A stretch of 64,000 nt of DNA, from contig NC_057716.1 in assembly GCF_004010195.1 (NCBI RefSeq), forward strand, positions 52,689,713-52,753,712. The letters are read 5' to 3'. Position numbers and translations under genes: made by a program. Below the pieces are notes generated by a model, which saw only the letters and a list, made by a program, of their open reading frames with translations, had not been told where the DNA came from and ran no database searches. Shown one piece after another: positions 1-64,000 of this stretch. The first letter of the stretch is position 1; the number at the start of each line of letters is the position of its first letter. The DNA comes from Chiloscyllium plagiosum (lineage: Eukaryota).

Positions 1-699
1 CTTAGTTCATTATCTGCAGGTTTGAGGGGCCAACCCCTGCTGTTCACTTCCTCAGGCACTTCCTTTGTCTGTCTGGAACGGATTCTGAGGCTATCCTTGC
101 CATCCTGCCTGCAGGAAAATAGCACCATTACTTCAGACCCTCAGATCCCACAGCAGAGCCTCCAGGCAGGTATCCATGGCATAGCTTTCCTAACTTCCTT
201 CCAATTTCCATACAGGTTCATCTGAATCACTTCTGCTCCCCAACGAGGCTCTCTTTAATAAGAAGTGGTGCATCCCACCTGCATTCTCTGATTGGTCAGA
301 TACCCTGAAGCAGGAGAATAATGTCCTGGATAATTAAAGTGCCAGAACAGAGTTCATTCTTGGATAAATGGGTTCCTGGCCCACTGCAAGTTAGTCCATT
401 ATGTGTGGGCATGCTTGTAACAGAAATTTTACCACATGGGGTACATCGTGTCACAATCTTCACTGCATAAACAGCATGGCACAAAATATTCCACATATTA
501 TACAACACTCAACCTTTCCAGAAGCCATCATCTTCTCATTTATTATTCAGCACCATTTTTCATACTGCTGATAGTACTGTATTGAAATGATCTACACTGC
601 TAAAAATAGAAACCTCTTCCAGTAACTGTTGCGGGAAAGGGTTTAAAACATAGCCATTACAGCTGTAATTGTTGATTTTGACAGGACATGAACACTTAC

Positions 700-723
700 C
701 TTTGCCAAAAGAGCACTGGCAGG
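700..723 (-). other. Candidate 24-nt microexon (PASALLAK in phase 0)
   Basis: Minus strand reads ttgtgttcatAG|cctgccagtgctcttttggcaaag|GTaagtg: consensus donor, frame-preserving, no stop in any frame, in repeat-free sequence. Peptide not recognised. Confidence 0.3.
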
Positions 724-2564
724 CTATGAACACAATTCACCAAATAAATATTTAATATTTAGCCCTATCTGCATCTACCTAACTGAGGCAATGCACCAGC
801 TGCCAAAGAAATAAAACTGGTATATGCATAAAGTAGCTGCTCTTTGCGCTATAACACAACCTGATGTCAGTCATAACAATTAACGTTCATTGAGGAACAT
901 GTTACTAAGCCTTTTACAATTTATAACAGCTCAGCATAGTTGCAAGATGCAACAGTTTAATATGCTATTTATTTTCATATAGAAAACTCAATACACATTC
1001 TCGGCAACGTTGTCTTATTTACATTTTTGAAATTGACACATCAAAAGCCATTAGTGGTAGATTGCTAGAATGTTCCTGGAATCCGGGTTGTTTTGTCAGT
1101 ATACCTACTCATGCAGCACAAAACTGATACATTTCACTTTATGACATTTCTTTCCTGGACATGCCTGTTAACTGGAATTGGAACTGAGACTGGGACCACC
1201 TGTAACCTTCACAGTTTTCAGGTATAGAATAGTTTAGTAAATGACATTTTTGTCAATATCAGCGATCTGACCTTCGTTAGTATTCATATTTGTTAGCAGG
1301 ACTAACTGCATTAATAATTTAGAATGTACCTCACTGTTATATCATTAGATCTTAGCATAATTTTATAATTTGATCTGTTTAAAAATTGAGTATTCTATCA
1401 AGGAAGAAAATTAATGCTCAAGGTTCTTCTCTCTCTCCCACCTCCCCAAACTAAAATAAATCTTGCCAAATATACAATACATATATTTACAGGATTTTAT
1501 GTCAAATTATTCTTGGCAAGTCACTACAGCCTGAGGGCCAAGACAGACTTTCCGTTCAGAGTGAAACCATTAACACCAATTCCTCTCAGCCGCTGCAGCA
1601 ACTCAACATAAACATCCCTGAAGCTTTAATAATATTTCATTACATAAAGCATGCATTGTTAATGCTCTGCAGAGAATGTACATTAAAACAATAAATAACT
1701 TCAGCAACAATTTGTATGTAATAATTTTAAACTTAATTTTCAATATTTCAATGATGAAATGCTAAATTATTTAATCAATGAAACACATATAAAAAAACTA
1801 GTTACACAACTATTTTTATAACAAGTGATACATTTTATCTGTGCTTATGGGACATGAACAAGGCCATATTTATTAAAAATCTCTGGAGATATCTGGGAAT
1901 GAAAATACGAGCGGCAGTAGCATGAAATGAACTTATAGAGAATCAAAAAGGACATTTCTCATTGTGTCTGATCAATTGAACAGAATACTGGCTGCTGATT
2001 TTCCATTAACCATATGTACATGACTGCCACTGAGCAAATAAAAGCAAGGTCCATTAGCAGGATTTAACATTTTGCTTATATTTCAAAGCAGCATTGATAC
2101 AACAAAAGACATGACACTTTCTGAAGGTTCAGGGCATTGGGATGTAAATCTTTCTGACAACAATTTAAGATGAGCTTTCTGGAAGACCCCAAAGGAAGGT
2201 TGCCATTTAGGTTGGTGATAAACCATCAAACAGCATTGCATGTCATGTGGAAGGAGATGGTAACACGTAACATGCCTAGAATTCTGTAGTCTCCATGAAA
2301 TTTCAAAGAAAATCTTGTTGTTGATAAAGATTTTACAAGAAAACCAAAATAAACTGACACAACGTGTGGACAGAATATATTCACTTCCCTTTAATTCAAC
2401 TGGATATCTGGGACTGATATCATACGCAGACCAGAGCCGATTTTTTTAAACAAAAGTCAAATAGTTATTGTGATTATTTCCTGGTGCTGGATTAAACATC
2501 TTCAAACAATTTAAAATTCAATTTTGCTATGTCCTCCAGTCATCACTATTGTACAGGCACATAC

Positions 2565-2825
2565 AAAATAGGTGCACATTTAAGCCATTCGCCCCATTCG
2601 GGTGATAGCTAATTTTAAAACAGTGCCCACTTGTTCTGGACTCACCCATAACAGGAAACATCCTTTCTATGTACACCTTCTCAAGACCATTCAGGATCTA
2701 ACAGACTTCAATCAAGTCACCCTTCATGCATCTGAACTCCGGCAGAATCAAGGCCAGACTGGTTAACATATACTCACACGACATCACAATCATTCCAGGT
2801 GTCAAGCTAGTTAACCTTCTTTGAA
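2565..2825 (-). mobile_element. Old CR1 LINE 3' fragment
   Basis: Decayed ORF2 C-terminal motifs (GDLIEV-like, 'aggatgtttcc') on the minus strand. Confidence 0.7.
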
Positions 2826-3869
2826 TATAGCATTATATATTGCAGTGCTTGGGTGAAGGTTTTAAAAATAGTGTGATGTTCCTCATAGGAACATTTTTGT
2901 TTCCTATGTCATTGATTTTTTAGGAACAGATATACCTAAGCTTTTGTCTGATCAACAAAAAGGAAGTATTAAAGCTGCATACATAGTTTAAATATAAGTT
3001 TTAATGAAAAGTTAATTTCCCTACATCTAAAGTTACCACACTAACGGATCCTTATGTTCTGATTTAAGGCAGTATTGCTCAAATTTCAGGGACCATGAAA
3101 TTCAAACAGGACAAATCATGAATAGGAAATGCATGCATCAATATGACTGACGTCAAAGTCAGATTGCCAGGGCATAGAAACACATCTGCTACTAAAATGT
3201 GCAATTTCAAAAGAGGGTTATGTGCAAGGTCTCTAAATCTCACAAGATACAAGGCAAGTAAGCAAACCTCTCATTTTCCCTCTTGTCAAGTCTGAAATTA
3301 CAACCTGTATTACTGAATTAGTTCCTGAAATTCCAGGGCTGTCACCTTGCTGCTGTAATTGTTGCATAAAGTGATTCCATCAGAAACCCTAGGATTAATT
3401 GCTTTGGGTTATGCAAGATTTACGTATCATCAGAATGTGGTAAGATATAACAGGTTCCCAAATGGAACAAGGTACAACAGCAAAATTGAGAGGACTGCCT
3501 GCATTTCAGCAGCTGCTGAAGCTTTGAGATGTTGAGATACAAGCTTATCTGACAACAATCTAAATATCTGACTTGTCACAAAAGAAGATCCCAAAAGAAC
3601 ATTGTCATTTATGTTGGTAATAAGCATCAAATACAGGAATGTATATAATGTGAAAGGAGATGGTAGCAAGTGTTATATAATTCTACAGACTCACAACAAT
3701 GCAGGAAGAGTTTCTTGTTGTTGTTTATGATCTCACAAAAGAAGCAAAGGTAGGCTACCTGAAACAACAGTATCATGACTGGTCAGTGAGCTACTCAGAC
3801 ATTATTCACTGCTCTGGTGACCAGTTGTGATGCTCTGATGTTTCATGAGTTTTATTTGCATCTATAAAC

Positions 3870-4440
3870 ATATGATTTAGGAGTGGAGTAGGCTATTCAG
3901 CCCCTCAAGTCTACTTTGTCATTCAATAAAATCATGCTGATCTGATTATTCCACATTCCCACCTACTGATGGTAATCTTTCTCCCGGTAACTTATCAATA
4001 ATCTATCTAATTCTGCCTTAAATAAAATTGAAAGACTTTGCTCCACTGGCTTTTCAAGAAGAGATCCAAAGACTCTCAACCCTCTGTGACAAAACATTCT
4101 ATTCATCTCTGTATTAAATTGATGATCTGACATTTCTAAATAGTGACCCCAAGTTCTGAAATCTCCCACAAAAGGAAACATATTTTCTATATCCACCCCC
4201 ATCAAGACCCCTCAGGGTTTTATTTGTTTCAATCAGTCTCTCACTCTTCCAAACATGAACAGACATAAGTCTATCCTCTCTAACCTGATGACAATGTGTC
4301 CATATCAGATACTAGTCCATTCAGCCTTCTCTAAATTGTTTTCAATGTATGTACATTCGTCATTAAATAAGAAGACCATACTGTACACAGTATTCCAGAT
4401 GAGGTCTCACCAATTCACTGTATAACTGAAGCATAACCTC
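3870..4440 (-). mobile_element. CR1 LINE 3' fragment
   Basis: ORF 3963-4205 (DIENMFPFVGDFRTWGH) resembles the CR1 ORF2 C-terminus; CR1 3'UTR at the left end. Confidence 0.8.
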
Positions 4441-4442
4441 AC

Positions 4443-4610
4443 AATCATAGAGTCATTATGGGGCAGAAAGAGGCTATTTGGCTTATCATATCTGTACTGA
4501 CTTTTCAAATGAGCATCATGTCTTAGTGCCACTCTCATCCCTTTTCCCTATAACTCTGCATGTTATTTCTATTTAAATAATCATGTAAATCCCTCTTGAA
4601 TGCCTTGATA
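4443..4610 (-). mobile_element. CR1 3' end, different subfamily
   Basis: atcatagagtcat tail plus 3'UTR motif 'aggctatttggc'. Confidence 0.65.
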
Positions 4611-4689
4611 CTTGTCATTACTGTAGCCGTCATTATCAACATTCTGGGAGGCACCAGTGGCACAGAAACTAAACTGGACTTGTCATATA

Positions 4690-6057
4690 ATTACAGTAGC
4701 TCCAAGAACAGGTCAAAGATTCGGAATACCGGAGTGAGTAACTTGCCTCCTGATTCCCCAGATCCTGTCCATTATCTACAAGACACAAGTCAGGAGTAAT
4801 ATGGAATACTTCCCACTTACATGGATGGATGCAGCTCCATCATCACTCAAGTAGCTTCACACCATCCAGGACAAAAGGAAGAATAGAGGCATGGACTATT
4901 TTCTAAATGGGGAGAATATTCAGAAGTCTGAAATGCAAAGACACTTGGGAGTTCTAGTCCAGGATTCTCCCAAGATAAACTTGCAGGTTGAGTCAGTAGT
5001 TGGAAAGGCAAATGCAATGACTGCATTTATTTTGAGAGGACTTCAATATAAAAGTAGGAATGTACTTATGAGGCTCTATAAGTCTCTGGTCAGACAACAT
5101 TTGGAGTATTGTGCATAGGTTTGGGCCCCTTATTTCAGGAAGGATGGACTGGCCCTGGAGTGGGTTCAAAGGAGGTTCACAAGAATGGTCCCAGGAATGA
5201 AAAGCTTAACATATGAGGAACGTTTGAGGACTCTGGGACTATACCTGATGGAGTTTAGAAGGATGAGGGGCATCTAATTGAAGCTTACAGCATACTGAAT
5301 GGCTCGGACAGAGTGGATGTTGGGAAGATGTTTCCATTGGGAGGAAAGGCAAGAGCCGAGGGCTTGGCCTTGGAGTAAAAGGGAGACCTTTTAGAATGGA
5401 GATAGGGAGAAACATCTTCAGCCAGAGAGTGATGAATCTATGGAATTCATTGCCACAGAAGGCTGATGAGGCCAGGTCATTGAGTATATTTGAGACAGAG
5501 AGGTAGCTTCTTGCATATCAAGGGGATCAAGGGTTATGGGGAGAAAGCTGGAGAATGGGTTTGAGAAGCTTATCAGCCATGATTGAATGGCGGAGCAGAC
5601 TCGATGGGTTGAATGGCCTAATTTCTGCTCGTATACCTTATGGTCTTATGGACAAAGCAGCCCACTTTATTGGTGCGACATCCATAAATTCCATTCCTTC
5701 CATTACCAATACTCAGCAGGAGTGTCAACCATCTATAAGATACTCTGTAAAGACTCCCAGTGCTGGTCAGACAGCACAAGTAGAAGGGTAACAGATACAT
5801 GAGAAGACCAGCAGCTGCAAGTTCCTCTCTAAGCTACACATCATCCTGACTTGGAAATATATTACTGTTTCTTCAGTGTCATGAGGTCAAAATTGTGGAA
5901 TGATCTCCCTAATGGCATTGTTGGTTTACGGTCAGCACATGGACTTTGGTGATTCAAGTTGGCAGCTCACTGCCACCTTCTCAAGGGAAATTTAGGATAC
6001 ATAGTAAATGGTGGCCTAACCAGTGACACCCATGTCACATGAATGAATAAAATAAAA
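4690..6057 (+). mobile_element. CR1/L2-group LINE ('LINE-B', tail shared with DeuSINE), 3' part, split by a CR1 insertion
   Basis: Sequence is continuous across the insert (accatccaggacaaa...gcagcccact) and ends in gaatgaataaaataaaa. Same family at 18720-20995, 22063-22478, 31200-31385 and 57380-58112. Confidence 0.8.
4876..5649 (+). mobile_element. 5'-truncated CR1 LINE with 7-bp TSD
   Basis: ORF2 C-terminal fragment (ORF 4891-5118, LYKSLVRQHLEYC); cttatggtcttat tail; GGACAAA at 4869-4875 and 5650-5656. Confidence 0.9.
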
Positions 6058-6064
6058 GATTGAA

Positions 6065-7190
6065 CTAGCCACCATCACACTTCCATGCAGTGCATTCCAG
6101 ACCTGAACCACTCGAAGTGAAAACGTTTATTCTCACATCACATTTACTTCTTTTACAAATGATTTTTGATTTGTGAACTCTCAATTGTAATCCATTTGTG
6201 AGCAGAAGCAATTTCTCCTTGTCTATTCTGTCTCGATGTTTTGTGATTCTGAAACATTGATTGAACCCCTTTAATGACTTAAGCACATACATATTGAGTT
6301 CCACTTGATCTTGCGCTTCCTTGAGAATAGGCCCCTTTTTTATACTGCCTCTTCATGGTCTTTCTAACAAAATGAATTACTTTACATTTCTCCGCATTGA
6401 TCTGCCATCCATATGCCCAATCCATCAATTTATCTCGGGTTCTTTTGAAGCTTGACACTGTTCTGCTCACAGTTTACAATACTTCCAAGTTTAATACTGT
6501 CTGCAAACTTGGAAATTATCCTCTGAACTCTAAGGTCTCAATCATTAATATTAAATCTAGAAAATCAATTGTCCGGTTATCAACACCTGGCGATCCCTAC
6601 TGTAAAACTTCCTTTAGCCTGAAAAATATCAATTGACTCTCATGACTCTGCTTTCTATCACTCAGCCAATTTTGTATCCATGTTGCTACTGTCTCTTTTA
6701 TTCCTTAGGCTATAACATTTGACAATATCGAATGCCTTTTGAAAGTCCATGTATGTGACATCAACAGCATTGTTTTAATTAAATATCACTGTTCTCTCTT
6801 TAACGAACTTCAACAAGTTAGTTAGACATGATATTCCCTTAAGAATCGATGGTGGTTCTCTCTAATTAATCTAAATTTGTCCATGTGATATTAATTTGAT
6901 GCCAAATTAATATTTATATAAAACTTTCCCACAACCAAAATTAAGTGAGTTGATCTGTAACTGCTGGGCATTTCCTTACAAACCTTATAACTTTCCTGCT
7001 TTCACAATCAGTTGGCCTTGCAATAAACATTAACATTCTATTAGCTATCCTAATTACTTGCTGTACCTGCATACTAACCTTTTATGGTTCATGTACTAGG
7101 GGCCATTCAGGTTTCACTGCAACTCAGAGCTCTGCAATCTCATACCACTAACTCAGTCAATATGTTTCTCCTTTTAATCTTCCCGTCAGT
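6065..7190 (-). mobile_element. Decayed CR1 ORF2 fragments (RT and C-terminus; at least two pieces)
   Basis: ORFs 6065-6304 and 6279-6470 (WQINAEKCKVIHF); 'gactttcaaaaggcattcgat' = DFQKAFD. Confidence 0.8.
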
Positions 7191-7314
7191 AAGGGCATTT
7201 TTTTTTATTGATATCAAACCTGCAGATTTTGACATTCTATTTTAAAATCATTGCTTCTTAAATTATTGTGACATTAAACATATTTAAAGGCCATGTACAT
7301 GATATTATGAAGAA

Positions 7315-7485
7315 AGACAAAATAGTTCAGATGCTGGAAATCTGAATCAAACACAGAATGCTGGAGAAACTCAGCAGATCTGGCAGCATCTGTAGAGAGA
7401 TAAATAGGATAATGTTTTGAGTGTGATATGACTTCTTCAGAACTCTTCTTCAGTGCTGAATTTCTACAGCATTCTCTGTGTTTGT
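7315..7485 (-). mobile_element. Penelope-like terminal repeat remnant (family D), partial hairpin with degenerate hammerhead
   Basis: gctggagaaactcagcag... arm with an inverted tgctgaatttctacagcattct arm; minus strand reads agtt-CTGAAGA at about 7434-7444. Confidence 0.7.
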
Positions 7486-8982
7486 ACAAATACTGTGATT
7501 CTGTATTTTGTTTTATCATGATACCTTAATAGATTGCTGATTTACACACGTCACTGCCAGGTGAGACCGTTCCTGCTTGGTTCTAGACATCTCTGCAAGC
7601 AATTAGCTGAGGTGATGGGATGTTCCTGGGCAGCTTACTAGTATTCTCTCTTGGCTATATGGTTTTGACAGTCTACGTCACAGCAGCACCCTTCTGTATA
7701 ATTGAGGGATTTGAAACTTTGCTGTCATGTTCCCCTACACTGTCTAGAATTCAGTAATTGTCTTGTTACCATTAACATGTTGGGCAAGCCCAGAGTTTAT
7801 TTGTGTGAATTTCGCAGCAGCTTATTTTGGAGGCTCTTAAGCTGAAGGTCTCTACATATCAGCTAGCTAGTGAAATGTAGATTTTTTAACAAAGGATATT
7901 GTTGAGTAGTTGCTACTACAATGTCACTTTGAAAAGAAATCGCAAACATTCGAGTTATGCATTTAGATCATTTTATATAAAAACCTCAGAATATTTCATG
8001 GAGAAAAGCGATACAATAGTCTATCATCATCCATTGGGCTGACCTTGTAACATATTATGAGGGACCAGTATTTAACAGTCAATCAATCGAATTTTGATGT
8101 AGAACATGGTCTCAGTATACACTGGCGCCAGGGATTTTTACCCAATGACTGTGCATATCGGACAGTAATAGTTTTAATTTCCCAAGCTCGCTTCAAGTAA
8201 TCAATTCAGATTTCTGGTTTATGTTAATTCTTGCACAGTGTACCCACCCACACACCAACCACCCACCTTCCATTTGTATTGTTGTAAAGTTTGGCATGTT
8301 AATTTCGCTTAAAAATGATTAGCATTTGCTGGTACAAAATAAATTTTTCCTTTCTGTGGATTCATAGATCTTACCGGATGTGTATTTGGTTATTAAGGTC
8401 AGCAGACTTTCAGTATTATGAAGTTGTTAATGTTTCTTTTTATAATCTGGGCAATGCCGACTGTGGAAGCATTGCACTGTTCTAAAGTACAGCTTGTTTC
8501 ACTGATGCCATGGAGATCTAAACTAAGCTGACACTATCATAGGCTGATTTATAACAAAGATAATTTTATTCATTGGACCATCAATGTTTTGCAATTCAAT
8601 TTTCACTGCGTGATGCATATTTTATAATAAAACTAACAATTCAATTCTGCGGGTTCCACTCTCCACCATCCCTCTTCCACAGCCACCAAACCCCCTTAAC
8701 CCCACCAAGGTTACAGATTGCAGTATTTTGTTTCCAAGCTAATGTCTCCCATCCCTTTATTGATTACAATTGACCTTATACCAACTGAAGCTTAGAGGTC
8801 ACACTGAGCTTGTTTTGGTTTTTTACACTCAAATAGGTTTTCAGGCAACAGCTAAATATGACTCTCTGACAGCTTTATCTCCTGTGATAATGCAGAATCA
8901 ATGAGATAGGCTATCCTTAACATTGCACAGATGGAGCGCGAAAACACTACAAGTCACAACTGCCCTTGTATGTAGTTTTCAT

Positions 8983-9297
8983 ATAGATGAGATTCCCTAC
9001 AGTGTGGAAACAGGTCCTTCGGCCCAACAAGTCCACACTGACCCTCCAAAGTGTAATCCACCCAGTCCTATTTCCCTCTGACTATTGCACCTAGCACTAT
9101 GGGCAATTTATCATGGCCAATTCACCAACCTGCACACCTTTGGACTGTGGGAGGAAACCGGAGCACCTGGAGGAAACCCACGCAGACACGGGGAGAATGT
9201 GCAAACTCCACCCAGACAGTCTCCCGAGGCTGGAATCAAACCTGGGACCTTAGTGCTGTGAGGCAGCAGAGCTAACCACTGAGCCACTGTGCCGCCC
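8983..9297 (-). mobile_element. HE1-type tRNA-derived V-SINE, full length
   Basis: tRNA-like head (ggcggcacagtggctcagtggttag...ggtttgattcc), V-domain (gagtttgcacattctccccgtgtctgcgtgggtttcc), CR1-like 3' tail. Confidence 0.93.
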
Positions 9298-9715
9298 ATT
9301 GTTCTTAAATTCTGAACTGGGATACCATAGGCCCGTGGTTTTCACAATATGTTCACTTCAGCAAAACATGACAAATTGCAATGAAGGTGCAGCAACTTAC
9401 AGTAAAAACAATACACACATCTTATGTACCAGGTAGTACTCCTGTACCGTTTACCACTTTTCTATGAATTACATATCATATAAATGCCAATGTTATTTTT
9501 TTACACAATAATGTTGAAATCATTGTCTGCAATATTGGTGTGCAACCATACCTCTGTACATCCTTTTCATGAATACATTAGCTCAGATGTATTAATAAAT
9601 GAATTTGGCAAAGCAGCGAGCAAAATAAAATCCAAAAAGAAAGACTCAGTACTCATGTGGTAACATTACAAATGTTGTATACATCAATGTTAATGTATTC
9701 AATGTTAATGTATTC

Positions 9716-9970
9716 ATAGAACCAAAGAATCATACAGTACAGAAGAGGCCCTTTGGCCCATTGAGTCCCCACCACAAAAGAAAACTACACTAAATCGTCA
9801 CCAGTTCCACAAACCAGCACTTGGCCCATAGCTTCAAATGTTACGACATTTCAAGTACTCATCTAAGTACTTTTGAAAGGTCGTGAAGTTTCCTCTAGGT
9901 GAAAAAAAGTTTTCCCTAAATCCCTTATAAACCTCTTGCCTTTTGCCTTAAAACTATACCCTCTTGTTAT
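9716..9970 (-). mobile_element. CR1 3' end
   Basis: catagaaccaaagaatcat tail and 'aggccctttggccca' 3'UTR motif; same subfamily as 30750-31010. Confidence 0.75.
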
Positions 9971-10945
9971 AGAGTATATTTTCACACTTTGTGAATCCTT
10001 TATTAATTCTGTTTCTTAGCTTAAATATAGATTCCTACAACTGTTAAAATGACCTTCTGCAACTGCAAGCTGGGAGAATGTTTTCTATGCAATTGGCTGA
10101 GCAGGATTTTTAAAAATGATGGGTGAACTTATAGAACAGACAGAAGTAAATGAGTACGATATGATGAACAAAACAGAGATATGGTTGCAACTGACAATAG
10201 ACAGGAGCTAAATGTTCAAAGATATTTAACATTTTGGAAGGAAAGGAAGAGAACAATGAGAGGTAAGGTGCTCTGTTGAGAACAGTACAGTTGTGAGAAA
10301 TGATATTGGTTCAAAAGATGGAGAATCAGTTGGGTGGTGATAAGAAATGCCAAAGGAAGGAAGACACTAGTGGGTCGATTTAGCAATGACACTGCAGAGA
10401 GGACAACACAATAAGTAGGAGGGGCTTGTAAGAATGATACTGCACTAATCAGGTGTGTTTTAATTTTCTTAAGATTGGAATGATCAAATTGGTGAAAGGA
10501 GATTGCAGGAACTAGGGAACAGATTAGTTTAGGCCTGATAATGTGTAAAGAAACAGAATGAAATAGTGACTACAAAGCATAGGATGATTGAGGTAAGACT
10601 GATCATAATATGACGGAATTTCACATTCAGTTCGAGGTTGAGAAATTTGCATCTGAAATGACTGGCTTAAATTTAAATAAAGGTAATTGTGAAGGTATGA
10701 ATTAGTTGAAGTGGAATGAAAAATAGGTCAAAAGTTAAAAAAGAGAAAAATGGCAGACAATTCCAAAGATATTGCAATGCACCAATTCTCAACACCATTG
10801 ACATAATGTACAACTAACAAAGGAAGTTAAGGATGGAATGAAGTTGACAGTAAGATGTACAATTCTGTAAAGTTTAGCGGTAAGCTAGAAGACGAGGAAA
10901 TGTTTATAAACCAGCAAAGGATGACTGAAAGTATAATGGCAAGCT

Positions 10946-12107
10946 GACATTGGAGCAAAGATGTCTCAGGGCGAGTGCAGAATGTTCTCACGGGGGAGAG
11001 GGACCAGCAAGAGGTCATTGTCCACATTGGAGCCAACGATATAGGAAGGGAAAAGGTTGAGATTCTGAAGGGAGATTACAGAGAGTTAGGCAGAAATTTA
11101 AAAAGGAGGTCCTCAAGCGGAGTAATATCTGGATTACTCCCGGTGCTACGAGCTAGTGAGGGCAGGAATAGGAGAATAGAGCAGATGAATGCATGGCTGA
11201 GGAGCTGGTGTATGGGAGAAAATTCACATTTCTGGATCATTGGAATCTCTTTTGGTGTAGAAGTGACCTGTACAAGAAGGACAGATGGCACCTAAATTGG
11301 AAGGGGACTAATATATTGGCAGGGAAATTTGCTATAACTGCTTGGGAGGATTTAAACTAGTAAGGTGGGGGAGGTGGGACCCATGGAGATAGTGAGGAAA
11401 GAGATCCATCTGAGACTGGTACGGTTGAGAACAGAAGTGAATTAAACAGTCAGGGCAGGCAGTTACAAGGTAGGACTAATAAATTAAACTGCATTTATTT
11501 CAATGCAAGAGGCCTAACAGGGAAGGCAGATGAACTCAGGGCATAGTTAGGAACATGGGACTGGGATATCATACGAATTACAGGCCACTGTTGGAAAGAT
11601 GTTGTGAAACTTGAAAGTGTTCAGAAAAAATTTACAAGGATGTTTCCAGGGTTGGACGATTTGAGCAACAGGGAGAGGTTGAACAGGCTGGGGCTGTTTT
11701 CCCTGGAGCGTTGGAGGCTGAGGGGTGACCTTATAGAGGTTTACAAAATTATGAGGGGCATGGATAGGATAAATAGGCAAAGTCTTTTCCCTGGGGTCGG
11801 GGAGTCCAGAACTAGAGGGCATAAGTTTAGGGTGAGAGGGGAAAGATATAAAAGAGACCTAAGGGGCAACTTTTTCACGCAGAGGGTGGTACGTGTATGG
11901 AATGAGCTGCCAGGGGATGTGGTGGAGGCTGATACAATTGCAACATTTAAGAGGCATTTGAATCCAAAAATGAATAGGAAGGGTTTGGAGGGATATGGGC
12001 TGGGTGCTGGCAGGTGGGACTAGATTGGGTTGGGATATCTGGTCGGCGTGGACAGGTTGGACCGAAGGGTCTGTTTCCGTGCTGTACATCTCGATGACTC
12101 TATGACT
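10946..12107 (+). mobile_element. Young internally deleted CR1: ORF1 esterase-like half + ORF2 start fused to ORF2 C-terminus
   Basis: ORF 10975-11295 (VIVHIGANDIG...ISGLLPV, SGNH-like CR1 ORF1); KLNCIYFNARGL at about 11480; jump at about 11584 to the open ORF2 C-terminus 11604-12023; gactctatgact tail. Confidence 0.9.
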
Positions 12108-12308
12108 AGTAAGAGACCTACAAACAAATAGAAAAAGCTTCTACAAATAGACGCAAAGGAACCGAGTAGCAACAGGGAGTTATGAGAAGTTGATCATTTT
12201 CAGTTTGGCAAACTGTAACTATTGGAGAACAGTAGGAATTAGTACTGCTGTCTCCATAATCTATGATCTTATATCAATGCCATGGATGAAGGGACAAACT
12301 ATATTGTT

Positions 12309-12695
12309 AAGTATGTAAGTTTGCTCACTGAGCTTGAAGGTTTGTTTTCAGACGTTTCGTCACCATACTAGGTAACAGCATCAGTGAGAGTGTCCGGTGA
12401 AGCATTGGTGGTAAGTCCGCCTCTCTATTTATTGGTTTTGGTTTCTTAAAGTGGGTGATGTCATTTCCGGTTCTTGTTTTCAAGGGAAGGTAGATAGAAT
12501 CTAAATCGATGTGTTTATTGATGGAGTTCTATATAAATAGAGAGGCAGGACATACCACCAGCACTTCACTGGAGACTCTTACTGATGATGGTACCTAGTA
12601 TAGTGAAGAAACATCTGAAAATAAACCTTCAAGCTCAGCAAGCAAACCTACATACTTATCATCAACCTGAGCTACAAATCTTCTCAAAAATCACT
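12309..12695. mobile_element. Penelope-like element remnant (family B), inverted-repeat hairpin with 12-bp TSD
   Basis: Inverted arms about 12309-12432 and 12533-12657; spacer encodes NSINKHIDLDSIYLPL on the minus strand (PLE ORF C-terminus); AACTATATTGTT at 12297-12308 and 12696-12707. Confidence 0.88.
12348..12387 (-). ncRNA. Minimal hammerhead ribozyme motif (PLE family B; one core mismatch)
   Basis: tca-CTGATGC-t-gttacc-tagtat-ggtgac-GAAAC-GTC-tga; the partner arm at 12579-12620 (+) has CTGATGA. Confidence 0.65.
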
Positions 12696-15226
12696 AACTA
12701 TATTGTTGCCAAATCTGCTAATGATGGAGATGGGCAGGAAAGCAAGTTTTGATAAGGAAAAAGTCTGTATAGGAATCTATGTATGTTATGTGACTGGGCA
12801 AAAAAAATAGCAGATGGAGTACAAAGCAAGAAAATATCAGATTGTATACTTTGGTAGGAAGAATAGAATAACAAAATATTACTTAATTGGAGAGAAACTG
12901 CAGAATGCTGCAGGATAGAAGGCGCCGGATGCACTAGTTTGTGAATCACAAAATAAAAATGAGTGTGCGGACAAAGCAAGTAATTCAGAAGGCAAATAAA
13001 ATCTTAGCAAGGAGGATGGATTAAAAAAGTAGGAAAATCTTACCACAACTATATTGGGCATTAGTGAGACTGCACCTGTGATACTGCATATACTTTCAGA
13101 ATCCTTACTTAAGGAGGGATTGCACTGCATTGGAAAAAGCTCACAAAATTCACATGCTGATTCTTGGGAAGAAGGAGTTGTCTTATCATGAGCCAATTCA
13201 GCCAAGTTTGGAAGAATGAGAGGTGATTTTAGTGAAACCCATAAGACTCTAAGAGAGCTTGTCAAGTTAAATGTTACAGGATTTAGGGACACAATTTAAC
13301 AATAAGGACTGTCCCACCTAAGTTAGGGCTAAGGAAGATTTTCTTTTCTAAGGGGGTCATTAGTCTTCAGAAGTCTCTTCAACAGACAGCATTTAAGGTT
13401 GAGTCAGATCGATTTTTGATTAGGAAGAAAGTTAAGAACAATGGGGTACAGGCAGCAATATGGAAATAAGGCCACAGTCTTATCAGCTATGATCTTACTG
13501 AATAGTGGAGTTGGCTCACTAGGCTGAATGGCCTCCTCCTACTCCTATTTCTTATGATCTTATAACAGAAGTCTTCAGGATATACTAAATTTGAATCAAA
13601 TTTGTTTACTCCAACATGCTGCTGCTCTCCATAGTTGCTCAACGGTGTAGGTGGAATTAATTAGGATTGTAATAAAGTTTCAGTGAAAGAGCAGAGCTTT
13701 GCCTGTGGCAATTTTGCCCAATACCGCTTCAATGTTGATCTGCCATATTTGTTCTTGGATACCAGCAATACAGCCGTGCCAGTGTTAACATCAAACAGCT
13801 TAGCCAACAACAAAAAAAAGCACCTCATCCACAAAACATGCTGCAATTCCTTTCATATTCACCATGGAAACAAGTTACGCACATGTAGAGTTTTCAAGGT
13901 GACAGAGGCATAAATATATCACGAGCTTCAAATGCCCCGACCATTTAATGTAGCAAATCACAAGGCAGGCATTACTTTCACTTGTCTTGGATTGTAGTCT
14001 TTTTGTTTTCATTTTATCTCAAGACCATGAGTCACAAGTCTGCACTAACCTCCGTTCCCCTCCATAATTTCCTTATGAAAAGATCTGAAAACAATCTCTT
14101 CCTAAGAGACACTTAATAGAAACGGACCTTTTCTTAAGAAGGTGATGCAGGAGTTTTGCTGGCTGTTCAGCCAGTCAGTAAGTCCTCCAACACTTAAATT
14201 AAACGGCACCCGAGACATCCAGGTTCTGTGTTATTCTTCAAGTTTTGAAATTTTGTCAAATGCAAGTCATTAATGTACATCAGCGAAAACTCTTCCTCCT
14301 GCAGAACATCTCTTATACATACCTTCCTGTTGTCTTAAAAAAAACTTCACTGAGACTGTATTCTGTCACTCAACCAGAACCATGCTGTCATCCGCCTTCT
14401 TATTTCATGGACTCCAATTTCAGTTACAAGTTTATTATGAAGCCTTTCAGAAGTCCATGTACAGCATATCAAACCCACCCTGTTAAAATTCAAACTGGAA
14501 GGTTAAACACAATCTGACTGTAGTAGATTACTGTGGCTTTCCTTAATTAATCTGCACTTGTTCAAGTTTAATTAATTTTGCATAAAAGTATTATGTCAAA
14601 ACGTTTCCACTAGTCTGCAGTTGTTGGGTCTTTCCTTATTTTTTTTTGTGACGTAGAATGAAACATTTGTAATTTTTCATTCCTTTGGCAACATCCCTTT
14701 TGGCTAAACAATTTTCCCTTAGAGTTTCATGGCCAAGGTTGAGCTTGTGCTGGCCACTAATTTATTGGGCATGCATGGCAGTGCAAAACATGTATCGCAC
14801 CCCCACACTCAGACAAATTGGTGACACACTGAACAAAATGTTATTTGGTTGGGAGATTATATTTAATTCTCTGCAGTGCCCACACACCCTTCAGCAACTT
14901 CAGATGCATCTCATCTGGTCATGATGCCTGACCAACTTTAAGTTAAGCCAAGTTTTGCAGTATCTTGTTTTTATCAATTTTCAATCTGTACTGTATCCCA
15001 ACATCTCCACAGTCACTATGATTAGGGTAGCATCTTTTCTCTTAATGAAAATATATCCCTCCTGCATCCCTGCATAGAATATTACTGAACGAGGCAACCA
15101 TCCAATAGCTTCCTTGGCCGATCATTCTGCCAAGCACAGAGCATAAACCTAACCCTATCAACAAAACCCCTAAGCCCTCAGGAAAATTCAGCCCTGAGTC
15201 CCAGTCACAAAATTGGAGATGTAGTG

Positions 15227-15779
15227 TGTGGCAATGCTGCTTCTTTAACAAGGTTATGTTGTCCTTGGTTTATTTTCAAGATGTGTCATAAAGGGAGAGA
15301 TTCCAATATGTCTGGAAATATCTACCTGAAAAGGCTTTGAATTTTTTTTTAAACACATGTACAATGAAAGAAAAATGGCCAGTTCTCTCAGTTAAGGGTT
15401 TTTCAGGTTTGGGTTTTAGCAAGCAGTCTGTTTGAGGCTGCTGGTCAAAGAAACATCTCCATGCTGATCCTCTCTCTCTCTCACCTGTCAGAACCCATGT
15501 TTTATTTTACCTATTTTGCCAATGGGTTGTTTATGGGGATGTTGCAAGCATTTGGAACAGCATCAATAAGTTGCAATAGAGTCGAGTGGGTTTTCAGATA
15601 GGTTAGTTATTCTAAATTCGGTCCTCTTTTGCTCACGTTCCATTCAGTAGTCTGTAAATACATTCTGTTTTGTTTAAAACTGAATTGTTGGGCCAGCAGC
15701 ATCACTCCTGGAATATCCACTTTACACCTGCTTAAAAAAACTGGGAATGTTGTAAGGGGTTCTGGCCTGGTCCATAACA
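15227..15779 (+). mobile_element. Solo LTR (553 bp) inserted into a CR1
   Basis: TGT...ACA termini; flanks AGTG / GGTG (4-bp TSD, 1 mismatch); host CR1 reads through (aaaattggagatgtagtg|gacaatgaagaa). Orientation tentative. Confidence 0.75.
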
Positions 15780-16528
15780 GGTGGACAATGAAGAAAGTTA
15801 CCTCAGAATACAAAACGATCTTGATCAGATGGGACAATGGGCCGAGGAGTGATAGATGGCGTTTAATTTAGATAAATATGAGGTGCTGCATTTTGGAAAG
15901 GCAATCAGGGCAGAACTTATACACTTACTGGTAAGATCCTGGGGTGTGTTGATGAATGAAGAGACCTTGGAGTGCAGGTTCATAGTTCCTTAAAAGTGGA
16001 GTCACAGGTAGATAGGATAATGAAGGAGGAGTTTGGTATGCTTTCCTTTATTGGTCAGTGTATTGAGAATAGGAGTTGGGAGGTCATTTTGTGGCTGTGC
16101 AGGACATTGGTAAGGACTGTGTGCAATTCTGGTCTCCCTACTATAGGAAGGATGTTGTGAAACTTGAAAGGGTTCAGAAAAGACTTACAAGGATGTTGGA
16201 CGTTTGAGGTAAAGGGAGAGACTGAATAGACTGGGACTATTTTACCTGGAGTGTCAGAGGCTGAGGTTTATAAAATCATGAGGGGGCATGGATAAGGTAA
16301 ATAGACAAGGTCTTTTCCTTGGGCTGAGGAGATCAAAACTCGAGGGCATAGGTTTAAGGTGAAAGGACAAAGATTTAAAAGGGACGTAAGGAGCAATGTT
16401 TTCATGCAGAGGGTGAGAGGGTGGAATGAACTGCCAGAGGAAGTGGTGGAAGCTGATACAATTACAACATTTAAAAGGCATCTGGATGGATCTATGAATA
16501 GGAAGGCTGGCAAATGGAATTAGATTTA

Positions 16529-17249
16529 TAAGACCATAAGAAATAGAAGAAGAAATTAGGCTATTCTGCCCATCAAGTCTGCTTTGTGATTCAATCATGG
16601 CTGATAAGTTTCTCAAACCCTTTCTCCCACTTTCTCCCCATAACCCTTGACCCCTTTGACAATCAAGAATCTATCTAATTCCATCTCAGATATAGTCTAT
16701 GACTTGGCCTCCACAGCCATCTGTGGTAATGAATTCCATTGATTCATCACTCTCTGGCTGAAGACATTTATCCTTATCTCCGTTCTAAAATGTCTTCCTT
16801 TTACTCTAAGGCTATGTCCTCGGCTCCTAGTCTTTCCTACCAATGGAAACATCTTCCCAATATCCATTCTGTCCAGGCCATTTAGTACTCTCTAAATTTC
16901 AATTAGATCCCCACTCATCCTTCTAAACTCCATTGATTTTAGTCTCAGAGTCCTCAAACATTCCTCATATGTTAAGTTTTTCATTCCTGGGACCATTCTC
17001 ATGCACTCCCTCTGAACCCGCTCTTGGGCCATACATCTTTCCTGAGATATGGTGCCCAAAACTGTACACAGTAATCTAAATGTGATCTGACTATAGCTTT
17101 ATAGAGCCTCAGAAGTACATCTCTGCTTCTATATTCAGGTCCTCTCAAAATAAATGACAACATTACATTTGCCTTCCTAACTGTTGACTCAATCTGCAAG
17201 TTTACCTTGAGAGAATTCTGGTCTAGAACTCCCACTTCTCCTGGCACTT
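16529..17249 (-). mobile_element. 5'-truncated CR1 (tcttatgg-tail subfamily)
   Basis: ORF 16999-17247 (LYKAIVRSHLDYCVQFWAPYLRKD); ATTTA on both sides (16524-16528, 17250-17254). Confidence 0.9.
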
Positions 17250-18349
17250 ATTTAGGATATGGTCAGCATTGACGGGTTGGACTGAAGTGTCTGTTTCCAT
17301 GCTGTATATCTTTATGACTCTGTATCAATGATTCTGAGTATCCCAAAACATCCAGTTCAAAATTAATTGCCTCATTCACAAATCCTTCAATACCTCTTCA
17401 ATTCTCGTTATTCTACATCTTCTACCATGTACCTCTGCATAATCCAATCTTCTGTATGTTCCCTTCTCTTTATCCCAACAGAGATTACCTTATCGAAAAG
17501 GAAAATTGTGAAATGAGACTGATCTTTCCTCTGAAATTAAAGCCAAAACTGAAATTTGAAACTAAAATTTCTGGGAAGACTGAAACAATACGAAAAGGCA
17601 CAGGGATTTGTCAGATCACAGGCGATGATTCCAGTGGTGCAGTAAAAGCAGGCTGAAGAATAAAGAAGCCAAATTCAGAAGCTGAGAATAGACCAATATA
17701 GAGTTGCTACAGCTGCTTCTGTTACTTGACGATAACATCGTCAAGAAATGTGTCACTTTAATGTGTGTCTGTGGAACCCAGGTTGGTTGCACGCCGCTAT
17801 TTACTGGCAATCAGATAGATGAATCCTTAATGAGGAACTGAGAGTCCTTGTGAGGAGGATTGTATTTTCATGGACTTTTAAGACTCAGATTGACGATTTA
17901 TGCAAAGTGGTCTGTCAAGCCAATTTATGAGATCCTTCCTTGTTGTATCTCCCATTTAAGTTTACTGACTCCAATTTGCCTATCAATTTGAGTTTATCTA
18001 ATATTGATCCTGTATTTCAAAATATGGGTAATAATCCAAATAATATTTAGCATTTTCTTTGTCTGACTTTGTTTGTTCATTGAGTAACTGGGATTGAGAA
18101 CATACCAATTGCTTAAGTTCCCAATGTCAATACCTTAAATTGAAACTCAATATTAAAATTAATTCAGGTCTGTTGACAAATGTGACACTTTTGTTTTTGT
18201 AAAATAATGTTCTATCAGTCAGAATTCTAGTTTGCAATCTTCATTATTCCAAATAATCTGCCAGATCTGCAATCTTACACAATATATAAAATAGATTTGT
18301 GCTCTTAATGCTGAAACCTCCACAAAGCATTATCTGAATCTAAACCATA

Positions 18350-18707
18350 CAAGTGTTGATGTCGCTGGGCTAGTAATTCTAGAAGTCCAGATCAATGTTT
18401 GGGGGATATAGGTTTGAAACCCACAAAGGCAGTTGGGGAAATCTGAATTAAAAGCTAGTCTAATGCCAGTTTAAGGTTTATTGTTGTAAAAAGCCCACTA
18501 AGGATTCACTTATGTCCTTTAGGAAAGGAAATCTGCCATCCTTACCTGTTCTGGCCTGCACACGACTCAAGATTCACAATATGGTTGACTCTTAATTATC
18601 CTCTGAAATGGTGAAACAAGCCACTCAGTTCAAGGACAATTAAAGATAGGCAATACATTCTGGCCTGGTCAATGATGCCCACATCCAATGCTGGAATTCA
18701 AATAAAA
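18350..18707 (+). mobile_element. SacSINE1-like DeuSINE
   Basis: tRNA-like head, central 'tccttt aggaaaggaaatctgccatccttacc' Deu-like block, 3' tail shared with LINE-B. Confidence 0.8.
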
Positions 18708-19744
18708 ACACAGGGCATTTTTGTTCATGGGATGTGAGAATTGTTATCAAGGCCAACATTCATTGCCCATCCTTAATCACCTTTGAAAGGGTAGGAGTGA
18801 ACCTTCTTGAACTACTGTGGTCCACCTGGTGGAGGTAAACCCATAGTTCTGTCAGGAAGGGAACTCCAGATGTTTGATCCAGAGACGGGGCAGGAACAGT
18901 GATATATTCCTTAGTCAGACCAATCTGTGGCTTGAAGGTGAACTTAAGTGTGGTGGTATTCTCATGCATCTGCTGTCCTCGTTCTTCTGGGAAGTAGAAT
19001 TTTCTTGTATTGGGAAGTACTGTTTTTTGGAGCTTTGGCAAGTTGATACAGTCTATTTTATAAGTAATACACACTGCTGCTACTGTGTGGCAGTACTGGA
19101 TGGACTGAACTTTAAGGTCACTGATGCAGTGTCAATCAATGGGCTACATTGTTCTGGGTTGTGCCAAATTTCTTGAGTGTTGTTAGGGCTGCACTCACCT
19201 AGGTAAGAGAAGAAAATTCCTGTCGTGTACGTTATGGAAAGTGGTCAGGCATGGGGAGTTAAAAGCTAAATTACTTGTTCAGAATTTTCAATGTTTGACC
19301 TGCTCTTGTAGCCATATTCATATGGCTGACTCTGATAAGTTCTGTTCAAGGGTAACCTTCAGGGTGTTGATAAGGGTGATTCAGTGATGATAATGCCACT
19401 AAATGTCAATGGAAGAATGTTAGACTCCCCTTTAGTGGAAATTATCATTGCCTAACATTTATAATGCTACTTGCCATTTGTCAGCCCAGGTCAAACTGTT
19501 GTCCAGGTCTTGATGCATATGTACAGAGTGCAACAATATCTGAGGAGTCATGAATGATGCAGAATATTGTCCAATCATCAGCAGGCATCCACACTCTGAC
19601 CTTCTGAAGAGTGGAATTTCGTTGATGAAGCAGTTTATGATGGTTGAGTCTAGGACACTACCCTAATGAACTCTTGCAGAGATATTTTAGGATTATGATG
19701 ATTGTTTTCCAAAAACAACAACTCCCCAGAGAACAGCAAAGACA

Positions 19745-19907
19745 CTGGCACAAGATTGAGTGAAATAAATTCTTGATTGATAATCAGCAAACAGTAAAGT
19801 GAGTAGGCAGAAAACTAGAATTGGGATGACAATCAGTCCATCCATGATCTAATCAAATGATAGAATAGACTCAAGAGTAGATTAATCTCCTCGTGCTCCT
19901 AATTTTG
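19745..19907 (+). mobile_element. Old CR1 3' end
   Basis: 'atcagtccatccatgatctaatcaaatgatagaatagactcaag...ctcctaatt' 3'UTR pattern. Confidence 0.6.
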
Positions 19908-20590
19908 CACCTGTCGATAAATTCCTTCCCTTTTGTTAGGAAAGAATGCAAATAGTAGAGGGTTTTCACTTTAGTTTTTGCCATGCTCAGTCACGTACTG
20001 CATTGATGTAAAGAACAGTCACTCTGAAATTCAGCTCTTTTGCAATGTTTGATCCAAGAGGTAATGAGTTCTAGAGTTGAGTGACTTTGATGAAATCCAA
20101 AATCAACAGCATTGGACAGTTTCTTGATGTGTAAATACTACTTTTCTTAACCTAACATCTTCGGAACAACTGTCTAGTTGTTGTCAAAGCCAATAGCCTT
20201 ATATCCAGTGCCTTCAGTCATTTCTCAGTAACACGTATACGAACTGAATTTACAGTCAAACAGCATCTGCGATTCTGGGGACCTCACAAAGAGGTTGGGA
20301 TGAATCATCTGCTTAGCACATTTGGCTAAAGATATGCTTCATTCTTATATTTTGCATCTTCTTGTATCTTGTATGTGCTGGGCTTCGACATCACAGAGGA
20401 TGGGGATCTCTTAGGAGACTCCTGCTCTGGTTATTTAATTATCCACCGGCATTCACTACTGCATGTGGCACAACAGTAGAGCTTCCATCTGAACCACAAA
20501 GTGTGGGATCACTTTACTTTGTCCTGTTCATGTTTTGCATGATGCGTTGTAGCCTCTCCAGGTTGGTGCCGCATTTTAAGTTATACCTGG

Positions 20591-20728
20591 CAGCCTTTAT
20601 TCCTGATGAAGGGCTTTTGCCCAAAACATCGATTTTACTGCCCCTCGGATGCTGCCTGACCAGCAGTGCTCTTCCAGCACCACTAATCCAGAATCTGGTT
20701 TCCAGCATCTGCAGTCATTGTTTTTACC
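20591..20728 (+). mobile_element. Short PLE terminal-repeat unit (family A) with hammerhead motif (GAAA decayed to AAAA)
   Basis: attc-CTGATGA-a-gggc-tttt-gccc-aaaac-atc-gatt followed by gatgctgcctgacc...ccagcatctgcag. Confidence 0.85.
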
Positions 20729-20994
20729 CCATTACTTGTCATGTGCCCTCTGAAACTGCCTTATTAAATTTGTATTGGACCTGTAGCTTGATGCTAATTG
20801 TAGAGAAAGGGTGATTGAATATTGCTCTGCTCCTGCTGATAGGCCACAAAAACTAATGGATTTGCAGTTTTAAGTTCCTAAATTTGTTTTGGCCTATCCC
20901 ATTTACAATTGTGAGAGTGTCAAACAATACAATGGAACATGTCAACTTTATCTCCACAAGGGCAGTCTGATGCTCACTCTTCCCAACAATGTTG

Positions 20995-21233
20995 GGGAAT
21001 CTGGGGAGAAGGTAGCTGAGAGTGCAATAGGCAGATGGAGGAGGGGATGAAGGTGATAGGTTGGAAAGGAGGGTGGAGCAGATAGGTGGGAAGGAAGATT
21101 CAGCGATGCTAACACCTGATGAAGGACGTTTGTCCGAAACATCGATTTTCCTGCTCCTCAAATGCTGCCTGACCGGTTGTGCTTTTCCAGCACCACTCTG
21201 ATTTCCAGCATGTGCAGTCCTCACTTTTGCCTA
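20995..21233. mobile_element. PLE family A remnant: antisense 3' region plus sense terminal repeat
   Basis: 20995-21100 matches 48035-48130 of the long PLE; 21115-21233 is the terminal repeat in opposite orientation. Confidence 0.85.
21112..21147 (+). ncRNA. Minimal hammerhead ribozyme motif with compensatory stem II
   Basis: CTGATGA (21116-21122)-a-ggac-gttt-gtcc-GAAAC-ATC. Confidence 0.65.
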
Positions 21234-22062
21234 TGCACAATTATCTATCCAAATTGATGCAGGCAGCAGGCCAATTTCATGCTGCCTGCTGTTTAACATG
21301 ATTTCAGCATGCAGCAAGTGCTAACTGCATTGGTAACCAGCTGCAGGCCTCAGTAGGGTTACTAAAACCTTAAGATGCTCGCATTACTTAGGGCTAGTCT
21401 TGACTACTTCAAGCTAACAAGAAGTTTTTAAGGAAAAAGTCCAACATGACTGGAACAGATGCTGAAAGCCATCTCTAACTGATCCTGATCTGAGATTGAA
21501 ATCTCCATGTCATGATACACACTGGGTGTGAACGTTTCTGGATGATATGCTGAAGACGTTAGTTAAGGAGATGTGAGAAGGACAAGTGCCCTGAATCTGC
21601 AGGAGATGTAAAGCCCTCTGATTCGTGCTGTATGGCTCTAAATATATGCACAGATACCATTGAAAACAGATAGTCTTTAAGATTTAGGCCAGGAAACAAG
21701 ACCAGAGGAACGAGATGAAGATCTGTAAGCACTTCCATAAATCCCCATAAATGTTCAACACTTTAGTGAGAGCACTGACAGCCCAGATGTCCATTTGACT
21801 GTTGAAATGTCTGTGCTTCAGAGAAAAACACTGCTTGTTTGGCAATTCTGGCTCTCCAATCTTTAATGTTAATTGTACAATATTTATTTATTCAAGATAC
21901 AAAGATTCAAGAGCTTGTAGTTTTGAATGCTGATACTTTAACAGTTGTAGATAGTTGATACATTTATTGTTCTGCAGAGAAATATAAAGTATATTTTTTT
22001 AAAAGTTGAAAGTTATCAATGAATGACTGATGTCTTTTTTCACATATCCTATTTCCTTGTCT

Positions 22063-22478
22063 AGAGGATAAAGCAGCCCACTTGATTGGGTCTACATCCA
22101 CAAACATTCAGGCCCTCCACTCTGACAATCAGTCATTCAAGATCTACAAGATGCGCTGTAGCAATTCACTTTAGACAGCACCTTTCAAACCCACGGCCAC
22201 TACTTTTTAGAAGGATAAGGGCAGCAGAAACATGGGAACATGACTACCTGCAAGTTCAGTTCCACTCCAAGCCACTCATCATGCAATGTGGAAGTATATT
22301 ACCATCCTTCAGTATTGCTGGATCAAAACCATGGAACTCCCTTCCCTAACAACATTGTGGATCTACCTACATATCAAATGTATGGCAGTGGTTCAAGGCG
22401 GCAGCTTGCCACAACCCTTTTAAAGGCAATTAGGGATGGGAAAGTAAATGCTGGTCCACATCCTGAGAGTGACTAAAG
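22063..22478 (+). mobile_element. LINE-B 3' end
   Basis: Homologous to 5650-6057 (ggataaagcagcccacttgattgg...aggcaattagggatggg). Confidence 0.85.
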
Positions 22479-22749
22479 CATTCATTGGTTTTATACAATA
22501 TTTAGAGGCTGAAAGGACATGAAAGCACCATAGCTTCACAAAAAAGTGTGATGCAGTTTGGTGTGGTGTGACACCATGGAGATGGGGTGAAAAGTTGCAA
22601 TGAAGAAGATGGAAAAGAGCATTGGTGCAATGACACAGCCTAGTTTAACCCCCATTTGCACACTTATTAGGTCTGAGGATGGTCCATCGATGATACTCAT
22701 GGTTTGCACGTTGTTGTGTAGCAGGTGGAGAATGAAGAATTAGCCTTCC

Positions 22750-23620
22750 TGTGAAGGCATCATGTCACATTCAGAGTCCGCGTTCCAAATTATCATCAAT
22801 GCATTCATAGAGGAGTTTAAGAGAATGGGCCTTCAGGATCCAGAAGACAAAAGGAGCAAATATGCTCCCCAAATGTCAAAATTCACAATGAGTCACTGGA
22901 CAATGAATCAAATCACATTCATTGGGAGTCTCCTTTCAGTGAGGGCAGATAATAATGATGAAAGTCAACATTGCCTCCATCTATCAGTACAGCCTTATGT
23001 CATTTGAGGAACAAAGTATTTGACAACAAATATCTCAAACCTGACACCACAATTATGGTCTACAGGGCAGTGTAACTCAGAGACATAAACAATGAACTGC
23101 TGACACCACAAATCCCTTGAGGCACAGCATCAGACATGCCTCCAGAAAATCCTGCAAATTCACTGGTCTTCCAACATCACAATCTTCTCTCATACCAATG
23201 TATTCATTGAGGGATTGGTAATAATTGATCACGTGTTAAATGGACCACATCATCTGCAAACCTGACACAAAATTTCCAAAATATGTTTCGATTCCAGGCT
23301 TTGTCATAGCAAGTGATTATCAGAAATGCTTCAAGGATGTTCTCAAATGCTGAAAAAGATACAATATTCTCGCCAACTCAGAGATATCAGACCCAACAAC
23401 GTCCAATTTGGAGAAATAACATCTGTGAAGGAGCCAACCTTTTTGAGCCCAGATTCAAAAAAAAATGCAAACAGTAGAAGAAACACAAGAAACTCAAATA
23501 CCCATTTCAGCAAACAGTGGCAAGGTTTGTGGATCCAGCAGTGGATTATTTAGCTACCTCAGGACTCAGAACACCAGAGTGGAAGCAGATCATTCTTAAT
23601 CCTGAGGGATTTCCCAAGAA
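22750..23620 (+). mobile_element. Decayed RTE-clade LINE, 3' part
   Basis: ORF 22762-23007 (SESAFQIIINAF...FIGSLLSVRADNNDESQH) resembles the RTE RT end; downstream MVYRAV and HQTCLQKILQIHW, a zinc-finger-like end (VCGSSSGLFSYLRT) and a gagggatttcccaagaa terminus. Confidence 0.8.
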
Positions 23621-24081
23621 ACATGTTGAACAGATCAACTCTTGATACTACATTAAAATTATGATAATCAATTCTAACATTTCACTGCCAATCTCAGTGG
23701 AACTTACGGGAATTTTATGTTTTAGTTTGGTATATTTTAACTTTTCTAATGGATTATTGATCACTGAAACCTTTCTTGCTCTAAATATAACAGTCAACAG
23801 ATATTGATAGTTGCCTATTTATTTTCTCTGTCTCCTCTTTGTTTACTTTCTAAACAGCAGTCCCTGACGTAAAGCCACAATGTATTTGCTGGCCTCCAAC
23901 AAATCAATTCTTGAGCAGCTGCTAGAAAGTCATGAGAAAGCCCTGAGGTAAATTTGCAGTGATTTTCATCCTCTCTGTGGAAAAAAAAACATGGAATATA
24001 ACCAAATCCAGAGACACACTGTGTGAGGAATTGTATGGGAATTCATATTCTACAAGTGTGCACTGTTTCCAAGCTGTTTTA

Positions 24082-24210
24082 GGAACATAGAGACAGCAAT
24101 AGGCCATTTGGCATGGATTTTATCTTTCAACTAGACCATGTCTGCTCTGTATCCTAACTCTATTTACCTGTATTGGATTCATAACCCTAATACCTGCTGA
24201 ATAAAAATCT
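24082..24210 (-). mobile_element. Old CR1 3' end
   Basis: gaacatag...aataggccattt 3'UTR pattern. Confidence 0.55.
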
Positions 24211-24484
24211 GAAAAAAAATGGGAATTTCTGTTTACATTTCATAGTACAACACTCCTTAACCTCTACTAGAAAAAGTTTGGACCTCTAAAATAAAGATGA
24301 TTCAAAAGAACTATTATTGATCAAACAACTTACGTGTTAATGAAATTATTATGCTGCTTTAATTGCGAATTATCTTGAATGACCTTTACTCTAAACCTTG
24401 ACTGGCAGATGTGAAAGATACCACAAGATGCCAGCAATGCCAATCAGGGTAACATCAGCAACAGTGTTCCTCTATGGAGAACTT

Positions 24485-24605
24485 AACATTTCAGTTCCTG
24501 AGTAATTTGGTCTCAAAACACTAACTCTTGTCTCTGTCTCCACAGTCACTCCCAGACCAACCAGGTGTCTCCGTTTTATTTTAGATCTGCAGTACTTGGC
24601 TATTA
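24485..24605 (+). mobile_element. Old PLE terminal-repeat remnant (family D-like)
   Basis: aaaacactaactcttgtctctgtctccacag...atctgcagtac resembles 60325-60405. Confidence 0.5.
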
Positions 24606-26582
24606 CTTGAATGTTCTCTCTATGCTGTACAGCAGTCTGAATGGTATCGTGCAGGTCATTTTCCATGTTAAATACTACACACTTCCTGCTGCAGCCAAAT
24701 AAAAACATTTGAAGTACTGCATATTGACAAAACACATACACTAATGAAACTTTTCAGGGTACATTGATCAACAATAATAGTTATACATTTTCACCCTGTT
24801 AGAAAAGTCATAAAACAAGGTCCTGCAAGTGTACCAATTTGATCAGAACCCCAAAATAAATCGAATACAAAATATTCCAAATAATGCAAAGGAACACTGG
24901 ATACATTTTTTTTAAATGGAGGGAAATATTCTTACGAGAGAAGGTCTTATGATACACTCACCTTTTATTCATAATACACATCATTCCTAAAGCAGCACAG
25001 AAAATTCTGACAAAGAACCACTATTCAGTTGATTCCTGTATTCAGGTTACATTGCCAGCCACTGCTTACCAGATTAAATGCTTCATGAAAGTACAGGTTC
25101 TGCTTTCTTTCAAAAACCAGCACCAAAACTGATCAAAAGGTACATTCCAAATTATTTATTTAGCAGATGCAAGTTATTATCTTGTAAAAAATGTGCTCAC
25201 AATTTATATAATCACATCTTTAACACCTCCCCTGCAATTAAAAGATTAATCCTTAAATTCAAAGGTCAAAATTCCAATCACAGTAGATATGCTGGTACAC
25301 TGCCATAAATCTGCTTTGCTATCAAACACATTTTTTCCCATGACAACCCACTGTAATTCCTCACAGATAAAATGCAAAATATATCAATCTTTTTGTTAGA
25401 TCGCACAAAAGTAGGTTACAAAAAAAAACAAGAGCAGTCATTGTTTGAGCACTGGACCTGTGAAGGTATTTGATCCCATCTCCGACACATTGCAAACGGT
25501 AGTTCTAGTAATTTTTCAGATTTGGGGAATTTACCACAATTGGAAATTTTTAATAGCACCATATCCTAAGCTTTCAATTACTGTAGAAAGATGGCCAATG
25601 GATTACCAAATATTACCATTTGTGGATATGCTTTGTATGATTTTATGATTTATCCATTATATGAACACTAATGATGTAGCATGGCAACAGGATGAAACAT
25701 ACCTCTTCATAAGTAATCTTTCACAATTGTAGTTTTTGGAGTATCAGAGGAGGATTTCAATCATGGCGGGGAAATGATAATTAAGTTAAAGTTGTTCCTT
25801 ATTGTGCAGAAACACAACCATTACAGAAAGCAATTTGTTCATTACACTATTTCTGCCGCATTGGATTTAGTATCAAATGCTTTCATAAAATTATTTTTTT
25901 ACATCTATTGTATGAATAAAATTGCCTCTATCTTGAACTTAAATAGTTAATCTACTTCGGTTTCGTGGAAGCCCTAGAGTCATTTAAGCCACAAGCACAT
26001 ATGGTGAAGTGATAATGGATCCTGGTGCTCCAGCTGCTGTTCACAATAAGACACATTATTCATGCAAACCTAAAATCAGGTACCCTCCGCTCAATCTCCT
26101 CTGTTTTAAACAACTAACAATGACGCAAGATAATAAATAAATCACTTCAACCACATGTAAAACACTTCAAAATATTTGCGCCAAAAATCTTGCATTGTTG
26201 GTGTTGATTATAAAGAACAACATTTGAAAATGAAAACAAGTTTTTGTACCTTGAAATGGTTTTGCCATTTTGTCATGTTAATAAGAGGAATCCTTCTGCT
26301 GTGGTCAGGCGTTCTAGCACTGCTGAACAGCTGACTGAGAAATGTACAAATGGGATTACACAGTGATGACTAATACCTATGAATTGTTTTAAAATTGAAA
26401 TGTCACTCTAAATATTATATAAACTTTTTCTTGGTGTGAAAAAACCTGTATCTGAAATCCTTTGCAACTTGTCAAAAAATTGTGATGGTTTTACAGTCCC
26501 TTGCTGTAAAACATGCTGTAGTCCTTTTAGAGTCAAATGCACTTCAGGAAGCAAGTGTTTTATTAAAATCAATTTTTCATAG

Positions 26583-27426
26583 GCTATGCAGTTAAAAGTT
26601 CTGCACAGAATTCATTTGGCACTGGACTGTCTGGCAAAGTTTAAAAAAGGGGCATCTTCAATGTGCCCCAAATGTAAAATAAGTGTAGGTACTCTTACCC
26701 GTTGCTTCTGGACATGCCACAGGCTCGGTGTTTATTGGAGCACTGAGGCGGGAGAGATAGGGAGGGTATTGAGGACCCAAGTTAAAGTAGACTCGACATC
26801 TCTCCTTGTAGGTCTACCGAATTTATCACCTTTAGACAAGCATGGGAAGAAACTACCCAACATTCTTACTTACTGTGCACAGAAGACCATTCTGATGAAT
26901 TGGGTGTCTGAGAACCCGACAGGCTTGCTGGGATGGCAGAAATTAATTATGGAGCACATTTCCTTGGATTTTTTTCACAAATATGGTGCACCACACAACA
27001 GACCTTTTTAAATAAGATGGCAGCTCTTTTTGAGTTATTTGGACACTGATTTGTCTGCTATCTTAACTAGGGCATTTGTTTAACCAGGATGGTTAGGTTT
27101 GCTGAGCCCTGGGCCCTGAAAGGGGTCTCCTGAGTTAATGCGGGTATATACACAACACTCCTGTTTTTTGTTTGGGAGCTTTGCGCTGAGCATTGTTATT
27201 TTGAGAAGTGTCTTCTTTTGTTTTCCTTGAGTCACTTTCTTATTTATTGGTGCTGTTTTGCACAGTGTTTGGTTTTGTTTTATAGAGGAGGTTAGTAGTT
27301 AGTAGACAGTAGTTGTATCGCAATTTGTGTTTTTTTATTATACTGGTATTTGTTATATTTTTTATAACTTTATATTTTTTAAAGTCAAAAAAAAGGTTTT
27401 TTTTGCTAATAAATGTATTTACAAAA
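26583..27426 (+). mobile_element. L1-clade LINE 3' end
   Basis: ORF 26586-27011 (QLKVLHR...CPKC...CFWTC) is the ORF2 C-terminal cysteine-rich/zinc-knuckle region typical of fish L1; T-rich 3'UTR; AATAAA at 27408-27413. Confidence 0.85.
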
Positions 27427-27829
27427 CCAGGTTTTAATTAATTCAAAGTCCTTATGCAATTGTGCTAACCTAACACAGTGTGGGCAAAATTCCTGGCATA
27501 AGCAAATATTTGTCAAAGTCCACATTTGTTTTTGATCTAGTAAATAATGACATTTTTACCCCATGAAAGCATAGTTTGCAGCATTTTTCATAGATGACAG
27601 CCAATGGCAGATAACGAAGGAGCAGTGCATTAAAAGCAAAAAATGTGTTTCCAACTACTGCAACTCTACTTCATTCTTCGAATGGGTAAGAAAAGGAGAA
27701 CAGTAAAATAATGGAATTTTAGGACAATATGTTTTTCCAGCAAGGTTAAAAAGTTAAGTCTTCAAAAGTTTTGATTTTGAAATACAGTCTGGGTAAATAA
27801 TGGTTTTCTCTTTAAAGGGACATTACTTA

Positions 27830-28150
27830 CAACCGAAAATATGAGAAGCACTCAGCAGATTAGGCAGCATTTGTGGAAATAAAAACATAGTTAACATTTC
27901 AGATCTATACCTGTTTTCAGAATCAAAAAAAAATTAAAAGCATAATGGATTTTAAGAAAATAAAATGACATAGAAACGAAAGGCAAAAAGAGGACAAAAG
28001 GAACGAGATCGTAATAGGTTAGCAGGATGATGAGACAAAGCAAAAGGAGACGATAATAAGACAAGTTCTGGTGTATTAAGTGGAACCAGAGGAGGTGGAA
28101 TGGTTAATAGCCAGAGATGAACGAAGCACGTAAAACCTGCCAAAGAGCCC
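27830..28150 (-). mobile_element. Old PLE 3' remnant
   Basis: actcagcagattaggcagcatttgtgga...gttaacatttcag, followed by a purine-rich tract as in other PLE 3' regions. Confidence 0.55.
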
Positions 28151-28689
28151 TAAACCTGAAAGGATGCCCAAGATTTATTGGAACAAGGGAACACATGATG
28201 ATATATTAATTAAGGGTTAATTGGGTGACAATCAGTTGCATAAATATGGGAAGCTAGTAATCAGTGGGGTGAGAGTTTTATGGAGTGTGATGAACTGAAA
28301 CAAAGCTCTCACTAAACGTGTGGACTTGATCTCTGTTCCAAAAACATTTAACTTAATGCGCAACATCCATGTACCATGCTGGACTTTCTAATAGGAAAAT
28401 GAAAAGTGGGGTGAGAGGAAGCATGAGGCAGGTAGTTGTGATGTTGCTAGATTTGTAGCTATAGCCTATCTCAGAAACAGAGAAGTTAATGAAGGGAAAG
28501 GAACAGCTGGAATACCTCTTCATTCCTTCTTCTATCAAGCAACTGCTGCATTCATTTTTAAATACTGGCATTGTCTCTCAATCTAAATCACTAACCAACT
28601 AACTCTGATATAGGAAGACCAGCTCTGTAGGAAAAAGAAATGGACATCCTGCTGTAGGAATGATGAGCTGGGGAGCTGTGCATCCACAA

Positions 28690-29125
28690 TCTCTGTAGCC
28701 ACTTCCTTTAAGGCAATCAAGTCCAAGGGAGCTGTCTACCTTTAGTCCCATTCGTTTCCTTGTACTTTCTTTGCTATTGGTTTAAGATTCTCGTTCTCTT
28801 CAGCCCCTTGTTTTGTTGTTTTATGAGTTGCTTCTACGTTTTCTACTAAGAAGACAGATATTAATTATTTATTCAAACTCCTATTTGTAATGCCACAGTG
28901 TCCTTTTCTAAGAGTCCAATGCTTACATTTGTCGCACTTTTGTTTTTCATAGGCTCATAGAAGCTTTACTCTCTCTTTCTTTTATGTTTTCTCTCCAACT
29001 TTGATTCTCTTGCATTATTGTTGTTGTAATAATCCTATGCTGGTTTCAAAAATATTCCCAATCTTTTGGCCTATTACTAATCCTTGCAGGATCGTATGTC
29101 TTGACATTTGTTTTGATACCTAAAT
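28690..29125 (-). mobile_element. Old CR1 ORF2 fragment
   Basis: Decayed inter-domain sequence (aaagcttctatg, ttgaataaataat...tctgtcttc) on the minus strand. Confidence 0.55.
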
Positions 29126-29179
29126 GTTTTGGGACAGAATGCTGTCAATAGTCCAGCTGAGCTGACTCCATTATATCAG

Positions 29180-29460
29180 TTTTTTAAAAAAAATGTAGCT
29201 TGGAAAATGGGCAATGCTGAGCCAGACACAATTTATTGCCAATCCCTAGTTGTCCTCAGGATATTAATATTCAATGTGGGTTGTGTGTCAGACTGGGTAG
29301 TGGCTGGAGGAACCTTCCTGATGGACATAAGATATTATGACAATCTACAACTTTTATGGTCATTTTGCCTGGTGCAGCCCACAAAATATTGTTTTTTTTT
29401 CATACCCAATTACTCAAATGGCTATGATGGGATTGGAATTTGTCACTTGCCCATAGCTTA
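29180..29460 (-). mobile_element. Old DeuSINE-like element
   Basis: Tail 'atttattgccaatccctagttgtcct' shared with LINE-B/SacSINE1; decayed central and head regions. Confidence 0.55.
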
Positions 29461-30682
29461 ATTATAAAAGTATTATGCCACAAAAGAAACATAGTTCAGC
29501 CATTTGCTTTAAAGTAATGTCTAACGTTCTCCTGTTTCAGCTGAACGTACTTTGGCATCTTTAGCTTGGGGCAAGAACGACAGAGGCATTGTACTTTTCT
29601 GGCAAGGAAAGGTGACATGGGTCACTTCACCTCCATACAGCTCCAAAACACCATTTGACAATAGTTTTCTTTATTGCTTTAGTCCACTACGCTGTTAACA
29701 GGCAATAACATTCAGGTTTTTCCATAAATGTACAGTAGTGCAGAGGTCTCTTCCAGTAGTTTATGAATTTAATATATATGGTTCACTTCAGGATTTTTTT
29801 TGCTGTGTAATGAATCCTAAAGGAGCTACAAATGTACTCCAGACAGCAGCTGCATTTTTGACCCATTTGCTATTACCCACAGCATAATGCTGATAATAAA
29901 AAACATTCTTACAAATGTCCCATCAGGGATCAGTGTTGGACACCAATTTTATCAGCTACACATGCACTTACCAACCACATCTACAACTGACTCAACCAGG
30001 TAATTTAGACAAAGTAGACTTTTCTGAGTGTTCTATTATTTCAGCTAATAGAGATTCATTACAACTCAGTATGCTCAATGTAAGACAATTTTCACTTGTA
30101 AAAAAGAAAAACACTATGGCCTCGATACCAGCAGGAATGTGGGAAGGGATTGAGGGAACGTGGTTAGAGGGAAGAAACCAAAGAACGTATAGATCCTGCT
30201 GAATTTAACAGCAGGATCTTATTTCTTTAAAGTCTGTGTCCAGCACAGATTGATTTGTGGAAAAGTCAGATATAGAAGGCCACAGCCAAGGAGCGACAAT
30301 CTGCAGGGAGAAAGGGGACCAGCCAAGATGGCAGAGTAGGGAGTCGTGGAATGGAAATGAAGCTAGCAATCAAGAGATTGGGGGGGGGGGGGGCACCAAT
30401 ACAGATCACAAGAAGTTGTAGTCAGACGATCACAGCAGAAACTTTGCTTGCAAGTCCCCGCAACATCCTGACTCCACGTGGATCTGACTCCCTCCATCCC
30501 GAATCACACATGGACCCGAACACCAGACTCAACTTCATCTCTCAGTTTTCACACTCAAGTTTTCCTCTATCTCCTAGATCCATCATCCCAACATTCCCCA
30601 CTCCCCCAACACTGATCTCTTCACTTGCACAATTTCCAGCCCTCTGACACCACACTTAGCCTGACACCCCTCCATGACCAGT

Positions 30683-31010
30683 TGATCCTGGGTTTAGAAG
30701 GACTGTCTTATGAGGAGAAGGTAAGTAGGCTTAGCCTTACGCATTGGAATCATTGAATCATACAGGACTGAAGAGGCCCTTTGACCCATCAAGTCTGCCC
30801 TGACAAAAATTGCTCTCAATCTACACTAGTGCCACTTTTCACCTCTTGGCCCATAGCCTTGAATCTTGTGATATTTCAAGAACTCATTCAGTATTATTTT
30901 TAAAAGATCATGAGAATTCCCATCCTAACTACCTTTCCAGGCAGTGGATACCAAATTCCTACCACAATCTGGGCAAAAAAAAAATGTGTTGCTCCTATAT
31001 TTCACCCTAA
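30683..31010. mobile_element. Two CR1 fragments (30683-30745 +, 30750-31010 -)
   Basis: 'ggactgtcttatgaggag' ORF2 motif, then an antisense 3' end with gaatcat tail. Confidence 0.7.
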
Positions 31011-31199
31011 AGGGACATGTTAGACCTGACACATACAAACACATTCACTGACTCATGGCCAGACCTTGCCTTATTTTAATAAAATCTGCCTTCTCCCAAT
31101 GGGAACTCTACAATCTACTTCCAGAGGACATCCAGCCATGTTCATCTATCTACACTGTACTCCCAGTGGTTATGGAATTGATATCTATATCTGTTTCTT

Positions 31200-31385
31200 T
31201 TTACATTCACTCATGGATATGAGCATCGCAGCCTTCGCCAATACGTATTGCTCATCCTTTGTTGCCCCTGAGGAAGAATTGGTGAGCTGGCTTCTTGAAC
31301 TGCTGCAGTTCATGTGCTGTAGATAGACCCACAATGCCATTAGGGAGAGAATTCCAGGATTTTGACCCAGTGACAGTGAAGGAAT
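31200..31385 (-). mobile_element. LINE-B 3' end
   Basis: cattcactcatggatatg...gaattccaggattttgacccagtgacagtgaaggaa. Confidence 0.8.
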
Positions 31386-31947
31386 TTATGGTACAGGGTC
31401 ATTTCAGGCAATTATAGTGAGGACTTTTTTTTCTTTATTCTTTTATGTGAAATAAGCAGCACTGGAAAGGCCCTCCTCTTTGAGGAGGTGACAAGATAGG
31501 TTGACGACGGTCGTGCAGTGGATGTGATTTATATGGATTTCAGCAAGGCATTTGATAAGGTTCCCCATGGTAGGATCATTCATAAAGTCGGAAGAATGGG
31601 ATACAGAGAGATTTAGCTATCTGGATTCAGAATTGGCTGGCTGACAGAAGGCAGGGAGTGGTTGGAGCTGGAAAGTATTCTGCCTGGAGGTCAGTGTTGA
31701 GTGGGGTCCCGCAGGGCTCTGTTCTTGGGCCTCTGCTCTTTGTAGTTTTTATAAATGACTTGGATGAGGAGGTTGAGGGGTGGGTTAATAAATTTGCAGA
31801 TGACGCAAAGGTTGGAGGTGTCGTCAATAGTATCTAGGGCTACTGCAGGCTGCACCGCGACATAGACAGGATGCAGAGCTGGGCTGAGAAATTGCAGATG
31901 GAGTTTAACCTGGATAAATGCAAAGTGATGCATTTTGGAAGTTCAAT

Positions 31948-32049
31948 NNNNNNNNNNNNNNNNNNNNNNNNNNNNNNNNNNNNNNNNNNNNNNNNNNNNN
32001 NNNNNNNNNNNNNNNNNNNNNNNNNNNNNNNNNNNNNNNNNNNNNNNNN
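31948..32049. other. Assembly gap (102 N)
   Basis: Run of N. Confidence 0.99.
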
Positions 32050-32240
32050 CCGGGTGCTCCGGTTTCCTCCCACAGTCCAAAGATGTGCAGGTCAGGTGAA
32101 TTGGCCATGCTAAATTGCCCGTAGTGTTAGGTTAAGGGGGTAAATGTGGGGGTATGGGTGGGTTGCGCTTCGGCGGGTCGGTGTGGACTTGTTGGGCCGA
32201 AGGGCCTGTTTCCACACTGTAAGTAATCTAATCTAATCTA
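32050..32240 (+). mobile_element. Young HE1-type SINE, 3' half (5' part lost in the gap)
   Basis: V-domain end, CpG-rich, (TAATC)n tail. Confidence 0.93.
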
Positions 32241-33091
32241 CTGCAGGCTGCAGCGCGACATAGACAGGATGCAGAGCTGGGCTGAGAAATTGCAGATGGA
32301 GTTTAACCTGGATAAATGCAAAGTGATGCATTTTGGAAGTTCAATCACGAATGCTGAATGTAGGATTAAAGACAGGATTCTTGGCAGCGTGGAGGAACAG
32401 AGGGATCTGGGTGAGCAAGTACATAGATCCCTCAAAGTTGCCACTCAAGTGGATAGAAAGTTGTTAAGAAAGCAAACAGTGTTTTGAATGTTCATTAACA
32501 GGGGTATCAAGTTTAAGAGCCGAGAGGTTTTGCTGCAGCTCTACAAGTCCCTGGTGAGACTACACGAGGAATATTGTGTCCAGTTCTGGTCGCCCTACTA
32601 TAGGAAAGATACAGAGGCTTTGGAGAGGGTGAAAAGAAGGTTTACCAGAATGCTGCCTGGACTGGAGGGCTTGCCTTATGAAGAAAGGTTGAATAAGCTC
32701 AGACTTTTCTCTCTGGAGAGGAGGAAGAGAGGAGACCTGATCGAGGTATACAAGATAATAAGAGTCAATAGCCAGAGACTTTTCCCCAGGGCAGGATTGA
32801 CTGGTACAAGGAGTCATAGTTTGAAGATATTAGGAGGAAGGTATAAAGGAGACGTCAGAGGTAGGTTCGTTACGCAGAGTTGTGAATGCATGGAATGCGT
32901 TGCTCGTTGTGGTGGTGGAAGCAGAGTATTTCGGGGCATTTAAGCAACTGCTGGACACGCACGTGGATAGCAGTGAGTTGAGGGGTGTGTAGGTTAAATT
33001 ATTATATTTTACATTAGGATTAAACCTCGGCACAACATCGTGGGCCAAAGGGCCTGCTCTGTGTTGTACTTTTCTATGTTCTATGTTCTAT

Positions 33092-33615
33092 ATGTTGCCC
33101 AACTCTAACACCCTTAATGTCTAAGCAGCTTCCAAGGAGTATGAAGAGCCAATCACTTTACTGTGAAATTGGAAACGAATGTAGGGTAGTTCATGTAAGG
33201 ATGGCAGATTTCTTTCCCTGAAGGAGATTTGGGAATTGGATGGGTTTAGTGCAGAGATCAGTGATAGTTTAATGGTTACTACAGCCAGTTCTTTTATAAT
33301 GTGATGGTTGCCTTCTTGTGCAACCTCACATTATAGAAAAATCATGCTTTAGAAACAGTATTTAAAGTAATCACGTTACAGCCAATACACATTTAAAAGT
33401 TTGCACTTTAGAAACAGCATCCCCAATTTGTCAATCGCGTTACAGCAAATTCGCATTGATGAAACGCACATTACAGCAGAACAATCTGTATTACTGAAAA
33501 TAGCTTTCTATTCCAGACTTATGAGTTGAGTTTAGTTTCCATGGTGTAATTTGAATCAATGTCCCCACAGCATTAGACAAGCCTCTGGACTAAAATTGCA
33601 TTACCACTATCCCAC
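33092..33615 (-). mobile_element. SacSINE1-like DeuSINE (tail at 31430-31472, split by the CR1 and a MITE)
   Basis: 'gtaaggatggcagatttctttccctgaagga' is the reverse complement of the 18516-18546 block. Confidence 0.75.
33282..33488. mobile_element. Tc1/mariner-pogo (Tigger-like) MITE, 207 bp
   Basis: TA|CAG...CTG|TA termini; ~22-bp imperfect TIRs (cagccagttcttttataatgtg vs cagattgttctgctgtaatgtg). Confidence 0.8.
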
Positions 33616-34149
33616 AGACCCCACCCGACCCATGATGCCACTGTGATGAGCTGGTCTATGAATCTGTCTGCCAGCCTTCAATCTGGGCATCTATTCATCC
33701 ATGGCTAATGCACTTTACCAGAGAGCTACAGAATTAATTTGTTTTGGCTTCATAGCAAGGAATAATAATTTTATGAGGCTGTTGGTGCACCCCAGCATCT
33801 AAGGTGCAATAGTTTCAGTTATTGTGTTTTACAAAGTTCTACACACTCAATTATTCAAAAAAGACGGGCTTCCATTTTCTGAAGATGAAAACTGTGTCTC
33901 ACAATGTGAAAAAGGACCTCATGTGTTACTGTAAATCATACTGCCAGTCATCACAATTCCTTCCAAATGTGGTTCCCATCTGACCTCCTCAAAAATCATA
34001 ATCATGTCAATGGGTGGTTTGTAACTAGCAAAGTCTAGCTCCCACACACACGAATAGTAACCTCACTGAGAGCAGCTAAGCTGCAGGAGAGGAGCACTAG
34101 TTAACAAGGTACCTGCCTCCACTAAAGTGGATATTGAAAGGACGACTTC

Positions 34150-34890
34150 AGAAGAAATAAGTCTGCAAGGAAAGATGGTATACCATTAAAAACAAAACTA
34201 CCTGAAACTTCAGAAAGCCCTGGATGTTAGAAGTTTGAAACAAACTAAAATTGGAGGATTTGGATATGTCAAAAAGTCCAAGAAAGAATAGAAATAGAGG
34301 AAGGAAATTAAACAAAGGTAAGAAAACAAGAAGATGCTGTCAGGTGGGAATCCCAAAACATGCAAAAAGAAACAGTAAAGTATTCAAGACATATCACAGT
34401 AAAAGCAGAATCATCAAAGGTCAGATAAAAATGGTAATTGTTATAAATGTTAAGAGAGGCAAATAGAAAGTAACTGCCAGAACCTGCATAGGGGATTGTG
34501 TGTGAAACAGTTAAGCTATGCATAGGGAAGGAGGTGTAAAAACCATGGGCAAGAAATAGTGAAGGCTCTGGAAATGGAGTTCAGAGTTTTATTGACAGTT
34601 GACTGGTAAGTGACCGACACAGCAACCATTTTCAATAAAGGAGAAAGATCCACCAGTTGATTACAGACCCATTATTTTCATGTGAGTGATAGTACAATTT
34701 GGAATATTTTATTAAATATCAAATTATTTCAACATGAAAAAGGTTCTTTGCAAAGATGACAGATACAGATTTCAGAGATTTGCATGGCTATGGAATACAT
34801 AACTGGAGGTAGTGAAACAAGCAGCATTCACCAGAACATTTAAGAATAGACTGGATTAGGGGGTGAGAGAAAGGGAATTTCAGGATATGT
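34150..34890 (+). mobile_element. Very old CR1 fragments
   Basis: Decayed motifs (PFSIKEKD/NYRP-like at about 34620-34670; atttaagaatagactggat 3' region). Confidence 0.5.
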
Positions 34891-34896
34891 GAACCT

Positions 34897-35209
34897 GATT
34901 AGATTAGATTACTTACAGTGAGGAAACAGGCCCTTCGGCCCAACAAGTCCACACCGACCCTCCGAAGAGCAACTCACCCATTTCCCTACATTTACTCCTT
35001 CACCTAACACTATGGGCAATTTAACATGGCTAATCCACCTAACCTGCATATTTTTGGACTGTGGGAGGAAACCGGAGCACCCGGAGGAAATCCACGCAGA
35101 CACGGGGAGAATGTGCAAACTCCACAGACAGTTGCCTGAGGCAGGAACTGAACCCGGGTCTCTGGCGCTGTGAGGCAGCAGTGCTAACCACTGTGCCACC
35201 ATGCCGCCC
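34897..35209 (-). mobile_element. HE1-type V-SINE, full length
   Basis: tRNA head, V-domain, (TAATC)n tail; TGATTAG on both flanks. Confidence 0.95.
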
Positions 35210-37349
35210 ACATGATTAGTATTACTGCTCACCTGACAGATGCATAGCAACATAGACGTTTTAGGCCCAATATCATGTTTCCGTGTTGTAAGTGCTACGT
35301 ATTGACACATTGTACATAGTTATCTGGGTCTTCTCATCACAATGCCTTCTCCCTTCATCTTCAAATAAATGATCAATCTTTCAATCCAGTAACTGTCATG
35401 TTATCAGATGGGATGACTTTGCTACTATATGACAATGTCACTGAAGCTCACACTGTTGAATAAGTGGATAAGAAATAAATAACCCTATGCTTTGCAAATA
35501 AGAAAATAATACAAAATCATATTCTCATTTCATACAATCAAGTACAAAATGAACATTAGCCATCCACCTTCTTCCTAATGTATTGCTACATATCCTTTTT
35601 ACTTTCCTTATCAAGAGCTTCTCCCGAACGCAACCCAACAACCAATATCACAAGAGCAGACTGGCTTCTTGGATAAAGAGATCACGGGAAATAGGTTTCC
35701 CTCCTCCATGGGAGCAGCTTGCCACTGACAGCTGTATGTTCCAAACTTGCTGAGGTTGATCCCAAATGCCTCAAAGACAATGTCCTGAGGGAGAAAGCAA
35801 GGGGCCTGACATGTGCCCTAATATTCATGACCAGCTCCATTACTTAACATGCTCACTGTGCAAAAGACAATTGTAATCATTTTAGTCATTATGCATGACA
35901 GCAATTTTTTTAATGGAAAGCATTTATTTATAATTATATGCAAAGCCTTTTTAGTTTCCAGGGTACAGAACCACCTACAGATTTTATTAATTAATTTAAT
36001 CCTGTTTGGTCAATCCAAATTGTAATTCTTATCATCACAATTGCAGATCAGAGTGACCCAGAGGGTTTGTTTACTGCTTTGTAACTGGGCTTTGCTCCTA
36101 AACACTGCTAAAGGGATCCATGGTGGGTTGTCGTGGCAGCAGACAGCTTTCCAGTAACCATTTTGTCGCAACTCTATCTCACAGACTGACAAGACAGGTG
36201 GCTCAATGCTTCTTTATACAGCAGGTGCTCCGCAGGAAGACCATTGACAAGGAGGAGGCTGGATTATAGCCACAACCATTTTAATCAGGCAGTGCCAGAA
36301 GAACCCTGTCTGCAGTCAACAACAAGACACTCAAACAGATGGGCTCCCAGTTTTACCCTATAATAATGTTAAGCCGGGCATCTATACCACTGAATTTACT
36401 TGAAACAGTATCCAGAGTCAGGAAACCTGTTTAGACACTGCAGACACAGGAAAAAAAGATGTAAGGAGGAAAAAGATCAAAGATATCTGCAGAACTTTGT
36501 GAAATTATTTATAATTTCTGAAGAAAAATATTTTGGTTTCATTTGATCTTAACCCACCACTTTGCACAATTTAATTTATTTCAGTTCTCAGTAACATTCA
36601 CAGTATGTAAGCCAACAATATGGAGTGGGTCTTTGTAGCCCATTAAAAATGGTTTTCTTGAACAGAGGCAGTGGATGAAAATCTTATAGGAGTCTGAATG
36701 ACGTAGGCTACAGAGAAATTGGTGGCAGATGATTTGGACAAGAAGCTCAGTGAGGGCCATCTCAACATCGAGAGCAAATCACTGGATTGTTTCTGCAATT
36801 TCCAAGGGACAAGGCATGTTTCTTGCGAGGAGTGCCAAGTTGCCAATTAATAGAGTATTACTGCCTGTTGAACACTTTTTAATGTTCAACTTGCCTCGAT
36901 ATTATTCCACTTCCTATCTTGCCAAATGCAATGAGCACGTTTTGCTCATTGAGCAATAAAGAATTCTCAACATGGAATCAGAAGTGCCTGGCAACTTCAG
37001 CTCGCCATTGACTGCGAAAAGTCTCCATGTTGTTCAGCACCAAACGACAACTCAGGGCATGATACATAGGCACTAATCACAAGCACCCCTCAACCACAGC
37101 CATTGACATCTAACATTTGCCAACCCTCACAATCATCATGCACTTCTCCGATCAACTTACAGGATGCTTAAAAACACAAACTTGCATTGCAAGGTATACT
37201 GACAATGAACATTGAAATGCAGATGCCCAGCTCACACTTTGGACCAGGCTGTATCGCAAAGCTGCTGCTTGCTCTCTTAGCACTCGTTCAGTTAGTGCCT
37301 ATCTGCATGCTCATCAATGTCTTGCCTTGCCTTGTCATGCCTTACTTGT

Positions 37350-38560
37350 TAGAACATAAGATGTAGGAGCAAAGTTGGCCATTCAGGCCCCCAAGTCGGT
37401 TCTACCATTCAATGAGATCATGACTGATCTGAAAATCCTTAGCACCACTTTCTGCCTATAGCTCTCTGCAGTAAAAAAATTCTACAAGTTCAATAACCAC
37501 CAAGAGAAGAAATTTTTCCTCATCTGTGTCTTAAATGGATGACTCCTTACTCGGAGATTATGCACTCTAATCCAAAACTCTCCCACAAGGGGAAACAACC
37601 TTTCCACATATACTTTATCAAACCCATCCTCCTCAAGAATCTTACATCTTTCAAAAAGGTTGTCTCTCATTCTTCTAAACGCTATTGTGCCCAACTTACT
37701 CAACATTTCCTGTTGCAAAAATTCCTGCATACCCAGATTCAACCTCGTGAACATTCTCTCGACTCCCTCCAATGCAAATATATTTTCCTTAGTTAAGGAA
37801 ACTGTTCAGTTTTCTAGCTATGGGCTGACTAGAGTCTGTATAGATTTAGCAAAACCTCCCTACTTTTATAAAGACAAAGAACAAAGAAAATTTACAGACC
37901 AGGAACAGGCCCTTTAGCCCTCCAAGCCAAAGTACATTTGAGCTGATCCAAATGTACTGTCTAAACCTGTCGGTCAAATCCTAAGCATCTGTATCCCTCG
38001 ACTCCCCACCTACTCATGCATTTATCCAGATTCATCTTAAATGAATCTACCGTGCCTGCCTCTGCCACCTCTGCTGGCAATGCGTTCCAAACGTCTACCA
38101 CCCTCTGTGTGAAGTACTGTGTGAAATACTCCATTCCCTTTGAAGTAAAGGTCAACAATCCATTTGCCTTCCCTATTTGCTGCTGAAGTAAGATGCTAGC
38201 TTTTGCAATTCATGCACAACAAATCCCCAAATTCCTCTATACTGCTGTTTTCTGTAGTTTCTCCATTTAAATAATATTCAGCAATTCTGTTCTTCATGCC
38301 AAAGTGCATAGCCTCACATTTTCCCACATATATTCCATCTACCAAACTTTTTGCCCACTTGCTTAACCTGTCTATATCCCTCTATAGTCTCCTTGTGTCA
38401 TTCTCACTGTAGCCTTCTCAACTATTTTTGTGTCATCCACAAGCTTGGTGATAGTGCATTCACTTTCTTCATCCAAGTCATCAATGTATGTTGTAAATAA
38501 TCGTGGCTCCAGCACTGATCCCTGTGGTACTCCACTGAAAATGGGCCCTTTATGCTGACT
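37350..38560 (-). mobile_element. CR1 (RT to 3' end) with a nested CR1 3' end at about 37870-38125
   Basis: ORF 37482-37772 and GVPQGSVL motif at about 38510-38535; nested ORF 37961-38158 with (TTCTTTG)n-type tail. Confidence 0.85.
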
Positions 38561-40261
38561 CCCTGTTGGTACATTGGTGTTTCAGCCATAGACAAAGGCT
38601 ATCAGTAGTGCTGTCCTGACATGCTCTTTATTGCAGTCCCACAAACCGTCTGGTAGTCCTTGGAGATTTGTCCAGGGGGAAGTGGGCATCATCTCTCTGA
38701 ACAGTACCCAACAAATGGAGACATTAATGTGCCAGCAGCCTCCGCAGCAAACACATTGCATGTGTAGTCAACAAAATGCCCATGTCAGAAACTGTCTGAA
38801 GATTAGTTCTCAACCTAGTCAGAGGGCCCCCATACTGTCAGTGATAAGCACAGTCTGTGGGGCTTGGCCACGGTTAGTCATCCACTCAAGTCATCACACT
38901 CAGGGGATTTGTCGGACTACAGTTCAGGGAATGGGGCATGATTAGTTTTATTTGTCGGGGATTTGCAAACAAAGTGGTCAGGATCTGTCTAGGGGCTGCT
39001 TTTCGAAGTCTTCCAGAGACCATAGGAATCTGTGCATTGGTTATTGAGGATGGTGTAAGAGGGTACTGTCATTACAAAGTGGGGCAGTCACTGCTGAAAA
39101 GAGCCTTGACTCACCAGGTGGGCAGCAGAGGCATAGATAAAGGTAGGCAAAAAGGTGGGGACAAATGGGAAACTCAAGTACATGGGGAGTAGGTGGAACA
39201 TCATCATTCTGGGAGTGATCACCACTGTAGCCTCCACATGGGAGCATAGAGGAGAACTGTAGACTGCATTAAGGTATAATGTCATTCCCTCAGGGCTACA
39301 GAGAACAGTTGGAGGTTACATTCAATGTGGTATGTCTCCAACATGAATGAATGGATGGAAATGGTCTGTTGGTGTCCAGCATGGTAAAAGATAGCAAGGA
39401 GGCTCTTGGGCCAGAAGTACTGGTGACATCAGGCAGGGCCCAGTGCTGAGAGTGTTCTCTTCCATCAATTGCCTTTCTCTGGATGAGAAATGCAACTGGA
39501 AAATATCTGGGACATTGTCCAGGGTGAGCAGAGCCAGTGTCAGTTTGATGGGCAGAAAGACAAGATCAATATATGCTGGATGCCTCGGACATTGAAAGGG
39601 AAAATACATAAAGCAAGCACTTGTAAACTCCAGTAAAATTCATTTGAAATCATTCATCACATAAAACCTGTTTATGTCTTATACTTTCTCAGAGGGACCT
39701 GGCCATAGTTAGTTATCTTTTCAGTGGCAATAAATGAAAGGCAGCACAGTTAGAGTGATTATTAGCCAGTATCCTTTCATTGTTCACATCAAGCAATATT
39801 CCTTTGCCTATCTTTCCTTATTTATTGCTAATATCTCCTTTGCCTCCTCAATGAAAACTGATAATAAATTGAGCTATCTTTTTCTCCCCAAAGGCATTCC
39901 CAATTCTGTGACAATATGTCCTTTAGTTGTTTACATGAAATGTGAATTCAGCACTTTTCCATCATTGGCTTGCTGTTTAAAATGACTCAAATTTAAACCT
40001 GAGATTTGGAGAATGAGCTGCAGCAGGAAAATCGGGCTGACATCCACTTCAGTATCTGTCCAATGGCCAACGATAACTGCAAGAGCCTTAAGTTCTATAA
40101 TCTTCCACCACCAATCTGCAGGGATGAACTCCCAAATGAAAGCAGCAATAATGCACAAAGTCACTAAATTCAGAACACAGTCACATGACCACCCTGAAGG
40201 CACATTCCAGTTATCCTCTAGTCAAAACTTGTTTTCTTCTTGTCTTCAAGGAGGAGTTAAA

Positions 40262-40420
40262 TATAGTTTAAGGGCTAAAGGGATCAAAGGGAATGGGGTG
40301 AAATCTAGAACAGGCTACTGAGTTGGATGAGCAAACATGGTCATACTGAATAGCAGAGCAGGCTCGGTGGACTGAATGGCCTATTCAAGTTGCTATTTTT
40401 CTATGTTTCTGTGTTTCTAA
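40262..40420 (+). mobile_element. CR1 3' end
   Basis: aaagggatcaaaggg...gaatggcct...ttctatgtttctgtgtttct tail. Confidence 0.75.
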
Positions 40421-41604
40421 ACATGTTGAAGTGTAACATTCAACTTATATAGTTCTGGAAAATCAATTTAATAGCTTGAAATGTAGATGGCAATAGGTCA
40501 ACATTTCAGACTGATGTATTAAAATTATTCATGTGGGACATAGCATTCAAAATGGTGTTGGAATGGTCAGAGAAAGTAAATCACGCCAAGATTAAAAATG
40601 GCTTATTTCATCACTTCACCAATTCTCTCAAGTTTTAGTTGGAAGTTTAACAAAAGCTTTGCTTCCATTGGCATAATATTACACGAACAGAGTTGTATGT
40701 CTAGTTTCCTCTCCTCATTTCACAGGCTATAAATAGAGTATAGATCATTGGATATGATAAATGTATCCCCCCAAGAGACTAACTAGAACTCAATCTTGCA
40801 GATACAATTCATATTTCACAGTTAGCTGTGCTTTATCCATTCCTCCTATTTTTTCATTCAATGTTAAAAGTAATCAATTCAAACAATAAGATGCCATTGG
40901 CTAAAGTGCACAACTTATTTCAGACATCTTTAAAATGCTGATGCAAATAAACTACTGAAATGGAGGATGTTTGGCAAAAATTCTAATTTGATTACGATCT
41001 GCCCTTGGAGAGGTCTTAAACTGTTTATTCAGCTGTACAGGTATTATTTTTAATCACTTCCACTTTAGTCTTTGACTGTATTACTATTTACATCATCTGT
41101 ACATCCCCCCTCCCACCCCCACCTCCCAACTTCCACAATCACAGCTTTGGAAAGCAAAGCTACTTTAATTTCCGATTAAAGCGAAGAATCCAATAAAGTA
41201 TTAAAAATGATGTACTGTACACTGAACACATAATAAACTGACAACTTTTGAATACCAGTAAGTATTGTCACTTACTTTTTGCAAGAAAAAGAAAATTGCA
41301 CCAGTTTGAACATAAAACATAGAAAATACCCTTCCTGTCAAAAATGTGGATTAGAATAATCTTCCTGCCGAGAAGGGCAGAGATCCAAATACTTCAGAAT
41401 GCAGTGTTAGTACCATAATGCCTTGTAAGCTGTGGAAGTTCTGTCCATCTTTTGAGAGGACATCCCTATCAGAGGAAGTGCAGGATGCTGTGGGAAGCAT
41501 CCAGTCTTTTCCTGATAAACACCCAGCATATTGAGTCACAGGACCGGTACAGCCATGGAATGCATGGAAGCAACCTGAACAATGGATAAACGCTATCTCT
41601 TCTG

Positions 41605-41856
41605 AGATGTGGAGGTGCTGGTGTTGGACTGGGGTGGGCAAAGTCAAAAGTCACATGACACCAGGTTATAATCCAACAGGTTTATTTGAAATCACAACCT
41701 TTTGGTGCTCTGCTCCTTTGTCAGGTGAAGTGGAGGGAAGCACATAGACACCTATAAATTCTGTGCCTGTGTGCTTCCCTCCACTTCACCTGATGATAGA
41801 GCAGTGCTCTGAAAGCTTGTGAATTCAAATAAAACTGCTGGACTTTACCTTGGTGG
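41605..41856. mobile_element. PLE family C inverted-repeat remnant
   Basis: Inverted arms about 41660-41750 and 41762-41856, each carrying a hammerhead-like motif. Confidence 0.85.
41785..41823 (+). ncRNA. Minimal hammerhead ribozyme motif (PLE family C), fully paired
   Basis: ttcac-CTGATGA-t-agagc-agt-gctct-GAAA-GC-TT-gtgaa: 5-bp stem I, 5-bp stem II, AAGCTT palindrome in place of stem III. Confidence 0.75.
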
Positions 41857-42094
41857 CAAAGGGCTTCCACAAAGTGGAACCACTCCCCTTGTGCTTCCCA
41901 TACATAAGTAGGCAGCTATTCACCAAATGTTTGAATTGAAATGCGGTATGGCTCCTTCCATTATATCACTGATCTCTTTTAGTTCTTTCAACTTGAGACT
42001 ACATGCATTTCAGACTTAATTATTATTGAAGAAATTGATGGACTGACTGATGACAAGGTTTTACCTTTAACTGACCTTAATAAGACAAGATTTA

Positions 42095-42210
42095 AGTTTT
42101 TTGGTGTGCACTGATAGTATCCCTACACCCTGAGCCAGAAGTCTAGGTTCAAGTCCCAACTGTTCCAGACATGTGTCATAACATGTCTGTATAGGTTGAT
42201 TAATGATATC
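42095..42210 (+). mobile_element. Short tRNA-derived SINE
   Basis: B-box ggttcaagtccc; homologous to 55350-55491; TAATAAGAC at 42078-42086 and 42211-42219. Confidence 0.7.
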
Positions 42211-42586
42211 TAATAAGACCAAACTGTTCTTCCCGTGAAACAACCAGATGCATTTTAGTGTCTATGAAATGGTATTAAATACAATTTACACCTTCAATAC
42301 AGCCAACTGAAACTAATTTTAATGCCATAGTTCCCAGCAAGAAATAATCCAATAAAAATATCCTTCATGGGTAAAAGTGTTTAATTTTATCCGAATGATA
42401 AAAGCTTTCAATCTTGGTAACCCTTTACTAGGTCCAGATATGAATGACGTGGTCCTAACACCTCAAAGTATATATCCAGAATGTCAATAAATTATCCAAA
42501 CAGCCAGAATTTGCTTTATCTGGGAGACAATTTGCATAAGGCTGCAGGCAAATGTAGATATTGTCGCTGTCAGTCCAGTCACTTAC

Positions 42587-42659
42587 TCCTCTTCTCACTG
42601 GATCAACAGCTTCAAGTAATATTAGTGATTCCAGTAACACAATCAAATGCTCCAAGGAA
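42587..42659 (-). other. Candidate 73-nt internal exon (open frame SLEHLIVLLESLILLEAVDPVRRG)
   Basis: ttttataatgttcttgtacAG|...agagga|GTaagtg; one of three frames is open; protein not recognised. Confidence 0.35.
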
Positions 42660-42744
42660 CTGTACAAGAACATTATAAAACTAACCATGATACTGAGCCA
42701 AATAAGTAAATATTCTGTTCCTGTTAATAAATCACAGAAGGCTA

Positions 42745-43690
42745 GTATTTGCAGGTGCAACAACATATTAGGAAGGCTGTTGGAATATTTATCTTGGCTG
42801 CAAGAGAATTTGAAAACAGGAATAGGGAAGTCTTGCTTCAATTGTGTAGAAGATTGGTTAAACCACACCTGGGATACTGAGTTTTGATATCCTTGTGTTG
42901 CAAAAGACATTATTGCCATTGAGGGAGTACAATAATAGTTCACCAGGTTTGTACTCAGGTTATGAGTAAATTGGGTAAACTGGACCTAAAGTCTCTAGAG
43001 CTCCAAAGAATGAGAGGTGATCATTAAAATGTACAAATTACATAATGGGTTAGACAGGGTAGATGCAGGTAAGCTGTTTCCCTTGGTTGGAGAGTGGAGA
43101 ACCAGGGGGCACAATTTACAAAGAAGGGGAATCTCATTTAGAACCAAGGTGAGGACTTCTTTTTATTCATTCATCACTGGGCATCACTGAGTAGGCAGCA
43201 TTTGTTGGCAATCCCTATTTACAAAAACAGCATTCATGAGTCTACCACATTACTGTGGAACTGGAATCACATACAGGCCACATCAGGTAAAGACAGTAGA
43301 TTTCCTTTCCTGAAGGAAATTAGTGAATGAATGGTTATATGGTCACCATTGGCGAGCTTTCTCTCCAGATTTTTATTGAATTCAAATTTCACCATCTGCC
43401 ATGGTGGAATTCAAACTCACATCCTCAGAACATTTACCTAAGTTTCTAGACAACTAGTCCAATGGCATTGTCAATATATCATTGCCTCCCCTTACACTCA
43501 GTGGTGAGTCTTTGGAATTCTATGTTATTGACAACTGGAGAGGTTGATAGATTTTTGACAATGCATGATATAAAGGGTTATAGGGATATTGTGGGTACAA
43601 GATATTGAAGTGCTCAATCAACTATGACTACATTAAATGACAAAGCAGGCTCGATGGGGTCAATAGCTTACTCCTATTTCTATGTTCCTA
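42745..43690 (+). mobile_element. CR1 3' portion interrupted by a DeuSINE
   Basis: ORF2 C-terminal remnants and ctcctatttctatgttcctat tail. Confidence 0.8.
43158..43490 (-). mobile_element. SacSINE1-like DeuSINE
   Basis: ttttattcattca tail, central block ggtaaagacagtagatttcctttcctgaagga, tRNA-like head (ggtggaattcaaactc). Confidence 0.8.
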
Positions 43691-44128
43691 TAGTGATGGG
43701 GAAGAGACAGGGTTGTGCAGCGATTTGAAAGGAACCATTTGCAAGGTACAGGATAAAACAAAATTCAACTGTTTTGCAGCTTAGCATTTCATCACAAAGC
43801 ATGACGGAACAAAAAAAAATCTGGGAATTTTTAAATGATTTAGAATTCCACATTATCAACACTTCTTGAGTTCCTTTGTACAAATCCAAAGGCTCTTATA
43901 ACATAATTCTAAAATCACCTAATAAATGCTAAGCATCAACTTTGTGTTGTCATCCATGTGTTAAAGCAAAAGCCCCAGTATTACTAAAATGCAAAATGAC
44001 ATTCAGCTAAATCTGCTCTCAACAGGATTAATTTTCAAATCTCCAGTAGCAACATGTTACTTGAGTCTGACAAAATGCCCTGAACATGCATTTAGAAAAA
44101 AAGTCATTTTCTTTTCCCTTTTCATTAG

Positions 44129-44923
44129 CATTACGACATGGTGGTGAATCCCTCTGTTAACTAAAGTAAACACCCAGAAAAGTTCATCTTACCCTGCAAT
44201 TTGTTAAAATATATAAGCGACAGAGAACTCCCAAATTCTACAATTTAAAGAAAACAACATCGATTTACTCTAATTTCTAAAAGTGAACATTAAACAACAA
44301 CTATGCATAACTGGTAGCCCCCCCCCCCCCATCACCCCTCCCCCAACATTCTCTGAAATGCTTATTATCTGCCTCCAACTTTATAACACTATACTGTTCC
44401 AATGAAACACTCGCTAAACTTACATCGACTTAATTTCAAAACTATGCAGCAGCTGTCGTCATCGGTGTCTTTCTTCTTTCAGCTGAAGATATTCCTGGGT
44501 TGTCTTCTTTCTTTTTTACTATGAAGAGGTTTCATATGAAAAGGTATCTTTGATAGAGAATGTTTCGATGGCAGTTACTCTATTGACGGCAGTTATTTTG
44601 TCTGACTTTCAAACTGCCTGTCTTTTTATGGACCCAACATCAGATCGTCTCATTAGTTCGATGTTGGCAAAACAATACATTCAAACTCAATTGAATTTTA
44701 GTACCTTGAGAAACAATTTAAACTGATTGGTTAAATTCAAGTTGTTGTCAAAACAGCAACCACCTCAGATATCTATTTCATGGCTAAATGTTACATATTT
44801 TCAATTTTCCAGTACACTCTGGGACTGCTAGTTAGTCATATGACAGGTGCTTGTCAGCTGTTAGTGCAAAACCACATTCAATCTCTCTTAAAAGGTAGAG
44901 TATATGCCTTCAACTTCATGACA
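44129..44923. mobile_element. Solo LTR-like insertion (795 bp) with 5-bp TSD
   Basis: ATTAG at 44124-44128 and 44924-44928; termini CATTACGA...TCATGACA (decayed TGT...ACA inverted ends). Confidence 0.65.
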
Positions 44924-46166
44924 ATTAGGAAACAGTCTCTTACCTTCAGATACAGCTGAATTGATACAGGAAAAGTCCATTACTAGCTTTAAGAACAACT
45001 ATGCACTTGCCATTCCTTTAGAGTGTATACAATGGATAAATGGAAATAATAAAATTCTATTTCAGTCCTGTGGAATTATGACTGTAAGTAAATTCAATTG
45101 CAATATACTTTTGATCTTTCAGCTATCATTTACTGGTTAAAATATGCACTGCGGTGCCAAAATGATTAATGGATGTTGTGTAGTAGTCTATAATGTTTTA
45201 CTTATGTGGATTGGAGGAAGTACATGGACTATTATTTTCTTTGATGACCAACCTTACTTTCTCTGTTGTTTTACTACCATTATAGATTCACAAAGATTTA
45301 AGCGTTTATGCATATTTTACTGTTCCAAATGCTGCTTCATGAACAGTAAATCAAACTGTAGAACTCTTATCCTAGCAACAATGATGGATGACTCAAGAAG
45401 ATTTTCACACAGCTAATCTAGTTACTTAAAATTGATTAAGTAACTTTAAGATAGATGACGATAAAAATGCTTGTAAAAAACCAACTTGGTATGCAGTATA
45501 AGACAATAAAGATTTGTAGGCATTTTTCACAGGTTACTAGTATCCTTGGAGTGGATTTTAAGGAGCTGCACAATTGGAAAACATGGCAGATGGTGTGACT
45601 GAATTTGGCACGATACAGCGAGTAGAAATGTAAAGATAACGTTGGTGGGTTTTTGCAGTGGATAGTACCTCATGCCAGCACTGATGGGCTCATTTTTGTA
45701 ATATATTTCCATGCCAATGAAGACTCATAGTGCAAAACTTTTTTTGAGAAAGCCATACTTTAAGATAAAGCCAGTGGTACATGACAATCTCACCTGGTTC
45801 ATAATAGTTTAACAGTGTTGTGTACCAGTTGGCTTTGTATAGTTGCAGCCAATCTCAGTAGTTTTCCTTGTAGAACTCGATGACACAAAGCTATACAGGA
45901 GAGTGGCAGTGTACATGAATACTTTGAATTACAAGGGTCAGTCAATGGTGAGGTAGGGAGTATGTGTATGTAAAGAACAGTCAATCAAAATGGAGAAGGG
46001 CCCAAAGGAGTTGTGTCCAGATGTGGCCTCTGACACTGTCCCAGTCCTTGCAAGATTTTAAGCTCACCTATAACATTTCAGTTATCACTGCTGAGAGTAC
46101 AATACTGGACACTTGAATAAATATTCAACAAAGAGTAAATACAAAACATAACAATGTTTCTTCCAA

Positions 46167-46718
46167 TAGAGTCACAGATGTACAGCACAGAAACAGAACC
46201 TTCAGTCCAACTCATCCATGCCGACCAGATATCATAAATTAATCCAGTCCCAGATGCCTTTTAAATGTTGTAATTGTATCAGCCTCCACCACTTCCTCTG
46301 GTAGCTTATTCCATATGTGCACCACCCTCTGTGTGATAAGGTTGCCCCTTTGGTCCCTCTAAATCTTTCCCCTCTCATCTTAAACCTATGCCCTATAGTT
46401 CTGGACTCCCCACTCCAGGGAAAAAACCTTGTCTATTTACCCTGACCATCCCCCTTATGGTTTTATAAACCTTTATAGAGTCACCCCTCAGCCTCCAACA
46501 CTCCAGGGAAAATGGCCCCAGCTCATTCAGCCTGTCCCAATAACTCAAACCCTCCAACCCTGGCAACATCCTTGTAAATCTTTTCTGAACTCTTTCAAGT
46601 TTCACAATATCCTTCCAGTAAGAGGGAGACCAGAATCGTACACAATATTCCACATGTGCTTAACTAATATCCTATACAACTGCAACATGGCCTCCCAACT
46701 CCTACACTCAATGCTCTT
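46167..46718 (-). mobile_element. 5'-truncated CR1
   Basis: ORF 46393-46653 (EYCVRFWSPSYWKDIVKLERVQKRFTRM). Confidence 0.9.
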
Positions 46719-47290
46719 CCTGAACTCTCCTGGAACCATCAACACATACCAATCATGAGGGTGCACCATGACATTTAGCCATCTCAGCAAGCTAGTTTCA
46801 ATAAATAATGATGATACAATGCACACATGAAGAAATTGAAACCATGGAATTTGAATTGTTTAGACGTAAAATTTAAAGTTGAAAAAAAACACAAAATCCA
46901 TGCCACCTTTGTGCTCTCAGTAAGTATTTTGTTAATGGCATTGCTTTTGGGCAGAAAGGACTTTCATTGTGAAGGACAGCTTCCCTATTTTCCCAGGAAG
47001 TTCTTCTATATCCTACCTTTAGATACAGCAGTGTCAGCATGAAGGAGCTTCGCCTGTCGTGGAATTGCATGTGCTTCCCTTGCATGTTGCCATCACTTGA
47101 AATTTTAATTCTGATCACAACCAAAACAGGGAAAAGCAAGAAAATGGAAGTGGTGCATAATTCCAGGTCCTGCCATGGTAATTGGGGCGTCACGGACAAA
47201 ACTCTGCTTTGGACTTATAGTCATAAAGTCAAAGATTAATATAGCATGGAAACAGGTCCTTCGGTCCAAACTGGTCCATGCTGACCATGT

Positions 47291-47383
47291 CAAGATTAGA
47301 GTGGTGCTGGAAATGCACCAGGTCAGGCAGCATCCGAGGAACAGGAAAATCAATGTTTCGAGCATGAGCCCTTCATCAGGAAT
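47291..47383 (-). mobile_element. 93-bp solo PLE/hammerhead unit with 14-bp TSD
   Basis: CATGCTGACCATGT at 47277-47290 and CACGCTGACCATGT at 47384-47397; insert begins att-c-CTGATGA-a-gggc-tcat-gctc-GAAAC-ATT. Confidence 0.9.
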
Positions 47384-47855
47384 CACGCTGACCATGTGCC
47401 CATTCAGCTAGTTCCAATTGCGTGCATTTGGTCCATATCCCTCTAAATCTTTCCTATCCCTCTAAATCTTTCCTGTCCAAATGTTTTTTTTAATGTTGCA
47501 ATTGTACCTTCCTCAACCACTTTCTCTGGAAGCCCATTGCATATATGCAACACTTTCTGTGTGAAGAAGTTGCCCCTCAGGTTCTTCCTAAATTTTTCCC
47601 CTCTTATCTTAAACCTATGCCTTCTAGTTTTCAAATCCCCATCCCTGGGAAAAAGGCTATCTATGCCCCTTATGATTTTATAAACCTCAATAAAATCACC
47701 CCACATTCTCCTACGTTCCAAGCAACAGAGTCCTATCCTGGCCGACCTCTCCTTACTAGTCCTCATAACGTCCTCATAAATCTTCTGTGCACTCTTTCTA
47801 ACTTAACTATGCCTTTCCTATAACAGGCTGATCAAAACTGTACACGATACTCCAA

Positions 47856-49996
47856 GTAGGCGGAAGTGGGTACTGCAGATGCTGGAAATTAGAGTCAAGA
47901 TTAGAGTGGTGCTGGAAAAGCTCAGCAGGTCAGGCAGCATCCGAGGAGCAGGAAAATCGACGTTTTGGGCAAAAGCCCTTAGTCAAGAATAAGGCTGGGA
48001 GCCTCAGGGGTAGAGAGATAAATGGAAGGAGGTGGGGCTGGGGAGAAGATAGCTAATAGGTGGATGGAGGTGGAGGTAACGGTGATAAGTCAGAGAGGAG
48101 GGTGGAGTGGATAGGTGGAAAGGAACATTGACAGGTGGAATAGGTCATGAGGATGGTGCTGAGCTAAAACATTGGAACTGGAGTGAGGTGGGTGGAGGAG
48201 AAATGAGGAAACTGGTGAAGACCACTGATGCCATGGGGTTGAAGGGTCCCAAGGCGGAAAGATGAGGCATTCTTCCTCCGGGCGTTGGGTTGTAAGGGAG
48301 TGGTGATGGACGAGACCCAGGATGTGCATGTCCACGACAGACTATGAGAGGGAGTTGAAATGTTTGGCCACTGGGAGGTGGGGTTGATTGGTGCAGGTGT
48401 CCTGGAGATGTTCTCTGAAACGTTCTGCGAGAAGGCGTCCAGTCTCCCCAATGTAGAGGAGGCTGCATCGGGAGCAACATATATAATAAATGACATGTAT
48501 GGAAGGGCAGGTGAAACTTTGATGGATGTGGAAGGCTCCTTAGGGCCTTGGACGAAGGTGAGGTGGGAGGTGTGGGTGCAGGTTTTGCAATTCCTGTGTT
48601 GGCAGTGGAAGGTGCCAGGAGAGGAGGGTGGGTTGTTGGCGGTGGAGGGGTGTGTGGACCTGACCAGGTAGCCACGGAAGGGACGGTCTTTCCAGAAAGT
48701 GGGTAAGGGTGGTGAGGGAAATATCTCCCGAGTGATGGGGTCCGTTTGTAGCTGGCGGAAATGCCTGCGGATGATGGTGATTGGTAGGGTGGAAGATGAG
48801 GACTAAGGGGATTCTGTTCTTGTTGCAGTTGGAGGGGTGAGGTTCGAGGGCAGAGGTCCGGGACGTGGATGAGATGCGCTGGAGGGCATCTTCAACCACG
48901 TGGGAGAGGAAGTTGTGGTCTTTAAAGAAGGAAGCCATCTGGTGTGTTCTGTGATGGGACTGGTCCTCCTGAGAGCAGATGGGACAAAGGTGGAGGAATT
49001 AGGAATACAGGATAGAATTTGTGCAGGAGGTAAGGTGAGAGGAGGTGTAGTCCAAGTAGCTGTGGGAGTCGGTAGCTTTGTAGAAAATGTCGGTGTTGAG
49101 TTGGTTATCGTTGATGGAGATGGAGAGGTCCAAGAAGGGGAGGAGGTGTCAGAAATGGTCCAGGTGAATTTAAGGTCGGGGTGGAATGTGTTGGTGAAGT
49201 TGATGAACTGTTCAACCTCCTTGTGGGAGCACGAGGTGGCGCTGATGCAGTCATCAATGTAGCGGAGGAAAAGGTGAGGAGTGGTGCCGGTTTAACTTTG
49301 GAAGATGGACTGTTCTACGTAGCCAACAAAGAGACAGGCATAGCTGGGGCCTATTTGGATGCCAATGTCTATCTCTTTCATCTGGAGGAAGTGGGAGGAT
49401 TTGAAGAAGAAATTGTTGAGGGTGAGGACCAATTCAGCATGTCAGTGGAAGGGTACTGGTAGAGACATTGGGAGAGGAAGAAATGGAGGGCTTGGAGGCC
49501 CTGGTCATGATGGATGGAGGTGCAGAGGGACTGGATGTCCATGGTGAAGATGAGGCATTGGGGGCTGGGGAAACGGAAGTCTTGGAGGAGGTGGAGGGCC
49601 CAGTTGGTGTCCCGAAAGTATGTGGGGAGTTCCTGGACGAGGAGGAATAGGACAGTATCGGGTTAAGTGGAGATGAATTCAATGGGGCTGGAGCAGACTG
49701 AGGCAATAGATTGGCCAGGGTAGTCAGATTTGTGGATCTTGGGTAGGAGGTAGAATCGGGCGGTGCAGGTTTCCCGAACTATGAAGTTGGAAGCTGTGGG
49801 TGGGAGATCCCCTGGGGTGATGAGATTTGGTGATGGGGAGGGGGTGAGCTCCTGGTCAAGGGGGCAGTAGAAGAGGTGTCTTCGAGTTGGCACCTGGCCT
49901 CAGCGGTGTAGAGATCAGTGCGCCAAACTACCACTGCACCCCCTTTATCCATTGGTTTGATGGTGAGATTGGGTTTGGAGCAAAGGGAGCAGAAGA
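47856..49996 (-). mobile_element. 5'-truncated Penelope-like retroelement (RT + GIY-YIG endonuclease, frameshifted), family A
   Basis: FYLLPKIHK, LRYIDDCIS (about 49240-49268) and VIYYICCSRCSLLYIGETGR motifs; terminal repeat 47856-47990; ATACTCCAA TSD at 47847-47855 and 49997-50005. Confidence 0.93.
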
Positions 49997-52821
49997 ATAC
50001 TCCAACTTCAGCCTCACCAAGAACTTATACAATTGTAACAATGTCCCAACTCCTGTACTCAATGCCTCAACCGATGAAGGTCAGCATGCTAAATACCTTC
50101 TTCACCACCCTATCTACCTGAGACGTTGCTTTCTACAACATCCTCAGGACCGTACTGTCATACCTTGGTTTGACTTTCCAAAGTGCAACACCTCACACTT
50201 ATTTGTATTGAATTGCATTTGCCAATCATCAGCCCACTCCCCCATCTGATCAAGATCCCGCTTTAATTTTTGATAAACTTCCTCACTATAAACAATACCT
50301 CCTAATTTTGTATCATCCGCAAACTTACTGAACAGGTCTTATACATTTACATCCAGATCATTTATGTAAATAACAAATAACAGACGTCCCAGCACCAAAC
50401 TCTGTCGTATATGAGTAGTCACAGGCCTCCACTGCGAGAAACAACTTTCAATCATCACCCTCCAGGCTTCTTACCATCGAGCCAGTTTTGAATCCAATTA
50501 GCTGGCTTTCCTTGAATACCATGCAACCTAACCGTCATGACTAGCCTGCTGTCCGGGACCTTGTCAAAGGCCTTACTAAACTCCATATAGACAACATCCA
50601 CTGCCCTACCCTCATCTATCCTCTTCGTTACCTCTTCGAAAAATTGTAAAAGATTTGTCAGACATGACGGCCCGCGCACAAATCTACGCTGACTATCCGT
50701 ATTCAAACCTTGACTATCCAAACGTTGATTGATCCTATCCCACAGTAGCCTCTCCAACAACTTGCCTACCACTGGTGTCAGGCTCACTGGCCTGTAGTTC
50801 CCTGGTTTGTCTTTGCTACCTCTCTAAAACAATGGGAACCACATTACCACTCTCTAGTCTTCCACAACTTCACCAGTGGCTAAAGTTGAGGCAGAAATCT
50901 CTGCAAGGGCCTCTGCAATTTCTTCGTTAGCCTCCCACATCATCTGAGGTTGAACTTTATCAGGCCCAGGGTATTTATCCACCTCAATGCACTTTAAGGC
51001 TGCAAACAGCTCCTCTCTGGTAAAATGCATGCAGTCCAAAACATCAACACTTGTTTCCCTTATTTATGCAGCATGCAGCATTCGTGATTCTCTCCTCAGT
51101 AAACTGAGGAGAAATATTCTTTAAAGATCACCCCCAGCTTTTGTAGCTCTATACCTAAATGGACATGCTGATCTTTAATGGGGCCTATTCTTGCCCTAGC
51201 CACCCTTTTACTCTTATTATAGTTATCAAACCTCTTAGGGTTATCTTTAACCTTATCTGCCAGATCCATCTCATACCCTCTTTTTGCTCTTTTGTTTTTC
51301 ATCTTAAGTGTGCTCCTACATTTTTTACAGTCATCAAGGAATTCACTTGAGCCCGATAGCTTAAACCTAATTAATGCCTGCTTCTTTTTCCTGACCAGAG
51401 CCTCAATATCCCTCATCAGCCAGGGATCCCTAAATCTGCCTGCTTTTCCCTTCACCCTAACAGGGACATACTGTCCCTGGACTGTTGACATCACACTTTT
51501 AAAAGTCTGTACTCTTATTTTCCTCTAAAAATAACAATATATCTTTCAGATAACACGAATAATATTTGTGAAACACTTCCATAGCTTTTATCATCAGTCA
51601 TGACAACTTCCTTGAATATAACTAATTAGGTAGCACAAATCCTGAAAATCATCGTTTTGACAGCACCATTTCACCTTGTAAAATGTAATTTGTCTCATTA
51701 ATTTCAAATGCAGACTCATGTTGGGCAAAAAGTAAAAAGAAAATATCTTTGCAGGCATATATTCACAGGCTGAACTTACATTCCCAACCTTAATGCTAAC
51801 CTGGTTAAATTATTAATATGATTGATTGTGGAAGTTCCATACTATCTCGTCCTGAATAGACAGAAGGGCTGAAAATGTAGCAGCACATTTTTCCAAGCTG
51901 TATGTCAGATTATTTTGTAATCTGCAATCTGTTTGTACATAATAAACTTATATGAATTTTAATACATTTAAAAATATTGAAATCACTGTAGTAGCATGAA
52001 ATCAGACACGCTCTATGAAAATTTACAATCAGCAACATTGTCAAAAATGGGCAGGACCTTCTTTACCAATATTAAAATATGTAGATATTTACAGATTTTT
52101 ATTTTTTATTAGAGTTGCATTAATCATTTGTAATTAAATCCCAGGAAAATAAATGAAGTCAATTTTACATCAAATAGAAGTTTTATTTATACAATGCCTT
52201 ATCACAGATGTCCTGAATGCATCATGTACAATGATTTGCTTTGAAGTACAGTCAGTTGCTAGTCAAGCAAAACAAAACAAAATAAAAATATTAATTGATG
52301 TTGGAACATGCTTTCATTCTTCCACTGATTGCAGTCCAATGTCTATCCTATTAGACACATCTTCTTAACTAATGGCTCAAGTCTATGTCATGATGCATTT
52401 TTTTCCAACATGCTGATTGAAGTTAACAGAAACATGTCAAATTTATGAAATGGAAACAGAAACAAATGAACTATGAACCTATTATTAAGCACTGGCATAT
52501 GAATCTAATTACAATGGTGAAGGAGTGGGGGGAAAACAATGCAAGTTTAATATACATTTTCCCAGTTTACAGTTGCACTAATATTTTTAGGAAAATTAAT
52601 AGTTTTTTGTAAAGGGCACAAAATCACTACAATGTTTCAGATAACATTTCAAAATGAAATAATTATGACATTTCAGTTTCTGATTTACAGATTCTGATCA
52701 TTCTAGCTACAAAGATCAGAAGATAACCAAAAAAGGAACTGAAATACTGTGTTAAAATGGCACAGAGTGAGCTGGTCAATAGTTTGAACTACCAGTGTGA
52801 CTTATATTCTACAGTTCTCCA

Positions 52822-54008
52822 CTGGGGAAAAGTTGATGTTTCTTACATGGACTTCAGTCAGGTCTTTGACGAAGTCCCATACAGAAAGCTGATCCAAAAG
52901 GTATCAGCTCATGGGATCCAACACAAGTGGCAAATTGTATCCAAAATGGTCTTCCAAATAAGAGGTAAAGGATGAAGGTGGAGGGTTGTTTTGTAATTGG
53001 AAGCCTGTGACCAGCGGTCTACTACCGGGTTCAATATTGGGACCCTTGCTGTTAATTATGTATTTTAATGACTTGGATGTTAATGTAGAATATATAATTT
53101 GTAAGTTTGCAAAGGACAAGAAAATTGGTGGTGTTGTTGATAGTGAGGAAGATGGTCTCAGGCTACAGTCTGGTATTGATCAGCTGGTAAATTGGGCAGA
53201 TGGAATTTAATTCTGATAAGTGTGAGGTGATGCATTTTGGAAGCTCTAATAAGGAATGCATAATGAATGGTAGGTCCTTGCTATTGAGGAACAAAGAGAT
53301 CTTGGTGTATACGTCCATAGATTCCTGAAGATGTCGACATAATTACAAAAGGTAGTGAAGTTAGCATAGGGGATACTTGCCTTCATTAACTGAGATGTAG
53401 AATATAGGAGCAAAGAGATCTTATTACACCTTTATGAAACACTGGTCGGGTCACAAGTGAAATATAGATGGAAACCAATAATTCTACCATACTATTGAAA
53501 ATATGTGATTGCACTGGAGAGGGTGCAGAGGGGATTCACTAAGATGTTTTCTGGGATGAAAAGACTCAGTTATGAGGCGACACAAGAGTGGTTTGGTTTG
53601 TTTTCCCTGGAGCAGAGGAAGCTGAGGGGTGATCTGATTGAGGTGTACAAAATTATGAGAGGCACAGACAGAGTAAATCATAAGAATCTCTTCCCCATGG
53701 CAGATGTATCTAAGATCAGAACGCATAGATTAAGGCAAAGAGCAAGTGGCTTGGACGAGATCTGATAAAAAATGTTTTTACTTAGAGGATGGTAGAAATA
53801 CAAAATGTACTGCCTGAGATAGTGGTTGAGGCAGATACTCTCACCAACATTTTGAAGCAACTGGATGAGCACTTAAAATGGTGGGTTATGGTAGACTATG
53901 AACCAAATGCCTGTTAATAGTATTAGTGAAGTTTGGTGTTTGCTGGTTGGTGTAGACATGGTGGGCCCAAAAAGCCCTTTTTCTATGCTATATGACACTA
54001 TGACACTA
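52822..54008 (+). mobile_element. CR1 (RT to 3' end), decayed
   Basis: ORFs 52986-53210 (PGSILGPLL...FAKDKKIGG) and 53505-53765; tatgacactatgacact tail. Confidence 0.9.
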
Positions 54009-54624
54009 AAACTAAATCAACTAAGTTAAGATGTCATTCAGCAGACATGGACTGGAAACAACAACTTAGATGTAAATCTGTGCCAGATCAGTGGGTGGAA
54101 TTTTAAAAAGAGGCAGAACTTGATCAGGCCAGCACCAGAGATCTTCAAAATTAATGGGCAGGGCATGATTCTGGATCCTTGCTGACATTCCTGTTTCCAG
54201 AAATCAATTCAAGCACAGGATAAAGATAGAATAGATAGAAGTTAGAAAGCCTATGTGCAGCACTCCTACTACTGCCATCTCCCCTGACTATCTTATCTTC
54301 TCATAAAGTTCTCAACATGAGCAGTCAACGTCCCTTTGTGAAAGTCCTTAATCAATTTCACATCTTTTAGTCATGTTCAAATAAACACACAGACATTGAA
54401 AAAATAACTTCAATGAAAGATTATGTCATTACAAGGTAATAAAATTTACATTCAAGCAAAACTTTTTGAAGAAACCCTTACTGACCTAGTCCAGGAGTCA
54501 TTCTTGAATTTTAGTCAAAGCATTCATCATGCGTTAATCTGGAAAATAAACTGATATCTGACCACAGCTTGGACATTCTTTTGTTGATACAGTTGCCATT
54601 TGGGATTTTCAATACTTCTTATTG

Positions 54625-55200
54625 ACTAGTTAGTTGGGCTCAACTGTGGGAAATTGAGTTCAATCCAGAGAAGAGTGAGGAAATGCATTTGAGAAAGGCT
54701 AACAAGATAAGGGAACACAATAAATGGTAAAAACATTGAGAACTGTTGAGGATAGAATGGAGGGAATGGAGGGAATGTCCACAGATCACAAAAGATGGCT
54801 GGAACAGGCAACTGGACATGTCAAGAAGTTGCAATAGTTCTTGCCATTATTAGACGATGCATGCAACATAGCAACAGAAAGTTTACTCTGCAAAAGTATA
54901 AAAGCTGGAGTGTTGCATGTAGTTCTGATCATTGCATTATAGGAAATATTTGACAGCCCTTGAGAAAGTGTACAGGAGGTTTCAAAGGACTTTTACAATT
55001 TTAGTTTTAAGGAAATATTGGGCAGCTAGGATTGGTGTTTTGGAGCACAGAAAGCTGACGGAGGAATCTAAATGAAGTGTATTAGGTTCTTTGGGGCCAA
55101 GGTAGAGAGAATAGAAAGGTTGGTTAATAAGGTACAAAGTTACTTACTCTGTTCACAAAGGCCTCAAACTGGCGAAGAAAGTTTTTTTTCTGCAGAAACT
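54625..55200 (+). mobile_element. Old CR1 fragment
   Basis: gagttcaatccagagaagagtgaggaaatgcattt (FNPEKSEEMH) and downstream C-terminal remnants. Confidence 0.7.
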
Positions 55201-55349
55201 GAAGGGAGTAGAAAAGTCCTAAAGTTACAAGTTTACAGATTTAATTGAATCAAATAAATTAAACCATAAAGAAGATATTTATCTCCAGTGAAAGATGCCA
55301 ACTAATTAAATAACCCAGATTTAATGGAAACAGAATGCCTTTGCAGTTA

Positions 55350-55491
55350 AATTTTTAGTTTTTAAAACTTAACTTGCTTTTCTAGTCAAACTGTTCAGAG
55401 ATGTTATTACACATTTCTGGAGCAGGTGGGATTTGAACCTGGTGTTCCCAGTCCAGAGGGACGTTACCACTGCATGACAAGAGGGCCCCAT
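55350..55491 (-). mobile_element. Short tRNA-derived SINE with 16-bp TSD
   Basis: A-box-like tgcagtggtaa, B-box ggttcaaatccc, A-rich tail; AATGCCTTT(G/A)CAGTTA at 55334-55349 and 55492-55507. Confidence 0.8.
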
Positions 55492-56811
55492 AATGCCTTT
55501 ACAGTTAGTTTAATCCTCCAATAACCTTCACCTTGCAACTCAATGCCAGGGTCATTGACTCAACTAGTCAAGGTAGGAGGTAGTGATATCTTATGACAAT
55601 AAATGTTTACAGCCATCTTGTGCGACTGTGATGAATACTGTCTAAGGATCAGCAGAAGTGTGTACCATGTATATTATTCTTGCCTCCTTCCTTCTCTTGA
55701 AAGTCGACTCCACATGAAAGGAAGCAATAATAGCCTGAAAATGATCTACTGTTGCTCCTTTATTGGACTTATTATCTGGAATGATTCTTGACACCTGGTT
55801 GCACATCATATGGAGTCAAGCAGAGAGTCTTCATCCTACGTATCTGTCTCTTAAAAGGAGAAAATAATCCAAAATCAACACTAGACATAAAGGGCCCTGC
55901 AACATTTTTCCCTAATGATACAACAATTTACTTGCATATTCTCTATCTTCGATATTGCATCCACTGTCTATGGTGAGGTTTGCGAAATGAAATGTAAATG
56001 AAGAGACCACTTTACTGAATACCTTTGTTTCTTCACAAATGCAACTTCAGTTCCTTATCACTTGCTATATCAAATTCCCTTTCCACTTGCACTCCAGCCT
56101 CTTTATCCTTTCCTTCTACACTATTACAATAAAGCTCAAAAAAACCTCAGGAAACAATGCCCTGGAGGAAAGTTAGTCCATGCCAGAAAATTAAACAAGC
56201 TCATAATTAATTGGCAGTCTATGTTTAATAGTGCTTGGTCTTTCTACACTGAAGTTTACAGAACAGTCTAAACTCTTTATTGTTTTTTATGACTCTTTTT
56301 GATCTTACTGTCACTTTTACTTTTGTAACCCCTAGCCACTGATTTGGTCAATTCCATCCTCACCTCCATCTTTTATGTCTTTCTCTCCAATTAAACCAAT
56401 ACTTTCTTTCATTCTTGCCATTGCCCTATCGGCACTTATCTTTACTTCTTTATATCCACAGAGCACAGATTTGAAAGGACAGACGTATGGTTTAGCAATA
56501 CAACACCACAGCTGGCTTGAGCAGATAAAACACTATTAGGACGTCCTTTCATCTGCAAGAATTGCTCACTATTCCAGAATCATTCACAATTAATGCAAAA
56601 TTAATCTGTGAATTAATTTCTCTAATGCAGACATTGTTTTTTTAAGCCCTTCTCCCTGTTTCCACAACATTCACTTCCAACATGTGCACGGATTGGTCTG
56701 TCACAAAATTCCCACCATTCAATCTGCTGCCTCTGCTGTGTCCTGCCCTTCTACTATCTTACCAAGCCAGACCTCCACATAAAGCATCCTAAAGCCCATT
56801 ATCCCATTCAT

Positions 56812-57355
56812 GACAATGGTCCCAGGAATAAAACGCTTAACATATGAGGAACATTTGCTGACAATGGAGTTTGAAAGGATGACGGGGGATCTAATTGAAA
56901 CTTACAAAATACTGAATGACCTGGACAGAGTGGATGTTGGGAAGATGTTTCTATTGGTAAGAGAGACTAGGACCTGAGGACACAGCCTTAGAGTAAAGAG
57001 AAGCCTTTTAAAACAGAGATAAGAAGAAACTTCTTCAGCCAGAGAGTGATGAATCTATGGAATTCACTACCACAGAAGGCTGTGGAGGTCAGATCATTGA
57101 GTATATTTAAGACTGAGAGAGATAGGCTCTTGAGTGTCAAGGGGATCAAGGGTTACAGCGAGAAAGCAGGAGAATGGGGTTGAGAAACTTAGTTGGATTG
57201 CTGATGAAGGGCTTATGCCAGAAACATCGATTCTCCTGCTCCACGGATGCTGCCTGACCTGCTGCACTTTTCCAGCAACACATTTTCAGCTGAGAAACTT
57301 ATCAGACATGATTGAATGGGCTGAATGGCCTAACTTCTGCTCCTATGTCTTATAG
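56812..57355 (+). mobile_element. CR1 3' portion (same subfamily as 4876-5649)
   Basis: High similarity to 5180-5650; ctcctatgtcttat tail. Confidence 0.9.
57192..57290 (+). mobile_element. 99-bp solo PLE/hammerhead unit with 11-bp TSD
   Basis: TGAGAAACTTA at 57181-57191 and 57291-57301; 5-nt filler gttgg, then att-g-CTGATGA-a-gggc-ttat-gcca-GAAAC-ATC. Confidence 0.9.
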
Positions 57356-57379
57356 TGCCTTAGCCCTGAACTTGCACCT

Positions 57380-58112
57380 TTTTATTTGCTCATTGGATGG
57401 GCATGTTGCTGGCTAGGTCAGCATTTATTGCTCTTCCCTTCTTGCCATTGAAATAGAGTCATAGAGATGTATAGCATAGAAACAGACCCTCCGGTCCAAC
57501 TCTTCCATCCCGACCAGATATCCTAACCTAATCTAGTCCCATTTGTCAGCACTTGGCCCATATCTCTCTAAATCCTTCCTATTCATGTACCCATCCAGTT
57601 GCCTTTTAAATGTTGTAATTGTCCCAGCTTCTGCCACTTCCTCTGGTGAACCACCCTCTGCGAGAAAAAGTTGCCCCTTCGGTCCTTTTTAAATCTTTCC
57701 CCTCTCACCCTAAACCTCTGCTCTCTCATTCTGGACTCCCCCACTCCAGAGAAAAGACCTTGTCTATTTAACCTATCCATGTCCCTTATGATTTTACAAA
57801 CCTTTATAAGGTCACCCCTCAGCCTCCGACGCTCCAGGGAAAACAGCCCCAGCCTACTCAGCCTCTCCCTAGAGCTCAACCCTAGTCTTGAGGAAGTGTC
57901 TTTTTGAACTGCTGTGGCCCATTGTAAAGGTATAAACAGACTGCTGTTAAGAAGACAGTTTCAGGATCTTGAACCAAAGACAGTGACAGAACTACGATAT
58001 TGTTCCATGTCTGGATGGTGACTGATTTGGAGGGGACCTCGCAGATTTTGTGTTCCTAAGCATCCACTGAGCATGTCCTTATAGCTGGTTGAGTTCATGG
58101 ATTTAGAAAGTG
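57380..58112 (-). mobile_element. LINE-B 3' end with nested CR1 (57453-57884, minus)
   Basis: LINE-B tail at 57380-57452 resumes at 57885; nested ORF 57583-57879 (LGLFSLERRRLRGDLI). Confidence 0.85.
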
Positions 58113-58314
58113 AGGGAAAACCTATACATGCTACCACACTCCCCTCCCACCCTGTCCTTGTAAACAACCATCCCATCACAAAATTCCCTTTCCCTGCTAA
58201 AGTCCTTGAATGCTTTGTTACCTCCCAAATCAATTCCCATCTTTCCTGGAAATCTAAGTTTGATTTTTTTGGAGGGCACAAAAGATATCCAACATGACCA
58301 TAATGTCCAGATGG

Positions 58315-59375
58315 TGTGTAGAAAGAATTTAAAAAAAATATGATATTCTCTTGTTTTTTTTTTTAAATGGGCACTTTGTTGGACTAACAATGTGAATACC
58401 ATTGATCACATGATGCCAGTTGACCAGAACTTCTGCTAAGTTCCAATCAGCAGTGACTAGAGCACAAAAGCTTATCCTATCCTGCTTGAATGTTGCACAT
58501 TACACTGTACAGACAATCCAGACAAACCTACACAAAATATCAGTCTGCAAAATGTCTCCCTCAGACAGACTGAAACAAAGGAAACCATTGAAGCTTACAA
58601 TGAATGAGATGACACTCATGGTCACTGCAAGTATCTTCTAAAGAATGCAATGCTTTTTGATGATTCATCAAAACCATCCCATTACCTGAGTGCCTGAACT
58701 AGGAGCCTTACCCAATGACTGAAACTGCTGGTTTGTTTGAAAAGCTTTTAATGACATAGTGCTAACTTTTATTTATAATCTGCTTTTTACATTGTTACAG
58801 TCCACAACAAAGCAGCTCTGGCTTCACTTCAGTCTACTTCGAGTATCGTCCTCTATACAGGAAAATCCAACTTTGGTAGAGAAGCGAACTAATTTCTGAG
58901 TCTACTAGGATTATATTGCTGTGCTTTCAATTACAGTCACCTGCATTCAAGCTCCCATTAGAGGAAATTCTGCCAGACTTGTCAACTGAAAGACTTAATT
59001 GGACTTTGATTTATTGGACTCCTATTCACATGAATTAATGATCATATTTTTGATTTTAAGTAATTCATAATTGCAACTTCTTTTCCTTTTGTGCTTTCTT
59101 TCTTTCTTGAATGCTTGTGAGTATGACTATTTGTTCCAAACTCTTCCCTTGGGTCTTGAATGCATCAATAAATCCTACTTTTTTTTATAACCCAAAATAT
59201 TTTGTTGTGGGTCCATTATAACTTGGATTTCACAAGCAGGGCTTGGGAATTAACAGCATTGCCTACTTTTAAAAAGGAAAAGAATTAAGAACAAATTACA
59301 AACCACCTCTTAGTAGTCAGAAAAAGATTAAAATATTAAAATAACTCAATTTACCTATCCCTCTTGACTGCAACA
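58315..59375. mobile_element. Possible old LTR-like insertion in L2
   Basis: About 1.06 kb of non-L2 sequence interrupting L2, beginning TGT and ending ACA, with AATAAA at 59167; no convincing TSD. Confidence 0.35.
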
Positions 59376-59671
59376 TTGTTTATGGCTCTTCTACACTTGC
59401 CTGTTGACAGAAATGGTCACATCATTGTCTTCTAATGCCTCTTCATCATCATTCACCTGGACGGGATACTCTTCTCGGTTCCGTCCTTAACTATCTAATT
59501 GTATCCAGAATATCACTTGCGATAGTTTCTCTTCCTGCTCATATACAAATATCTCTTGTGTCCCTGTGAATCTATCTTTGCTTCCTTTAATTTATCATCT
59601 AGATGCAATCCCTTGGTAACACCACTGGGAAGCACAGCAGTGGTTTTCAAAGTACACTGACAACACCTTGC

Positions 59672-59796
59672 CTGTTGACACAAAGATCACATCATTGTCA
59701 TTCCTGATGAAGGGCATTTGCCCAAAACAGCGACTCTCCTGCTCCTCAGATACTGCCTGACCTGCTGTGCTTTCCCAGCACCACAATTTTGGCATG
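59672..59796 (+). mobile_element. Solo PLE/hammerhead unit with locally templated 5' filler and 10-bp TSD
   Basis: AACACCTTGC at 59662-59671 and 59797-59806; filler 59672-59699; attc-CTGATGA at 59700-59710. Confidence 0.85.
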
Positions 59797-60194
59797 AACA
59801 CCTTGCTCTACCTCACCACCATCTCTTTCAACTCCTCCAATGCTGGTATATCATCAGACTGCTTATCCAATAACCATCACTAAATGAACATAAATTGGCT
59901 CCAACTAAACACTGGGGAAGCTGAAGATATTGTTTTCAATTCTCACACCAAACCCTATTCCCTAGCTGCAGACTCCATCACTCTGGGAATATTCTTTGAT
60001 CAAACCAGTCTATTCACAAGGCTGGTATCATATTACACCAGATGAGTTTCTAACCTCATATTTGCACCATTATTAACACTGCCTATTTGGACCCCCATAA
60101 CAGCACACAGTTTTGCATATGTTGCATGTTCATCAGCTGTTGAAGTCTTCAGTTATACATTTGTCACCTCTAGAATTAATTATACCAATACCCT

Positions 60195-60410
60195 TCAATA
60201 AAACAAAGAACTGTGAATGCTGGAAATCTGAAACAAAAATAAATATTACTGGAGAAACTCAGCAGGTCTGGCAACATATGCAGAGAGATAGCAGAATTAA
60301 TGTTTTCAGTTTACTCCTCTGAAGAAGGGTCCCAAAAACATTGACTCTGCTTTCTCTCCACAAATGCTGCCAGACTTGCTGAGTTTCTCCAATAATTTCA
60401 GGTTTTATGT
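60195..60410. mobile_element. PLE family D hairpin remnant
   Basis: Inverted arms (ggagaaactcagcaggtctggca / tgccagacttgctgagtttctcc); right arm starts at CTGAAGA; CAAT(A/G)CCCT at 60186-60194 and 60411-60419. Confidence 0.8.
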
Positions 60411-60627
60411 CAATGCCCTACTGGCTGATCTTCAACATTTGACAATCTCTAAGTTTAACAACTCTGCCCAGACTATGTAACTTGTACCAATCCCATTCAC
60501 CACTCATCACTGAGCTTGTCTACATTGTATCTCAGCCAAGCAGTTTAAAAAATGTTTATTTTTTAATTTAAAAAAAAGTCAATGCTTTAAAACTTCTAAT
60601 CCTGGTTTTTCAAAGCCATTCTCCTTC

Positions 60628-60766
60628 AGTGTTCCTGATTCCTGAAGAAGGGCTTAAGCCCGAAACGTCGATTCTCCTGTTCCTTGGATGCTGCCTGACC
60701 TGCTGCGCTTTTCCAGCAACACATTTTCAGCTCTGATCTCCAGCATCTGCAGTCCTCACTTTCTCC
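60628..60766 (+). mobile_element. Young solo PLE terminal-repeat unit (family A)
   Basis: CpGs intact; CTCCTTC on both flanks; 10-nt filler agtgttcctg before attcctgaaga. Confidence 0.9.
60637..60674 (+). ncRNA. Minimal hammerhead ribozyme motif, core intact
   Basis: gattc-CTGAAGA (60642-60648)-a-gggc-ttaa-gccc-GAAAC-GTC-gattc; canonical GUC cleavage triplet. Confidence 0.75.
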
Positions 60767-60865
60767 TCCTTCTCTGCTATATCCCAAACTTTTGCAATTC
60801 AAATGTAGAAGTCAACTTTTTGTCTGAACCACAAGGAAATAATTGTCTCAGTTGCTGAATTAGTT

Positions 60866-62480
60866 ACAGTCATAGAGCCATAGAGCTGTACAGCATGAAA
60901 GCAGACCCTTCGGTCCAACATATTCGTGCCGATCAGATATCCTGAATTAATCTAGTCCAATTTAGCCCATTTCCCTATAAACGCATCCTATTCATGTACC
61001 CATCCAGATGCCTTTTAAATGTTGCAACTGTATCAGCCTCCACCGCTTTGTCAGCTCATTGCATACATGCACCACCCTCTGTGTGAAAAAGGTGCCCTTC
61101 AGGTCCCTTTTAAATCTTTCCCCTCTCACCCTAAACCTATGCCCTCTAGTTTTAGACTGCACTAGTCAAGGAAAACGCCTTGTCTACTTGCTCTATCCAT
61201 GCCCCTCATGATTTTATAAACTTCTATACGGTTACCCCCTCAGCCTCTGACACTCCAGGGAAAATAGCTCCAGCCTACTTGGCCTCTCCCTATAACTCAA
61301 ACCCTCAAACCCTGGCAATATCCTTGTAAATCTTTTCTGAACCTTTCAAATTTGACAACACCTTACTTTTTGCAGGGAGACCAAAATTGAATGCGGTATT
61401 CCAAACATGGCCTAACCAATGTCTTGTACAGCTCAACATGACCTCCCAACTGGTATACTCAATGCATTGACCAATGAAGGTAAGCATAGCAAATATCTTT
61501 TTAACAACCTGTCTACCTGCGTCTTCATTTTCAACAAACTATGAACCTGCACTCCAAGGTCCCTCTGCTCTGCAGCACTCCCCAGGTCCTTACCAGTGGT
61601 TTATAAGTTCTGCCCTCGGTTTGCCTTACCAAAATGTGACACCTTACATTTATCTAGATTAAACTACATCTGCCACTCCTCAGTCTATCAGCGTATCGGC
61701 CCCATCTGATCGAGATCCTATTCTACTCTGGGGTAACCTTTTTTTCTGTCCACTATACCGACAATGTTTGGTGTCATCTGCAAACTTACTCCCATATCTC
61801 CTATATTCACATTCAAATTATTTATATAAGTGATAAAAGCAATGGACCCAGCACCGATCCTTGCGGCACAGTACTGGTCACAGGCCTCCAGTCCAAGAAG
61901 CAACGTTCCACAACCACTCTCTGTCTCCTATCTTTGATCCATTTTTGTATCCAAGTAGCTAGTTCTCCCTGTATTCCATATGATCTAACCTTGCTAACCA
62001 ATCTACCATGCAGAATCTTGTTGAATGCCTTACTGAAGTCCATACAGACAACTTACACTGCTTTGTCTTCATCAATCCTCTTTGCCACTTCTTCAAAAAA
62101 CTCAATCAAGTTAATGAGACATGATCTCCCATGTACAAAGCCATGTTGACTATCCCTAATCAGCCCTTGCCTTTCCAAATACATGTAAATCCTATCCCTC
62201 AGAATCCCCTCCAACAATCTGCCCACCACTGATGTCAGGCTCACTGGTCTATAGTTTCCTGGCATTTCCTTACCACCTTTCTTAAATAATGGCACCATTT
62301 TAGCCAACTTCCACTCTTTCAGCACCTCACCTGTGGCTATCGATGATGCGAATATCTCAGCAAGGGGCCGAGCAATCACTTCCTAGCTTCCCACAAAGTT
62401 CTATTGTACATCTGATCCAGTTCCAAGGATTTATCTACCTTTTAGTGTTTTAAGTCAACCAGCACTTCCTCTTCTGTAAT
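60866..62480 (-). mobile_element. 5'-truncated CR1 (about 1.6 kb)
   Basis: ORFs 62053-62379 (PGNYRPVSLTSVVG) and 61822-62043 (DFSKAFNK...VPQGSVLGP); ctctatgact tail. Confidence 0.93.
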
Positions 62481-62539
62481 CTTACAAATTGGAGACAATA
62501 AATGCACAGTAGATATAAATTCTTATCCTGAGAGAGTTT

Positions 62540-62995
62540 GTACTTTTACAGGTAATGGCATGTTTTCTCAATGTAGTGAACTCAGACTGAGTTTTCCTTA
62601 GAAAAATGCAGATTCCCTTGAATATAGAAAATCTAACTGATGTGTTTAAGAAGTGTAATAGATTTGATGGTATGGATAGAGAGAAACTATTCTCTCTTGA
62701 GGGAGAATCTTGATCTAGGGGACAGAATCTTATAATTAATCCAGCCTGCTCAAGGGTAATGTCAGAAAGTACTCACACAGTAGTATAAGCCTAGAATTCA
62801 TCCCTTAAAAAGTGTTGTGGCTATGTCAACCAGAAGTTTCAAATTCGTGAGTGACAGATTTTCCTTAGGCAAGATTTTTAAAGGTTCTGGAACTCAGACA
62901 GATAGATGGGCTTCCAATACTGATCAGCCATGATCTAAATGAATGGGCAGAACTGGGTTGAGAGGGCTGAATGACCATATTTCTGTATTTATGTC
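62540..62995 (+). mobile_element. Old CR1 3' fragment
   Basis: gatagagagaaactatt...gatcagccatgatctaaatgaatgg...gggctgaatg. Confidence 0.75.
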
Positions 62996-63516
62996 CCAGT
63001 GATCATGCCTAGAAGGGGACTAAGTGAGAATCTCCACCAGTCTTAATGTACTAATGCCAAACCTATCACATTCTGGAAGAGCATAATATCACTTCCAAGC
63101 ATAAGAAAAGTTTCCAAGTGGCAGGAATATTTAAACACTTACAGCAACTTAAAAATATGACAAGTATTCATCAGAAGATTGCTTGTTCCAAACCACAAAT
63201 AGTTGGTTGTGTACTAAACAGCACACAAACTGTTGGAGAACCCAAGTTCCACTCTACTAATGTTGATATAGCACTGCTCCTACAAGAGGTCAAATAAAGG
63301 AGCAAAACGCATTTAGGTACCGACAAAGGAGGACTCTCAAGAGGAACAGAAAGAGATAATCAGGACAGTATCAATTTCAGTATTTGTTGCATAGCTTTCA
63401 ATGAGATTATTGGACAAAAGTAGCTACACACTTTTCAAATAGACACTGTACCAAATATGTGCCAATACATAACAAAGTTCCTCAGATTTAAACATTCCAA
63501 CAATGGCTATGTGTTT

Positions 63517-63600
63517 AATTATAAATGTCATGATGCAAACACATCTTAGTGAAGTCTTCAATTATAAATGTCATGATGCAAAGACTTCACTAGGAAGTGT
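63517..63600. repeat. Direct duplication enclosing an inverted copy (DUP-INV-DUP)
   Basis: aattataaatgtcatgatgcaaa at 63517 and 63560; 63539-63558 is the reverse complement (18/20) of 63581-63600. Confidence 0.85.
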
Positions 63601-64000
63601 TCCATGGCTCAGATCCTCATGTACAATCACCTTACTAAAACCATAATCTGAAATGTTATTGAATGCAGCATTCTGATATTAACACACCATTAAAGCCTAT
63701 ATTCAATACAATTAGATTTCAAAGGCATCACATGGCTTCTAAAGCAATGGTGATCATTTTACCTTCCTTTTTCATAAACGTACTCTGCCCCTTAATCCTC
63801 TATTGGATTACTGGAGCTCCTAAGAGGGTGGGAAATGTCTGGGTTGGGCAGGGTGAATGGAGAATAGGATCAGAGGAGCCCATGCAATGTTATGCACAAT
63901 AACCCAAGTAGAAGAACTAGGAATAGATGACAGGAGAACAGTGCTCAGGAGATTTCATCTTTTGCATGGAGAGCCTGGAGATTCAGATAGAGTCATAGAG

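Follow-up and report, generated by a model that had tools for sequence, protein, structure and literature searches.

Penelope-like elements are the sister group of telomerase. To our knowledge, their mode of integration is an open question; the tail and the inverted arms have long been described, and we know of no tested cause for them.

In the available text of two reports (Craig et al. 2021, PMC8557442; Arkhipova et al. 2013, PMC3846280), EN+ Penelope-like elements carry a pseudo-LTR, an optional tail of 30-40 bp and an adjacent inverted, 5'-truncated copy; there, resolution by the endonuclease is taken to account for the tail, and self-priming for the fold-backs. For Poseidon of Anolis carolinensis, in vitro work (Frangieh et al. 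2024, PMC11167929) describes, in its accessible portions, two internal RT starts that bound the tail and a protein that extends both strands and does not need ribozyme cleavage.

The short copies described here, from Chiloscyllium plagiosum, resemble the EN+ elements of those accounts in a repeat that overlaps the 5' region, a tail of about 36 nt that is often present at one end only, head-to-head arms, solo repeats and duplications of 9-16 bp. Unlike in the published accounts, about 80% of the copies in our genome sample are repeat-only, one 5' edge is fixed, and the pairing of tailed with untailed arms is measured (45/47). As with Poseidon, two internal RT sites appear to bound the tail, with both strands cut and extended. 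However, in C. plagiosum each arm uses its own site and the ORF begins after the tail rather than inside the ribozyme, and the Poseidon text reports no strand difference in the start site and maps no fixed 5' edge. The minimal hammerheads of metazoan Penelope elements, as far as the text of their description goes (Cervera and de la Pena 2014, PMC4209133), likewise have a helix I of 4-5 bp, an unpaired base before helix II and a palindromic helix III stub, and occur mostly as dispersed single copies with some opposite-strand pairs; there a cut and circularised RNA was proposed as the template, whereas the C. plagiosum short copies appear to come from uncut RNA. Searches of the openly accessible literature turned up no report of twin priming in Penelope elements or of a 5' edge fixed at helix I.

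Short insertions in the window and their parent element

Positions within the repeat are numbered from the first C of CUGANGA, which is 0, so that the predicted ribozyme cut lies at +27 to +29. The window, meaning the whole 64-kb stretch of DNA analysed, holds the following features.

7328-7500, unstranded: older-family head-to-head insertion, whose minus-strand arm starts at the A of helix I (by eye)
20593-20726, plus: tailed copy of a different subfamily, aligned from -10
21001-21233, unstranded: two arms head to head, the forward one from -1 and the inverted one from the element's 3' UTR region
47291-47383, minus: untailed solo pseudo-LTR copy spanning -4 to about +89; 3 extra bases before -4, the last a G
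47856-49996, minus: 5'-truncated, broken Neptune-type Penelope copy (RT end, Zn linker, GIY-YIG region, 3' UTR, pseudo-LTR)
57197-57290, plus: untailed solo pseudo-LTR copy spanning -4 to about +89; 5 extra bases before -4, the last a G
59672-59697, plus: junction filler, similar to neighbouring DNA at about 59400-59430
59698-59796, plus: solo pseudo-LTR copy, no tail, decayed core
60217-60391, unstranded: head-to-head insertion of an older family
60632-60766, plus: tailed solo, -4 to about +125 after a short 5'-end repeat; tail at about 60731-60766
60638-60674, plus: predicted minimal type I hammerhead motif; helix I from -4, core at 60642

The four short insertions of the initial annotation are found where it placed them. 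Of the flanking duplications of 7-14 bp that it gave them, three are exact repeats, of 11 bp (47280-47290 and 47387-47397), 11 bp (57181-57191 and 57291-57301) and 10 bp (59662-59671 and 59797-59806); the insertion at 60628-60766 has only a 7-bp exact flanking repeat, which overlaps the element's own end. The common start that it proposed, four nucleotides before the core, applies to the copies at 47291 and 57197 but not to the other two, since alignment to family references extends the 60628 copy to -10 and begins at -6 in the 59672 insertion. Bases 60632-60637 of the 60628 copy resemble a short repeat of the 5' end, with a G at -5. Such short 5' repeats occurred in 0 of 180 short copies in a random sample and were discarded as a common feature, being frequent only among the top matches of a query that selects for them. 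A flanking duplication was looked for around 20593-20726, and none was found.

The hammerhead call rests on the sequence pattern and on the published minimal descriptor (PMC4209133); an Rfam search of the window gave no hammerhead match. By this pattern the repeat holds a predicted minimal type I hammerhead, with CUGANGA, helix II, GAAA, a palindromic stub, NUH and a short helix I all present. Three of the four window solos fit the minimal descriptor, as do 85 of 141 core-spanning copies, 61 of these with ACGU; the motif at 60638-60674 has the palindromic ACGU and, by the same descriptor, a predicted cut after 60669. A further hammerhead cleavage, at the CUC that precedes -4, was rejected by reasoning from pairing rules, which allow neither helix III nor a helix I loop there.

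The Penelope copy at 47856-49996 is flanked by a 9-bp duplication (47847-47855 and 49997-50005) and carries a tailed pseudo-LTR at about 47858-47990 whose core has decayed. A Pfam search of its own fragments gave no match; its relatives gave RVT_1 (E 8.9e-5) and GIY-YIG (E 0.032), both below the curated cut-offs. As in EN+ Penelope-like elements, the order is RT and then a C-terminal GIY-YIG, read from the reading frames; the pseudo-LTR is common to the 3' end and the 5' leader; and the optional tail, the inverted upstream arm and the target duplication are all present. Between RT and endonuclease, the frame at 48164-48802 and L180 have the CX2-5CxxC linker that, in the available text of PMC8557442, defines the Neptune clade. 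By this linker motif the parent Penelope element is classed as Neptune-type, and the short unit is its pseudo-LTR. The repeat continues past +126 into an ORF start at about +160 in roughly two thirds of 30 loci (by eye), and the unit is thus the 5' leader of the element's ORF. The earlier equation of the unit with the repeat of the 47856-49996 element itself fails, since identity is only 83% and the core of that copy has decayed.

The 5' edge of the short copies

For a genome sample, an anchor lying 3' of the cut site was searched in 160 stretches of 10 kb from C. plagiosum. This gave 322 matches, of which 226 copies were kept after removal of 21 at stretch edges, 62 too diverged from the references and 13 adjacent to gaps, and 5' breakpoints were called by alignment against family references. 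At about 208 per Mb, these copies make up a big share of the repeat landscape of this genome.

We observed that 60 of the 226 copies break at -5 to -2, 42 of them at -4/-3, with none at -30 to -14 and a decay downstream of the peak. At the ribozyme cut (+27 to +29) there are only 4, no excess over adjacent positions. This agrees with the initial annotation, which placed the ends at the ribozyme's 5' edge rather than at the GUC cut and asked for a genome-wide peak at -1 to -4 instead of an even spread; we rejected the GUC cut as the 5' end, and ribozyme-cut RNA is thus not the main template. About a fifth of the copies (46/226) read through -4 into the 3' UTR, and 85/226 begin inside or beyond the ribozyme. 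Full retention of the ribozyme, as stated in the initial annotation, is therefore true of 95 of 180 short copies and untrue of the 85 that start at +1 or later. Flanking repeats are above chance, as had also been claimed: repeats scoring at least 10 flank 16 of 80 solos (0.4% in shuffled controls) and 31 of 47 hairpins (0.2%).

A reference artefact was considered as a cause of the edge and ruled out by two results. In a uniform-breakpoint simulation, 7 of 150 calls fell at -5 to -2. Moreover, the bases C, C, T and C at -8 to -5 are kept in 33-39 of 41 long copies, whereas 32 solos that break at -7 to -2 look random there. An endonuclease site at stem I, offered in the initial annotation, finds no support, since the flanks consist of unrelated genomic DNA and the duplications lie outside the element. 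Its other suggestion, a fixed RT stop, survives only as run-off at the end of a template, since an initiator match and an extra G point to a transcription start, a cause absent from its readings.

The initiator consensus BBCA+1BW (PMC5287114, in the text available) fits 34-36 of 41 long copies when its A is placed at -4, and fits no other site at -70 to +95; the match was spotted after the edge was known, and the region is pyrimidine-rich. TCAGTT also stands in the equivalent register in one older family whose helix I differs (by eye). Whole-genome exact counts in one family give the base before -4 as G 1103, A 725 and T 188, with the templated C at 6459. After classification of 30, 20 and 20 loci, the G share of non-C solos is 0.55 (0.36-0.70) vs 0.26 expected, and a G precedes 1 of 28 internal truncations vs 7.9 expected. 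The excess is weak in the unselected sample (9/22 copies breaking at -4), a G at -5 in hairpins can derive from the other arm, and among G-solos with a clear duplication the G lies outside it in 2 of 4 only. The available text of PMC11702581 describes a similar feature in LINE-1, where an extra 5' G marks capped full-length inserts at their fixed 5' end. The same extra base could come from terminal transferase at any template end.

Among RNA reads, 151 from many loci, with unlike flanks, diverge from the reference exactly at -4, and fold-back joints likewise end at -4. One raw-read run showed no accumulation of RNA molecule starts at -4; its fragmented polyA library may hide starts. Both marks of a capped polymerase II 5' end, an initiator at the edge and an extra 5' G, are present, the G weakly so in the unselected sample, and the -4 edge likely marks the capped 5' end of the element RNA. 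In Drosophila virilis Penelope, transcription starts about 120 nt upstream of helix I, and thus the coincidence of start and helix I is not universal. We also discarded a splice acceptor of the D. virilis kind, because there is no AG at -4.

The template might instead extend upstream, with the enzyme stalling or jumping at the helix I base through RNA structure or a bound protein. We regard this as improbable: the edge matches helix I in families that differ in sequence, and the 46 read-through copies would suit such a template, but a structural stop is expected before unwinding, at the 3' foot of the helix (about +32), where there is no peak, and neither the G excess nor the initiator register is predicted.

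Two 3' end classes and the head-to-head pairs

The 3' ends, which were said to differ, are bimodal and cluster near +89 (untailed) and +126 (tailed). In 45 of 47 head-to-head pairs a tailed arm is joined to an untailed one (p about 2e-11), and no pair has two tailed arms. Both arms end near -4, and the junctions are non-palindromic and contain filler bases. These mirror-image pairs likely reflect copying of both cut target strands from two start points. In LINE-1 twin priming, as given in the available text of PMC11702581, priming on the other strand likewise yields an inverted arm with the duplication intact; however, L1 arms copy adjacent, non-overlapping RNA, whereas here both arms copy the identical 90 nt, with no poly(A)-tail start.

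Self-priming on an antisense template, proposed for rotifer Penelope in the portion of PMC3846280 available, would make the fold-backs primary and the solos reduced products. Rare alleles are common to both hairpin arms in 10 of 59 cases (shuffled mean 1.4, maximum 5), which fits one template. This route nevertheless has a very low probability in our estimation, for it predicts neither the tailed and untailed arms of 45/47 pairs, nor two ends near -4, nor non-palindromic, filler-bearing junctions, and the amplified fold-backs have private changes in one arm only while the other arm ends at varying sites.

Another conceivable origin of solos, in the manner of solo LTRs, is that a full-length insertion recombines across its two direct repeats. 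Such events would give a -4 start and retain the duplication, and recombination or deletion has been suggested for rotifer solo pLTRs without duplications. Yet the edge is identical in the hairpin arms, and many solos begin within the repeat or have inverted second-arm stubs between duplication and element. RNA reads cover the 5' body at only about 1-2% of their depth on the repeat; we therefore consider recombination highly implausible as the source.

Relation of solos to long copies and the proposed mechanism

Non-LTR retrozymes (bioRxiv 10.64898/2026.07.22.740005, available text) are, like the short copies, non-coding, hammerhead-bearing and derived from Penelope pseudo-LTRs, and their publication lends some plausibility to the idea that a separate, non-autonomous unit, minimal and bounded by the ribozyme, resembles a SINE or retrozyme and, from masters of its own, generates the bulk of the short insertions in trans. 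The distance from solos to other short copies is a little smaller than that to long copies (0.052 vs 0.064; n=77, p=3e-6). Five of 20 T-class loci have in common a composite fold-back junction plus private changes, and 4 of 20 A-class loci a different junction plus one private change, at unrelated flanks and most with their own duplications; L154 holds a 327-bp internally deleted tandem unit. Against this, in the young families A1, A2 and A2b the majority sequences of solos, hairpin arms and long copies are equal, with two exceptions, a position in A2 solos and another in the single A2b arm (groups of 1-23 copies), and the tagged families each include long, solo and arm copies. Solos are thus probably by-products for the most part. 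Moreover, retrozymes are tandem units with a ribozyme in each, whereas the window copies are monomers or head-to-head pairs, the single tandem unit (L154) lying elsewhere; in the solos the ribozyme is uncut and the edge is common with the hairpin arms. A separate element is accordingly an unlikely origin for most short insertions, and the mobile unit raised in the initial annotation suits only a minority, the amplified fold-backs. Judged by sequence, a few fold-back copies have evidently been amplified as secondary sources.

We think it probable that the short pseudo-LTR copies are made by an RT that starts about 90 or 130 nt into the RNA and runs off the 5' end of that RNA, which is likely capped and coincides with the first base of helix I. 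Polymerase II would start at the A at -4, in a pseudo-LTR that precedes the ORF or ends any long copy. The protein would nick both target strands about 11-16 bp apart, as the duplications suggest. Priming from each nick would be internal to the RNA, at about +89 on one strand and about +126 on the other; we observed the two end classes and how they pair, and the priming is modelled on the lizard element in vitro. Each cDNA would reach the 5' end, often adding a C opposite the cap, or stop early. Two cDNAs joined head to head would form a hairpin; a solo would result if one joined the target and the other were lost or tiny. Most -4 copies would be dead ends, because the upstream initiator bases are missing, and a few fold-backs would be transcribed and then copied anew.

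A broader reading, which we hold only tentatively and consider doubtful as a whole, is that every insertion is twin-primed by a dimeric enzyme at fixed sites, +89 and +126, possibly on two RNAs paired via the ribozyme palindrome, with strong-stop-like cDNAs, primed in this leader, populating the genome by the hundred thousand and some fold-backs becoming new non-autonomous elements. The mRNA would start at the first base of its own hammerhead, and cutting would therefore remove the cap.

The element class, the ribozyme and the insertion shapes were known already; what is new is the mechanism that we infer from the ends. The copies constitute an in vivo insertion record with exact coordinates, comprising a predicted RNA start and two apparent priming sites, one per strand, and they give evidence for uncut ribozyme RNA as the template.

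The short insertions and their 5' edge

Positions are counted from the initial C of the core motif CUGANGA (0), which puts the A of ATTC at -4 and the predicted ribozyme cut between +27 and +28. All four short insertions proposed in the initial annotation are present as solos, i.e., lone copies of the hammerhead-bearing terminal repeat of a Penelope element, with these 5' ends relative to family references:

47291-47383, minus strand: solo, 5' end at 47383 (-4), 11 bp exact flanking repeat
57197-57290, plus strand: solo, 5' end at 57197 (-4), 11 bp exact flanking repeat
59698-59796, plus strand: solo, 5' end at 59698 (-6), 10 bp exact flanking repeat
60632-60766, plus strand: solo, 5' end at 60632 (-10), 7 bp exact flanking repeat

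The common start at ATT(C/G)CTGA claimed for all four thus holds for two, while the others align to -6 and -10. A G lies immediately 5' of -4 in three of the four. Nor are they equal to the repeat of the long Penelope copy at 47856-49996, as was supposed; that repeat is 83% identical to the 60638 copy and is therefore a relative, not the source. An Rfam search of the window did not find the hammerhead; the motif agrees with the minimal form described in the accessible text of PMC4209133.

Separating the left duplication from the solo is junction filler at 59672-59697 that looks like the DNA at ~59400-59430, ~270 bp upstream, as though neighbouring sequence had been used to patch the junction. 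A hairpin at 41727-41870 has CUGAUGA-GAAA spacing and a sequence that differs from the Penelope unit, possibly representing another ribozyme-bearing family. Frames at 11547-12023, 32488-32943 and 61658-62149 resemble CR1-type LINE reverse transcriptase fragments.

We sampled the 3.56 Gb genome, whose repeats are like those of cartilaginous fishes, as 160 segments, each of 10 kb and placed at a round coordinate. Copies were located through anchors lying 3' of the cut site; the 5' end thus played no part in selection. The 322 anchor matches (arms counted separately) amount to a density of ~208 per Mb and to ~7 x 10^5 in the whole genome. Leaving out 21 at stretch edges, 62 too diverged and 13 gap-adjacent, 226 were kept.

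5' breaks of sampled copies without (n = 122) and with (n = 104) an inverted partner
-31 or earlier: 42 without, 4 with
-5 to -2: 26 without, 34 with
-4 or -3: 18 without, 24 with
+1 or later: 39 without, 46 with

The anticipated sharp peak near the core is evident: 60 of the 226 breaks fall in -5 to -2 and none in -30 to -14, and a uniform-break simulation placed 7 of 150 calls in -5 to -2. Ribozyme cutting was rejected as the cause of this edge, given that breaks at +27 to +29 number two without and two with a partner among the 226. Bases -8 to -5 are conserved in long copies and lack conservation in solos. RNA reads of many host transcripts diverge from the reference exactly at -4 (151 reads, dissimilar flanks), and fold-back joints also end there.

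3' ends and head-to-head pairing

The 3' ends differ, as first described, but not freely, since they cluster at ~+89 (untailed) and ~+126 (tailed). The intervening segment is the tail described for Penelope-like elements in the available portions of PMC8557442 and PMC3846280, and two RT start sites bound it in vitro according to the accessible text of PMC11167929. Among 47 head-to-head pairs (two inverted arms), 45 combine a tailed and an untailed arm, two have no tailed arm, and none of those sampled has two; one doubly tailed copy, L275, occurs among selected (non-random) loci. Flanking duplications score at least 10 in 31 of these 47 pairs versus 0.2% of mismatched pairs. Some solos carry a second-arm stub between duplication and element, and solos and hairpins therefore form a continuum. 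Rare alleles are common to both arms in 10 of 59, against 1.4 by chance, compatible with a single template, a single source locus or subsequent conversion. The more truncated arm is the tailed one in 28 pairs and the untailed one in 15.

Long-arm pairs (rows G000:C1) show recurring spacings of 246, 251, 272 and 303 bp, suggestive of additional preferred junctions or of fold-backs that have been amplified. At L152, L167 and other ORF-start loci, some copies beginning at ~-4 reach into the ORF start by tens to hundreds of bases, suggesting less frequent priming sites deeper in the RNA. Untailed arms at L266, L276 and L291 end at ~+69 or ~+80, which may be a third, minor zone of starts.

Proposed initiation at -4 and insertion mechanism

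We tested the initiator in three consensus forms, two of them general background. The third was BBCA+1BW, from the accessible text of PMC5287114. Of 41 long copies, 34-36 have the consensus A at -4, with no other common site in -70 to +95. In an older family with a different helix I, TCAGTT lies in the same register by eye.

Among exact -4 starts of one young family, the preceding base is the templated C in 6459 cases, G in 1103, A in 725 and T in 188. Classification covered the first 30 loci with G, the first 20 with A outside listed symmetric pairs (which, by eye, took up 38 of the initial 100 A rows) and the first 20 with T; solos number 8, 7 and 9, respectively. These fractions put the G share of non-C solos in this family at 0.55 (0.36-0.70) versus 0.26 expected, and G precedes 1 of 28 internal truncations versus 7.9 expected. 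Capped full-length L1 copies are marked by an additional G (PMC11702581, in the portion available). Counter to the excess, only 9 of 22 in the unselected sample have G. Counting against the cap reading, G before -4 in hairpins can derive from the other arm, RNA molecule starts in one fragmented polyA run show no pile at -4, and the D. virilis start lies ~120 nt upstream of helix I.

L007, L008, L010, L022, L023 and L027-L029 are preceded by a 6-7 nt repeat of the extreme 5' end, which also occurs at 60632-60637 in the window, as if the enzyme had realigned at the template end, telomerase-style; these loci came from a query selecting for such repeats, and 0 of 180 random short copies have one.

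What the copies themselves show is the 5' edge, both 3' end positions and how they pair, the duplications and, in one family, the G excess. In the mechanism that, as a whole, we consider reasonably probable, transcription would start at -4, both target strands would be nicked, twin internal priming would follow, and cDNAs would run off at the cap and be joined head to head. The ribozyme would coincide with the edge because helix I starts at the RNA's first base, rather than through cleavage at that point.

The unit and its families

At loci with an ORF start, the repeat continues beyond +126 into the ORF beginning at ~+160; the unit is therefore both 3' repeat and 5' leader. RT and GIY-YIG matches in relatives are weak; relatives have the Zn linker, a marker of Neptune elements in the accessible text of PMC8557442, and the element is, by its sequence, probably a Neptune-type Penelope. 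A 327-bp internally deleted tandem unit (L154:1369-1696; repeat, ORF start, 3' UTR end) is shaped like a non-LTR retrozyme. In an older family (L069:4825-4860, L070, L225), with a self-complementary 4-bp helix I, a U3-A8 core replaces C3-G8, the variant reported in Schistosoma.

Element class, ribozyme and insertion shapes are known, the available portions of PMC11167929, PMC4209133, PMC8557442, PMC3846280 and bioRxiv 10.64898/2026.07.22.740005 covering these together with the tail, inverted arms and solo repeats; within the literature searched, we found no earlier report of a fixed 5' edge or twin priming in Penelope-like elements.

Except at two single positions, the majority sequence in young families is the same in long copies, solos and arms. 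Solos lie at 0.052 from short copies versus 0.064 from long ones, a slight difference that could stem from uneven sampling of families or from secondary sources. Five loci with T preceding -4 (L288, L290, L291, L296, L302) have a common composite junction and private changes on unrelated flanks; likewise, four with A (L275, L277, L278, L282) have another common junction and change on unrelated flanks. One arm of the A set is without the ribozyme, owing to a jump from one CCTGA word to another. The tailed arm is where both sets carry their private changes, and the end sites of the other arm vary, which fits a new second priming at each insertion. These shared-junction fold-backs are small non-autonomous families; that is, secondary sources exist.
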